From Marsupella aquatica (taxonomy: Eukaryota > Plantae > Marchantiophyta), in the NCBI GenBank assembly GCA_973895155.1, contig OZ316896.1:11980830-12044829 (forward strand): a stretch of 64,000 nucleotides of DNA, in the 5' to 3' direction. This document shows positions 1 through 64,000 of the stretch, in pieces. The notes beneath the pieces were generated by a model. That model ran no database searches. It was not told the DNA's origin and saw only the letters and a list, made by a program, of their open reading frames with translations. How positions within the stretch are numbered: the stretch's first letter is position 1; each line of letters starts with the position of its first letter. Position numbers and translations under genes: made by a program.

Positions 1-236
1 CCTGGCAGTGTTCATGAATTGTTTACCTATGCAAAAGGAGATATGTAGGACGTGGGAGTAGATTCTGAATTTCATCATTCAGAGGCCGCAGTCCTGCAGA
101 CCGACCAATTAAGGCCCTAATACTGCGGATTGATCAATTTATGCTTGAAATTCTTTATAGAAAGTTTTTTTTAGATTATACATGCCTCCTTTGAGTATCT
201 ATCTTGCTGTGTCTAATATTTCCGCGTTGGAACAGA

Positions 237-3200
237 TGATAAACAGCCTCTTGGACTTCTCCTTCGAACATAGCAAACAAAAGTTCTCTGCTCCACCACC
301 GCCGTCCTCCACAGGTATGTCTTTCGATATTAATTAGTGGGGTACGTTTGCAGGTCCTTTCAAGGTTTTCCGCACAGTTTCTGAATGATCATTAAAAATC
401 ATATGACCATCTCATGGGCTTGTTTCAAGTCTTAGAGGGAGGCATCTAGCAGGAATATTCACTCCCTTGTTGTCCTTGATCTTACTTCGACAAACAGTGA
501 TTTATTGTTTGTGTTGTTTAGGTCAACAGCTAAGGACTGGGCCATCAGTCATTCCATTACGACGAGCTGGGAGTGGAGGTCCCTCATCATTATGTATGGC
601 ACCATTACCAACTGGTAAGCTAGATCGATATGGACGACTAGAACTAGTATCTGGTCCTACCTCTGAACGAGGAAGTGGCACGGGCTCATTGCAAATGGCT
701 GATTTGCGATTTACAGAGGAGAACTGCAGAATTCAAGCAGGTATCGCATCACAAATCTTCCAGGATATTTGCTTTTCGTGTTAGAGGGATTATACACAAT
801 TTGTCCTTTCTTAAGAGTACTGTAATGTCATCAAGCTACCCCTTGATAGCCTAGCTTCAATGTGGTATGTCATCAAGCTACCCCTTGATAACCTAGCTTG
901 AATGTGGTCAATTTAGTTTACTGTTGAGAGATTTTGATTCCGTTGTCTCCTTTATTCGCTTTCACGTAAGTGTATGGCTTCAAAGGTCGTGAGCAGTTTG
1001 AAAGTCCAGAGAGTCCTAATTGAGAAGGACGTTGGTTTTTCTGTGAGAGCAGATGCCACCTCTCCTCTCCAAACGTACGAGAAGGTGAGGGTAATGGGAT
1101 CTTCTCATCTTCGACTTGTCAATCAAAATGCGACATCCATATCTGCTTCAGAGCATCCTGATGAGGATCTCATGAGAAGTAAAATTTTGGATGCTGAGCT
1201 CGCAAACCTTTTGCACCGCACTTTCCAAAGGGCGAAAGCTAAAAGTGTCGAACTTCTCGACGAGTGGCCTTGCCATCCAGCGAATGTTTTAGCAACACAT
1301 TTGGCGGATCGGCTTGACACTCCTCACGAAGTCTCCATGACAATGGAGCAGTACGAGGAGGTGAGCAAGGACACCATTCTCTCGCGATTGCATTGTCTAG
1401 TAGAGGAATCTCTGTAAATGCAGGTACCAAAAAGTTATTGCAGTGTCTGAAAGCCTTATAGAATAACTTCGTAGTATTCACACTTCGGCTGAATCTTGGG
1501 TTTGGGAATCTCTATTGAGCGTTTGTGGTACTCTTGTTTGTCTTCCAGCGTTCCTAGGATTTGAAATTCTGTTGTTCTTTGAATTTTCTGGACAGGTTTT
1601 ACCAAAACATATTTCGTCACTAAGGCATATTTTTCTGACTGATTGCTTCAGTCAGAATCCCCTCTTGATGGAGGTAAAGTATTTTCTCAGTAGAAATTGT
1701 GTTGGAAGGTTTACATCGGCAAAGTTTAGACTTAAGCAATATCAGATAATTCTGAGAAGTTGGACAGGCGTGAGGGACAGCACAATTCACACGTAAATTA
1801 CACCCGCAATTGCAAGTGGTTTTGGCGAAATACAGCTTGCCGGTAGAACTAGGTGGCATTTTCAAATGTCTACAATCGTAGAAGACCAGTAGGAGAAACC
1901 AAACAATACTTTAAACTAAACTAGTTCTTGTCGGTTTCTCAAACTCTGGTACCCAGATGGTAGAACTCATCATCTCGCATGGAGGAAGTAGGGCTGTTCT
2001 GAGGTGTGTGGAATTCGTAAGGGTTCTACTTGCTGACAGTATCGCCCGCTGGCATGGTGCATTCCGAACGCGGTGGCCACAGCGTGTTTCGCAGACCAAG
2101 GTAAAATCTATAATGGCAGCAAGACTAATTCTCGGTTTAACACCAAGGTGGAATTGTTATGTGCACACTTCGGACCTCTGCTGGCTATAGTTTATGCAAG
2201 TCAGTATTCTTTTTGAAAAGGTTAAATTGAGAATAAACGTCAACCATTTGGGTCCCACGTCGTCTCGTCCGTATATGTAGGTTGCACTTGGAATGACGGT
2301 GGAGTGTTCTTACATTCCTGTTTACTCTATAACACTGTAGAGGACGGTTGAGAGCACTATTCGTTATGCAACAAAGTTGTTGTCAGTTGAAGTGACTATT
2401 TTCCACGCTCTCCACCTTTAGATCTAAGCCTGAGGTTTTGCACCCTTAGGTCGGAGAGATGGAGGCGTGGAACAGGATCCAAGTCAGTCGACTAATTCAA
2501 CTCGTAGCTTCCGCAAATTGGCTGCCACAACCATTAGCTGCTAGCGGAGAGATTGTAGCTGTCATTGATGGGGCCGACATAGCCGACTTGCTCCTGTTGG
2601 TGTGGCGCTGCATGCACCATGCCATGGCATTTGGGTCCAAAGCCTGGGGAGAATCTTCATCCAATTTGCACGCTACAGGTGTGCCTGTGGAGGGCCAGGT
2701 ACTATGAACTACTATCGGATCTTGTGACGAGTTATTTATCCCGGTGCTTGAGATGTTTTTTTCCATACTTTAAACAAATGCATACCGATGAATAAATGGA
2801 GGACGGAAGAATTATCACGAGAAACGTCAAGAAATGAGTGCCATAGATCATTGGCCTCGAAGCAGTTTACCAGCTCATGCGTGATAGATGTGGATTACCA
2901 ACGCATGGATCCAATGGTCGCTAATATACAGCCTGCCTGCTTGAATACAGATTGCGTCTACGATTGGCTCAGGGGTGGATGAGGGAGCTGGAAAGGAAGG
3001 AACATATACAGAGTGGAAGAGTCATTTTTTTGCCATACTGCGGCGCAATATTACTAAAGTTGGAGCTCATTTTCCTCAAGTGTATCCCATACGGAAAGCG
3101 TTTTGAAAAGTAAATGGTGATAGGGTCGTTGTGGATGATAGAAGGGACAGTCCATTGTTTGACCTGATCAGTTAGACTAGCTTCTCTCACCGATGGTGTT

Positions 3201-4389
3201 TGAACATACGTCTGAGACAGTCACGTGTTTTTTTTAATGCTTCTCGATGTATATTGCAAATAGATGCGGCCTCAATTTTGAGAATAAGCATGATGGAAGT
3301 ATTCGAAATGTTCTTCAACTGTGCCTTTGCATGTTGTCACCTGATATCCAGGTGCAACTTTATACCTTCCGTGTTCATTACTATGACTTGGAATTGCTTG
3401 GCATAACAGTGTTTTTTAGACTGACATGGAAAGGTTACTCTGAAATGTCAGTACTTCAGCGTCGTTGGTTTGAGGAACCCAGATCTGTCGGTTCTTCTTA
3501 TGAGTGGGCTTTGTGACTCTCCTGTGTGCACTTTGTTGCGTTTGTAGCCATGACTGAATACTGCATCACACTTCGCCCCCTAATGACGAAGTTGTACAGA
3601 GAATCTTCATCGACAACATGCTGTGAGCCAGTGTTCCCAGTAGAAGAAAGGCTATGCACCAAACAAAGTTCCATTGCAGCATTGCAACACTTTGCACCTT
3701 GACCAGATACTGCTACACGGAATTTCACAGGATTCGCTAGTCTCTAAGGGAAGCAGAAACAATTGCGACAGACAACGTTATATGTTTCGATGGCAGGATG
3801 GACTGGCTTTTCTTCTCATGAAAGATCTACTGTTTGGTGGGCTACCATGACAAATGGCTGCCAAGAACGAGAAAGGGTAAATTTCTTTCTTCAATTTTCT
3901 CTCAAGCAAACAATCAAGCATCTTCAGAAAGGAGTTTGCCCTATCAATCAATCGTGAACCGCGCATGGGATGCAGTGGTGTTAGAATGAAGAGAGCAAGG
4001 TCCTGTCTCCAGGGAAGTGAAGCCGACTGACCTTACGAGAAAAACTGACCTTACGAGAAAACATTATGGAAGCATTTTCTCGACAGGAATTTGACAGGCC
4101 GCACTACCTGTTGTCATAGCGTTTTGGATCCTGTTTTTACACAGATGTGCCAGAGTCCCGAAGACATCAATCACTTTGTCTATGGGACGTACTGGTCTTG
4201 ACATATAATGGTATTTGTTTCCGCAACACACGGTACTATAGCAGCAGTGCCAAAACCAATGTTGAAAAGGTGTGGAAGAACCTACTGTATATTGAGAAGG
4301 GTGTGGAAGGACCAATGGGCAGGAGAACATGGATGTTAAAAGTGCAAATACATCTACCTTCGGATCACAGGAGCGTAAGAGCAAAGTAG
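237..4389 (+). other. Unassigned, probably degenerate spliced coding sequence (possible transposon relic)
   Basis: Apparent GT/AG-bounded segments (~237-315, ~522-740) and fragmentary + strand ORFs (974-1417, 1957-2190, 2459-2707, 4147-4389). No family recognised. Confidence 0.25.
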
Positions 4390-4669
4390 AGATTGGATCC
4401 TATGTGGGCCTATTCCCTTGCGTATTATGGTGTGCCTTGATGCGTCTGTGATATAACATTGTCCAGTCTTGACTTGGCCTTAACCGGGTGTTCTGACACA
4501 AACCATATCTCTCTCTCTTGGCACCAAATCTGGAAATTGTGTGCTTGATCACAAGGACATGAATGCCCGCTTCTCCCTAAAGAACATGGTGTTCCTTGCC
4601 TTACATGTCACCAAAGAGAAATGAAGGAATTGATTGGACAAAGAAAATAAAAAGACATCCAAAGAGGCA

Positions 4670-4980
4670 TAGTTGTGTTGTAGCTTACTTGAGTGGAGAC
4701 TGATTGGGAGGCTGATAGGTCTTGTGTTCAAGTTATGTTGTAGCTTACTTGAGTGGAGACTGGTCTTGTGTTCAAGTTGTGTTGTAGCTTACTTGAGTGG
4801 AGACTTTGGGAGGCTGATAAGTCTTGTGTTCAACTATTGTGATTGACTGTTTGTGTTCAATTATTGTGATTGACTGTTACCTTTCTGGGTTTCACAAATT
4901 TCACTTTAAATTATTAAATAAATTATCATCAAAAAGTTTCACAAATTTCCCCTTAAATTATTGAAGAAATTATCAACAAA
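4670..4980. repeat. Cluster of short local direct repeats
   Basis: gttgtagcttacttgagtggagact x3, tattgtgattgactgtt x2, tttcacaaatttc..ttaaattatt x2. Confidence 0.7.
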
Positions 4981-5895
4981 AGACAGATGAATGAAATGAT
5001 TGGCCAACTAAGGGACCCAATAGGGAGTATACACAACCTGGTATAAAACTTCACAAAATGTGTTCAAGCTTTGAAGTTTCAAGCCTTTGCCCCCAACTAG
5101 TTCAATGGATCCACCGCCAACATTCAAAGCTTTGACTTGTCAAAAACTGAGTTGTGTAACTCGGTTGTGGAGACCCTATAATTAATTGGAGTAAAGATTC
5201 ACCCTTATAGCAACTAGGTTGCTCAAAGTCCTCAACAATGGGTTTCAAATCTCAAAATTTGATGGACAATAACCTAATAGTTAAGGTAACATAACAAATT
5301 ATAAGCTACCAAAATTCATGATACATAACTTTTTGCCATAAAAATTGGTCATATGTCAGAATCAGAAGTCACTCTAAAGACTAGTGAGGAAAAACTACTT
5401 TTACATAACCCTGAGAAAAAACTATGGCCATTGTGTATGGCCAAAAGCCATCAGCACTAACTTTGAAGCTTGAGACATGCCCTAATGTACCAGCATGCTA
5501 AATCCAGCTCAAAGCACTCACAGGAATTTCTGTTTGGGACTTGAATAAATGGCTGCTATGTTTTCACTTTTTTTTCCCACTGACTTTTGAAAATTAAATG
5601 GCCACTGTCCATGACAAAACCTGGATACACCAGGTTTCACCATTTTTAGTACCTTTTTTCTTATAGTCTCATACTAGAGGAGAATAATGTGCGAAATGGA
5701 GAAATCTTGGACACTTCCCCTTTCATATGGCAGTCCTGGTTTAAGGGAGTTTTGAAGAGAATCTTTGATGAAAACTTAATAGAAATAATAGAAATGCTGG
5801 CGGGAATTCCGGTAGTGCTGTGAGAGTGAGAGAGAGAGCGAGATTCGAAAGTCGAGGTACTACGGTAGCATGACAGAAATAAATGCATCAAAAGC

Positions 5896-7332
5896 ATGAA
5901 TGAACGTAAATTCGAATGTGGACAGATAAGACCACCAGCGAGCTTTCACAGAAGCGAAAGAATGTCAATCCACTCAATATGCAGTTTATTTGTTCACAGA
6001 AAACTCGTTGATTCTTCATCGGACTGCCAGTTTCTTGGGATACGAAGCAGTAAATGCAGCAACTACGATGTAGTACCAATGCCGATTCGTGTATCTTGTA
6101 CGTACAAGACGTCACTGTGTCTCAGCACCAACAAGAACAGTAGCTCAGAAATCCTGGGAACACATTTTCCTCCACTTCATACTGCAACGACTAGTGTGAG
6201 GCAGTTTGCGAGAATAGAAGATGTGGGTCGAAGACTGTCACAGACCGGGACTCTAGCTCTCCACATACAACCTGTTCCACCAAATATCACCACGAGCATT
6301 CCTCGACATCTTCATCCTCTACAAGCTCTGCTAAAGGATCGGAGAAGAAGAAAGGTTGCTGTACTGCAGGCTCTGCATCAGCAACAAGGTGGGGGTGATG
6401 TGGGTGATTCAACAGAATGTAATGGACAGAAAGCGGGGGGGCTAGTGGGGCGTGTTGTGGCTTTCACCACCCATCTTCAATATGCCAGTCGCGTTGACAA
6501 ATTGCTCAAACAGGAGGGCGCGGAGCCTCTTTGGTGCCCAACCATTGCGACGGAGCAAACAGAGCAAACTCGCCAGGAATTGGAAGATTTTGTGCGGAGA
6601 GCAGTGTCGAAAGGCGAATTCCAAGTTCATGGAGTTGCATTCACCTCTCGTGCAGGGATCAGGGCAATTTCGGAGGTGCTTGACGGCAGACAGCTGCCTT
6701 GGGATGCTTATGATGCACAGGAGGAAGGAGGACTTGATTACTCTCCATTTCTCTTGGCGGCTTTGGGCAAAGACGCCGAGCTGTTGAAGGAGTTGAATGT
6801 CATAGCTGACAGCCCTCGAGTATCCATGGTTGTCCCAGCGGTATCAACTCCTCGAGCTCTGGTGGAGGCTCTTGGAACAGGGAATGGGAGGAAGATCCTC
6901 TGCCCTGTGCCTCTCGTTGAGGGTCTGAAAGAGCCTCCAGTTGTGCCACAGTTCCTTGAGGAATTGAGGCAACATGGTTGGGATCCTGTTCGTGTAAATA
7001 GCTACGTCACTCGTTGGTTAGGTTCGGACTGTGCTAAACCTTTGCTTGTCATGGACCAATCAGTCCAATTTGGGTCCATTGATGCCCTGGTTTTTACTAG
7101 CACTGCTGAGATTGATGGGCTGCTGAAGAGCTGTAGGTGTTTAGGACTTGACGGAGTCCAAGCTCTGCAGAGACGGTCCAGAAGCTTTCTGATTGCATGT
7201 CATGGGCCAGTAACTGCACTGGGAGCACAGCGCTTAGGCGTGGAAGTTGATGTTGTTGGGAAAGATTTTCAGAGCTTCGATGGAGTTATCAAAGCATTAG
7301 GAGCCGAATTCAGAGACGCTGCCCAAAATTAG
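5896..7332 (+). CDS. Uroporphyrinogen-III synthase (HemD/HEM4)-like protein, intronless ORF; start codon uncertain
   Basis: 478-aa ORF with HemD-like motifs GRVVAFTT..YA, PLWCPTI, VAFTSRAGI, DALVFTSTAE, ACHGPVTA..A..LGV.VDVV. The N-terminal extension may be a transit peptide or UTR. Confidence 0.8.
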   Translation: MNERKFECGQIRPPASFHRSERMSIHSICSLFVHRKLVDSSSDCQFLGIRSSKCSNYDVVPMPIRVSCTYKTSLCLSTNKNSSSEILGTHFPPLHTATTSVRQFARIEDVGRRLSQTGTLALHIQPVPPNITTSIPRHLHPLQALLKDRRRRKVAVLQALHQQQGGGDVGDSTECNGQKAGGLVGRVVAFTTHLQYASRVDKLLKQEGAEPLWCPTIATEQTEQTRQELEDFVRRAVSKGEFQVHGVAFTSRAGIRAISEVLDGRQLPWDAYDAQEEGGLDYSPFLLAALGKDAELLKELNVIADSPRVSMVVPAVSTPRALVEALGTGNGRKILCPVPLVEGLKEPPVVPQFLEELRQHGWDPVRVNSYVTRWLGSDCAKPLLVMDQSVQFGSIDALVFTSTAEIDGLLKSCRCLGLDGVQALQRRSRSFLIACHGPVTALGAQRLGVEVDVVGKDFQSFDGVIKALGAEFRDAAQN

Positions 7333-8171
7333 TTACCCCAGAGTAAAGAAACTCAGGTTGGCGGTTTTTTTGCTGCCGTGGATTGTCTTTCCTTTACCAG
7401 CACAAATGTCAAGTTTCAATGACATGCTGAAATTTTTGGAATTACTGAGGACCACCGCATCAAACTGTTCATTTCTCAACGAACTAGAATGGTTTAGCAG
7501 ATTGCGATTATGTGCCCATAACACGACAGCTAGAAACCCAAATCTGCCCTGGATCCATTTTGCCTTCCAGCATTCGTATATATAGTTCGCAGAACCAACT
7601 AGTCTTCCCGGGTTAAACTTTGCCGATCTGTTCTCCTCAATTGTAGGATGCTCATATGTAAATCAGACCAACCAAATCCTGCAGCATTGCCTGCTTCAAA
7701 ATGAAAGGACACAAAGTGCATAAATCATGTCTGAAGATTTATTCTTTTACTTTCCAACGTGATCCGTACAAAATCTTGTGACTGCACAAAAATCATCTAC
7801 GGAGTCCAACGGGTGGTGCCCCGGAAGCGGAATGAATAACCAATCATTCTTGTGAGACGCCCTAGTTTGAACAACAACGGCTCAAGTGCGTTCAGTTGTT
7901 CTATGATGTAGTGAACGCTCCAATTTTCCTGGCTTGCAAAATATTTTTAACATCGAACCATAGGTAGAGAGATCGACTCATCTTTGGGATTGTAATGGAA
8001 TACTATACGGACAACCTTCAGCTCACATGACTGTCTTAAGAAGAATCCAGGATAGGGATATATACTGCGATTCAGGGTTCAGCATGTTAATACCTTTTCT
8101 TCCGACAAAGGGAGAGATCGTTACAACTTCAACATGATGGCTACACGGATTGCTGTTTATGACATAGGTCC

Positions 8172-10476
8172 TTAAGAGGGGTTAATTGCCTTTGCTATTC
8201 CATAAGCAGCGGAAGATGCAAGAGCACCAATCACAGCAGTCTGAATAGCACTTACGAATGGCCTTGATCCTGTATAGTACCCCTTCACAAACCCAAAGAT
8301 GAGCAGTGCTACTAGTGTGACTACGACAGACAGCTTCAAGGCATCGAAAGCCTCAGAAATAAAAATGTAAGGAGCCAATGGTATCATCCCTCCCACGATG
8401 TATGATGCAGCAATAGTCAGTGCACTCTGCAGTGCCCTCTTCGGATCAGGCTTCTCTAGGCCAAGCTCGAATCTGTAACCAAACAGCAACAGCATCAGAC
8501 TCAAACCTACAAAAACCCTGAGAGAACTGGCTTGTCAAAACGATCAGTGTTGGGGTATTCCACCAGCTTTGCCAGCACAATGATGCTCATTCTTGAAAAA
8601 TCTCCCCGACACTACGTGAGGAATTCAATGGACGGGAACGGCTCCAACTTGAAATTTGGGTGGGGTGGGGGTGTGGGGCGGGCGGGGGGGGAGGGGAGGA
8701 TCACTGCATAGACACTAGCATTCTGGTGATAGCATGAGGAAAATTTTTCTGTCATTAACCATTGATGCCACAATTCACTTAAAACATAATCAGATGCCCT
8801 GCAGGAGAATGTGCAGGGAAATCAACCTCATCATGAAGTCAATCCATACATCTGGACGCTTTCTTAGAGCATTAACTACAGGCCAGTACTCCGCCGGTTC
8901 CAAACCCATATCTGCCAATATTTCAGCCACCTCATTGCCTCTGTTCTCACCAAGACACGAGCAAAGTCAGGAAATACTTCAAGTTGAGCTCATTGCTCAG
9001 TCTAATCTTAGCACGTTCAAAAATATCTGAGGGAGTGGAGGCTTGGAGAATCCAATCAAAAACACAATTGTTTTCATCAATATGTGCGAAATTGGTTTAA
9101 CTTCCTACCAGAAGATGTCATCTTCAATTTAAAATCTAAAGGATTTTCGTAAAGAGAAGTTTAACAGAATCGCCGATGCCAATGTATTTCCCTTCAGCGG
9201 TCCATGAATCACCAGTGAGGGACTAGCTGGACTCTAATACAACGTGGAAGACTTTACCAGTTTCAGGTACTTCCGTGACCTCCTCTTGTTCCCTTTTCCT
9301 CTCACTCCAATAATGATCAGCGTCGCTCTTTGCAGCTAAATACCTGCACAATTCGACAAACAGTTGAAGTCCTCCAGGAGGTGTTCAAATGATTAAAAAA
9401 ACTTGCATTTCTATGCTGGAGAGGGCTAAGACCAGACAGTAAGAGAACAGAGCTACCGGTTTGAGAATTTGGAAGAAAAATAATCTGATTGGCTTCGCTC
9501 ATCAAAGTGACTATATTGCTGTATGTCAGTGCAACGAATTGGTTTGGTCGGGTGGTCTTCGTCCGCTTGCACATCGTCACTACCAGTCTGGACCAATTGA
9601 AACGTCATCAGATGACAATAATGGAAACGTAAATATAAACACTTATGTGAAAGGGGGCACATGGAAATACTGGAGTCATGAAGCTCTGCTATATCAAAAC
9701 CTCCTCCCATGCTAAGTCTTTGCTCTGTTAGCTGAACGGCGGTCCATTCGAATCAATATTGACCATGAATTCGATTTGGAGCGTTCTTTGATATTTTTTT
9801 GAGCTGAGGTCCATTTGAGATCCTTGGAAGTCATAGAGAACGAACGAAGGCAGAGAAATTGCAGACGTCCTTATTTGAGGGCCCCAGATGAAGAAGATTA
9901 CAGAGGCAGAGATGTTAATAGTTAATACCCAGCAAGACAAGATCTGCATGTCTATGGCATCTACATTCTAGATCTGACACTGAACACTAGACAATGCACG
10001 GCACCAGCCTGCTGATCCACATCAGCGGCAAATGAGTACAGATTTTCTCCACTCCAGAAAAATCTTCTGGAATTTAGCAGACCAACATGTGCAGGAGTTA
10101 GATTTTAAGTCGAAAATGGAAATAGCTCCGCTTTTTACCGGATTTAGTATGATCGTATAGGTACCGTGAGTTACAAAGTACAATCAGTCATATTAGACCA
10201 GCTCTCCGATCCACTAGATTTGCATAGTTAAGAATACCCACAAGGAGTGACAAAGAACGAAAGGGGAGGAAAGATGACCAACCCTCCAAGGCCCATGGCG
10301 ATAGACCCCGCCGCGACCTCAGCCAGACCTGCAGTGACAACAATCGCCGAAGCTGCTGAAGCTCCAGACAGGCCCGCTGCCAGCGCAAATGGTACAGTCA
10401 GCCCATCTGACATGCCAATTACCACATCCCGCACCACCTCTCCCGCCGTGAAATGCTTCTCCATGTGCTGCCTCAT
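8172..10476 (-). CDS. VIT1: Vacuolar iron transporter (VIT1/CCC1 family), 4 exons: 10476-10283, 9343-9258, ~8940-8827, 8472-8172
   Basis: HFTAGEVVRDVVIGMSDGLTVPFALAAGLSG..MGLGG|YLAAKSDADHY..EVAEILA..WIDFMMR|FELGLEKPDPKRALQSA, with GT-AG introns. There is an apparent 1-bp frame problem at the start of exon 3. Confidence 0.92.
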
Positions 10477-11369
10477 GCCTATCTCCTGTCTCTACCTCCC
10501 TCCTCTCTTCCTTTCTCTCTCCTCTCCTCCAATGCGTCTTCAATTAGCCCAAAGCTCACCCACAAAGATCTCAGTCCCTCCCTGGCGGTACTTTCTTTCC
10601 TCTCTCCCTGAATTCCCCTTCAATCAGCCCGCAGCTCAGCCTCACAACGACCTTCCTCAATTCCTCTACGATGAGCCCACGCCCCACCCACAAAGATCTC
10701 AGTCCCTTCCAGACTGTATTTATCTCCTCTCTGCCTAAGTTGTTCCTCAATTCTTCTGCAATCAGCCCACAGCTTTTAGAAACAGAGACCGCCCTCCCTC
10801 TCTCTCAACGTCGTTCCTCAATTCTCTTACAATCAGCCCACACCTCGACCACAAAGACCTCCTCCTCCCTCTCTCCCAACGCCTTCTTCAATTCATCTAT
10901 AGTCCGACCAGGTCTCAGCTCAGGCACAAAGACTGTACTTATTACTCCCTGCCTCCCTCTCCAAAGGTAATCCACCAACAATCCAACCCAATGCAATCCA
11001 ATCTAAGCCCAACACACGCAATTACATGCAGTACGAAGGTGATGCAGATTAATGATGAGCTTCTTCTCGTCGACATTGCAACTCCCGCCCGAGCAACGTC
11101 AGGCCCCAAGAGAGCCACACAGTTGCACTCCACTTGTCAAACTCAACGCCCTTCTTCATATGTCTGTTCGTAATTTTCGGTGCTTTAAATGGAGAACAAT
11201 GCACAGTCCAGATTGGAGGGGGCCGTTACTAAACTTCTCCTCTATTTCTATTAAAACTTAGCCCTGTACTAAGAAGATGTCAAAGTGAGAAAAAGGTATG
11301 AAGTGGAAAAAAGATGTAGAGGAGAGACAATGTGAGGCAAGGCGGAGATTTTGATGTGAGAATAGATGG

Positions 11370-11605
11370 ATTGCAAGAATAGATGTTCAGGCAAAAAATG
11401 ATGTTCAGGCTAAAAAACAATGTCAAGGCAAGGAATGAGGTTGAGGCTAAAACCATGTTGAGGCAAGAAAAGATGTTGAGACCAAAACAAATGATGGGGC
11501 AAGAAAAAATGTTGAGACCAAAAAATATGATGGGGCGAGAAAAGATGTTGAGGCGCAAAAGGATGTTACTTTAGGCAAGGCAAAGATGTTGGGGCACGAC
11601 AAAGA
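11370..11605. repeat. Degenerate 18-bp tandem repeat (aaagatgttgaggcaaga-like)
   Basis: Period visible in the DNA and as 6-aa repeats in spurious ORFs (KMLRPK/NIFSC). Confidence 0.65.
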
Positions 11606-13046
11606 TTTGGGGGGGTCAAGGTATGGTCACACAATGCTATTGGGAGTAGAACATTTTCTCCCTCCTTTACCATTTCTTCACTCCTTTGCCACCATTGTAC
11701 AATTGGTCGGAGCGCCCGGAAAATTACTTGGGACGTCCTTCTCAAAAACGAAGTGTCCTTGCAAAGATAGCCGGTCAGTGTGAATTTTGGGCATAAAGTG
11801 AAGCGACACGTGTCACAGTCCATGGGGATGTTCAAAACAAACCCCTCAGTCCATCCGGGCTTAACTTTCCCAAATTGGTCTATCTGAGTACCAAGGTCAA
11901 CTGTTATGGTCCACAGAGCTTCAAGGTTTCAAGGCATTCTCATTGTATATTGTTGCGGGAAATTTAAAGGTGTGCAATTGCAGCTATAAGCTCATATGAA
12001 ATTCTTGTGCCAAATGGTTTTCTTGGATAGGGTTAGTAAGCATGATTGGATGGGATCTACAGAAACATGTATTTTGACTAAGATGGCATAGATCAGTTTA
12101 GAATAAAATTCTGTACTTTCATACAAAGAGGATTTCGGGATCCAATCCAAGCTCAATAGTTCCTACCAACATGAGTGCACACGAGACTAGCCAGAACAGC
12201 ATCTGGTGCAATAAACCAATGAGACTGGTGACAAAGCCTCACAATGAGCACAGTTCATATGATGATCCACATGGAATATGGGGGCTAAGTGTGAGATTTG
12301 AAAGAAACTGTAAGCATTGAGCAAAAGAGAAAAGCAGATTTTGGGCATGGGTCCAAAAGGGGAGACAAATTTAGTCAAAGGAGAATAAGGTAGAGAACAT
12401 GGGGTGGGGAGTGGAGAGAGGTGAATGATATTTTTACCATGTCAATGACAGTGGTCTGTTTTAGCACAGCATTCAATTTTTTTGGATATCAATGTTTGCC
12501 ATACTGGCGGAAAACCCAAATAACTTTAAAACTCACTGTAAATGTATGTTGGAGAGGGTGAGCTAATCTAAGTTGTGACCAACATAGAAAACATTTATAT
12601 TGTCCACAGCAATGTTTAAAAAGGTTTGGCAGACATCCTTAAAAAGACATCATGGATCAGTTTGTAATGAAATGTGAAAATTTTCATATAGTTTAGGGGA
12701 GCCAATGTGCAAATGAGTACTCCATCCTCAACCGCTTAGTAGTAGCAACCTACTAAGCTCTCCGTTGCTATGCTAGAGTGGGACATGTTGCTATGCTAGA
12801 GTGGGACATTGTCTATTAGATTTGCATTGTTAGAGGCATCATATATCTGCTAGATAAACTAGTGGTGCCTTACATACGATAATTGCAACAGCCTAATAAA
12901 TCCTAGCTTAAATTCAATGTGCCATGCTAGTGATGACTTGATTTAACATACCACATTTATTTAGCTCACTTTCCCATAAAAGTAAATAATTACTGAAAGT
13001 AGGTTAAGGAACTAGAATTGTTCTTTGATGTTGTTGTAAGTTGGCA

Positions 13047-13184
13047 TGTCGTGCGCATACACATCGCTACACAACATACATCGCTTGTCACACATATCCA
13101 AACATAGTCACAATCCACTAACACGCACATAAGAGAATGGAGTACAAATACAACCAATGTCCACACATGCCCAAAACCCACAAT
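13047..13184 (-). repeat. Terminal repeat Y, outer copy (~138 bp)
   Basis: Matches 13516-13653 with one visible mismatch (aaatacaacc/aaatagaacc). Confidence 0.92.
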
Positions 13185-13513
13185 AATCTTTTCTGGATGA
13201 AATCGAACAACAATCAGTGCTAATCCAACAACGATCCTGTTTGACTCGATCACACATATATGTCAAGCCCAACGCACCTTGTGCTTCAAGGAATCCACGT
13301 TACATGCACACAACCTGGTCAGCCACACCATAGCCACCAAGCTCATGCTCAAAGGCTCAACATTGAAAGATGAGGCCTTTGAGCCAACACAAGGGGATAA
13401 CTATCCCTCACACCAACTCAAACTAAACACAAAGTGCTCATATAGCACACATACAAAACCTCTATATCCTAGATAGTACGATATACTTTACTACCACTCT
13501 AAATGGTGTGACA
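13184..13513 (-). repeat. Terminal repeat X, 3' copy (~330 bp)
   Basis: Direct repeat of 22520-22849, about 6 mismatches by eye. Both copies yield the same 65-aa spurious ORF. Confidence 0.95.
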
Positions 13514-13515
13514 GC

Positions 13516-13653
13516 TGTCGTGCGCATACACATCGCTACACAACATACATCGCTTGTCACACATATCCAAACATAGTCACAATCCACTAACACGCACATA
13601 AGAGAATGGAGTACAAATAGAACCAATGTCCACACATGCCCAAAACCCACAAT
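13516..13653 (-). repeat. Terminal repeat Y, inner copy
   Basis: Direct repeat of 13047-13184. On the - strand it begins AT-TGTGGG immediately after the purine tract. Confidence 0.92.
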
Positions 13654-13663
13654 CGCCCCCCTA
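13654..13663 (-). other. Polypurine-tract-like sequence (TAGGGGGGCG)
   Basis: G-run directly upstream of the inner Y repeat in element orientation. Confidence 0.6.
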
Positions 13664-13826
13664 GCTGGGAGTGAGGTCCCCTAACTCTAGCTAGCCATGA
13701 GTTCTACAAAGTTAATATACACCTTTGTAGGTGCAAAGATCAAGAGACCGGGTGCAAGTGAGCCCCATCGATCGCCTACCTGCAATCTATATCTTCCACA
13801 AGAACACAAATGATAACTAGTTGGCA

Positions 13827-15254
13827 TCACCGACATTGAGGACAAAACCATGATCCGCTAGGAATCATGTGCAAGGGTGGTGTCAAACACGACATGTGCC
13901 ATCCTCTAGAACACCTATCACAAATCAACATAGTAGCTGCTTCCTGAGCAGACCCACACAACATACACTTCAAGCTAGCACGAACATGTGCCAAGCTTGG
14001 ATCCACAGTGCCATCAATGTTTGGAAGGTGACATGGCGCACAATTACGCACGTGATCCTTCCAAACCATACCATCGCGCCCTTCCAACATAAGGACTCCA
14101 GAAGGCAACACTTCACGCACACGCAAGATTGTCCGCCCTGCGGTCACATCAAGCGTTGTTGGTGCTGTCTGCTGCAAATAAACATAATCGCCAAGATGAA
14201 ATCTCCTAATCTTCGTGCGATAACCTCCTCCACGAATAGTAGCATATCGCAAAGTATCACGATGCTGGGCAATAGCAAGGTTGTCAAAGGCCATGGGCAT
14301 GACTCTCTCAAAAACTCGTGCCCTCTCTGAACAAACCTTTACCCAAATATCTGGATCATCCAAATCCACAACAGTTACAACATCACGACGAATAGCCGCT
14401 GGCAAATCTGGCTCTCTACCATAGAGCAAGAAATAGGGTGAGAAGGATGCAAGTGATGCTTGTCGACTGAAACGGTAGCCCATAGCTAACCAAGGTAGTT
14501 GGAGATCTCAGTCTCCCAAATGACCAACCTGTAAGCCATACTTGCACAATCCTCTCTTCACAGTTTGTACAACTCTCTCTGCCAATCCATCTGCCTCAGG
14601 ATGATTGCGAGAAGTAGTACGATGGTCAATCAGAGCTTGCTCACACAAACCCTTAAAATCTCCACGGAATTCCGTGCCCTGATCAGTCAACACCTCAGTT
14701 GGTGCTCCAAAGTGACTGAGTACTCGATCCAGAAATGTGGTAGCCACTCCTCCACTAGCTTTATCTGGCAATGCCACTAGTTCAATCCACTTGGAGAAGT
14801 GCTCCACCATAACCAAAACATAACTATTATATCGTTGGGTGAGAGGCAATGGACCAGCAAAGTCCAAACTCCATCTGTACCCCAAACCCATGATTGGCAA
14901 TGGATGCAACTGGGGAGTGGGAGCATTAAATGATGCCCTCACTCGATCACATACCACACACTTAGCTATCAGTTGCTGGACATGAGTGTGCATACCACGC
15001 CACCAATACTGTGTCTGCAACAAGCTATAAGTGTGCTTGACACCAAAGTGCCCTAACTCCTCGTGCGCATGTCGCACCAAATGTACTCGTTGTGATGGTT
15101 TTGGTACCACCAATACCTTACCATCACGTAGTACTCTCAAAAGATGGCTTCCTTCCCATCGAAACCTCTTGGCTCTCTGTAGAACCCTGTCACGTTCCTT
15201 GGCATCAATACTGCCAACAATAGAACCACTGCGCAGATATTCCAACACTTTCAC
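13827..15254 (-). pseudogene. Integrase (HHCC + DDE core) with C-terminal PHD finger; one in-frame stop at 14508-14510
   Basis: HEELGHFG..YWW..CVVC, WSLDF, LTDQGTEF, GLAERVVQT. The C-terminal CMLC..ICDRC..WHMSC..WFCPQC is a C4HC3 PHD. Confidence 0.92.
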
Positions 15255-15269
15255 ATCATTGTGAATATC

Positions 15270-16904
15270 TTATTGTCCAAAAGTTACCTCACCAACATCC
15301 ACATCTGAAGACTCATCATCTGCTTCATCCAATGAAGTAGAGTCCACAGAACCACTGCATGCTGGAACCCAACAAAGGAAGGCAGATGCATGCCATCCTG
15401 GCACCATCTCCTTATCTGACTCATCATGCCATCTGGCTCCAATCTCATCCTCCTGACTGGTACATGGATTGCGGCTCAACCCATCTGCATCCAAATTCAC
15501 CTTTCCAGGCCTATGCACCACCTGGAAATCATACTCCTGTAACAACAATGCCCATCGTGCAAGCTTCCTTGTAAGCTTGTCAGACTCCATTAACCACTTG
15601 AGAGGCTGATGATCAGTGATCAAAGTGAAAGGATTACCAAACAAGTAATAGCGGAAGTGTGCCACAGCCCACACTGCTGCCAAACACTCTCCCTCATAAG
15701 AGCTATACTTAGCCTCTGCTAAATTGTTTGATCTACTGGCATATGCCACAACAAACTCATGTCCTTCATCATCTTTCTGAGTCAGCACTGCTCCAAGTCC
15801 TACTCCACTCCAATCAATGTGTAGCTGAAATGGTCTCCCTGAAATGGGTCTTCTCAAAATAGGGGATGATGCCAATCTTTCTTTCAACTCCTGAAAGGCA
15901 TGCTCCTGATCATCACCCCAAATTCATTCCTGATCCAACTTAGTGAGTATGGTCAAAGGTTTAGCAAGCTGGCTAAATTCTTTAACATACCTCCTATAGT
16001 AGCTTGCCAATCCCAAGAATGCACGAACTCTGCTCACATCAGTAGGACGAGGAATCCGTGTAATGGCCTCCACTTTAGTCTGTTGTACACCCAATCCCCC
16101 TGGGTATATAGTGTGGCCCAAATACTCAATCTGTTCTTGGAAGAACTTACACTTGCCGGGATGGAGCTTCAATCCATGTTCCCTCAATCTCTCAAACACA
16201 ATCTGCAAGTGTCGTTGATGTTCTTCCACAGTAGAAGAATAAACCAAAATATCATCAATATAACATCTGACAAAATCCAAACCTGCAAGGATTCGATCCA
16301 TGACTCTCTGGAACTCAGTTGGTGCATTCTTCAACCCAAATGGTAAGAACAACCACTGATACAAACGATCCTTGCCATAAGAATCAATTCCCCAGAATGT
16401 TGTCTTGGACCTGTCAGAATGTCTGATTGGAAGCTGATGGTACCCTGCCCTCAGATCCAATGAACTAAAAACCTTTGCATGCCCCACTGCATCAAAGATC
16501 TCCTCAGGTGTGGGCATGGCATATCGATCAGATTTTGTCTGACGATTAATAGGTCGGTAATCACCACACATACGCCTATCCGTGTAATTACCATGCACAT
16601 CCTTCTTGGCTGGCATCACTGTGGCAGATGCATACTCCCCGTATGAGATCTCCACCAAACCAACCTCCAACAAATCCTGAGTTCTGCTCTGAATCAGAGC
16701 TCTTTCCATGTCACTATAACGATATGGTCTACGAAAGATTGGCGCATCACTAGCCAATTCAATCTGAATACCAGGGCCCTTCAATATCCCCAAATCCTTC
16801 ATGCTGAATGCAAAACAATTCCTGTAACTCTTCAAGAATCGATGCATGCGACGTCTCTCATCCCCAGTCAACTTAGGACCAATCTGTGGCTCCCAACTCT
16901 CCAC
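15270..16904 (-). pseudogene. Reverse transcriptase, connection and RNase H
   Basis: RMCGDYRPIN, SLDLRAGYHQ, LPFGLKNAP, YIDDILV, EYLGH, FLGLASYYRRY; RNase H HIDWS..GAVLTQ, YEGECLA, TDHQPL, ADGLSR. In-frame stop at 15924-15926. Confidence 0.95.
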
Positions 16905-17139
16905 CAGATCCCTAATATCTTTTTGTAGGGTAGAAGAGATAGCCGATGATTGCTATTTAGCAGTAGATTGAACAGTCCCTTCTTGCTCAACAATCTGTCC
17001 AGCCTTGGCCAATCCTGCCATAGGTCCATGGACTATCTGCTCGCCCCCAACTGTGGTCATCACTGTCTTAGTGGACCGCAAGCTCACTAATGGACGATCG
17101 GTAACACCAGCAGAGCGCATCCACAACTGTTCAGCTACT

Positions 17140-18090
17140 CCCAAGCTGATAATCCAAGTCAAGCAATTCAAATCCATGGCTTGACCAAGGACTTGGCGGC
17201 GAGAACTCTCTGACACTGAGGCAACTGCAGTAGTGCCTGTCAAAAATCCCATAGCACGCTCTCTTTCATCAACAATAGGCTCCACTAATTGCTGTAGCGT
17301 TGTATCCCATACAAGTCCAGGCCCACCTGCTCTAAATGCATATGATGCAGAATGGCTCACAAAGTGGGTAATGCACAACGCGGACGACCAACTACATTGA
17401 CCACTGCCAATGGAGATCTATCAGACTGGGTCACATGTTGTGCACAACGCCCTGGATCCAAAATATCATCCACCACCAAGGATGCTGAGCGAGGAATGCT
17501 ATCAAATGCTCGCTTCAACACTTCACAAGGTAACAAATTAGTCCACCACAAGCGTGGACGATGTGCACGAGAACCCACACGTGCAACATCCAATAATATA
17601 GCAGGTCCAATTCAAGATTTGACCTGATGAACACTAGCAACAAGTCGATGACGCTCATCACCCAATAGTGGCACATTCTCTAAAATGTAGGCAGGGGAAT
17701 GTATTTGGTGTAACTGGAGATGACGCAATACCCGTAACATCTCCCAAAACAATGCAGAGCGTGGATCATGAAGTCCATGTTCAACTCTAGCTCTTGATTG
17801 GCCTTGACATGGCCAACCAGCAATCACCAAATCAATGGGGCTAATGCGATCCAAATGATCCGCCCCCAGCAATGAAATATCAGCCGGCAATGCATGCTGA
17901 TAGCCACGAACAGCATCCACTGGCAACAACTGTGGATAATGGTCTACCAACATAGCCACATGGCGCAATGAGACTCTCCGTGTTGTCTCATCTGTCTCCA
18001 CATACAAGTATCGACGCACAAGAATTCCTGCCTGAAGAATAGCAGCCAATCCAGTGCTAATTCCACCAAATAGATCAAGCAAACAAATAC
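17140..18090 (-). pseudogene. C5 cytosine DNA methyltransferase domain (DNMT3-like) inside the retroelement polyprotein
   Basis: Motif I LLDLFGGIS, motif IV IDLVIAGWPCQ, motif VI YILENV, motif VIII AHRPRLWWTNL, ERERAMGF, motif X RRQVLGQAM. One stop (17612-17614) and one frameshift (~17365). Confidence 0.9.
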
Positions 18091-18502
18091 CCTCTGGTGG
18101 ATATTGCCACGCAATAGGGATGGTATCCAATGGTGAAAGAGTCACTGGCCCACTTGTAGGAGATTGCTCTGCTCCTGACTGTGGTGTAAAAGCATGACGC
18201 CATGCATCATGTACCAATTGTGCTGCCCTCTATGGCAAGGCTTGTGCAGTACCCCATACTGGTGGCATAACACTAGTTGGATTGGGATCATCCCAATCCA
18301 GGTTTCTCCTTTGCACCATCTGCTCCTCATGTGACTCCTCCACTGATGGAACATCTGCTGCATGTGCATTACCCTTCATCAAATCATCAGGATCAGTGAT
18401 CACACCACTGAAGGCTGCCAAAGACAATAGTGTGGGTTTAGGGCCTCCCACAGGTCCACTAAATCGCATTGGCAACCTGCTCAATCGAGCATCTCCTGAC
18501 TG

Positions 18503-20872
18503 TCAATCAGGTCTGTATGACACTGATTCATCCCAAAAATCAAGAATAAATCCCATGGGGTATAACACTGTATATCCCACCAACACATCATATGGCTCTG
18601 CCTTAGTCAAAATAGCTCGCGCCTGTATGTGGGAGCTATCCTTGGTATGACCCTCCTGAATCCTCAATTCAAGTGGTCGTCTGGTGATGTGCTGTGTGGG
18701 TGTAGGTCCCCCCAATGAAGTCTGAATAGGAAAGGGACACTCCTCCAGATCATCTGGACGCAATGCCAATCCTCGTACCGCAGACTTACCCAACATCAAG
18801 GGCTGAGCACCAGTATCCAGTAACACTCTCTCTGGCTGGTATATGGCTCCAGTAGGCCCAACTAATCGGAAGATACCACTCCGATTATCCAATGACACCA
18901 CGCTAGGTTTAAACCTAGTCCTCTCAAATGCAGGGCGTGCTGGCAAACCCATCAACTTTGCCGCTGCTGCATGCCATGTCTCGCTAGTAGCCGTAGGTGG
19001 CATGGTCTTCACAGCTTCAACACTGCAAGCTGCTTTTGCATGGGAAGCAACAACTGGAGTGTCCTCACAAAGTGTAGTTGCCAATCTGAACACTTCTGCA
19101 GGACCAACTCCCAAGTTCAGCATGTCTGTAGCTGAAAATAATGGGGTGCACACTATGGTAGTAGCCGCCCCCAGCAAGGTACCTGTCATCCCTGCTGCAT
19201 CACTACCTGATTCTGCCAACTTACCCATGCTAGGGTTTGTCCGAATCGGGTTCATAGAGGCAGTCTGAACTGTCTCTGACAATGTAAAAGACTGAGGAAG
19301 CTTTGTCTGACGACGTGCATCCCCCCTCTGTGGATCTAGGTCCACTACTGCTCCTCGGGGCTCAAGAGCTTTTGCTGCCCCATGCGTCAAAGCTGTTGAT
19401 GCATCAATGTGTCCAGTGCCACACATGAATCCCATAGTGGCAAGATCTCCATCAACCCCATAAGATGTGGAAGCTCCATAGGATGTAGAAGCCCCATCAC
19501 CAAAAGTAGGTCTCACCTGAGAACTAGCCATAGCAGCTAGTTGTTGCTCCAATTGAGCAATCTTAGTATCCTTAGGATCTATGGTCACAGCAGGAGCAGT
19601 ATCACCTCCTTGCCTCGCTACATGTGGCATACCTCGGCCACGACCACCACCTCTACCTCCTCTTCCCTGATCATGTGTGCGTTGTCCCCCTCTCCGTAAC
19701 TCAGGATGGAGTGAAAAATACCTATCCTTGGTGTGTCTAGGAGCTCCATAATGATCACATTGCCGCTGATCAGGTGCTGAGGCCCCTCCTGACCCTCTAT
19801 GATCAGGGCAATACCGTTGCGCATGATCCCACCACAGGTCCAACACCCTGACTGCTGTCCAGCATAGCAAGACACAAGTCTCTGACTGGTAGATTCCCGT
19901 GTAGTGGGCTTCTCCCTCTGACTCTTACGTGCAGTAGGCTGTGATCTGGGTGTAGATGCAGCCTTTGGTGCTTCCTTGGCAAACCCGGAAGTCACCACTT
20001 TCTCATTCACCATATTGAGCTCAATACGCTCTGAAAGTGTAAAAACAACTGCCAATGTGGGATCTGCATCCCTAAGTAGAGTGACATCTCTTACTCTGCG
20101 TCGCAATTCTCTATCTAGAATTGCATACCAAAATTGGACTGCTTGAGCCTCTATCACTCCCTTGGTGACAGTGATCAATCTGCGCATACGAGTGTATGCC
20201 TCACGTAGACTCTCTCCAGTCTTGCGCTGAAACTCCTGGAGACCCTTCAACTTATCAGTCCTCACACCCTGATAGTTTTGCTTTAATACTTCAAAGAACT
20301 CCACCACAGGGTTAAATGTTGGCGTAACTCCAACCCCTGTCACAATCGCACCGGTAGGAATAGCGGTGGATGTTGTTGGAGTGGTATTGGTAGATGGTGT
20401 GCCACTCTGGCTAGTGCTGCTAGAAGAAGCAACAGCTGTAGCAATGGGTTGGGCAATTAACCGCTCTAGTGCCATAGGTGATGGACACATAATTAGGCGA
20501 CCAATACTGCCTCCATGCCTCAATCTCAACCAAATGAGTCTTCCAAAACTCATGGTAGTCATCCATGGGTGGCCCCTCCAAATGCTGAAATAATCCCTTC
20601 CATGCCATGAAAGGGGTAAACAACGTGGCATTACGTAATGACTGCATATCGCACCACGTATCAAACTCCTGGATGAAGTCATCCAGATCAATCGTGCCAA
20701 CTGCACCAGAGTATCGTCGTGGGCCCTTTGTAGCCCCGTACATCTCCTCCATATCCCACAACAAAGGTGCAATCACCTGATGACAAGGAGAACTGCTCAC
20801 AGAGTCCTTGTCAAAATCACTATCTGAAGCTGCACTTGCAACTGCTATCAATGTTGTTGGCCGAAATGACAC
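18503..20872 (-). pseudogene. Gag (capsid-like region and CCHC knuckles) plus aspartic protease; two frameshifts
   Basis: FQRKTGESLREAYTRM, CWTCGG, degenerate QCDHY..RH..DRY knuckle; protease VLLDTGAQ...YDVLVG...LDFW. Confidence 0.85.
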
Positions 20873-21498
20873 CCCACTTCGAGTGAAATCGGTCTTCTAT
20901 CCCTCGGACAGTTTCGTAGCACCCAAAGAATCCGTGATGACAAATCTGCCCTAAATCATCACCATCACCTTCATAATAGGCTTCACAATGCCCCAAGGTT
21001 GTAGCTCAAAATCCATGCAAAATTATTCCAATCTATGCATCTAGATGGATTCAGAAGTATCAAAAACCTTTACGTAGCTTCTGATTTGGCCCAAAACAGG
21101 TCTCTAGACAAACTAATAAGTGTATAAAGCCCCCTAACCCTTTAACTTAGACAACAAGTTATGAAAGCTTGTGTGTACACTGCATGCCATAAGAACTCCA
21201 TGGTTAAGCACGCGTAAGAGGAATAGCTTTGGGATGGGTGACCTCCCCCCTTGGAGTTATGCACCAACTTAGGCACTCCAAACCAACCAATTGTCAACTA
21301 CTCCTCACGTACCAACAAGCTACCTTGCGGCCTGCTCCGGTCTGGCTCCTGTTCCGTCCTCACGCCCCTCGTCACGAGTCGCCTTGAAACGTCGAGATGA
21401 GCCTAAGGGAGCCCTTCACACCCGCCACACTTCGCTACGTCGGGGTGAACCTCCAATTCAAATCCATTCAATAGTCATCCGAACGCCCGGTCCACAAG

Positions 21499-21938
21499 TT
21501 GGAGTGGGATGATCCCAGTCCAAGTCCTTCACATCCTCTACACAGGTGAAGTCGCCAAGATACAGTTGGATTGGGTTGATCCTAATCCAAATCCACTTCA
21601 AGGTCCAGATGAGGTCTCTGGACACGCCAACATACAATTGGATTGGGACGATCCCAATCCAAATTCAACTTTGCCCAAAATCAAGTCTCCAACGTTGTCA
21701 ATGGATTGTTGGATTGGGATGATCCCAGTCCAACTTCAACTTCAAGTCCAAATGGGGTCCGAAGTTACCAATGTATAGTTGGATTGGGATGATCCTAGTC
21801 CAAATCCAACTTCGAGTCAAAATGCGGTCTCAAGAGACAACCCACAATTGGACTCGGATGATCCCAATCCAAATCCAACTGAGTCAAAATGAGGTCTCAA
21901 GAGACAACCCACAATTGGACTCGGATGATCCAGTCCAA
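21499..21938. repeat. Seven ~70-bp units with a conserved 25-bp palindromic core TTGGATTGGGAT-G-ATCCCAATCCAA
   Basis: Cores start at 21499, 21566, 21638, 21709, 21779, 21848 and 21915. Confidence 0.9.
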
Positions 21939-22519
21939 AACAAGGTGCGCCACAAAACACGCCGCAATTCTCGTACCAAAACATTGTTCAACAATATTGT
22001 CATTTTCCTTGTGCCCTAGGTCGCCGCCGCACCTCGTCGCAACGCGGACTCCATCGTGACGCCGACAACGCAATTCACCAACATTTGATTGTCACTTTCT
22101 TCGTAAAAGTATACTATCCATCAACGAATCTCAAATCCGCAATAGCCTTTGTGATGCTGCAACGCAATCGATAAGGACTAGAACTCCAAAAACACAATGT
22201 AGCAACTACCACTTGAGGCGCCTTCTGATCTTCGATCAGTCCCTCATTGCCATAGCTTCGAGAAGCTCCAAATGTCAATCCGGTAATCAACTCCAGAGAG
22301 AACTTCAATGAACAAACTATCAGAGAGCTTCAAACAGCACCACGCTGTACTCTCAGAGCAATCAATAGCTCACAATCTCCAATCTACCAACGGCTGATCT
22401 GACTTGAGCTACCACAAGTCAACCAGCAAGATCTCAACAATCCAAGCTACCATGGATCAACTCTGCAATACAGCAAGCTTTGAAACAGCTTCGAATCAAC
22501 CTGGAGTGATCTTTCAATG

Positions 22520-22849
22520 TAATCTTTTCTGGATAAAATCGAACAACGATCAGTGCTAATCCAACAACGATCCCGTCGGACTCGATCACACATATATGTC
22601 AAGCCCAACGCACCTTGTGCTTCAAAGAATCCACGTTACATGCACACAACCTGGTCAGCCACACCATAGCCACCAAGCTCATGCTCAAAGGCTCAACATT
22701 GAAAGATGAGGCCTTTGAGCCAACACAAGGGGATAACTATCCCTCACACCAACTCAAACTAAACACAAAGTGCTCATATAGCACACATACAAAACCTCTA
22801 TATCCTAGATAGTACGATATACTTTACTACCACTCTAAATGGTGTGACA
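22520..22849 (-). repeat. Terminal repeat X, 5' copy
   Basis: Direct repeat of 13184-13513. Including 22518-22519 it is bounded by TG...CA. Confidence 0.95.
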
Positions 22850-22866
22850 TGCAACATTGAGGGTAG

Positions 22867-23039
22867 ATGTAAAGTAGAGTTGAATGTTGTAATTTTATTG
22901 TCACAATGTAAACCCCAAAAGATGTAGAGCTCAAAGGAAAGACAAAAGCCATGTAAAGTAGAGCTGAATGTTGTAATTTTATTGTTAAGATTGATGTAAA
23001 CCCCAAAAGGTGTAGAGCGCAAAGGAAAGACAAAAGCCA
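22867..23039. repeat. Two ~85-bp direct repeats next to the retroelement
   Basis: atgtaaagtagag.tgaatgttgtaattttattgt...aaaggaaagacaaaagcca occurs twice. Confidence 0.75.
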
Positions 23040-26000
23040 GGCGGATGGAGAGGGGAGATGGACAATGCAATGGAAGGGAGGAGAGGTGAGCAGACTGGCT
23101 GGAGTCAGGCTAATGGGGGACAAATTTGATAGAAAATGCAAGTTGTGCAGAGATAGGAGGCTGAAGGGAAGGAGAAGAGTAAGAAGTAAATGCAAAAGTT
23201 TGGCAGGTTGGGTTGAGAGACAGGGCTGGGCAGGTAGGGAGGAGGCAGAGAATGGCACAGCCAATGGGGAGGCAAAGAAAACCATTAAAACTCATACAAA
23301 GAAAAATTGAATACGGACCATGGAGTAAAACAAAAAATAAATCAATCAGTCCTTCCACAGTAATTGTTTTTTTCATTTGAGAAAATAATGCAATGCAAGA
23401 AATTAATTCCCCTGTTTTTATTTCTAATTTAAAATTAATGTACAAAATTCTTTCTAGGTTTCAGCCAAAAATGTTCTGTTTGTGAGCCCAAATTAGTATT
23501 ATTTATTTATTATTATATTTATTAAAAAAATTCTTAAAGGGAAATCGTGAAACCTCACATAAAGGGAAAAGTAAGCAACAATAGTTGAACCCAAAACTTA
23601 TCTACTTAAGTGAACTACCACAAAGTTTGCCTCTTTGGGCTATTATTTATTTATTTTATTTATGGCTCCAAAACAATAACGTAACAGTTTTGCAAGCAAG
23701 CAACCAAACTGGAATGATATAATGGAATCATGATTTTGTTTTGAAACTGCTACACTATTCATTGTAGTTAGTGTTACCTAAGAGTTAGCTTTACTACCAA
23801 ATTAGTGTTACTAACACTAATTTTTCACTAATTTAGGTGAGAGTGATCTAATTTCTTGCCAGTTTTCCAAAACAGTTGTTTTCTTCACTTTTGTCTAAGT
23901 TCTAGTAAGAAATGGGTGATCTTGCGTCCAAAGTAGCACTAATTAATGTGCAGGGAATTTAACTAATTCTTTAATTTCTGGGCGAACATAAATGGCAGTA
24001 AAGTATCACACTAATAGTTTTGAAGGTAACCACTGAGACTCAGATGATATCGTGGAGTCATAATTTTGATTTTTGAACTGCTACAGTAGTTACTTTTAAT
24101 GTTTCTCGTTTACCCACAAATTCAAATCCGTCCTTCACTCCCCTGTAGCTCATCACTCTCTTGCACACGGGGGCTGCCCGCTTCCTGCCCTGTGCAGAAA
24201 CAGGTCTGCCCGGTTCTTACTTTCCAGCTTGCACCTGTTTTTTTTTTCTTCTTCTTTTTGGGGTCCGGAAAAGTGTTTTTTTATTAAACAGCTTTTCCTG
24301 GCAGGGCAGGATGCTCCAGTAAGGTTTTTATTTTATTTTCACCTAGAGAAAAAGTATTTTCACACATGCTTTATGCACTTTTTGGCGCTTTTGTACTTTG
24401 GCATTGTGTTATGTATGTAATGCCTTTCTTGATTTCTCACTTGTATTTTTCAGTGCGTCCCTTGGAGAAGAATGCAGGCCAAGATTTGGATCCACTCTTT
24501 AGTAAGAATCTACTTTTCCTTTAGTAAAAAGTAGAAGTAAAAACAAAAATCTCTCAAGCCTTTAAATGTATCATTGAAGGTCACCAGAGCATTATGGGCA
24601 AAACCAGAATTGAAACTCCGCTTTGGGGGAGTCAGATGTCACAATGCCCTGCACACAGAACTTTGCTATATTCAAACTTTTGGAGAAGAAAGGAGTAGGA
24701 TTCTTTTTACCCTTCATACTGCTGTCACTTGCTGTCCACTTTATTTCTTTGTGCCTTGGGAAAAGTAGGTTTGTATTAATTGAAAGAATAATTTTGGTCA
24801 GGCAGGATAGGGACGTGAGGAAAACACTGGCCTCTTCAACCTTAGCAAGAGGGCTTTTTGGTAGAAGGTTTCCCTGCATAAGACCAACATTTTCCCTTCA
24901 TAGCTACAATACTATTTATTCCTTTCCCAATTTAGTCAATCCAATGTAAAAGTATTAAAAAAATAAAGATTACGGGCCAGAGTATATAAGTGGAACTATT
25001 TGGATTTTTCCAATCTTCCTGCCTCTGGTATCGGAGGGGGAGGGGGTTTGGTGCGCTCATTCTTGTAGCACTTTTGCTAAAGGGGTGGTTGAAGGAGGCT
25101 TCATTTTCTTCCAGGGATTGTTTCCTTGGCTTCATCGGGATACGTCGGGAAGTGATGATTGTCTTTTCGCATTGATGCGGTGGGGTATTTTGGTACAATG
25201 GATTGAAGAAAGTTTAGATCTTGGGAAGCAGTTGAGTTGAAACGTAATTGGTCATGCAGGGTTCCTAACACTTACAATCTTAATGCGCAGAACAGAGAAG
25301 ACTGATTGTTGAAGGATGATAGAAGAGGGGCTCCATCTTTTGATTTGGTAAACAAAGGCCATAGGTCACTGGACTTCCCGGTGGGTTTGTCTGAAACAAA
25401 TCATAATTACTAACGGCACATTAGCTCCAGGGGTTATTGAATTGCTGCAGAGGAACTTTTACAAGGATAAAGTTGTTTGTGCTTTGAAGGACTTGTTAAC
25501 ATTGGGCAAGTGGAGGAGTGGATTGGTTTATACAACTAGCACCACTCTCAAGTCTGGACATTGTAGAACCACTGGCAAATGCGTTATTTCTTGTAACAGT
25601 AGTAAATTTGGTTCATACTGTTAAAGTCTATACATGATTGCGTGGTCTCGTGGGTGTAATCCGCTTTCAGTGCTAGGTGCTGGATTTCATCAACAGGAAC
25701 TATCTGGTCAGATGGTGAGAGACATTGGTCGTGTGGGTGGCCTCTTAGGCTTGATTGAGGGCGTCTTATTGATTGAATGTTCACCCATGGTGGGCTTTTG
25801 TGGATTTTTGTTTGACTTGGTTTTGACTTTTGTTTCTGTCATCCAAGGTGATTTAGTTTGTTTTCCATTTAGTTTATCCTTTCGCTAGATTTGTGCCTTT
25901 GATCAGATGTTCAGTGCCCAGTTATATGCTGGTCCTCTTCCTGTTCTTTGGGAAGAGTGAGCACCACTCTTATTTGTGGTAGTTACTTAGTGTTTTCTCT

Positions 26001-27196
26001 TTGGTGTGTGATTCACTTACTTTTCCACACGCTAGTTATTATCTCTTTTCCTTTCCCCTCAGGATTGAACCTGTTTGATCCCTGAGTGGTTGTTGGCCAT
26101 TTGATCGTGTTTGATCTGGCCTGTTACTCCCAGTCGTTGATTGGGTTTTACTTTATGTTTAAGTAAAGAGCTCCTTTCAAGAAAAATAAATAAATAAATG
26201 TTGATTACCAGTGTGTGACCATTTTTTAATTTCCTTGCTATTTCCATAATCTTTTGCTAAAAGAAAATTCAGGGCTGTTCAACTTTTCTTCATTGTCTGG
26301 TCATAAGGCTACAATCTAGTAACCCTCCCCGAAGACCTTCATTATCCTATACATTGTTTGGTAAAGCAAGTTGTAGCTTGGCCTCGGACCATGGGGATTG
26401 CTCTGGACAACACCAAGGTGGATGCCAGCATGAGTTTCAGTTAAAGCACCACTGTCACCAAAGCAAAACCTAGTGGATCTAGGTTACTAAAATAAACCAA
26501 AAATGAGCTCAAAACACTAAAAAAGTGTTCTATTTTGTACTTCATGAACTTGGTGGACAATGATGGTTTAAACCAGGTTTTTATTTATTTTGTGCCTTTA
26601 AAAAGTTACTTTTATGCACAACAACTTCGGGAGGAGAAAAGGAGCGGGATTAGCTTTAGGGCTAGGTTCCATGGGGCTGAGAGTAAGGAGTACGGATGCT
26701 GTCAGAATTTGTAAGCCAATAAGATTGCAGCTTTTCCAGGGACTGAGGGGTGTACAAATACTGTATCAAAGAGTATAATTTTCCCTCACACTCCCTCTTA
26801 AAATTCAGGGGTACCCCCTGCCCCTGTATAAGAACAGTATAGGGCATTCTCATTGGCTCCTGAGTCAAAATTCATACATTTAAAATACTGTATACACCTT
26901 GACATACAGTGTATTTGGGCCCTAGGGGATGTCAGTGGGACTGACCTTACTCCCTACCCCTGGCCCATGGAACCTCGCCCTTACCCCTCGTTCTCTCGTA
27001 GCTCTCTGCCCTCCCCCCCCCTTTTCCCTTTCTGCCTCGGAAAAAGTAAAATTGTTTATTAAATAATAATTTTTGGGCGGGCCGGTGAAGCGGATTCGAG
27101 CGGGGATTTTTTACCCCCTGCCCTCGTCGCTCTCTGTCTCCTTGACAGGGCCTTTCTCTTCGGGCAGGGCAGGGCAGAAACAGAGCATGTCCACGC

Positions 27197-27875
27197 TCTC
27201 TCTCTCTCTCTCTCTCTCTCTTCGGCACCCATTCCTGCCCGACGACGGAACACGCAGGGGCAGCCCGTCGGGCAGCCAATCAATCAGCTGCCCTCCTCCA
27301 GTCCGTGACGGCCATTTTTCAAATTCCTAGGCTGCGTTTTTCGTGCTTTTTCGCACTCACGTCCTCTCCTCTCTCTTTCCCCCCCACAGCTTTTATCGAC
27401 AACACAGGGTTCGATTTCACCACCATTCCACTCTGTTCTTCAGGAAAGGCTCGCGCTATTCACCGATTGGAGTGGGGCCGAGAGAGACCACATTTCTGCG
27501 CCCAAGTGAGGAGATTATTCGTGAACAATGCCACCCACAAACTTCTCTCTCTCTCTCGCGCGCGCGCTGTCTGTCTGTCTGTCTATCTGTCTAGTCTCTA
27601 CCACGGCATTGAAGAAGTTGCCCGTCGCTTTACCGGGTGTTTGGAGGCATCGAGGGTCAGTGAGATGAGCATGATGGCGTTCAGAACGTGCCTCCTCGTT
27701 CAGGTCCTCTTTTCCTCTTCCGTGCGGCCCCTTTTGTAGCCACGCGTTTGTTTGGAGCAGTTAGGTAGATAGATAGATAGAGCAAGCAAGCAAGCAAGCA
27801 AGCAAGGAAGCGAGCAAGTAAGCACAGCACAGCATTGCATTGCATTGCGTTGCGTTGCAGGGCAGGGCAGTGCAG
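27197..27875. repeat. Microsatellite-rich region upstream of katanin
   Basis: (CT)n at ~27197 and ~27545; compound (AGAT)n(GCAA)n(GCACA)n(GCATT)n at ~27766-27870. Confidence 0.8.
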
Positions 27876-28396
27876 TGTGCAAGACATAGGTCTCAAGTTC
27901 AGGCAAGGACGGGGTGTGTGGGTGGATCGATTCAATCTCGTTTGAGCCGAGTGGCTCTCAAATGGGCGGGTGGTGCGAAATGATTGGGTTACACATTGAG
28001 GGGATTTGGATCGTGTCATTGATTCGAATTTAACGGGTCACAGGGTTTCTCGGGAGGCGGGAGGGCGTCTTGAGGATGGATGAGAGTGAAGGGTGGAGGT
28101 CAATTTGATCTGCTGTGCTGCGAGCCGGTGCTGGATGGGGTGGAGTAGGATCTGGATGACCCTTCCCTGGATGGGATGTTGTGATGGATAAAAAGGAATG
28201 CGTTTTGGCTAAGGAGGAGGAGGTGATTGACTAGGATGCCTTTGTGATCGAGGAGTGAGGAAGAAGAAGAGGAGACGGTCTCGGGAACGGAGCGCTGAGC
28301 AAGGAGTCTAGGGTGTAGGCAGGACAATGGTTGATTGAGATGGCGAGCGAGTGCAGAGGTGCTTCATGAGGGGAGAAGGAGACTAATGTCAAGACA

Positions 28397-33984
<5,588 letters not shown>

Positions 33985-35039
33985 ATCAATTGGTTCTCCC
34001 TCATAACCATCAACCACTTTGTCCGAGGACATCGACGTATTCAGACCCACCAGTACTGATTTGTTCCTGGTTTTCCTTCGTAAACACGTTGTTTCACGAA
34101 GGGGATTGTCAAAGGACATTCTCGTAACCAGGGACAAATGAGCTTCAGCCTGTCTGCATCTTATTAACTTATGACACTTGAATGGTATGTCTAGCCTTTC
34201 CAGCGAAGTATTTGGATCACTGGTGGTCAGTTTAGGAAGTTGACGAGTAGCCTAGAAATATTAGTTTGCTGTTCAGACCTGTTCAACGTGGATCCAGGAA
34301 GCGGGATGAACTCGGTGAGAACTGTACAGTGTTGCGCTCTGAAATGCAAATTCTCTGCAGTGGAGTACTTTAAAGTACGTCACTCTTTGTATGGAACCTA
34401 GATGATTTCCAAGCTCTTTTTTCAGTACTGTATGTTACCTAACTTTACCGGAGCTTGCTGTAAATACACGGGTGTATTTGTCTGTTATTCGCTTATCTCT
34501 TCAACCCACACCAAGTAATGAAGAGCGGAAGACTGCTAGGATCTTTTGTGCCACTGGAATCACGCTGAGCACATGAAACATTTTTACTGGGAAGCTCTGC
34601 TATTTCACAAAGTAGGAAGTTGCTTCTCGATCGTCTCAGGAAGGGTCAATCTCAGATTTCACGAACTTGAACTAAGGCATACATACATTGAGGACAAGCA
34701 CAAGAACGAATAATTGGTTTGTGAAGTGCACGAGCTATCTTTCTGTGAGTAGTAAGCTGCAATGGGGCCTCTATCCAATCCCTTCAGCCCAGATGGGTCC
34801 CAAAATGTTCTGTGAACATTGCTTCCTGGTTGTGAGATTTGCCTCTTGGTTCAGATGGGATCGCAAAATATTTTCTGTGGAAATAGTTATCGTTTTACTT
34901 GCAATACCTGTCAGCTCAGATGGGATACCCAAATTTTGTTTTGTGGAATACCTGGGATACCAAATGTTCTTTGTGGAATTTTATTTTTGTCTAAATCCAT
35001 GTTATTTCCAGGTTAATACACTTTCGTACAGATTCCATG

Positions 35040-35360
35040 TAAACTTCTGAATTCTATTCCAGACTTAGGATTTGGACTGAAGCCTTCCTTCCAGAGATTA
35101 ATTCTACTCGAGGCTGAGATTTCGGATTGAAATCCAATTTTCACAGATCAATCCTATGTAAACTTAGAATCCTTGCCCAGACTTGAGAGATTTGGCTTGA
35201 ACGCTTCTTTTAGGAGTTCAGTCCTATTCTAGACTTGGTTTGATATCTTCTTCAAGGAGTTCAATCCTATTCCAGACTTAAAAATTTGGATTGAAGTTTC
35301 CTTCGAACAGAATTCATGCTCAGTTAGGAATCCTCTCCCAGCTTAAAAATTTGGGAGGAG
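35040..35360. repeat. Degenerate ~60-bp repeats (ctattccagactta..atttggattgaa)
   Basis: Five to six diverged copies between the katanin and TraB 3' ends. Confidence 0.5.
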
Positions 35361-35511
35361 ATCCCATCCCATCCGAGCTTATGACTCATGCCGTGCTCTG
35401 ACTAACATTTTACTTCATTTCCCCCAAAATTGAAACGTTTAATAAATTTTTAACCTATAGGGGACTAAAAAGCTTGTTTCCTTCCTCTCCTAAGAATGGA
35501 GTGGAGTTCTT

Positions 35512-36804
35512 TCATGACGCCCTTCCTCGAAAGAAATTGTTAACGAAGTCCTGCAGCATTTGACGAGACCCTTCGACCGGATTCCCAGGAGGATTTCGAG
35601 GACCCACAAGGTCTCGAAATCGCAAGTTCTCCTGATTGTGCTTCAGATTGTAGACTACACCGCGCATGTGCCCCTTGCCCACCACTCCCACCACTCTCGA
35701 GCATCCATTCACAGCTTTGCTCCGCTTCAGAGACCACGCCAGATACATATCCCTCTCGTAGACCAGAGGCTGCAGCAACGACGGCAGTCTAGATCCCATC
35801 TCGGCAAACATTTGCGACAGGGCGTCATCGGACTGGAGCGTCTGCAGCATTTCTTCCGAGACATCGTTCAGACGGGGCGAATTCATGGCCTGCAGGAAAA
35901 TCGCAGCCAAGCGGAATCGCTCGTCCCATTTGAGAGCCTCCCAGGCCCTCTTGAGTGTCACCTCAATGGGCCGGTCTCCGAGAACGATTTGAGCCTTAAT
36001 CTCTTCGGCCGCTTTGCGCGCTGCGCGGAACTCCTCCCCTGTGGCAACTCCTGTGGACTTTGAAAGCCTTTCCGACATTCCTCCCAGCAGCAGTCTCAGT
36101 GCCAGCGCTGATCTGCCCCCCAGTCTGAGGCTCCGGCTCATGGCCGCTCCGAAATTGTCTCCACTCATAGACATGAGATTATTGTTCCTCCTCTTCTCCT
36201 GAGTTAGTCCATCTTGACTACCACTATCTTCTTCTGAAGGGAACATGATTCCAGCTCTGCTTCTGCACAATTCTACGACCACATTCTCGGGACGCACGGC
36301 TCGGATCACCCTCTCCACTTGAGAGGCGGATCGCAGCGACATGTGTGCAGTTCCTACCACGAACACCATTTCCGGCTCTCTGTATCCATCGCTTCTGCGT
36401 TCCACATAGTCCGCTGGTCGCAGCGCCACCACCAGAGTGCCATCCTCGACCAAATCCATCAATTCGGGATACGTCGATCGCATCACGCGCTGGGTCTCGT
36501 CCATGATTTCTGCCCTAAAATCGTAATCGCTGGGCGGGGACTGCACTTCCTTGACGGCCCCTGCCGCAGCAATCACCCGCCTCCTTGTGCGAATTCGACG
36601 CGGTTCAGATCGAGAATTCGTCTTCCATTTCAACGCGCAAAAACCCGATCTGGTGAACTTGCTGCTCAGCAGGAGGGTCGTCGAAGCAGCAGCAGCAGCA
36701 GCGGTGCTGATTTCGGAATTCACGGAATTCGGGGAATAAGAACATGATTCAGCACCCGGAATCCCAATGCAGCACCCAAGCTGCGACATTGTTGTCGTAG
36801 CCAT
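35512..36804 (-). CDS. TraB-domain protein, probably plastid-targeted, intronless
   Basis: VFVVGTAHMS, VVVELCRSR, GEEFRAA, LGDRPIEVTLKRAW, LVYERDMYLAWSLKRSKAV, VVGVVGKGHMRG; Ser/Ala/Arg-rich N-terminus. Confidence 0.9.
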   Translation of the reverse strand: MATTTMSQLGCCIGIPGAESCSYSPNSVNSEISTAAAAAASTTLLLSSKFTRSGFCALKWKTNSRSEPRRIRTRRRVIAAAGAVKEVQSPPSDYDFRAEIMDETQRVMRSTYPELMDLVEDGTLVVALRPADYVERRSDGYREPEMVFVVGTAHMSLRSASQVERVIRAVRPENVVVELCRSRAGIMFPSEEDSGSQDGLTQEKRRNNNLMSMSGDNFGAAMSRSLRLGGRSALALRLLLGGMSERLSKSTGVATGEEFRAARKAAEEIKAQIVLGDRPIEVTLKRAWEALKWDERFRLAAIFLQAMNSPRLNDVSEEMLQTLQSDDALSQMFAEMGSRLPSLLQPLVYERDMYLAWSLKRSKAVNGCSRVVGVVGKGHMRGVVYNLKHNQENLRFRDLVGPRNPPGNPVEGSRQMLQDFVNNFFRGRAS

Positions 36805-36982
36805 CGAAATCCAGAGCTTCGCAGCTCGAAATCCTCGCGCGCTGCTCCTCGATTCTCTTCAGCGTTTTGGGTTTCCCGCATCAGCTAAGCTTCGCAACAG
36901 CTGCTCGCGCGGTCTCTCTCTACACTACTGATTTCTTCTTGTTACTGAGAAATTTGCGAGATCAGCTGATGGAACATATCCG

Positions 36983-37330
36983 TGTGAAAGGAAGAGCACC
37001 TTTGAGAGTGCGGCTTGGAATGAATGGAACCATATCCGTGTGAAAGGAAGAGCACCTTTGAGAGTGCGGCTTGGAATGAATACTAGGGACACCAGAGATG
37101 GTGGAAAAGAATTATGGCCAGTAGGGTAACCCATGGCCCCAAGAGGGTTGTGAGATGTGAAAGGAAGAGCACCTTTGAGAGTGGGGCTTGGAATGAATAC
37201 TAGGGACACTAGAGATGGTGAAAAAGAATTATAGGGAGTAGAGTAGCCCATGGCCCCAAGAGACACCAGAGATGGTGGAAAATAATTCTAGGGAGTAGAG
37301 TAACCCATGGCCCCAAGAGACACTAGAAGA
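36983..37330. repeat. Tandem repeat array 1 (unit up to ~115 bp, gtgaaaggaagagcacctttgagagtg...)
   Basis: Three to four partial or complete units; same unit as 39055-40005. Confidence 0.85.
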
Positions 37331-37339
37331 AACCTGACG

Positions 37340-37476
37340 ATTCTGAGACCCTGCCTTAAGTGACTCCATTGAGACCTTCCAAAATTTGTGACTCCTAGGT
37401 TGTTGGGCCATTCTGAGACCTTGCCTTAAGTGACTCCATTGAGACCTTCCAAAATTTGTGACTCCTAAGTTGTTGG
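37340..37476. repeat. Tandem duplication of ~70 bp
   Basis: attctgagacc.tgccttaagtgactccattgagaccttccaaaatttgtgactccta.gttgttgg occurs twice. Confidence 0.85.
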
Positions 37477-39054
37477 TGTCATTTTAGTTACAAGTGTTGG
37501 ACTGAGTTTTGGAGAATTCTTGGGAAGTCATTTCTATAACTATTGTGGAAGTTACAACTATAACTAAGTTTAGCCAACAAGAATGAAGTTTGTTAAGTCA
37601 CTCACATACCATTTGGGATATATCATCATTTTCTTAGTTTACCTGGATATTCTACTCGTGAGGTATGCCTTTAAAAGAGTAAGATAAAGGGGAACATTGG
37701 GAAGAGACCGACAGGCCACATGGGGGAGCGGTAGTGAGAAAGGAGGGGTGGAGCTTGATGGTCACCAAATATTCAAACAGGGTCGCCTTGCTTGATTCGC
37801 AAACTTTCACTTAGGACGTAGATTAAAGCATTAGATTGCGAGCTTCAATCGCTATGGAAAAGTAGGTTTTTGCTGCGTGGCCGAGGAGGTTTAACCCAGG
37901 TAAATGGTAGACTCAACCTTGGGTTGTAACACTCCCCCTTGGTTGTACCGCGGATACATGTTATGGTGCAACCAACAAGTCTACCATATATGTGGAGTGT
38001 AATTGTTGTATCTTTAAGATATGGCCTAATGAAAAGGAGAAGAAATTGGGGGGGGGGGGGATGTAACCTCATTAAAACCTCCCCTACTTTCTTTTGGGAG
38101 TATAGAGTGTTACCATCCCTCCGATTCTATAGTATAATGTAATTGGTTTGTGAGGTAAAGTTTAGTAGACTATGTGGTCTTTAGGCTCTTTTGAGGTGAA
38201 GTGTAAACGTAAGTAGACTGTGTAAACTAAGGTAAGTGGTGTATGGGTCCGCAAAGCTATTCGGCCAAGTTGTTGTAAAGCTAGTCGTAGTGGATGGGTG
38301 ATGGGCGTAGTCGGAAAGAGTCGATCCCCCTGCTCATTGCCGTCCCTTGCTTTTGCTCGTGGTTGACTCGCTGTCTCCGGTGCTCCGTGTCTCTGTCTGT
38401 GGAGAAGAAAGGTCGGCAGTGAGGCTCGTCCTTCGTTTGTGAGGAAGAAGAGGGGAAATGTTAAGGGCTATGGATTGGGGCAGCGACGCGCGGGCTGCAT
38501 TATCGGAATTCTGCATTATCGGAATTCGAGTTGAGGAGTAGCGTTCTTGATGGTAAGATCTAGCCTATAGCCCTGTATATTCCTTTCTTGAATCGTCTGT
38601 GTTTGTGCATCTCCTTTATTGCCTTCGGTCTGTTTTAGTGAATGTAAATATGGTGTCTTAATTTTCTGTGCTGCGATCTATTCCAATGCGCTGCTGGGTC
38701 CGGTTTCCAACTAGCTTCGTGAGAAGCGCCATTGTAGTCCTTTGGATGCAGTCTACACAGTATGTCTTCATAGTTCTGCTGTCGTTCATCTTTCGCCCGA
38801 TTGAGTTGATTGTAAGATTGCTGTCGATTCGAATAAATGAAATACGGAAATTATTTATGCAATCTGCCTGGCGTACAGGCGAATTGTTAGACTTGTCGTC
38901 AGACTTGGCCTTGCAAGATTAGCTTTGTAGTCCGGTTGTGCTTGCTTCTAGTTATTCCTCTGTGCACTTGGTCTTCCATGCCAAGATTGAATCTATTTTC
39001 CGATGAGCTCTATAATCCCTTCAACAGTTGAGTGGTGTGAGGGCGTGCGAAGAG

Positions 39055-40005
39055 TTATGGGATGTGAAAGGAAGAGCACCTTTGAGAGTGGGGCTTGGAA
39101 TGAATTCTAGGGACACCCATGGCCCCACGAGGATTATAGGATGTGAAAGGAGGAGCACCTTTGAGAGTGGGACTTGGAATATATACTAGGGACACAGAGA
39201 TTGTGGAAAATAATTATAGGGAGTAAGGTAACCCATGGCCCCAAGAGAGTTATAGGATGTGAAAGGAAGAGCACCTTCGAGAGTGGGACTTGGAATGAAT
39301 TTTAGGGACACCTATGGCCCCAAGAGGGTTATAGGATGTGAAAGGAAGAGCACCTTCGAGAGTGGGACTTGGAATGAATTCTAGAGACACCAGAGATGGT
39401 GGAATATAATTCTAGGGAGTAGGGTAACCCATGGCCCCAAGAGGGTTATAGGATGTGAAGGAAGAGCACCTTCGAGAGTGGGACTTGGAATGAATTCTAA
39501 GGACACCAGAGATGGTACCAAAAATTCTAGGGAGTAGAGTAACCCATGGCCCCAAGAGGAGAGGGTTATAGGATGTGAAAGGAAGAGCGCCTTTGAGAGA
39601 GGGACTTGGAATGAATTCTAGGGACACCCATGGCCCCAAGAGGGTTAGAGGATGTGAAAAGAAGATCACCTTTGAGAGTGGGGCTTGGAATGAATACTAG
39701 GGACACCAGAGATGGTGGAAAATAATTCTAGGGAGTAAAGTAACCCATGGCCCCAAGAGGGTTATAGGATGTGAAAGGAAGAGTACCTTTGAGAGTGTGG
39801 CTTGGAATGAATACTAGGGATACCAGAGATGGTGGAAAATAATTATAGGGAGTAGGGTAAACCATGGCCCTAAGAGGGTAATGGGATGTGAAAGAAGAGC
39901 ACCTTTGAGAGTGGGGCTTGGAATGAATACTAGGGACACCACAGATGGTGGAATTAATTATAGGGAGTAGAGTAACCCATGGTCCCAAGAGGGTTATAGG
40001 ATGTA
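39055..40005. repeat. Tandem repeat array 2 (long ~115-bp and short ~80-bp variants)
   Basis: About 9 units of ggatgtgaaaggaagagcacc...ggaatgaat.ctagggacacc...ccatggccccaagagggttata. Confidence 0.92.
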
Positions 40006-41210
40006 ATTCGCAAGGGTGGTGAGTCCAAGGGGGTTACATGCATGCCCCTTGAGTGGCCATTGATTCCCAACAAGTAAGCCTCACAAATATTTACCTGCCC
40101 CTGAAATTGGATGACCCTCCAGGGCAAGCCAGGAGGTGGAAATCTCATAACCCCCGGGCCAGGCTGGCAGGCTTATAATATTCCATAGAAATACAAGGAG
40201 GAAAGTACAAGAGGAGGTTACACCAGAGAGTATGGACATAAGTGAGTGTCAAGTTAGCTCTCTAAGTGCGCACTCTTGGGAAAAAGGCCAAGCCTTGCAT
40301 TTATATATTTGCTTTGCCCCAAGTGATATTACTTGTAGGCAAACCTATGGTTTCCCACACAAAAGATTGATAAGTGATACCAATGAGTGATAACGAGCTT
40401 CTTAACTCGAATAGTTATCAGTCATCAGTATCTCTGAAGCTCACCGACCTTGCAGAACTCAAATATTGCTTCAGCAATCAGCTTTTTCCTCTTGCCAAGT
40501 TGCAAAAATTCCACTCGGCTGAACTCACTGAATCACTTTTTCACTCAATGGTCTTGCTGTGTGAAACTTAGGGGGGAGGGGGGGGGGGGGAACCTCTGAG
40601 CAAACCTTGCTGAGTCACTTTTTCAACTCACTTAATAAGAAGGTCCAGCACACAAATGAGTGATGGGAGCAACAGACACCTAATTCCCATGACTGAGAAA
40701 CTAATGTGGTTGCAACACTCTCTCAAATATGAGATGCGCCTCAGGGACAACGTGATCATTCTCATGGGAGCTTTAAACCACACCTGCCCCTATAAAGGGC
40801 TATGGGTAACCCGTAGCTCTCATTGTAAAGAGCACAGGTTCAAGAATGGACTTTGAGCTCCACAAAAGGTGCTGACTGCAAAACCTTTTTTTGGCAAGTA
40901 TTCCACAAAAGGTGCTAGTGTTCCACCTTTTATGGTGAGTAGTGAGACATGGAATGAGGCTTTTATAGTGGCAAGTGTGGTTTAACGCAGCTAGAAAACC
41001 AAAACAACTGCCCGCACTGACTCACAAAAGTAGTCACAGATTTTCAACTAAAAAAAGTTCCTCACAGCTTTAGTGACATAGTAATACAAAACGAGGCTAT
41101 AAAAATACACTCGGTCATCAATAGAGAGCTTATTTTGTGAAGGGCTAGGGCACAACCATAAAATATTTGACTAAGAGAGCTCAAAGATGTAACTTCTGTT
41201 CATGACCAGA

Positions 41211-44200
41211 TCAATCCAAAGCATCCTTTTGCAAGGCTGTCCTAACAAGGCCTTTCTGTTCAGTATTGTGAAGGTTTCCAAATCCTGTGGCTGTTGCTGC
41301 TGATGTTGGCCTACCCACATACTTGATATCCTCAAATGAACCTCGTCCCATTTGAGACATAGTGGTTGCTAAACGGGCTGCAACATATTGATATGCTCCC
41401 ATGTTCATTGGTTCTTCCTGGCACCATACAATCTCTGCATCTGCAATATATCAGTGCCAACTTTTAGCGCGGCGTTTTTCATATGATTATGGATGCGTTA
41501 AAAGTCACGGCCCTTGTTGTGAAGGTTTTTCCCCTAACCATCATTGTTCTATTTTAGCTCAACAAAGTCCACTTTACTATAAATCACTGTGACCACAATG
41601 AGGTAGACATTCTTGAGGCCAAACCTAATCAAGTAAGTGTGTATTGTGCCTTCTTTGAGTGGAATCAGTAACCTCATCACCTCTAAACTTTATAGCTAGA
41701 TGAGGGTAGTTACATGGCAAGTATCCCTGCATTACTCCAGCCCACCTCTCTCTTTCATCCTCCTGTCCCTCTATGTACTAGATGTGTGAGAACCAAAGTT
41801 ACTGAACTCCCACTACAAAATCTTAAAATGCTCCAAAATTGCTAGAAAGCCATGGTCTTTGCAAGCTTGAGTTACCCACAGCTAATAACAGCATACACCA
41901 AACCCATGCCATTTGAGCAGTGCCTCTGGGACCATGAAACTTAAGAGAAAATTTGGAAATTTAGGAAGTGTTGTAAAGCTTTGATGCAAGAAAATTGAAA
42001 GCACAGAAGGGTACTCAACTCGAATGCTAAGGAGCCTCTAACTTTTGTCCAAATTATTGTGGTAGACTAGTGTTTTTCATTCCTAGTCACAAAGTTGAAG
42101 CTCACTAACCTCACTTACAAAAAGACTTCTATGGATAGAAGATTATATTACTTAGACTTTAGCTGGTCTTTTGAATCACATCATGTGTAGTTCTAGAGTG
42201 AGAAGGAAAATGTGCTTGAGAATGTACTTGAGTATCGTTTCAACTCCCTTTGGATGAGGTTGTATGGAAATGGGCAAAGTTGTTCAATTCTACAAATGGC
42301 CACATCCTTCCCTTCTTGGCCCAGTCGTTGCCTCTCTTCATCCAACTCATAATATACCTACATTGCAAGCTTCCCAAGGTTTTATACATTCTGAGCCTTA
42401 TCAAAGGTGAGAAATAGAAAGGAGATAGTATTCATTGAGATAGTTGAATTGGAATTTTCAAAGAAAGGAAACTTATATATGTGAAATTCCATAAACCAGG
42501 CAATTGAAAATGAACAAATGAATTTCATAAATGACTTTGTGAATCCTTGTTTCAAATCCGTTTGAGCCCTCTTTTAAATTCCATGAAGTAGGATTTTGAA
42601 AATGAATGGGGGCAAGATATCCATATCAGGAGCATGACACACATATACACAAGTTCAGTCTGAAATAGAAAATAAGGAGATAGAGTTGGCCATACAGTAC
42701 ATTTTAGTCTATCTAAAGTTCTCTTTGCAATATTATTGAGGTTTGCAATATTAAGGAAGATGAGCTTGCAGTTGATATTATGATAAGAGTTTCATTTTAG
42801 CTGGACAAAGAGTTGAAGTCAGGAGTTGTTTGAAAAGAAATATGTTTTCAAAGCAATGCACGTAGGTTTCAGTGGCCTATTCAAGCATCTTGTCAGATGT
42901 TGTGGTCCATGCGAGCTCGGGCTTGCCAGTGAAGTAGATAGTGAATAATTTGGAGGTATAGTAGAACCTTTTACACATTTAAGCTAAACTGGAGAAAGGC
43001 ATTTTGGAATCTCAGGTGCTATTCCAACTTCAACGAAACGAGTAGAGAAAAAACCTTTCAGCAGATATCTGTTGGGAAAAAATCTACTGAGGGATAAGCT
43101 TTGGATCTGAACACAGAGATTCTTCTTAAGGCGCAACCATATCCATTCTTATCAGTTTTGCAACGAAGAGTTTTTGGTGAATTGGAGGGCAAAGGGACCC
43201 TGATAAGAAGGCAATACTCATTTGCAAGTCTACCTTTCCAGAGCACAGTACTAGTCGCCGGATGGACGGCTCATGATCAGAATGCCCACTTTGATCCTTG
43301 ATGAGGCGTTTGAAGCGTGTGCCTTGTTTATCAAATCCCGGATGGCCCTCTGTGTCATCAAACTCTGAAAGATCTGATTTGCAAGCTTGATGTCGCAGCA
43401 AGTTCTTGGGTGACATGACCACAAGAGGCTTACGAAAGTCTCTATGAATCTACATCCAACGATTAGCGGTTTCGTTAGCAGGATCTTCCATTCCTCCAAG
43501 CTGAAGGAAAATGCTCAAGGTGGTCTTTGGTTTGCATAGAACTAGCTCATACGAGATGCATTTTAGTTGGGATGATGCGAAGGTGTAACTCTGTCAAACT
43601 GGGCAATCATTATCAATCCAAACTAACAAACGGGAGAGGCAAACCTGCCGTCGAAGCACGTGGAAATAATTGGCTGGGGTTGTCACATTAACCACTTGCC
43701 AATTTACTTCTTGGACTTGCTTTCTAAGGCTAGCATCCATTTCAGGAATCACGAAAGGATCATCGTCACTCATCTGCAATTCTTCCACACCAACGCCTGT
43801 CTTAGAAGATTTCAACTTTACTAATTTCATGGACTGAGCTACAGCACCATGTCTTGCGGAAGTTAGAAGAAGTATGACTTCCACAGATACGCAATTCCTA
43901 ATGCACATCTCGTGAGAATATAACAGTAGATCAGACAAGTGGGAATCTACACCTTAAACCCAGCTTGACCTTAAACCCAGCTTACAGCAGCTTCGTAGAC
44001 AAGGATGCACCTGAAGGAATCTTTCAAGACGAGCACTTGAATGCTCGGGACCTTGCCCGTCATAGCCGTGGGGCAATAATACCGTCAGACCTGTTTGTCG
44101 CAACCACTTGGCTTCTCCACTACTCAGGAATTGGTCAAAAATTACTTGAGCTCCATTCGCAAAATCACCGAATTGAGCCTCCCAAAGAACTAAGGAGTTT

Positions 44201-47200
44201 GGGTTCTCCATTGAATAACCTAACTCAAAGCCTAAAACACCAAATTCTGAAAGAGAACTGCATCCATTCAACAACATGCAATAGACGGAACGACACAATT
44301 ACAAGCCTGAGATTGCAAGCGTAAAGAAACGGTCCTACTTTGTTTTGCACAATCTTATTGGATAGATACACATTTGATTATACACCTAATAGACTCCAGA
44401 CTTCGCACTAAGCTTCAAATTGATCTTTAATGCATTGGACGTGCAAGAAACTATACGGTACAGATTTTATGACTCATGCAATGCAACCAAGAAAAGGAAC
44501 ACAAGATCACAATGTGAATAAGGCCCATTGAATATTTCTCAAGATAAATTTCGCAAAAGTTATAGCGGGGATTCACAAAGACAAAGTGCTTCTGACCGAA
44601 GAATGCAATTTACTAGACATTCGGTTTTAACATGGAAGAAGCTCTTTGAAACCAGTATTGAAATGACCTCGGGATGTTTAAGCTAGTTGAGTTAAGCGGG
44701 AGTTAAGCCTCGAGGTAGTTTGTATCAGATTTTGAATCACCTGTTGCTTACAGTGAACATGTCCCCTTGTTGGTCTTTCACAACGTGATTCAATGGGCAA
44801 TACTTTTCCCCAGTCTTCTGATCATGCAAAACAGAGTGGCGATGACTGAACGTGCCCCTTTCGACATCCTGGCCACTCAAACGCACATGATTTCCTTCCA
44901 GCAATAGAGTGCCAAATGCCAGAGCTTCCGCAGTGGCCCAGTCTACACCGACTCCCGTTTCTATCATTGCAGCTCGTTGCTCATAAATTCTCTTGATAGC
45001 TTTGTGTGGTGTAAACGTTTCTGGTAGGGCAGTGATAGAGTTCCCCACCTCTTTGAGGATCTCAGGATTCACACTACGAACAAAAAAGTAGCGTACAGTG
45101 AAACATCAATGTTATGATGTGAGTTTAATTTCTGGAAGCCTCAGCATTGAAGACACACTAATTGACATGCCTTCAAGGTTGCCTACGATCCACTTTTCAT
45201 CTCATATTCCATTTAAATGCCGTTTAGAGGTTTCTTCTAGTATGCCATTTCTTTGGTTAGTCTTGAAATGGAATTCCATTCCCTCTATATTCCTTACATA
45301 GTGGAGTTTGATAAGATTCAAATGTTCATTATCGTAAACAGGGAGTGGCCATAGTTGGTTGAAATAGTACCCAGTATTTCTCACTCGGGACATTTGTTCC
45401 GGTCCTTTAAATCCACTCCAGAATGCGGCTAGCCAATCCCGTTTCTTGGGAACATAGTCCTTACTCTGGTTAAATTCATCATTCAGTATGCCCATAACCT
45501 TGTCTTGCATTTCTTTTATTTTGTTGGCGTTGATGTCTCCAGAATCACTTAACTTCTTCATATAGATGTCAAGTGCTGGTTTGTGACCTTTTATTACCTG
45601 CAAACATGTCAGGCTCGGAATTCACATCTCTCGATCCAGAAAAATGTTATGTTTCTCCTTTTATTTAATCCAGCTTATTAGTTGAAAAGCGATGTCACTC
45701 AAAAAACGGGTCTACATTGTAGATTTAAAAAACTATCAACTTACAAGAATCTATACCACAGAAGCACAGGTCAAATTAGAAACGGTACTACATTCTATCT
45801 GATTCATAAGAACATTTTTTTGGACAGGGGACCAGGATTGCAAGATTGGGCTTTCTTCGGGTCATGGAAAGATTCTCGGCAATATATTGATGCAATTTTT
45901 CTGGTACAACAACCCTGTGGAGAAAGCGCAAGATGTTGAAGTGGAAAAAGGACCTAGCTTTTGAGTCACTGAAACTTGCCTGGTACATCTTTGGTTGAGT
46001 GAAAGATGGTTCATCAATCTCATTATGGCCAAACCTTCGGTAACAAACAATATCAACCACAATATCAGCATGAAATTGACACCTCCACTCTATTGCAAGC
46101 TCACAAGCATGCACTACTGCCTCCACATCATCACCATTGACGTGGATGATTGGGGCACACAAAGCTTTGGCTACATCTGTGCAATAAGGGGAAGACCGAC
46201 TTGATTTAGGATCAGTGGTGAAAGCCACTTGGTTATTCACCACAATATGAATAGTCCCTCCAGTCGAGTAGTTGATGAGGTCACTCAAGTGAAGTGTCTC
46301 ATACACCACGCCCTGACCGGAAAAGCTTCCATCACCGTGCAAAATGATAGCCACATGCTTGAGCCTCTTTTTGTCTTGAGAATAATATTGTTTCGCCCTA
46401 GTTTTTCCAATCACAACTGGTGCCACTGCCTCAAGATGGCTCGGATTGGCCACGAGAGAGAGATGAATAGTTTTACCACTTATTGTTGAACGATCGTATG
46501 AAGTCCCTAAATGGTACTTTACATCTCCACTTCCTGTGTATCCCCCTGCCTCAACTTCAGCTGGCTTGATACCTCCGCTAAACTCATTGAAAATCTGCCT
46601 CAAAGGCTTACGCACAACATTTCCAAGCACATTCAGCCTTCCCCTGTGAGGCATTCCGATGACCACACTCTCCACTCCTAAATTTGCTGCATGGTCAACC
46701 AGCTCCTTCATACCTGCGGTTCGTCTTTCGTTAATATGTCTTCCGTCTTGTTGCAAATCAACTTACACTGAATGCATTGTTTTTGACAAAATAACATGTC
46801 AGCTAAAATTACGTAGTGACCATGACTGACGTCTTCGCTTCCCCTTAATTGTCCAAAGTTCAGTACGGTATCTATTACGTCATTCTCTGGATCATGTTTC
46901 TGATTTTGATAGGGCTTTGCAAAACAAGAGATAATCAGCTATTGGGAGAGAATTTCATGTCTAGAAATAGGGACGTCGTTGGAATAAGATCATTGTCTTA
47001 GGAAACGATAGGGAATCATATCAAAGGAAGCAAAAGATAGAAGATTGATTTGTCAACAAGAATTCAAGATAGATGCTAGATGCTAGATGCTAGATGCAAA
47101 CAATTGATGATGCTACATGGGACGAGAAGGACTAAAAGAAGCCATGTGGACATTCACTGTTTGGTACTATATCTCGCGGATTAGATCTTCAAGGTACCAT

Positions 47201-48209
47201 ATCTACCTGGAATGAGAGTTTCACAACCCTCCAAGCCAAATCTCTTGGCCGCTGTCCATTTTTGCGCTAGAAAGTTTTCAAAGTTGGTGCTCCACATGAG
47301 ACGATCCAAAATTTTGGCCTTGCGATCAGCTGAGTACTTCTTTGGAGCGAGTGTCTCGATTCGTTCACGCAGCCAATTGCACTTCTCTCGGTCTGCTATA
47401 TGCATATATTCATAACCCGTCGTCCCACAATAAGCTTGCTCTAGCCTCTCTAGAATGACTCTCAAAGTTTGCACAGGCCTATTCTCTGCAAGGAACCCAG
47501 ACATCTGCCAAACCCCTAAGAAAATTTGCTTATCCAAGTCTTGCTCTGTGAAGTTATAGGCGGAGAGCTCAAGCTCTGGAGGTTGTTTCCTGTTGTCCAA
47601 TCCAAGAGGATCCAAGTTTGCTTTCATATGTCCATTCACTTGGTATGCCCGAACCAGTGACAATAACCGAATGGACTCTTGGATTGAGTGCTCTCTGGTT
47701 GAGAATACAGGCAATGATGTGCTCTCCAAAGATTGACCAGTGAAATTCTTAAAGAAGATTTTCCAAGACTCATCCACGCTGTTGGGATCTTGCTCCCACA
47801 TTCTTTGAAGTTCCTCCAAATACACGCTACTTGTTCCATCCAAGAAATTGTCCTTCAAATGAGACAATGGCTTGGCCTTAGGTTGAGGTGGAGACTGCAG
47901 CTTCTCCTTGACACTAGCCAATTTCCTTGCCCCGATGAGAACAAATGGCCAGTTGGGTGACAACAATTGCTTCTCATAGCGCAGCACAATTTGACGGTAC
48001 GTGGATACTGGTGAAACCCAAAAAGGCTGATGAGAAGAAGAGCCAGCCTTCCTCGAAACCTGTGATGGTGCCACCCTTGACAAATTGCAAAAGCACTTTG
48101 AGCACAGCATGTCATTGGCAATGCGTGATGTCATCCGAAACGAGAGATGAAACTTGGTCAGAATCATTTCTTGGTAAACCCCTGGTCCCTTCCTAGACAA
48201 CCCTTTCAA
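41211..48209 (-). CDS. OGDH: 2-oxoglutarate dehydrogenase E1 component; exons ~48209-47207, 46713-45980, 45597-45371, 45073-44741, 44257-44011, 43773-43645, 43449-43234, 42357-42228, 41440-41211; start uncertain
   Basis: [108 protein letters not shown]. Splice phases are consistent. Confidence 0.95.
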
Positions 48210-50739
48210 TACTTGATGTTTCTCTTCCTGTACAGAAGTGTTTCAGCCCTCAAAACTTGAGACATGGCGCTCTTCTCTCCATTGATGCCAAGATAGTCAT
48301 TATCGTGGCATATGCAACTCTCTCCGCGAGCTACCTTGCAAACCTTGCATCCTTCTAGCAATGGTTGTTGACCATGGGCTGTGACTTGTTCTGATTTCAA
48401 GCTCGACGTCAAACGGGAGACTAGGTAGTTGCATCTGTCATGCGTTCGCTCCAAAAACTCCATGAACTTGTCATCCAATTGCCTGCGCAAATGTTGGCGA
48501 GAAATTGATTTCCAATCCATCGCTTTCCAATCCATTGATTTCACACGACAATGTCGAGATTGTTCACACTCTTAAGAATTGGTGGCTACATACGTTTCCT
48601 GGTCTTGACTTTGATAATAATTATTGCCCATCTACTAAACACATTTGTGGGAATCTGACAACCTCCCTCACCTTCGGCTCACATTTTCTTTTGGGCGAAG
48701 GTCTTCTTTGCTCCGATGCGATGATTAACGTTCAAACATGAATCTTGGGCTAGTAAAATGATGTGATTGTTCTCAAGAGCCGATGATTGGACTACAATGT
48801 TTGACAAGATCTCCCGTTGGACCACTAAAACCATCATCGATCATTATGAAGTATAAGTTTTAGTTGAAACAACAACCTTCCTTTGTATTCATTTTTTTTC
48901 CGTGCGATAAGGTGTTTGGATCATACTGGTCTATAAATCACTGTGTCAAGAGGAAAAACGAAACTTCGAACTTTGGCATCTTGGAGACAAGATGCCAAAG
49001 TGGGGAGACCCAATGGAATGGAGAAACAATGGAAAAACCCTGAATACCAAAGAGCCAAATTAGTTGGTGTACCTCCCACTAGTGTTACTTTCATACTTGT
49101 AAGGATAGCACACATGTTTTTCTCTATTGGTTATTTTCACCGCAAAGCTAGTGTTTACATCAAAATGCTATTAACATTCAAAATTATTTGGAGGTTTGTC
49201 AAGCACCCTGGAATATTTTGTCAATCACGTCCCAAATTTTAATATTTAAGCCAGGAGAGCACTAGAGGAGTAACTTTTGTTGGCCATTTTTTAATTGGCT
49301 AAATTGTTCCAGAATAGTCCCTTTTCCAACTCCTGGCTAAATGACACAAAGAATATCTAGGGAACAAATATTTAGCAAAACTTGCAAGATCTTTGAAGAT
49401 TTAGTGACTATCCTTCAGATAAGGAAAGATCTAAGGCTATCCCTAATGTGTATGAGATAGAATGTTCCTTGAAGATTCTTGCCAATCTCTACCAACACTT
49501 GTTTTTGAGAGATGCACGTAGTGGTGAATGAATTTTTTGGTTGTGGCTTCAAACATGAAATATGACTTCAATCTAACAAGACTACTATGCCTTACACTCG
49601 ATTTGAATATTCCGTATGTGAGATGGAATGTTCCTTGAACGTTCTCTCCATACCCTACCAACACTAGCTTTTGAACTCAAATAGAAGCACGGGACTTTGT
49701 GTTCGAGGAAGACAGTGGCACAAAGTATTTTTGTTGAGTAAGATCATTTACACTGACAGACACTGGCCAGGACAGTCCAAATAACCATGACCGAATCCCA
49801 AGCAGCATATTTTTTAAGGGTTTTCTGTTTTTAGCCAGTGTGGCCAATGTCAGCCGGTCTAATGGAGTAGATGCTAGGAATATTCTTTGTCAATTTTCCT
49901 AAATTATTACCTGACCATCAGATATCTCTAGATTCGCGGATGACCATTAGATTCTGGCGAATGGGGACCATGATTTGGTGGGAAAGTGGCGACTGGCATA
50001 CAAAGACTCTAGGGAATGTTAGCCAAAAGTGGCAAACACTTTTGGGGGAGGTGGAATCTGGCAAATTTTTGCACCTAAAAAATATGCTGATCCCAAGCCA
50101 TCTTTCATATGGTGGGCTGAGACAAGGTTTGCCAGGAAGGTTATACTTTTGCTGGAGCTTCAACATTTTCACAAGTAGACACACAGGGCTGCTGCTCCAA
50201 AGCCTTAGAAAGCCAGCACAATGAAAGTTGTTCTCAATAAAAGTAATTTGAGCTAATAGCTATGGGTGAGCGAAGCCAAAGCACACATCCAAAAAATTCC
50301 AAAGTAAACTCGCTTTCCGTGCGACCTAGAAAGCAGTGAAGTTTGTCTAAGACAAGAAGATGTAGGTACTATATCTTTTCGTACTTAGTGTAGGCATTCA
50401 TTTTCTTGTATTATATACTCCTACACTCACCGTCTGGTGTTAATACTATATTTTCCCTATCACTTCCCATACCACATCAAGGGATTTCTAGAACCACTTT
50501 GGAATCAACTTTGATTTCTACTTCAGTTTCTTCAGCTTTGAAACACGGTTCTCGTGCATGCTCTCGGGCATCCAATGTATGATGGGGAAAGTCAGTATGG
50601 CCGCTGACTCGGGATAGTGCTTCGATTTCCGTGGCTTTAAAGACTCATTTTCACTCGACTGAAAGTCAACTGCAAGCCGGTACCAGACTTGCAGTCGAGC
50701 AATGTACCCAGACTTTTTGCAACACAATTAGAACTCAAC

Positions 50740-52700
50740 TAGCATATAAGCTCGCAGCTCAACCAAGAGCTCTTGGTTTGCAATCTTTTGAAAAAGATAT
50801 GAGCAGAAAGGGATGGGCATGACAGAGGTCATTCTATCTGTAGGTAACTACATGGACGCCCAGTGCCTAAGAAAAGAACAGCAAACGAATGCCTCACAAC
50901 GCATCATCTTCAGCCGCAATATTGGCAAAAATCAAGACCCGGCATGAAGTATCAGATAGAGGTTCAAACTGGCGCACCTTTGAGGAAAATGGTTGCTAAA
51001 TATTAATGCCATCAATGGTATAGAACAAGCTGTTCGAGGTCAACACCTCAGGTCGACCAATGTCCTTAAATGCAGGCTTAGGTCCCAGGCCCCTTACAGC
51101 TTTGCTATTGCCCTAGACAAATGCTAGACTCTGGGAGCGGGCCACTGGGGGCTGTGCCACCATGGCTCAGAGGCGGGGATATTTCCCGCAGCAGGTCGCC
51201 AAGGGATAAACCTTGAACGAACCCCTGGGCAAGGAAACTGACTCTCAGCAAAATGCACGAAGCTACAGACGCAGAAAAGCCTTGTATTGGGATTTCATCC
51301 ACATTGCAATTTAAATAATTGTATTTGGTTTTACATCAGATCTCATCCAGCAGGCGGTTGAAAGAATCTGATAAGAGTATTCAGCAGATGAACAAGAGAC
51401 ACCACGGATTGCCTCTTGTTAGAAGTTGATCGTCCTGAGCTTCTCCGAACTGCCTCGTTGGGTATCTCTCATGTGCAATTCCGCTGGAGCCTTGGTCACA
51501 GAACTCGAGCTGACACCTGTAACTCAGAACCCCGTCCCTTCCAAGAACCGATGGTACTGCCATCTCCCCATCCATCTTCCTGACTGCCAGCGGACGAGTT
51601 CTTGTCGGGAGTCTTCCTTCCATATTGCAGACGGGTATCACGCGTAGATGGTTACCACACATGGATAGTCATCTCCAAACCATCATTGTCACCACCCACA
51701 GGATAACCGATAACGGGTGTACACATCAACAGGCAGGTAAGACTTCCGGGGTACAAAGGGGGTCCTGGGAGAGGTGTGCCACCTCTCGCCTCCTTGAAAC
51801 CCTGTCGTTCTTCGTCAATATGCTTCACGATTTCAAACTTTTCAAAATGGTCACTCTTGCACTTAACCCACTTTGTGCGAACGTAGGGGTCCTCGGCGCT
51901 ACTCAAATGTTTCATATGATGTCCATCACCAGAGTACAAAACAAGGAAGCAAGTTTGAAGATAGAAATGCGAGAACGGGTTACACAACATTATGCCCAGG
52001 TGAGTTATCTCCAGGTCCCCATTCGACACATCCAGGTGCCTCAAAAGTTTCCCCTTCGCCATGCCTTCTGCTGAAGCGTGAGTAAGTACCTTAATATGAA
52101 AGCCTGGAAACCGAGCCACTTCAGAGAGAATCTGTTGTATGCCAACAAGTGCGCTGACAAATGAAAAATGAATTCACAACCAAATCATCCATGAATGCAA
52201 CTGCATATCTCACGTGTCCATATTGTGGTACAATAAACACAGAGCACGGCGTCCACGGAAGTTGCAGTTCGAGTGTCAAGCACTCACTCTAATATTGGTA
52301 CGATTTTTTGATTGTCAGAGCCTCTCAGCTGACAAACCATTATCAATTCAAGGATCTTCTAAAGTGAGCGCTACCCCATCAAGAATCTCTAGAGATACCC
52401 ACTGAACCAGAACATGGGTAGACCTGAACCACTTTCCGTGTAGTGACCGTTGTTATGGAGGCCCTTTTCCTAACTATGACTAAAACTAAACCACTTGCTA
52501 TTGATAGGCAGAGGAAGCCTTCAATCTAGATCTTCAGAAAGAGAGATTTCCCTGACCCTACCTACCTTTGGCAGAGAGGAAACGTCACGCTTGGCCCAAA
52601 AGAAAGACAGTGTAACACCAACAGTGTCACACTCCTGTGCAGCACAGTCGTGGAAACGCGAGAAGGGTGGGCCGGCGAACACTGTGACACAGTGTACATC
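50740..52700 (-). pseudogene. Inverted partial duplicate of the katanin gene (part of intron 1, exon 2, part of intron 2)
   Basis: HLSSAEDPYVRTKWVKCKSDHFEKFEIVKHIDEERQGFKEA matches exon 2 at 29731. Flanking intron sequence matches ~28940-31490. It is frameshifted and lacks the AAA exons. Confidence 0.88.
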
Positions 52701-52731
52701 ATCAAAGTAAAAAGACCGCTTACCAGTCTGG

Positions 52732-53604
52732 TCAACTACGTTCTCTCCTAGATCTATGCTTGCTGCCGTTTCTTCCACTTCCTCGTCTTGGAGGACTCTC
52801 TCTTCTACTGTGCGACGGCTTCCGGCGTTTGCTCCTCTTGCGGTCGCCACTAGACTCTGAGTCGGACTCAGTTTCAGAATCGGACCCGGTGTCAGACTCA
52901 GTTGCAGATTCTGACCTGGTCTCCGAGTCCGATTCGGTTTCAGAACCCGATGAAGCAGACGACGACGCCGAGGAGGCACTAGAACGAGAACCTTTAGAGC
53001 TACTACTACTCGCCTCGCTTGCTGTGGAGGAGGACAGATCACTCTCTTCGCTTCCTCCGCTATCAACGTCACTGCTCTCACTCGAAGACCGCCTTCTTTT
53101 GCGATTCTTTGACACTGATTTCCTCGACGGTTCCTCCTTGGGGACCTCCTGATCGTTGGCAACTTGATTTGCTGGTGAAGTTTCTTCTAGCGAATCCATA
53201 AGCTTGGGTCTTAATTTTGGATTCAACAGCTGCTGAGTACGAGACGGGCGAGATATGTAGACTCTGTCGTTTTTGCACTCGAAGGTCCAGTGCCCTAACT
53301 GGAAGCACTTTTGACACTGCTTCGAGAGGTCTGCCCCACCTGGCGATCGCGGGTCCTTCCTAACTCCCAATTGCACCGCTTTTTCTGTGCTCATAAGGTA
53401 CATCTGACGCTTCGCCTCCTTCCTCTCCTGCCATCTGCTCGGGCCCTCTTCTTTCTGCCCATACGCATTCACATTCCTCGCCGCCGCAGCGGCTGCCCGC
53501 TCCGCTTGCGCTCTACTTAAACCTTTCGCTGCATTCAGCGCAGCTGCCTTGATTCGGTCAGCTGCAGCCGCCGCAGCATCTGCATTCTCCTTCTTCGTCG
53601 ACAT
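52732..53604 (-). CDS. CCHC zinc-knuckle protein (ZCCHC10-like) with Ser/Arg-rich tail, intronless
   Basis: [48 protein letters not shown], then low-complexity S/E/R. Confidence 0.9.
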
Positions 53605-53844
53605 ACTTGAAACCTGCAGCCCTAGCTAGAACCTCCAACTGGGCAACACGACCTCTCTCTTTCTCTCTCCAGTCTCGTTCTCACCATGAAATCAACGCCA
53701 CGAACATCAATTCGATCAGCCCGTCACTACTTCTTTCTCTCGTAGCCCAAGCCTGTCATCGCAATCGTAGTCGCCCCGACAAAAGACCTTCCGAGCATGC
53801 GTCAACGCTCCCACAGAACTCCCGTAGCGGAGGATACCCTAAAA

Positions 53845-54405
53845 CGAAAATAAAGTCGTGCTTCCTTTGACAAGAGCGCGTGCTCACCGAGATACCCGAC
53901 AACGAAGTAAAGTCGTGCTTGCTTCCTTCGACAATAAATCTTGCCGACCGAGATACCCGAAAAACGAACCAAAGTCGTGCTTGCTTCCTTGGACAATACG
54001 CCTCGCCGACCGAGAGCCCGAAAACCAAACGAAACGAAGTCGTGGATCTTTCGACACAAGAGCTTGCTCAGTGAGGTCCGAACCCGCAAACGAAACACAA
54101 ACTCCTGCTCTCTTCCTGCGACAAGAGAGCCTGTTCAGCCGGGTCAGTACCCTAGAACGAAAATCAAAGCCGTGCTCGCTTCCTTCGATGAGACAGCTCG
54201 CCTAGGACGACACAGCATCCGAAAACGAACCGAAGTCTTGGTTCAATACTTCAATGGTTCCGCACGAGAGCTCGCTCACCCACACGCGACACAGAAATCG
54301 AAAAAGCAACGAAACGAAGTATCGCGACACAGTACTCGAACCGAAAACGAAACGAAGTGTCGCGACACAGTACTCGAAAACGAAACGAAACGAAACGAAG
54401 TCGAG
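53845..54405. repeat. Degenerate ~60-bp repeats (aaagtcgtgcttgcttccttcgacaa) and (cgaaa)n upstream of the zinc-knuckle gene
   Basis: About 6 diverged copies, plus a duplicated gtcgcgacacagtactcgaa-like segment. Confidence 0.65.
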
Positions 54406-54599
54406 CTTCCTCGGGCAACACAGCATGAGAAGCAAAACCCACATGAGCTAAGAAGCTCGTGCAGAGGACGGGAGGAGAGGAGAGGAGAGGAGAGGAAATT
54501 GAGGAGCAGAGGAGCAGAGCGAGGCAGCGAGCCGTCGAGGAACAACGAGACACAGCAAGCGTGAAAACTACGCTTCAGTACAGACGACAGAAGCAAGGC

Positions 54600-55560
54600 T
54601 GCACTTACAAGGGTATCGCACTACATCGTAAGTGCAATCCTATGCACTTATCTGGGATTGGAATGCATTGTAAGTGCAATCCTATGCAGTTATCTGGGAT
54701 TGGACTGCATCGTAAGTGCAATACTATGTAGTTACATGGGGATTGGAATGCATCGTAAGTGCAAGCCTATGCGCTTTATCTGGATTGGAATGCATCTTAA
54801 GTGCAATCCTATGCACTTATCTGGGATTGGAATGCATTGTAAGTGCAATCCTATGCAGTTATCTGGGATTGGACTGCATCGTAAGTGCAATACTATGTAG
54901 TTACATGGGGATTGGACTGCATCGTAAGTGCAAGCCTATGCACTTTATCTGGATTGGAATGCATCTTAAGTGCAATCCTATGTAGTTACATGGGGATTGG
55001 AATGCATCGTAAGTGCAAGCCTATGCACTTACCTGGGATTGGACTGCATCATAAGTGCAATCCTATGCAGTTACATGGGGATTGGAATGCATTGTAAGTG
55101 CAATCCTATGCAGTTATCTGGGATTGGACTGCATCTTAAGTGCAATACTATGTAGTTACATGGGGATTGGAATGCATCGTAAGTGCAAGCCTATGCACTT
55201 ACCTGGGATTGGACTGCATCATAAGTGCAATCCTATGCAGTTACATGGGGATTGGAATGCATTGTAAGTGCAATCCTATGCACTTACCTGGGATTGGACT
55301 GCATCATAAGTGCAATCCTATGCAGTTACATGGAGATTGGGATGCATCGTAAGTGCAATCTTACGCACTTACTTGGGTATTGCACTACATCATAAGTGCA
55401 ATGTTATGCACTTAATGGGGATTGCAAAATATCGTAAGTGCAATTATATGCACTTACACAACATCCAAGCTGCACTTACATAAGTATTGCACTACACCAT
55501 AAGTGCAACCTTATGCACTTGACTGGGGATTGCACTGCATTGTACAATCCTATGCACTTA
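54600..55560. repeat. 42-43-bp minisatellite (gcatcgtaagtgcaatcctatgcacttatctgggattggaat)
   Basis: About 20 units decaying at both ends, with an internal inverted repeat TAAGTGCA-N6-TGCACTTA. Confidence 0.95.
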
Positions 55561-56445
55561 CTGAACAGTCTCAAGCTGCAGTTACAGCAAAGGGAGCAGG
55601 TGAGCAACTGCAAGTGTGAAGTTGCACTTACGTGGGTATTGCACTACATTCTAAGTTTGCTATTGTGCACTTGAATGGGAATGCATCACAATCCTGTGCA
55701 CTTATAGAGCAAGTATGAAGCCTACCGATTTAATTCTATTTTTTAGATAGAGGATGATGGTGCTCCGGATTAAGCCAGGGGCCTCCTCCACAGCAAGACC
55801 AGCACGGCACAGAGAAAATCAACCCAAAGGGACCAGAGTTACTTACCCTAACATTGGATTCACCCAAAGGTCCCCAAGATTGACCTAATAGTATCTGGGT
55901 ATTTTGGTGTGAAAACTACTTTCGAGAGTAATATTTTTAAACATTTTGATGTAAAATAGTGATAGAACATTATATAGATTGTTTTTAGATTAAAATTGGA
56001 AATCTATTATAGATAAGTTATTTATGGCATAACCTAGGGTATGCTTTGTACAGTAACCACTGCATAAGTGCAACTCCTAGGACAACAATCTGAAGCTGCA
56101 CTTGTATGGGGATTATAGACATCGTAAGTTCAATCCTGTGCACTTTGCACTTATCCTTACAATTGCGAGTACACCTAAACCCCAATTTAAGGAAAACCAA
56201 ACTTTGGAAATTCCAAAAATCACTAAATATTATTATTTTAATAAAAAGGGGGCGACATGACGCGTGGCTGCGCGTGAAACCCTGAAAATGACTGCAACGT
56301 CACATTTTAACTAATCCAACTTGACGGGACCAAGAGACATGCTCACGCGAATAATAATAATAGAGAAATAAATCTTTGAGATCCTTTATATATGATAACC
56401 AGTATATAAGGAGTTTACAAATGGTTTCTAGAACAACAATACAAA

Positions 56446-58930
56446 TTAATCTGATCTCATGCCGACTATTATTTTGGAAGCGTCCAAAATTGGGCGTCTA
56501 TTAAATTGCTCTACTAGATATCTATCTCCATGCCTCTGAATCACAGAGTCTTCCCATAGAGTATGATTATAATCATAATCTCTAAAAATAGATTTAACTG
56601 ACCAATCAGGATAATCTCTTCCATTGGCAATGACAAGCGGTTCACAAGAGTTTGCTAGCTTGCTAAGATACGGAATCAGCAAGTTAATCAGGAAACTGTC
56701 GTCGACCAACCCAAAATATTTGGGCGGAAATAGTGATCCAACAACAAGATCCAACAATGATCCAACAACAAGATCCAACAACAAGATCTTGTTGTTGATC
56801 CAACAACAAGATGATCCAACAACAAGATCCAACAATGATCCAACAACAAGATCTAAACAAGCATGAAAGGCATCAGATTTGATAAGCATTATATTTTTCT
56901 GCAGATACGCCTTCATATAAATTCCAACCTTCTCAAAACACTTCAAAAATATCCGCTTATTTGATGTCACCCCATCGCATAAATAACAATGAGACTGATC
57001 CCAAATATACTTAAATGAGGCCATTTTCATCGCAGTAAAAATAGATGCTAAAATTTGATCTGAAAGGTTCTTCCCAAGAGAGGACCAGATCCCTACATCA
57101 AAATTCTCAAAATAGAATCTCAAGAATTCGTGAAGATGAGGCCTTGGAAAAACATATATATTCCCAATCCGAATTCCAATTGAGACCGCCATCAGTCGGG
57201 AATGCGGTGCAGTGTAACAGAGTAGATGCTCCACGTCTAAAACTATGAGCCCATTTTCTCTGCTGCAATGAATCTCCTGTAGAGAAACACAAGAAGATGC
57301 ATGAGCCCGTATGGATGTAGTCACGCGAATGGTCGCGTCACATATTACAGAGACAACATCCTCTACACTCTGGCCATTGATAAGTGACGTCTGTTGAAGT
57401 GCTTGATAAGAACTTGATCCGCATGTCTCTGCACGTACAGATGCTCCCATATATCCTCGTTCAGATCCCAATCTTGATGTAGATTTCTAATCGACCAGAT
57501 GGGATAATCAAACTTGTTAGCGAACGCAAGACAAAGCCCTGAATTTGATAGCTTTCGTAAATATGGAATGAGGTCATCCCTCAAAAAGACATCATCCAAC
57601 GATCCTTGAAACGACTTAGTGAACAATAATCCGCATACAGCTGTCTGGCATGTATGGGAAGGATAGGCATCAATCTGGATTATATTCTCTGGTCGATAAT
57701 CTTGAAACATATCACGTAGTCTCTCGATAGATTTGAAGACAACAGTCTTATAATTTTTCTTCACATAACCAAGATTCCAGCAATGATCCCGCGTGAACAC
57801 ATATATCAGCTGCGACAGGTCGGTGCTTGACAACACTTCTGAAAGTATCTGATAAACCAATTTATCGTCGAGAATAGACCAGACCATCACATCAAAATGA
57901 TCATAACATAATTTTATAAGATCATGAAGATGCAGCCTCAGAACGACACATAGAGATCCGATACGAATTCCGGGTGTCGACTTGAGCTGAGGAGTATATT
58001 TTGAAATAGAGCACATGAAGTTTTCCAGTCCTAAAACTAGAAGTTGACGCGACCTGCTCCACTTAGACACCTGTAAATAAACAATTCAATTCTCATATTA
58101 TGCAATTGCAAACAACCACGCGACCGGGCGCGTCACTCCCAAAATATAAAGTTCAATTTCAATCAATTTATAAATAATAATTGATAATAAAAAACGTTTA
58201 CTTGTTGGACTTATCCCGGGCTTCTATAGCACGGTCTTTTTTGGCAGATAAGTATTTCATAAATTCGTCAAACTTTTCTAAATGGTCTTTATTCCCCTGA
58301 TTACAAATGATCACATTTCTCCTCCAAAGATTCGTCTTATCAATATAATCTTTCTCAAGATTTTCTTGAGAGAACGTTGGAATCCCATATCCACTAAGGA
58401 GCTCGCGGAATGTCAACTTGTCAATTGACATGTCGCATAGATATGGATATAGTTTCTTTCTAAAAAATAGGTCATCATCGAGCCCAGAATATGCATCGGG
58501 ATACAACGATGAATAGAAGTCATTAAGGCTCGTCTTATATGCAGCATCATCGATAAGAATGACATTCTCGATGTTGTAATCTTTAATATCGGCGGCAATG
58601 TCGGAGAGACATTTAACAAATAAGGGGATGTCATTATTATTCTTCCCAATAAGTCGAGTTGATTCTTGTCCCCATATAAATTTAATACGTTTCAAAACTT
58701 CGGGTCGAAGTATCAGCCTTACACAAGATAGAATATTTCATTTGAACATGCACGACCAGATTGCAATGTCGTGTAGATCTGCCACCTTCTCAAGAAATTC
58801 CATTAAATCAGGCCTTGGATAGATAACCTTGTGCATCTGTCTCACACCCCTTGACCGAATGGGCATCCCAGGCTGATCTTCTCTGACCAGATAAGTACCC
58901 GATTTAGATCAAAAATTACAAGTCTCTTTT
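56446..58930 (-). pseudogene. Three tandem FCP1/NIF (HAD-like) domains, likely catalytically altered
   Basis: Each unit: LVIFDL/LLVLGL/LIVLDV; RP.L.EFL..fDv.IWS; F.W.Q; .K.L; N.I.ID; Y.G..DD.F....L.PYL..L. None has an intact DxDxT motif. Confidence 0.7.
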
Positions 58931-59189
58931 GAACCGATGACTTCTTTGCCGATGGATGAGGCACCATATGTACCTGTGATTTTTGTGCCGCAGGGTTTGG
59001 AGAACATACTAGAACGGTCTGTTTGTTTCCCGCCTCTGAACGATCACCGGACTTCCGGACTGGTGCCTTCGATACTCGATCAGGGGGTTTCGAGATAGGC
59101 TTCTGTAAAACATTAAGAATAAAAATAAGTTTATAATGCGAATGGTCGCGTGACTACAAAGAGAGACACTGAAATGAAGTGTATTACCT

Positions 59190-59981
59190 GTACAAGACGG
59201 TCGTTCAGTGCTGGAATTCCGCCAGAAATGTCAATCATAGCAGCACGGATCCCGGTAACTAGGTTACTTGCGGACGTGGGCTTGCGGAAGTCCATGTCAA
59301 ATAACGACAAGACTATCTCCCTACGGAATTTCTCAATTTGATCCGCGGCAAAATTAATTTCGTTTCCTTGACACAAGCACTTGGCGTATCTCAAGATAAA
59401 CACACCACAATTGTGGCCGTCACTCTGGTGAGGAATATGATTCGGATATATCCGTTCCCAACCTGAGAGATCCAAGTTGACCCAGTTCTCCAGCCAATTT
59501 CGTCGGCGTAGTACTTCCCAACAATATCTAGCACCCCAGGATTTTGTCGATTATGAACTAGAGAATCTAGGTACTCGAGTCGTTTCTCCTTCGGATACAC
59601 AACTACCAATGACCAATGTTCTTTCACAGCATTGTGTACTGGAAAGACCAGTTTGTCATATTCACTGATTTTTAGCAGAAACTCCTTTGTCCAAGCTGCT
59701 CTCTCCTCATCGAAAATGGTAGGATCTATGGAGAGAAGCTCAAAATGGTGTGTTTGGAAGAATTTGACAAGGTCTGACTTTCCAACTCTATCGAGAATCA
59801 GTTTGAGAAAACTCAAATAAGCGTTAATTATATCATTGATGAGCGACTCGCGCGGTCTCAGACACATCATATATTTCCTCTTGATCGAGTGTTGTAAGAA
59901 CTTGGTCAATAGCTCTTCCATATCCTTAGAAGGATCAAGGCATTGATCTATTCGACTAGCCAAATTTTCAAAAAACTGCAA
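59190..59981 (-). pseudogene. Ulp1/C48 SUMO-protease-like domain
   Basis: LINDIINAYL, LVFPVHNAVKEHWSLVVVYP...YLDSL, PHQSDGHNCGVF (His-Asp-Gln-Cys), split by a frameshift. Confidence 0.85.
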
Positions 59982-62900
59982 AAAATAGAGATTTCAGTAC
60001 GCCTTCAAATAACGTACTGAGGTTGTAGCCTAAGGGTTCTACCTCAGAAAACAGAAACAATAACAAATCAATAATAAAATAATGATGTCTATAATAGAAA
60101 CTTTAAGCTTATAGCTTGCGAATGACCTTTGGATTGGGTGGATCCGGCCTTTTCGCAGCTGATCTCTTAGGTGTCTCCTTCGTAACAACATCCTTCAGCC
60201 CTCCTCGAGACCGCAGTGATCGCTCCACCGGACCAGTTTGCGAAGGTTGGAGCGATGAGGCAGGAAGACCTTCAAATGGTTGTGGCATTTGATTCAAATA
60301 TTCCACAATCTGGGAATCCGATTCCAAAATATTCGGTGCCACAATTTCTGCGCGAGTGACCTCTGCAATATATCGGGGTCGAGACCACGAACCCGGTCGC
60401 GTCAAGTCAGCTGTTAGTCTCTTAACGACTTGAGCCGAGTCTGGTGCCAAAGACGATCCCAGGTCTTGCACTCGATTCTCAGAAAAGTGGACATTATTGA
60501 TGATTGTCTCCATTATGGATGCAGTGGCAGTCTTCTCCTCGGTAATCAAAAGACCCTTCCAATATTGCAAAGCAAGGACTGCTTGGACTCGGAGCTGCTC
60601 CGGTGAATATTTATTCCAATCATCCAACGAGACCGTACTTAAGGGTGGATCGTTAAATTCAAACTCCGGGCGAAGAAAATAGTCTAATGTTTTCTTCTTA
60701 ACTGCAACTGAGGGTGAAGAAGGCTTCTTCAAATTCAGCTTTATTTTCGGTAGATGTTGTGCCTCAGGAATAAGCATAAGATCCTTGGCCCTCTCGGCCT
60801 CCTTCCTCGCTGCCTCCAGTCTTGCGGCTTCTTCTCTCTCCAGTCTTGCGGAATCAACCTTTTCCGCCTCCAACTTCTCCGCCTCCACCCTCTCCGGTCT
60901 TGCGGTCTCGTCCGCCATCCTCTCGGCCAGCAGCCTCTCAGCTGCCACACTCTCCGCCTTGGCCCTATTTACCTCTATCACTAAAACAACTCTCGCAGCC
61001 TCCGTTTTCTCAGCCTCGGCTTTCTCAGCCACCGCTTTCTCCGCCACTGCTTTCTCAGCCTCGGCTTTCTCCTTCTTCTTTGCGGCAGTTGCTTTTCTAG
61101 CTGCCACCTTTTTCTTCTTAGCCTTCTTCTTTTGAAGCTCCTCTTGTCGGGCCGCCTCTTGTCGGGATGCCTCTTGTCGGGACGCCTCCTCCTGCCGGGC
61201 CGCCTCCTTCTTTTGAAGCTCCTCTTGCCGGGCTGCCTCCAGCCGGGCCGCCTCCTCTCGGTCCACCTCATGTTGAGGCTCCTGTGTGGCCTCTTCATCA
61301 GAGTCCTCAGTGTCCTCAAAACCCTCCATCTCCTCGTCCTCTTCATCAGCATCCTCAGCATCCTTCATCTCCTCTCCGTCACTCTCTTCATCTCCTCTAT
61401 TGTCAGAATCTCCGATGTCATTCTGCGTATCGGTCATCCACTCTGGATCTTGGTCATTGACATCCCCATCCGCGTCACCTTCCCCCTCACCATCCGCATC
61501 ACCATTGCTCCTTGCATCCTCAACATTGAAGCCGCAGTCGACTTGATCTGAATAAAATCAGATCATTTGATAAGAATGACTCACGCGCATATTCGCGTGA
61601 AAAGAAATGTTAAGAATGTCCACGCGCACGTTCGCGTGACGCAATAGAAAGTAAGAGGTTTCAAAAGTAACCTACCTTGGATTGGCCCACTAGGGTACTC
61701 CGTTGGTCGAATGTATAATCGATCAGAATCTTCAAAGAGTGCATACTCTTGCAATAATTGATTACAAATATTATCAGGGATATGTTGTTCGTGGAGGACA
61801 TCCAAAACATCAGCCCTGAGAGCAGTTACGGATGGACAGTACTTCATTAATTTATCTATACATTTTTCTATACTAGCCCGTACTGGGTCAATCAATGACA
61901 GCATTGTATCAATTGTCGCCGTGGTGTGTTGCAAGAAACAAGACAACTCCCTATGCGTTGCGACAGGGCAATAATATTTTACATTGGATCCAGCATCCTG
62001 TACAAAAAGCCAAAATTAGTTTACAATATTAATTGAGAATATAATAATCTAAATAATCTTAAAATCGAAACCCCAAAATATAAATCTCAAAACTTACCAT
62101 TAAGCACTGGATCAAGTTCGTTCCCTCACTGAAGCATATAGCCCATTCCCCACATTGGACGAATTGACTAACAATACTTTCAAAGAATGGAAGTATCTTT
62201 TCTGGGGAAGGTGTCGTGAACTCGCCGCTCTCTTCAAAATTGGCTATCTTCTCAATCCGATATTTGGAGACCAATTGGAACTCGAGGGCTTGTGGATCGC
62301 CCATTGTGCTGAAGGCCAAGCTGTGAAAAGTGTAGGTTACAATAAGCTTCTTCTCCTTCGGCCGCTTCTGAATATAATGGCTATCGACAGCAACGTAGTG
62401 TGTGTACTTCCCTAATTCCCGTTTGATTAAGTAAGACTCAACGGGAGAGGCTACAATAATAACCACATGGTGTGGTTTTGCCCCTATCTCGCTAGTAGCA
62501 CGAAATAACCCCTCATAGAATGAGCAATTTGGCGGACGCAAATCTCCCATTGATGAGGAATCAAAATAAATCAAGCTCGCAAGGTTCTTGTCTTCACGTA
62601 TGATAAGTACAGTCTGCAAACCCAGCATTTTGTATATCCTGCAGGGATCGCAATTTCAGCCTCTCACTGACCGGCCGCACTAGTTGGTTTGCTTGACTAT
62701 CAACTGATTTCTATATTCCTTCCACCAACCTGTAGAATATCGGGTCGATCTCTTTCAACAAATTATCATTACTAATATTTACATTTAAGCACTTCTTCAA
62801 ATAACCACTCAACGCATCTCTCAACTGCTTCAACACCATCTTGTCGAGCTTAAAATGATCAATCATTCCTTTGACCCGTAATTTCTGCGCTGAATCTGTC

Positions 62901-64000
62901 AGACTTTTCAGCTCCGTCCGGGTGGATGTATCCCCGTTGAGTTTACTCAATAATAAAATCTCAAACTCAACTTTTGTCTTCTTCTTTATACAGAATTGCT
63001 CCAAACTCATGCTGGTCGTTGACAACACTGGAGCCTCAGAGGACTTCCTCGCCTTCCCAGATTTCACTTTGATGCTTCGGTTTTTGAGTATAGATAGTCT
63101 TCCGCTCAACATATATTCTGCTGCCTTTTGAAGAACCGAGTCTGAGCACCCTTGACAAGAACGGAACGTCTTCTTTGGAAGATGATAAGCACATGGATTA
63201 TCCACAATTTTGACAGCGTCCCTCTGTAAAATTTTGTTGTAAATTACAAGCTCTCCTCTCCTTGATAGTTCGTAGACCTCCATCCACTTCTTGAATGTTT
63301 CGTCCTCCATTGTAAAGAGAAACGGAGCCAATTCTCCAAATTTCATCATTTTGTTCCTCCCCATTTGAGCCCATGGGCAAACAAAACTCGTAGCTCTCAT
63401 AAATACCTGAAAAACAATGGAAACATGACAATTCTAAGACTGACGCGACCGTTTGCGTGAGAAAAATTCTAAGCTTGACGCGACCGTTTGCGTGACAAAA
63501 GTTTAACGATAATATGATCGAAGAGGGTTATTTATATACCTTCCAATTTGGATGACGATAATGTGATCCAGGCCGCCCAAATGAGTTCCAGATATTACGA
63601 CACTGTCGTACAATGGTGAGAAACTGTCCTTCTTCCATTGATGTTTGATGACAGTGGTTCAGAGCTTTCGATAATCCCATCAAATGAACATTATTGTCGT
63701 TGTTGAGCGTTGCCCAAAACATTACAGCTTCTATAGTACCGCAAGCGTCTCGTACAACTTGGCTGACTTTGTCGTCCTCTTTCAGCAATTTGTACGCCAT
63801 TATTGTGTGCTGGCCTCCGAGTATCCAAAAATGACTGGTCATAATGTCCTCCTCCTTTAGCGCCGAATCGTAGGGCGCCCCATTGTAGTCGGGATCTCTG
63901 TCGGCCTCCGACTGAACCCACTTCACAGGGACTAAAAAGCAATATTGCTTTTCGAACTTTATAGCCGAATGAGAGAGGAGTGAATTCTTTAGCCTATCTG

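Follow-up and report, generated by a model that had tools for sequence, protein, structure and literature searches.

A Ty3/gypsy retrotransposon family with split terminal repeats, represented in Marsupella aquatica, and its possible integration from an LTR circle opened at an internal palindrome

Results

The window, a 64,000-nt stretch of contig OZ316896.1 from the liverwort Marsupella aquatica, holds a 9,803-bp element at positions 13047–22849 on the minus strand, which is a defective copy of a Ty3/gypsy retrotransposon (Table 1). Pfam and similarity searches give the domain order gag–protease–Dnmt3-like methyltransferase–reverse transcriptase–RNase H–DDE integrase–PHD finger, with weak Pfam support for the gag and protease part (Retrotrans_gag on P0069, Asp_protease_2 on P0065). 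The initial annotation had described a DDE integrase and no tyrosine recombinase, and this agrees with the Pfam matches to rve and Integrase_H2C2, the integrase motifs SLDFAG, LTDQG and GLAERVV, and the absence of a tyrosine recombinase from the 26 element reading frames. Pfam further identified the C5 DNA methyltransferase domain and the PHD finger, neither of which had been annotated; the best PDB matches of the former are DNMT3A chains, and the latter occupies the place after the integrase, where a chromodomain gave no Pfam match. REM1 of Chlamydomonas is a PHD-bearing Gypsy element. The reverse transcriptase is 83% identical to a Calypogeia fissa protein, and liverworts and mosses, including Sphagnum, supply the nearest named proteins, with more distant relatives lying near Haematococcus proteins in a tree built from search matches only. 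Each ~70-nt repeat of the array in the 5′ untranslated region holds an imperfect 25-nt palindrome.

Table 1 Features of the element and its flanks in the 64,000-nt window.
Feature	Position	Strand	Basis or remark
TSD copy beside element 3′ end, GGCA on +	13043..13046		3/4 match to 22850-22853
Y2, second Y copy, element 3′ end (...CACGACA)	13047..13183	-	137 bp, repeat mapping
X2-end/Y2-start direct join, predicted joining of two cDNA ends	13184/13183	-	at PBS- and PPT-defined ends
X2, second X copy	13184..13513	-	330 bp; repeat mapping, copy comparison
Internal palindrome GACA-GC-TGTC, predicted integrase cleavage (att) site, uncut copy	13510..13519		repeat mapping and relatives
GC spacer	13514-13515	+ strand coordinates	repeat mapping
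Y1, first Y copy, directly after polypurine tract	13516..13652	-	repeat mapping
Polypurine tract (PPT) AGGGGGGCGA, element strand	13653..13662	-	repeat mapping
PHD finger, integrase C-terminus	13833..13967	-	PF00628 E 1.4e-11
DDE integrase, H2C2 zinc-binding and core	14598..15098	-	PF17921 E 7.8e-16, PF00665 E 8.8e-15
RNase H	15531..15920	-	PF17917 E 1.3e-36
Reverse transcriptase core	16107..16583	-	PF00078 E 5.2e-35
Dnmt3-like C5 DNA methyltransferase, inside Pol between protease and RT	17360..18088	-	PF00145 E 2.3e-11; tblastn with P0017
Gag and protease region, interrupted by stops/frame changes	18503..20752	-	tblastn with Marchantia P0069, 50-82% identity
~70-nt repeat array, 5′ untranslated region	21498..21940		repeat families D11, D12, D14
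Self-priming primer-binding site (PBS) CATTGAAAGAT, 11 nt	22509..22519	-	exact complement within X
X1, first X copy, element 5′ end (TGTCAC...)	22520..22849	-	repeat mapping
Predicted self-primer ATCTTTCAATG	22697..22707	-	complement search, predicted RNA fold; second copy 13361-13371
TSD copy beside element 5′ end, TGCA on +	22850..22853		flank comparison

Repeat mapping bears out the order X–internal–PPT–Y–GC–X–Y that had been read from the sequence, with 1 of 137 positions differing between the Y copies, 6 of 330 between the X copies, and no indels in either. The X boundary needed correction: X ends 2 nt earlier than had been drawn, and the CA formerly assigned to it is part of the 11-nt self-priming site. 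The junction TGTGACA-GC-TGTCGTG at 13507–13522 reads exactly as it had been given, and GACAGCTGTC at 13510 is the sole copy of that 10-mer in the window. The flanks GGCA and TGCA agree at three of four positions, so that the imperfect 4-bp target-site duplication (TSD) suspected there has the length found across the family; the CATG that spans both junctions, which had also been pointed out, is incidental and does not occur in the flanks of relatives.

The ends were also compared with sequencing runs of M. aquatica, labeled X1–X3. In run X3, which may itself be the source of the window, one contig spans each outer junction with 0 differences, reaching 27 and 28 letters into the element and thus staying below the 31-letter bar of the search. 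Among the matches listed, unrelated flanks adjoin the outer end of the Y2 repeat in 9–21 contigs per listed row across the three runs, and adjoin the outer end of the X1 repeat at 22849–22851 in 2–5 contigs per run, contig depths not being taken as copy numbers. Among these same matches, the X end is preceded by Y sequence, not by random flank, and unrelated flanks occur at the palindrome-defined ends.

Ordinary Y+X LTRs with a 5-bp TSD in other copies had been named in the initial annotation as the pattern that would mark this arrangement as a one-off rearrangement, and a comparison of independent insertions had been proposed. Among 86 related loci, 18 were left out of the layout count because X or Y had no match in place (a short contig or a distant family) and 10 were duplicates. 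The resulting 58 distinct insertions comprise 30 that end in Y-X-Y and 23 that end in a single Y, and none carries two complete ordinary LTRs around the internal region. The complete X...Y-X-Y arrangement is visible in eight, and this layout, with the same ends, is family-wide. Long and short forms are intermixed on the tree (14 changes vs 16.2 when shuffled). The mirror form X-Y-X-internal-Y was seen at none of 18 visible 5′ ends, against nine long forms (p ~0.002 at 1:1). Relatives come mostly from short-read metagenome assemblies, in which near-identical repeats may collapse; L001 and L081, which read Y-X-PBS-internal (L081 with a 127-nt terminal overlap), were considered as circles and are taken as collapsed assemblies instead. 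Viral contigs yielded 34 pattern matches and 0 relatives.

The TSD length, which had been left to be derived, is 4 bp on the evidence of 17 complete insertions: the duplication is perfect in 11 and has one mismatch in four more (chance 5e-22). No insertion among the 17 has a perfect 5- or 6-bp TSD, and a single one has a perfect 3-bp TSD, within a poly-T site. Short X-internal-Y forms carry the same 4-bp duplication, perfect in five of eight. L043, L071, L075 and L080 had received wrong ends from the automatic procedure; the ends of L043, L071 and L080 were set by hand for this tally, which omits L052 (Y end not fixed). A TSD is lacking in L043 and L014, and L060 was left without assignment.

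The family termini are TG..CA and lie at the palindrome GACA-GC-TGTC. In relatives, a 2-nt spacer is present in all 34 Y1|X2 junctions, and in 33 it is GC or one of the C>T/G>A decay forms of GC. Three distant relatives (44–46% protein identity) have perfect palindromes of 16–20 bp with the same core, located 52–57 nt after a G-run; in the 30 long relatives listed, a G-run adjoins Y1.

No tRNA primer-binding site follows the 5′ X copy, as had been observed before, and the site found there is a self-priming PBS of the Tf1 type. Its complement in the window was equaled by none of 200 shuffles, and the pairing closes the predicted RNA fold, in which the self-primer is likely to be the first 11 nt of the RNA. 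Self-primer and PBS sequences differ among five LTR families (those of the window, A, B, L001/L081 and L084) while their complementarity is kept; the match is no better than in shuffles in 4 of 18 copies (L003, L030, L031 and L052).

The X|Y joint coincides with the boundaries set by the PBS and the PPT, that is, with the ends that reverse transcription defines. Its length is altered in 12 of 26 copies of families A and B, whereas none of 34 palindrome junctions shows a length change (Fisher p 7e-6); background indels number 12 in 4,054 aligned nt. For most loci the expected X end was family-derived, not same-copy, and the family-B X end, being rich in A/T, might gain or lose bases readily on its own. 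Read by eye in the alignments, the altered joints contain PPT or PBS remnants, filler DNA and, in one case, a large deletion. These genomic scars point to a family that may be unable to use its cDNA ends at all.

Discussion

Opening a 2-LTR circle, with the LTR being Y+GC+X, at its internal CA-GC-TG yields the layout found throughout the family. We infer such a circle from the pattern of ends and joints, and consider it probable that the DDE integrase cuts it at the palindrome inside the LTR and thereby sets the ends of the insertion. The initial annotation had offered two alternatives, a family that integrates from a circular intermediate or an opened 2-LTR circle; these are supported as a single answer. 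The RNA would begin inside X1, and its first 11–12 nt would pair with the PBS and prime the minus strand as in Tf1, after which ordinary LTR reverse transcription would produce a linear Y-GC-X-internal-Y-GC-X whose ends would be without the CA that integrase needs. Somewhat sloppy joining of the two cDNA ends, by host end joining or an end-to-end jump of the reverse transcriptase, would create the X|Y joint. A staggered cut by integrase at the GACA-GC-TGTC of the 5′ LTR, after CA on each strand, would then leave two CA-3′OH ends with 2-nt overhangs, resembling processed retroviral ends, and strand transfer would give X-internal-Y-GC-X-Y flanked by a 4-bp TSD, a product with X on both sides and able to copy again. 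Short X-internal-Y insertions may be dead ends, produced when both palindromes are cut, when a 1-LTR circle is opened, or through later recombination between Y1 and Y2.

A 2-LTR circle has two identical palindromes, so the mirror product X-Y-X-internal-Y would be expected, and with none seen, integrase would have to favor the 5′ site for a reason that this model does not supply. One may postulate a templated circle on the lines of the Ngaro replication model, in which an RNA running from X1 into Y2 includes the X|Y joint, which is thereby inherited, the internal Y1-GC-X2 serves as the template for rebuilding the cDNA ends, and integrase cuts only the new junction. This scenario would account for the missing mirror form (0/18), and the layout equals that described for PAT and Ngaro (PMC7192593), but we consider it rather unlikely: in every family examined the repeats stop at the self-priming PBS and start at the PPT, which a templated circle does not require, and the joint is the least stable spot (12/26 vs 0/34), with remnants of the PPT and PBS. 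Integrase might alternatively act on linear or branched cDNA, with no free closed circle, such that the short form results if both palindromes are cut, and the long one if the reverse transcriptase jumps from the right to the left end and integrase cuts the branched intermediate before ligation. In a branched intermediate the two palindromes would no longer be equivalent, and short forms are common (23/58) and share the 4-bp TSD (5/8 perfect); the filler DNA and large deletion at the joint (L026, L035) seem to resemble host end joining more, however, and we judge this course rather unlikely as well.

An ordinary LTR element rearranged after insertion, whether by cDNA recombination with an existing copy or by a tandem or nested insertion event, would fit the 3/4 match of the window TSD and the junction contigs that fall short of the 31-letter bar, as would misassembly of the locus. 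This explanation is refuted for the family by the 0 of 58 ordinary two-LTR copies and by insertions that arose independently in several LTR families unrelated to one another yet share these ends and the 4-bp TSD, and it is very improbable overall. We give equally little credence to integration of the circle by a tyrosine recombinase that a DIRS-type element would provide in trans. Tyrosine-recombinase elements do have this layout (PMC5890265, legend; PMC7192593), but none of the 26 element frames encodes such an enzyme, and the insertions, which have TG..CA ends and lack the 2-nt spacer, duplicate four unrelated bases, as in DDE chemistry; DIRS junctions are described as sharing a trinucleotide with the target (PMC7192593).

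Returning to integrase-mediated opening of a 2-LTR circle, we lean, less firmly, toward a broader reading: in an old clade of PHD-finger Ty3/gypsy elements, ranging from green algae to liverworts and mosses, the 2-LTR circle may have become obligatory, the integrase site having shifted from the ends of the cDNA to a place inside the LTR, with host end joining closing the circle and integrase opening it at one chosen palindrome in the manner of a restriction enzyme. The accepted substrate for integration of retroviruses and LTR retrotransposons is linear cDNA, and their LTR circles are commonly regarded as dead ends. In bacterial insertion sequences of the IS3/IS30 type, a circle is opened by a DDE enzyme where its two ends abut across a short spacer; these are DNA transposons without reverse transcription, unlike the window element. 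A biochemical precedent is foamy-virus integrase, which in vitro cleaves each strand of a palindromic LTR-LTR junction after CA and leaves 2-nt 5′ overhangs (Delelis et al. 2005, PMC1180852), a report that argues, for foamy virus, the minority view that circles integrate. The foamy-virus palindrome arises from joining of LTR ends and the provirus is ordinary, whereas in the window family the palindrome lies inside each LTR, none is at the ends, and all complete copies examined here are permuted.

TOC1 is a split-repeat tyrosine-recombinase retroelement, and the window layout had been called typical of PAT, Ngaro and TOC1. That likeness is sustained by direct repeats split as A...B-A-B, which hold the circle junction internally as well, and the want of a tyrosine recombinase limits it; the window family differs from PAT and Ngaro as described (PMC7192593) in having a DDE integrase, a PPT and a 4-bp TSD and in losing the 2-nt spacer. 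A suggested relationship to Troyka fails, as that atypical LTR retrotransposon with a DDE integrase is characterized by CG..CG ends, a 3-bp TSD, two ordinary LTRs and a distribution given as metazoans only (Kojima 2025, PMC12440569), and our element has TG..CA ends, a 4-bp TSD, split LTRs and its nearest proteins in liverworts and mosses. Tf1/sushi elements and Tcn1 use an 11-nt self-primer complementary to the PBS and no tRNA (PMC7175516, PMC6317226); the window family shares with them an LTR stretch complementary to the PBS and the Ty3 domain order, but its LTRs are split and it has a PHD finger and, as a rule, a DNA methyltransferase (DNMT), where they have two ordinary LTRs and, in Tcn1, a chromodomain.

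The X...Y-X-Y layout is already in print once, for KnitGypsy-Dnmt3 of Klebsormidium nitens, for which the legend of Fig. 4c gives DIRS-type repeats ordered A-coding-B-A-B (de Mendoza et al. 2018, PMC5890265). Gypsy domains, a Dnmt3-like methyltransferase in Pol and these repeats are all found in the window element; the comparison is by description, and the published passages on KnitGypsy-Dnmt3 do not describe its ends, any palindrome or TSD, how it is primed or a mechanism. Klebsormidium proteins were absent from the 64 and 35 matches of our homology searches, which were word-based, so that a blank carries little weight. A circle-opening mechanism for such a Gypsy layout was not found in the literature searched, whose scope excluded subscription journals and Repbase Reports.

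If the proposed mechanism is correct, the family would be the first LTR retroelement lineage obliged to integrate from a circle by a DDE enzyme, and would offer both a natural system for testing circle integration and an integrase with a short internal cleavage site. It would also be invisible to standard LTR finders, the short form having no terminal repeat whatsoever. Structure-based surveys such as that of REXdb require two flanking LTRs (PMC6317226), and split-LTR elements will thus be missed or mis-bounded in them. The oddity in the 2018 legend would be explained, and methyltransferase-carrying Gypsy elements are extended to bryophytes. We considered whether the DNMT is required for the layout, and this idea is weakened by L085: its gag-to-PHD frame is open and gave no DNMT match, its contig ends before the element 3′ end, and it is the sister of L084, which carries the palindrome.

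Organization of the window copy

Mapping of the repeats bears out the split-repeat layout X-internal-PPT-Y-GC-X-Y (PPT, polypurine tract) described in the initial annotation: read on the minus strand, this Ty3/gypsy copy runs X1-internal-PPT-Y1-GC-X2-Y2 over 9,803 bp, with 6/330 mismatches between the X copies and 1/137 between the Y copies. The termini are TGTCAC... and ...CACGACA, and both recur in the palindrome GACAGCTGTC, set opposite each other with GC between them, the 2-bp spacer that annotation had also described; the imperfect 4-bp target-site duplication (TSD) seen there was recovered as well, with 3/4 flanking bases identical.

Repeats and junction of the window copy
Feature	Position	Coordinates	Basis
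Y2	13047-13183	+ strand	repeat comparison
X2	13184-13513	+ strand	repeat comparison
GC spacer	13514-13515		between X2 and Y1
Y1	13516-13652	+ strand	repeat comparison
X1	22520-22849	+ strand	repeat comparison
palindrome GACAGCTGTC	13510-13519		single occurrence in window

Pfam domains follow the order C5 DNA methyltransferase (top PDB matches, DNMT3A chains), RT, RNase H, integrase zinc finger and core, and PHD finger; gag and protease were positioned through similarity to a Marchantia polyprotein. The DDE integrase is thus confirmed, and Pfam searches of 26 frames of the element found no tyrosine recombinase, in agreement with the first reading. Frame changes and in-frame stops, four of which lie between 16955 and 14510, disrupt the copy. 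Its closest named proteins come from Calypogeia fissa (RT 83%), Marchantia polymorpha and Sphagnum, which makes a bryophyte host likely.

The layout across related elements

With 21 related Pol proteins aligned to two fragments from the window as query, we collected 86 loci (the best 80 of 483 confirmed in metagenome contigs, plus six in genome contigs). X or Y was in place at 68/86, and merging 10 duplicates left 58 distinct insertions from at least four LTR sequence families, with ends common to all. The 3' end read Y-X-Y in 30 insertions, a single Y in 23 and Y-X in four (two collapsed assemblies, one contig end, one other), while one showed only the 5' X; the entire X...Y-X-Y was visible in eight. 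The layout and ends recur in independent insertions, and the ordinary alternative of two Y+X LTRs was found in 0/58.

In contigs from four runs and two studies of the window's own organism, the Y end adjoins unrelated flanks in 9-21 contigs per listed row (sequencing runs X1-X3; agreement 0.40-0.44). Among the rows listed, the X start adjoins unrelated flanks in 2-5 contigs per run, and Y sequence precedes the X end with agreement of 0.94-1.0. The layout is a real, family-wide feature.

Five complete insertions (L003 4733-13372, L034 59-6641, L044 536-9666, L050 2245-11436 and L068 4172-13190) are a short form, X-internal-Y. They lack any terminal repeat, yet end in TG..CA and are flanked by a 4-bp TSD that is perfect; LTR finders cannot see such insertions. 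A 42-row RT tree places all these elements in a single group of 33 rows, together with Haematococcus proteins (SH-aLRT 93, below the starred level; L085 is labelled solely through kinship with L084).

Several loci had features of their own. L081-L086 are eukaryotic-type retrotransposon contigs filed in prokaryote genome bins, likely through contamination. At L060 (4553-5305), unrelated sequence separates X2 from a Y that has a PPT and lies in opposite orientation. L085 (2-6460) is open from gag to PHD over 2,152 codons, in which no methyltransferase was matched; its sister L084 bears the palindrome and a self-primer pair. L073 (168-11583) is a very long relative in two frames (2,189 and 1,674 codons); an insert that separates RNase H from integrase gives a weak methyltransferase match, and a long extension follows the PHD finger.

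Integration scars and self-priming

TSD length was derived from 17 insertions with both ends, nine long (window included) and eight short: a 4-bp TSD was perfect in 11, had one mismatch in four and was absent in two (L043, L014), and a perfect TSD of 5 or 6 bp occurred in 0/17. The Y1|X2 spacer was 2 nt in 34/34 cases (GC 13, AC 10, GT 6, AT 4, AA 1), variants that would fit the expected decay of methylated CAGCTG, and integrated ends are without it. The 4-bp TSD and the loss of this spacer point to integrase action at the palindrome; they are the scars to be expected if both strands are cut, staggered, after CA and DDE strand transfer follows. Perfect 16-20-bp palindromes with the same core lie 52-57 nt after a G-run in the distant relatives L073, L083 and L084 (44-46% identity), on contigs too limited to show the complete layout.

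Directly after X1 lie 11 nt, CATTGAAAGAT, that are perfectly complementary to 22707-22697 within X1 (0/200 shuffles as good), and the predicted RNA starting at this self-primer places its 5' end on the primer-binding site when folded (PBS; z -2.6). Sequences differ among LTR families A and B, L001/L081 and L084, with self-primer/PBS complementarity retained, and in families A and B the self-primer lies ~30 nt downstream of a TATA-like box. The match beats at least 92% of shuffles in 14/18 tested copies and fails to do so in four. The element thereby resembles Tf1, whose PBS pairs with the first 11 RNA bases (PMC7175516). A self-priming PBS and the PPT would set the cDNA ends, the right at the end of X and the left at the Y start after the PPT; the conserved CA is absent from both.

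We interpret the X2|Y2 joint as the join of these two cDNA ends. In alignments of families A and B read by eye, its length differs from an exact join in 12/26 copies, versus 0/34 for the palindrome (Fisher p 7e-6), against a background of 12 indels in 4,054 nt of Y1/Y2 pairs. Changes comprise 1-3-nt losses, two additional PBS bases (L033), PPT remnants (L007, L026), filler DNA (L026) and deletion of most of X (L035). Y2 is nearer to the Y1 of the same copy than to the family mean in 24/27 copies. The joint is probably made anew. On a 49-row DNA tree comprising 27 long and 22 short copies (L033, L045, L052, L075 and duplicates excluded), the forms are mixed, with 14 changes versus 16.2 when shuffled (82/500 shuffles as low), as expected if long parents repeatedly yield short copies. 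L082 (2311-2884), with 100% identical Y1/Y2 and a joint without filler, is a very young copy from a candidate active family.

A possible route of integration

One explanation, which we consider probable, is that self-primed reverse transcription would yield linear Y-GC-X-internal-Y-GC-X, the ends of which would be joined into a circle; integrase would then cut the 5'-LTR palindrome to open this circle and insert X-internal-Y-GC-X-Y with a 4-bp duplication. Foamy-virus integrase offers a likeness to the proposed cut, as it is described as cutting a junction palindrome after CA on both strands in vitro (PMC1180852). The main gap of the circle model concerns the mirror product X-Y-X-internal-Y: each circle would contain the palindrome twice, and this product was seen at 0/18 5' ends versus nine long forms. 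Integrase may favour the 5' site, or mirror copies may turn into the short form faster via their longer X repeats. A Ngaro-like templated junction or a branched linear intermediate would answer this absence, and we regard each as rather unlikely. The element is a Ty3/gypsy variant whose integration route probably departs from the textbook path, a mechanism read solely from scars in the sequence.

Layout and DNMT were already published for KnitGypsy-Dnmt3, to which one figure legend of de Mendoza et al. 2018 (PMC5890265) assigns Gypsy domains and repeats like those of DIRS elements; the likeness is to that legend, and no sequence link was found. A search of openly available full texts yielded no account of the palindrome, TSD, self-priming, short form or mechanism. 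Troyka, suggested initially for comparison, does not fit the element.

Other features of the window

A 26-nt imperfect palindrome (repeat family D12) occurs six times in the 5' UTR at a spacing of ~70 nt (21498-21940), and pol contains a seventh copy between the protease and methyltransferase regions (18276-18301); self-comparisons of full-length relatives showed no such array. The flank immediately outside the 5' end holds an 84-nt tandem duplication (89%; 22867-23039). An inverted duplication (29123-32351 and 50620-52516, 73-93% identity) overlaps frames with katanin MIT-domain matches (28370-30376). The interval 52732-61557, possibly another transposon, contains a zinc-knuckle frame, two NIF-phosphatase-like frames, a Ulp1 protease-like frame and a 42/85-nt tandem array (54569-55700). 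Direct repeats of 79/117 nt (D2, D4-D6) occupy two blocks ~1.9 kb apart at 36971-39992.

Follow-up and report, generated by a model that had tools for sequence, protein, structure and literature searches.

Retrotransposons that carry a DNA methyltransferase (DNMT) are already known from algae, hosts that are hard to work with. The closest described element, KnitGypsy-Dnmt3 of Klebsormidium nitens, combines, in the available text of de Mendoza et al. [quoted passage not shown] Its enzyme gave no methylation in yeast, and human DNMT3B likewise failed in the same assay; SymbioDIRS-Dnmt3, which also carries a DNMT3, methylates CG in yeast (PMC5890265). The same text places the acquisition of the DNMT 'in the K. 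nitens lineage' and lists the slowing of transposition among its possible roles, while later work citing the 2018 paper speaks, in the part available, of 'streptophytes' for such elements. The DNMTs of chlorophyte 'EpiLTR' elements, described in the available text as a DNMT4-sister domain appended to the 3' end of pol (bioRxiv 10.64898/2026.05.21.726589), are a different case from the DNMT3-like domain considered here.

The locus analyzed here lies in a 64,000-nucleotide stretch of the Marsupella aquatica genome (GCA_973895155.1, contig OZ316896.1, positions 11,980,830 to 12,044,829; hereafter the window), where a decayed Gypsy-type element runs from 22849 to 13047 on the minus strand and encodes, in this order, Gag, protease (PR), a DNMT3-like methyltransferase (MTase), RT, RNase H, integrase (IN) and a PHD finger (see table). 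Pfam profiles were searched against the translated frames with stops read as X; those for which a search had been proposed (PF00145, RT, rve, PHD) all gave matches, and Gag and protease were without a Pfam match in the window. The protease call rests on the LLDTG motif and, like that of Gag, on homology to Marchantia gene models; a distant homologue (P0064) gives weak zf-CCHC and gag-asp_proteas matches (E ~0.002). The preliminary description had placed the element at 13827..20872, an interval that holds all of the named parts; the real ends are further out, and their split repeats had been missed. Its three frameshifts, two in gag and one in the MTase, agree with the ORF frames and with indels between sister contigs and the window copy near 20457, 19827 and 17360. 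Pfam matches, sister copies and homologues also bear out its proposal of a Gypsy-type family in which a DNMT3-like domain lies between protease and RT, and the possibility raised there of a one-off nested insertion of the MTase is ruled out, since homologous elements carry the domain too. Seven in-frame internal stops interrupt the copy, six of them products of decay and one (16955-16953) family-wide. The window contains no tRNA genes.

Features of the element in the window, listed in the direction of its transcription
Feature	Position	Strand	Basis or remark
Target-site duplication, 5' copy	22850..22853	.	TGCA on element strand; 3/4 letters as in 3' copy
Terminal repeat A1, 330 bp, starts TGTCA	22520..22849	-	6 differences vs A2; homologous to A repeat of L050
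Tandem units of ~70 bp in 1.8-kb leader	21498..21939	-	palindrome GGATTGGGAT-N-ATCCCAATCC in each unit
gag, start ATG 20752 by homology, two frameshifts	19500..20752	-	3' limit approximate; matches N-terminus of Marchantia P0005
Aspartic protease, DTG ~18817-18809	18506..18871	-	motif and homology
DNMT3-like C5 cytosine methyltransferase	17130..18100	-	one stop and one frameshift in window copy
In-frame stop, TMV-type context TAG CAA TCA	16947..16955	-	family-wide; motif from PMC2754532 (available text)
Reverse transcriptase, YIDD	16107..16900	-	RVT_1 E 4e-34; best solved match Ty3 RT, E 3e-50
RNase H	15531..15920	-	RT_RNaseH E 2e-35
Integrase, H2C2 zinc finger and DDE core	14598..15098	-	Integrase_H2C2 E 5e-15; rve E 1e-13
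C-terminal PHD finger and terminal stop	13827..13967	-	PHD E 1e-10
Short G-rich tract adjoining B1	13654..13666	-	sequence only
Repeat B1, 138 bp, ends CGACA	13516..13653	-	1 difference vs B2
Palindromic B1-A2 junction GACA-GC-TGTC	13510..13519	.	identical junction in L007, L012, L050
Repeat A2	13184..13513	-	6 differences vs A1
Terminal repeat B2, element end ...CGACA	13047..13184	-	1 difference vs B1
Target-site duplication, 3' copy	13043..13046	.	TGCC on element strand

The MTase domain is matched by PF00145 in the window frames (E 2e-10; 41 bits, cut-off 22), and DNMT3A, DNMT3B and DNMT3C account for the top 29 of its 32 PDB profile matches (best E 1e-15), with a rearranged-type MTase (4onj, 3e-6) and M.HaeIII ranking lower. 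The AF2 model of an intact homologue (P0002; pLDDT 86.8) has DNMT3A as its best fold match (E 2e-19). The domain is intronless and unrearranged, its motifs following one another in unpermuted order (I ~18082, catalytic Cys 17809, ENV 17680, AHRPR 17566, ERERAMGF 17267, X ~17189). The catalytic PCQ, ENV, AHRxRxxWxNL and E.ER..GF motifs reported in the preliminary description can all be read in the translation (LDLFGG, GWPCQ, ILENV, AHRPRLWWTNL, ERERAMGF, LGQAMDL), and among 202 proteins with a near-full MTase domain the catalytic Cys is kept in 197, the Glu of ENV in 200, and the RxR residues are nearly invariant. Purifying selection is indicated by dN/dS values of ~0.10-0.17 against four loci, which are rough because dS is near saturation; dN of the MTase is about twice that of the RT.

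Homologues are 60-82% identical and are named in Marchantia, Sphagnum and Calypogeia; the family is abundant, high-copy and streptophyte, its abundance being judged from contig depth in public runs rather than from a copy count. Whereas the 2018 paper, in its available text, framed the acquisition as one 'in the K. nitens lineage', named homologues are thus found in liverworts and mosses, their likeness to KnitGypsy-Dnmt3 being one by description. The Klebsormidium link drawn earlier holds as a relationship in kind: all the traits of KnitGypsy-Dnmt3 listed above are shared, except that here a conserved stop separates the DNMT from an RT and RNase H in the same frame. No protein named Klebsormidium was found among the homology-search and cluster matches, whose 150 best representatives are without names, and an IMG/VR scan with P0047 found nothing. 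Across 329 proteins, the MTase is fused to the RT in one ORF in 11, all distant relatives, and sits inside Pol, between RNase H and integrase, in 103. Algal Gypsy-PHD elements (Monoraphidium neglectum P0080, Cymbomonas tetramitiformis P0102) carry a homologous MTase (~33-45% identity) and an RT-RH-IN-PHD core, but their MTase lies inside Pol and that of the family described here before the RT. Neither tree is rooted, and neither the quick IQ-TREE of the MTase, whose rows hold no host DNMT3 or DRM, nor the FastTree of the RT, whose locus rows are RT only and in which L077 forms a long branch, indicates a donor or a direction. In the literature searched, with bioRxiv supplements and most subscription journals lying outside that search, neither land-plant copies nor the leaky stop were found.

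Another feature of the family is the stop codon between MTase and RT. Among plant LTR elements, SIRE1 and RIRE2, for example, use readthrough; the readthrough-type site described here, instead of parting gag from protease, lies at the MTase-RT boundary. With the TMV replicase signal UAG-CAR-YYA it shares the stop and its six-nucleotide context, CAR YYA being essential for TMV UAG readthrough and UAA working too, according to the available text of that study (PMC2754532). The preliminary description had regarded every stop as decay of one continuous Gag-PR-MTase-RT-RH-INT-PHD polyprotein, a reading with which the common frame of all pieces and the one-ORF MTase-RT fusions of some distant proteins, as described for Klebsormidium, are consistent. 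It is contradicted, however, by the conservation of the junction stop and its readthrough-type context, and is scarcely credible. Sites 16947-16962 show no variant at 3% or more in four runs, while flanking sites are variable, and the stop followed by CAA (or a decayed form of it), in frame with the RT start, recurs at 43 of the 44 distinct metagenome loci. Drawn from nine assemblies, these loci belong largely to one family and do not amount to 43 independent events, and the weight of the argument lies with about five divergent families; at the junction site of L080 the frame is uncertain. Among 1271 codon positions none but the junction exceeds 35% stops, whereas the sites of the other breaks in the window carry a stop in only 6/74, 1/34, 0/29 and 3/23 loci. 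Forty-seven of 54 PR-MTase proteins are without RT, RH or IN. Exact CAR-YYA follows the junction stop in the window and in L017, L019, L074 and L076-79, against a background of 14 of the 5899 stop triplets in the window; a decayed stop at 18505, where homologues have Trp, fits the motif by chance. Leaky termination at UAG/UAA-CAR-YYA is therefore, as far as sequence comparison can tell, very probable. A real stop could also be followed by an RT-RH-IN-PHD product made via reinitiation, an internal start or splicing. The commonest metagenome family (33/44 loci) has CAA CCC after the stop, one letter (+6) off the consensus, then an in-frame ATG three codons past the stop, which fits reinitiation, and the NCBI gene models P0019, P0020 and P0028 bridge the stop by predicted introns. 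The window, L017, L074 and L076-79, on the other hand, combine the exact motif with no ATG there, and the MTase-RT linker stays in frame across families despite its differing length, a property needed for readthrough but not for an intron, so that this route is unlikely. No consistent stimulatory hairpin was found 3' of the stop (z -0.2 in the window and -1.2 to -3.0 in four relatives, the L050 slice not starting at the stop).

Given a stop in a readthrough context between MTase and RT, Gag-PR-DNMT is likely to be the abundant product and RT-RH-IN-PHD its readthrough extension. The best explanation, which we consider probable, is thus that the window holds a decayed copy of a Gypsy-type family whose Gag-PR-DNMT3 frame ends in a stop likely read through, and whose DNMT, made at Gag-like levels, would likely methylate cDNA. 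Gag-PR-DNMT would be extended by RT, RNase H, integrase and PHD whenever ribosomes pass the leaky stop; the protease would then release the DNMT within the particle, in which it would be abundant relative to RT and integrase. Activity of the element-borne enzyme on DNA is quite probable from its conserved residues. That the domain is instead kept for nucleic-acid binding or structure and no longer methylates DNA is in keeping with the negative yeast assay of KnitGypsy-Dnmt3, in which, however, human DNMT3B was negative as well; the near-invariant catalytic Cys, ENV and RxR residues and the intact DNMT3 fold of the P0002 model make it quite improbable. The main substrate of the DNMT may well be the element's own cDNA, in which case new copies would arrive pre-methylated. 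The enzyme might otherwise have nuclear targets, either integrated copies or the chromatin of the host, and serve self-silencing or copy-number control: as part of the abundant product it would be present far in excess of what a single cDNA requires, the slowing of transposition is among the roles listed by de Mendoza et al. (available text, PMC5890265), and sister contigs differ from the window copy mostly by transitions (A>G plus T>C at 229 of 434 differing sites, run X1), a pattern that fits heavy methylation of the genomic copies. Host enzymes explain such methylation equally well, and fusion to Gag and protease would favor packaging, which leaves a nuclear role unlikely.

The ends of the element are split direct repeats in the order A-internal-B-A-B. 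With canonical Ty3/Gypsy elements (Metaviridae) it shares the PR-RT-RH-IN order, a Ty3-like RT and TG...CA ends with a 4-6 bp target-site duplication (TSD), exact 4-bp duplications being found in six of seven relatives with both ends readable; in place of a pair of matching LTRs with a tRNA primer site it has the split repeats, and a TGG-type primer site looked for 3' of A1 was not found. SymbioDIRS-Dnmt3 and PAT/Ngaro share the A-coding-B-A-B layout, but DIRS/PAT/Ngaro identity is rejected on account of the DDE integrase (rve, H2C2), the protease, the 4-bp TSDs and the absence of a tyrosine recombinase. Troyka LTR retrotransposons have the Gypsy-like domain order in common and are likewise rejected, being in the available text animal-only, with CG..CG ends, a 3-bp TSD and no MTase (PMC12440569). 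In the replication route that we propose, the split repeats would serve to restore the ends without a tRNA primer site, the G-rich tract adjoining B1 being a possible plus-strand primer, and cleavage of the GACA-GC-TGTC junction by the DDE integrase would lead to insertion with a 4-bp duplication. Standard LTR-finders would miss a route marked by such ends, integrase and junction. The best matches of the PHD finger are CHD4, ATXR5, KDM5B-PHD1, PHF21A, UHRF1 and AIRE, whose PHDs are readers of unmodified H3K4; the finger may guide the integrase to nucleosomes with unmethylated H3K4. The tandem units of the leader, with their GGATTGGGAT-N-ATCCCAATCC palindrome, recur in none of 80 related loci.

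More tentatively, these elements may belong to an old green-lineage Gypsy-PHD clade, extending from chlorophytes to liverworts and mosses, whose DNMT3 is active; in its land-plant members the enzyme would be encoded together with Gag, ahead of a programmed leaky stop, be loaded into particles and pre-methylate cDNA, and replication would need no tRNA primer and pass through a split-repeat intermediate whose palindromic junction the DDE integrase cuts. If so, early land plants would have had in such elements a source of de novo methylation borne by transposons. From the conserved leaky stop one would expect the enzyme at Gag-like abundance, which narrows the models of its role; that role should be directly testable in Marchantia, a genetic model in which Mp_4g09160 (P0005) is an annotated gene model with uninterrupted Gag-PR-DNMT. 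In bryophyte annotations, copies of the element may be mistaken for DNA methyltransferase genes of the host, and two records, one from Sphagnum and one from Marchantia, bear such a name.

The minus-strand ORF pieces form a Gypsy-type series broken by seven internal in-frame stops and by the three frameshifts already noted in the preliminary description (Table). Pfam searches of its frames, read with X at the stops, bear out the methyltransferase (MTase) proposed there, with a DNA_methylase match above the cut-off (E 2e-10) alongside RVT_1, RT_RNaseH, Integrase_H2C2, rve and PHD; the Gag and protease (PR) pieces gave no Pfam match and are called from a DTG motif and homologues. The top solved-structure match of the RT is Ty3. 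The PHD finger matches CHD4, ATXR5, KDM5B-PHD1, PHF21A, UHRF1 and AIRE best, known readers of unmodified H3K4, which the ADD domain of DNMT3 itself also reads.

The translated MTase keeps the PCQ (IV) and ENV (VI) motifs initially reported, as well as I, VIII, IX and X, and their order is not permuted. Of the 32 PDB matches to a profile built from MTase homologues, the first 29 are DNMT3A/B/C, and the structure predicted by AF2 for P0002, an intact homologue (pLDDT 86.8, pTM 0.87), matched DNMT3A (E 2e-19). A near-full MTase domain is present in 202 of the 329 gathered proteins; 197 of these retain the catalytic Cys, and 200 retain the Glu of ENV. Between the window and four loci, with dS near saturation, MTase dN is ~0.29-0.30, dS 1.7-2.9 and dN/dS ~0.10-0.17, and RT dN is 0.14-0.19. 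The function of the element's DNMT is inferred. Homologues of the MTase piece (60-82% identity) include proteins of Marchantia polymorpha, Sphagnum and Calypogeia; 80 related metagenome loci form our comparison set, and thousands of contigs 88-100% identical to the element in four public runs span the coding region and 3' repeats. A one-off nested MTase insertion, one of the two outcomes that would have undone the original proposal, is excluded.

The single ancestral Gag-to-PHD polyprotein envisaged earlier does not stand, however, as a conserved in-frame stop separates MTase from RT. Many homologues terminate right after the MTase, the closest, P0001 (82%), at the very residue of the window's stop at 16955. 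RT, RH and IN are absent from 47 of 54 PR-MTase proteins; of the seven exceptions, one is a distant fusion protein and six are gene models from NCBI for Marchantia or Sphagnum, in which gaps in the sequence point to predicted introns. Forty-nine loci reach the RT start, 44 after removal of five exact duplicates, and 43 of these carry the stop plus CAA, or its C-to-T decayed form, in frame with RT, L080 being ambiguous; L076-79 are apparently one insertion. No other codon position of the 1271 has more than 35% stops, and four of the element's other breaks are stops in just 6/74, 1/34, 0/29 and 3/23 loci. In four runs, no variant reaches 3% at 16947-16962 while neighbouring sites vary; by contrast, much or nearly all of the sister depth lacks the three frameshifts and the 17614 break.

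The stop lies in a CAR-YYA context in the window and several relatives (Table), a motif described in PMC2754532 as essential for TMV readthrough; as background, 14 of the window's 5899 stop triplets match it. Counting against readthrough, CAA CCC and then an in-frame ATG follow the stop in the commonest metagenome family (33/44 loci), the motif also arises by chance at 18505, where a Trp codon has decayed, and folding of the window and relatives gave no consistent hairpin downstream of the stop. We infer that the junction stop is read through, in which case Gag-PR-DNMT would be the abundant product and readthrough would add the downstream part.

The closest known system is KnitGypsy-Dnmt3 of the alga Klebsormidium, described in the accessible text of de Mendoza et al. 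2018 (PMC5890265) as combining Gypsy domains, DIRS-like repeats and a DNMT in the Pol ORF; its enzyme showed no activity in a yeast assay in which human DNMT3B also failed. The window element shares the DNMT cargo and repeat layout, both previously known, in the text available, from that one alga, whereas its DNMT lies on the Gag side of the conserved stop. Later papers, in the portions available, refer to KnitGypsy-Dnmt3 solely as 'streptophyte' Gypsy-DNMT3, and the partially covered literature yielded no report of land-plant copies or a leaky stop, nor of a 4-bp target-site duplication (TSD) with a palindromic junction in such elements. The element is real; neither its land-plant range nor a Gag-side DNMT behind a conserved readthrough-type stop turned up in the literature covered. 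Identity with Troyka was rejected on the available published description (CG..CG ends, 3-bp TSD).

Coordinates of features in the window and junction stop contexts in related loci
Feature	Position	Strand	Description
Whole element	22849 to 13047	-	A1 (330 bp), internal, B1 (138 bp), GC, A2, B2
Coding series	20896 to 13827	-	ORF pieces
Junction stop, window			TAG CAA TCA, fits CAR-YYA
Junction stop, L017			TAG CAA CCA, fits CAR-YYA
Junction stop, L019			TAA CAA CCA, fits CAR-YYA
Junction stop, L074			TAA CAA TTA, fits CAR-YYA
Junction stop, L076-79			TAG CAA TTA, fits CAR-YYA
GGATTGGGAT-N-ATCCCAATCC	21501-21870		6 copies, 70-bp tandem units of leader
GGATTGGGAT-N-ATCCCAATCC	18279-18299		one perfect copy, PR-MTase linker
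Katanin p60 pieces	28370-33558; about 50620-52234	+; -	inverted pair, 73-90% alike
Long uninterrupted host ORFs	5896-7332; 35512-36804; 52732-53604	+; -; -	uroporphyrinogen-III synthase (HEM4), TraB-family protein, zinc-knuckle protein
2-oxoglutarate dehydrogenase E1	45788-48242	-	exons
NIF-phosphatase-like and Ulp1 (C48) protease fragments	56446-61557	-	adjoining low-complexity ORF
Minisatellite array	36971-39993		units about 79/117 bp, 1.9-kb spacer within
Second minisatellite array	54569-55685		units about 42/85 bp

The B1-A2 junction is a palindrome, GACA-GC-TGTC, in the window and in L007, L012 and L050, and both the A and the B repeats of these three loci can be aligned with those of the window. 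Exact 4-bp TSDs flank six of the seven loci with both ends readable (the 5' end of L043 is unreadable); three of four letters match in L019 and in the window. Five of the seven terminate after the first B. These A-internal-B copies (L019, L026, L032, L062, L066; four TSDs exact) are commoner than complete A-internal-B-A-B ones among loci with both ends. Termination after the first B is compatible with recombination between B repeats and with a cut at the internal junction. No tRNA primer site was found 3' of A1 in the window. The ends would be regenerated in a DIRS/PAT-like manner, a DDE integrase then cutting after CA on each strand. In the window, five of six A1/A2 differences are concentrated in the final 65 nt (Fisher p 0.001; the boundary was picked after viewing the data), and two differences remain in the other roughly 400 nt of repeat. 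This may reflect a young insertion made by copying a previously damaged template in trans; gene conversion is an alternative source of the clustering, which is not seen in the four older A1/A2 pairs compared.

In an unrooted quick MTase tree, PR-MTase rows form one set (32 rows, SH-aLRT 98), and in an unrooted FastTree RT tree the window, seven loci and Marchantia P0020 form another (support 99). As both trees are unrooted and contain no rows of host DNMT3, we claim neither direction nor donor. Of the 329 proteins, 60 are (Gag-)PR-MTase without RT, 11 fuse MTase and RT in one ORF and 103 carry the homologous MTase after RNase H, among them P0080 and P0102 from the green algae Monoraphidium and Cymbomonas. 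These two and about 100 other proteins belong to a large clade of Gypsy-PHD polyproteins whose DNMT3-like domain follows RNase H and precedes integrase.

The palindrome GGATTGGGAT-N-ATCCCAATCC (chance expectation 0.00) recurs in the leader and in the linker, there where the protein diverges from P0001, and was found in 0 of the 80 related loci; its sequence is possibly that of a protein-binding or dimerisation site. Elsewhere in the window (Table), the katanin p60 pair is possibly a gene and partial duplicate, and the NIF-phosphatase-like and Ulp1 fragments may be a decayed DNA transposon.
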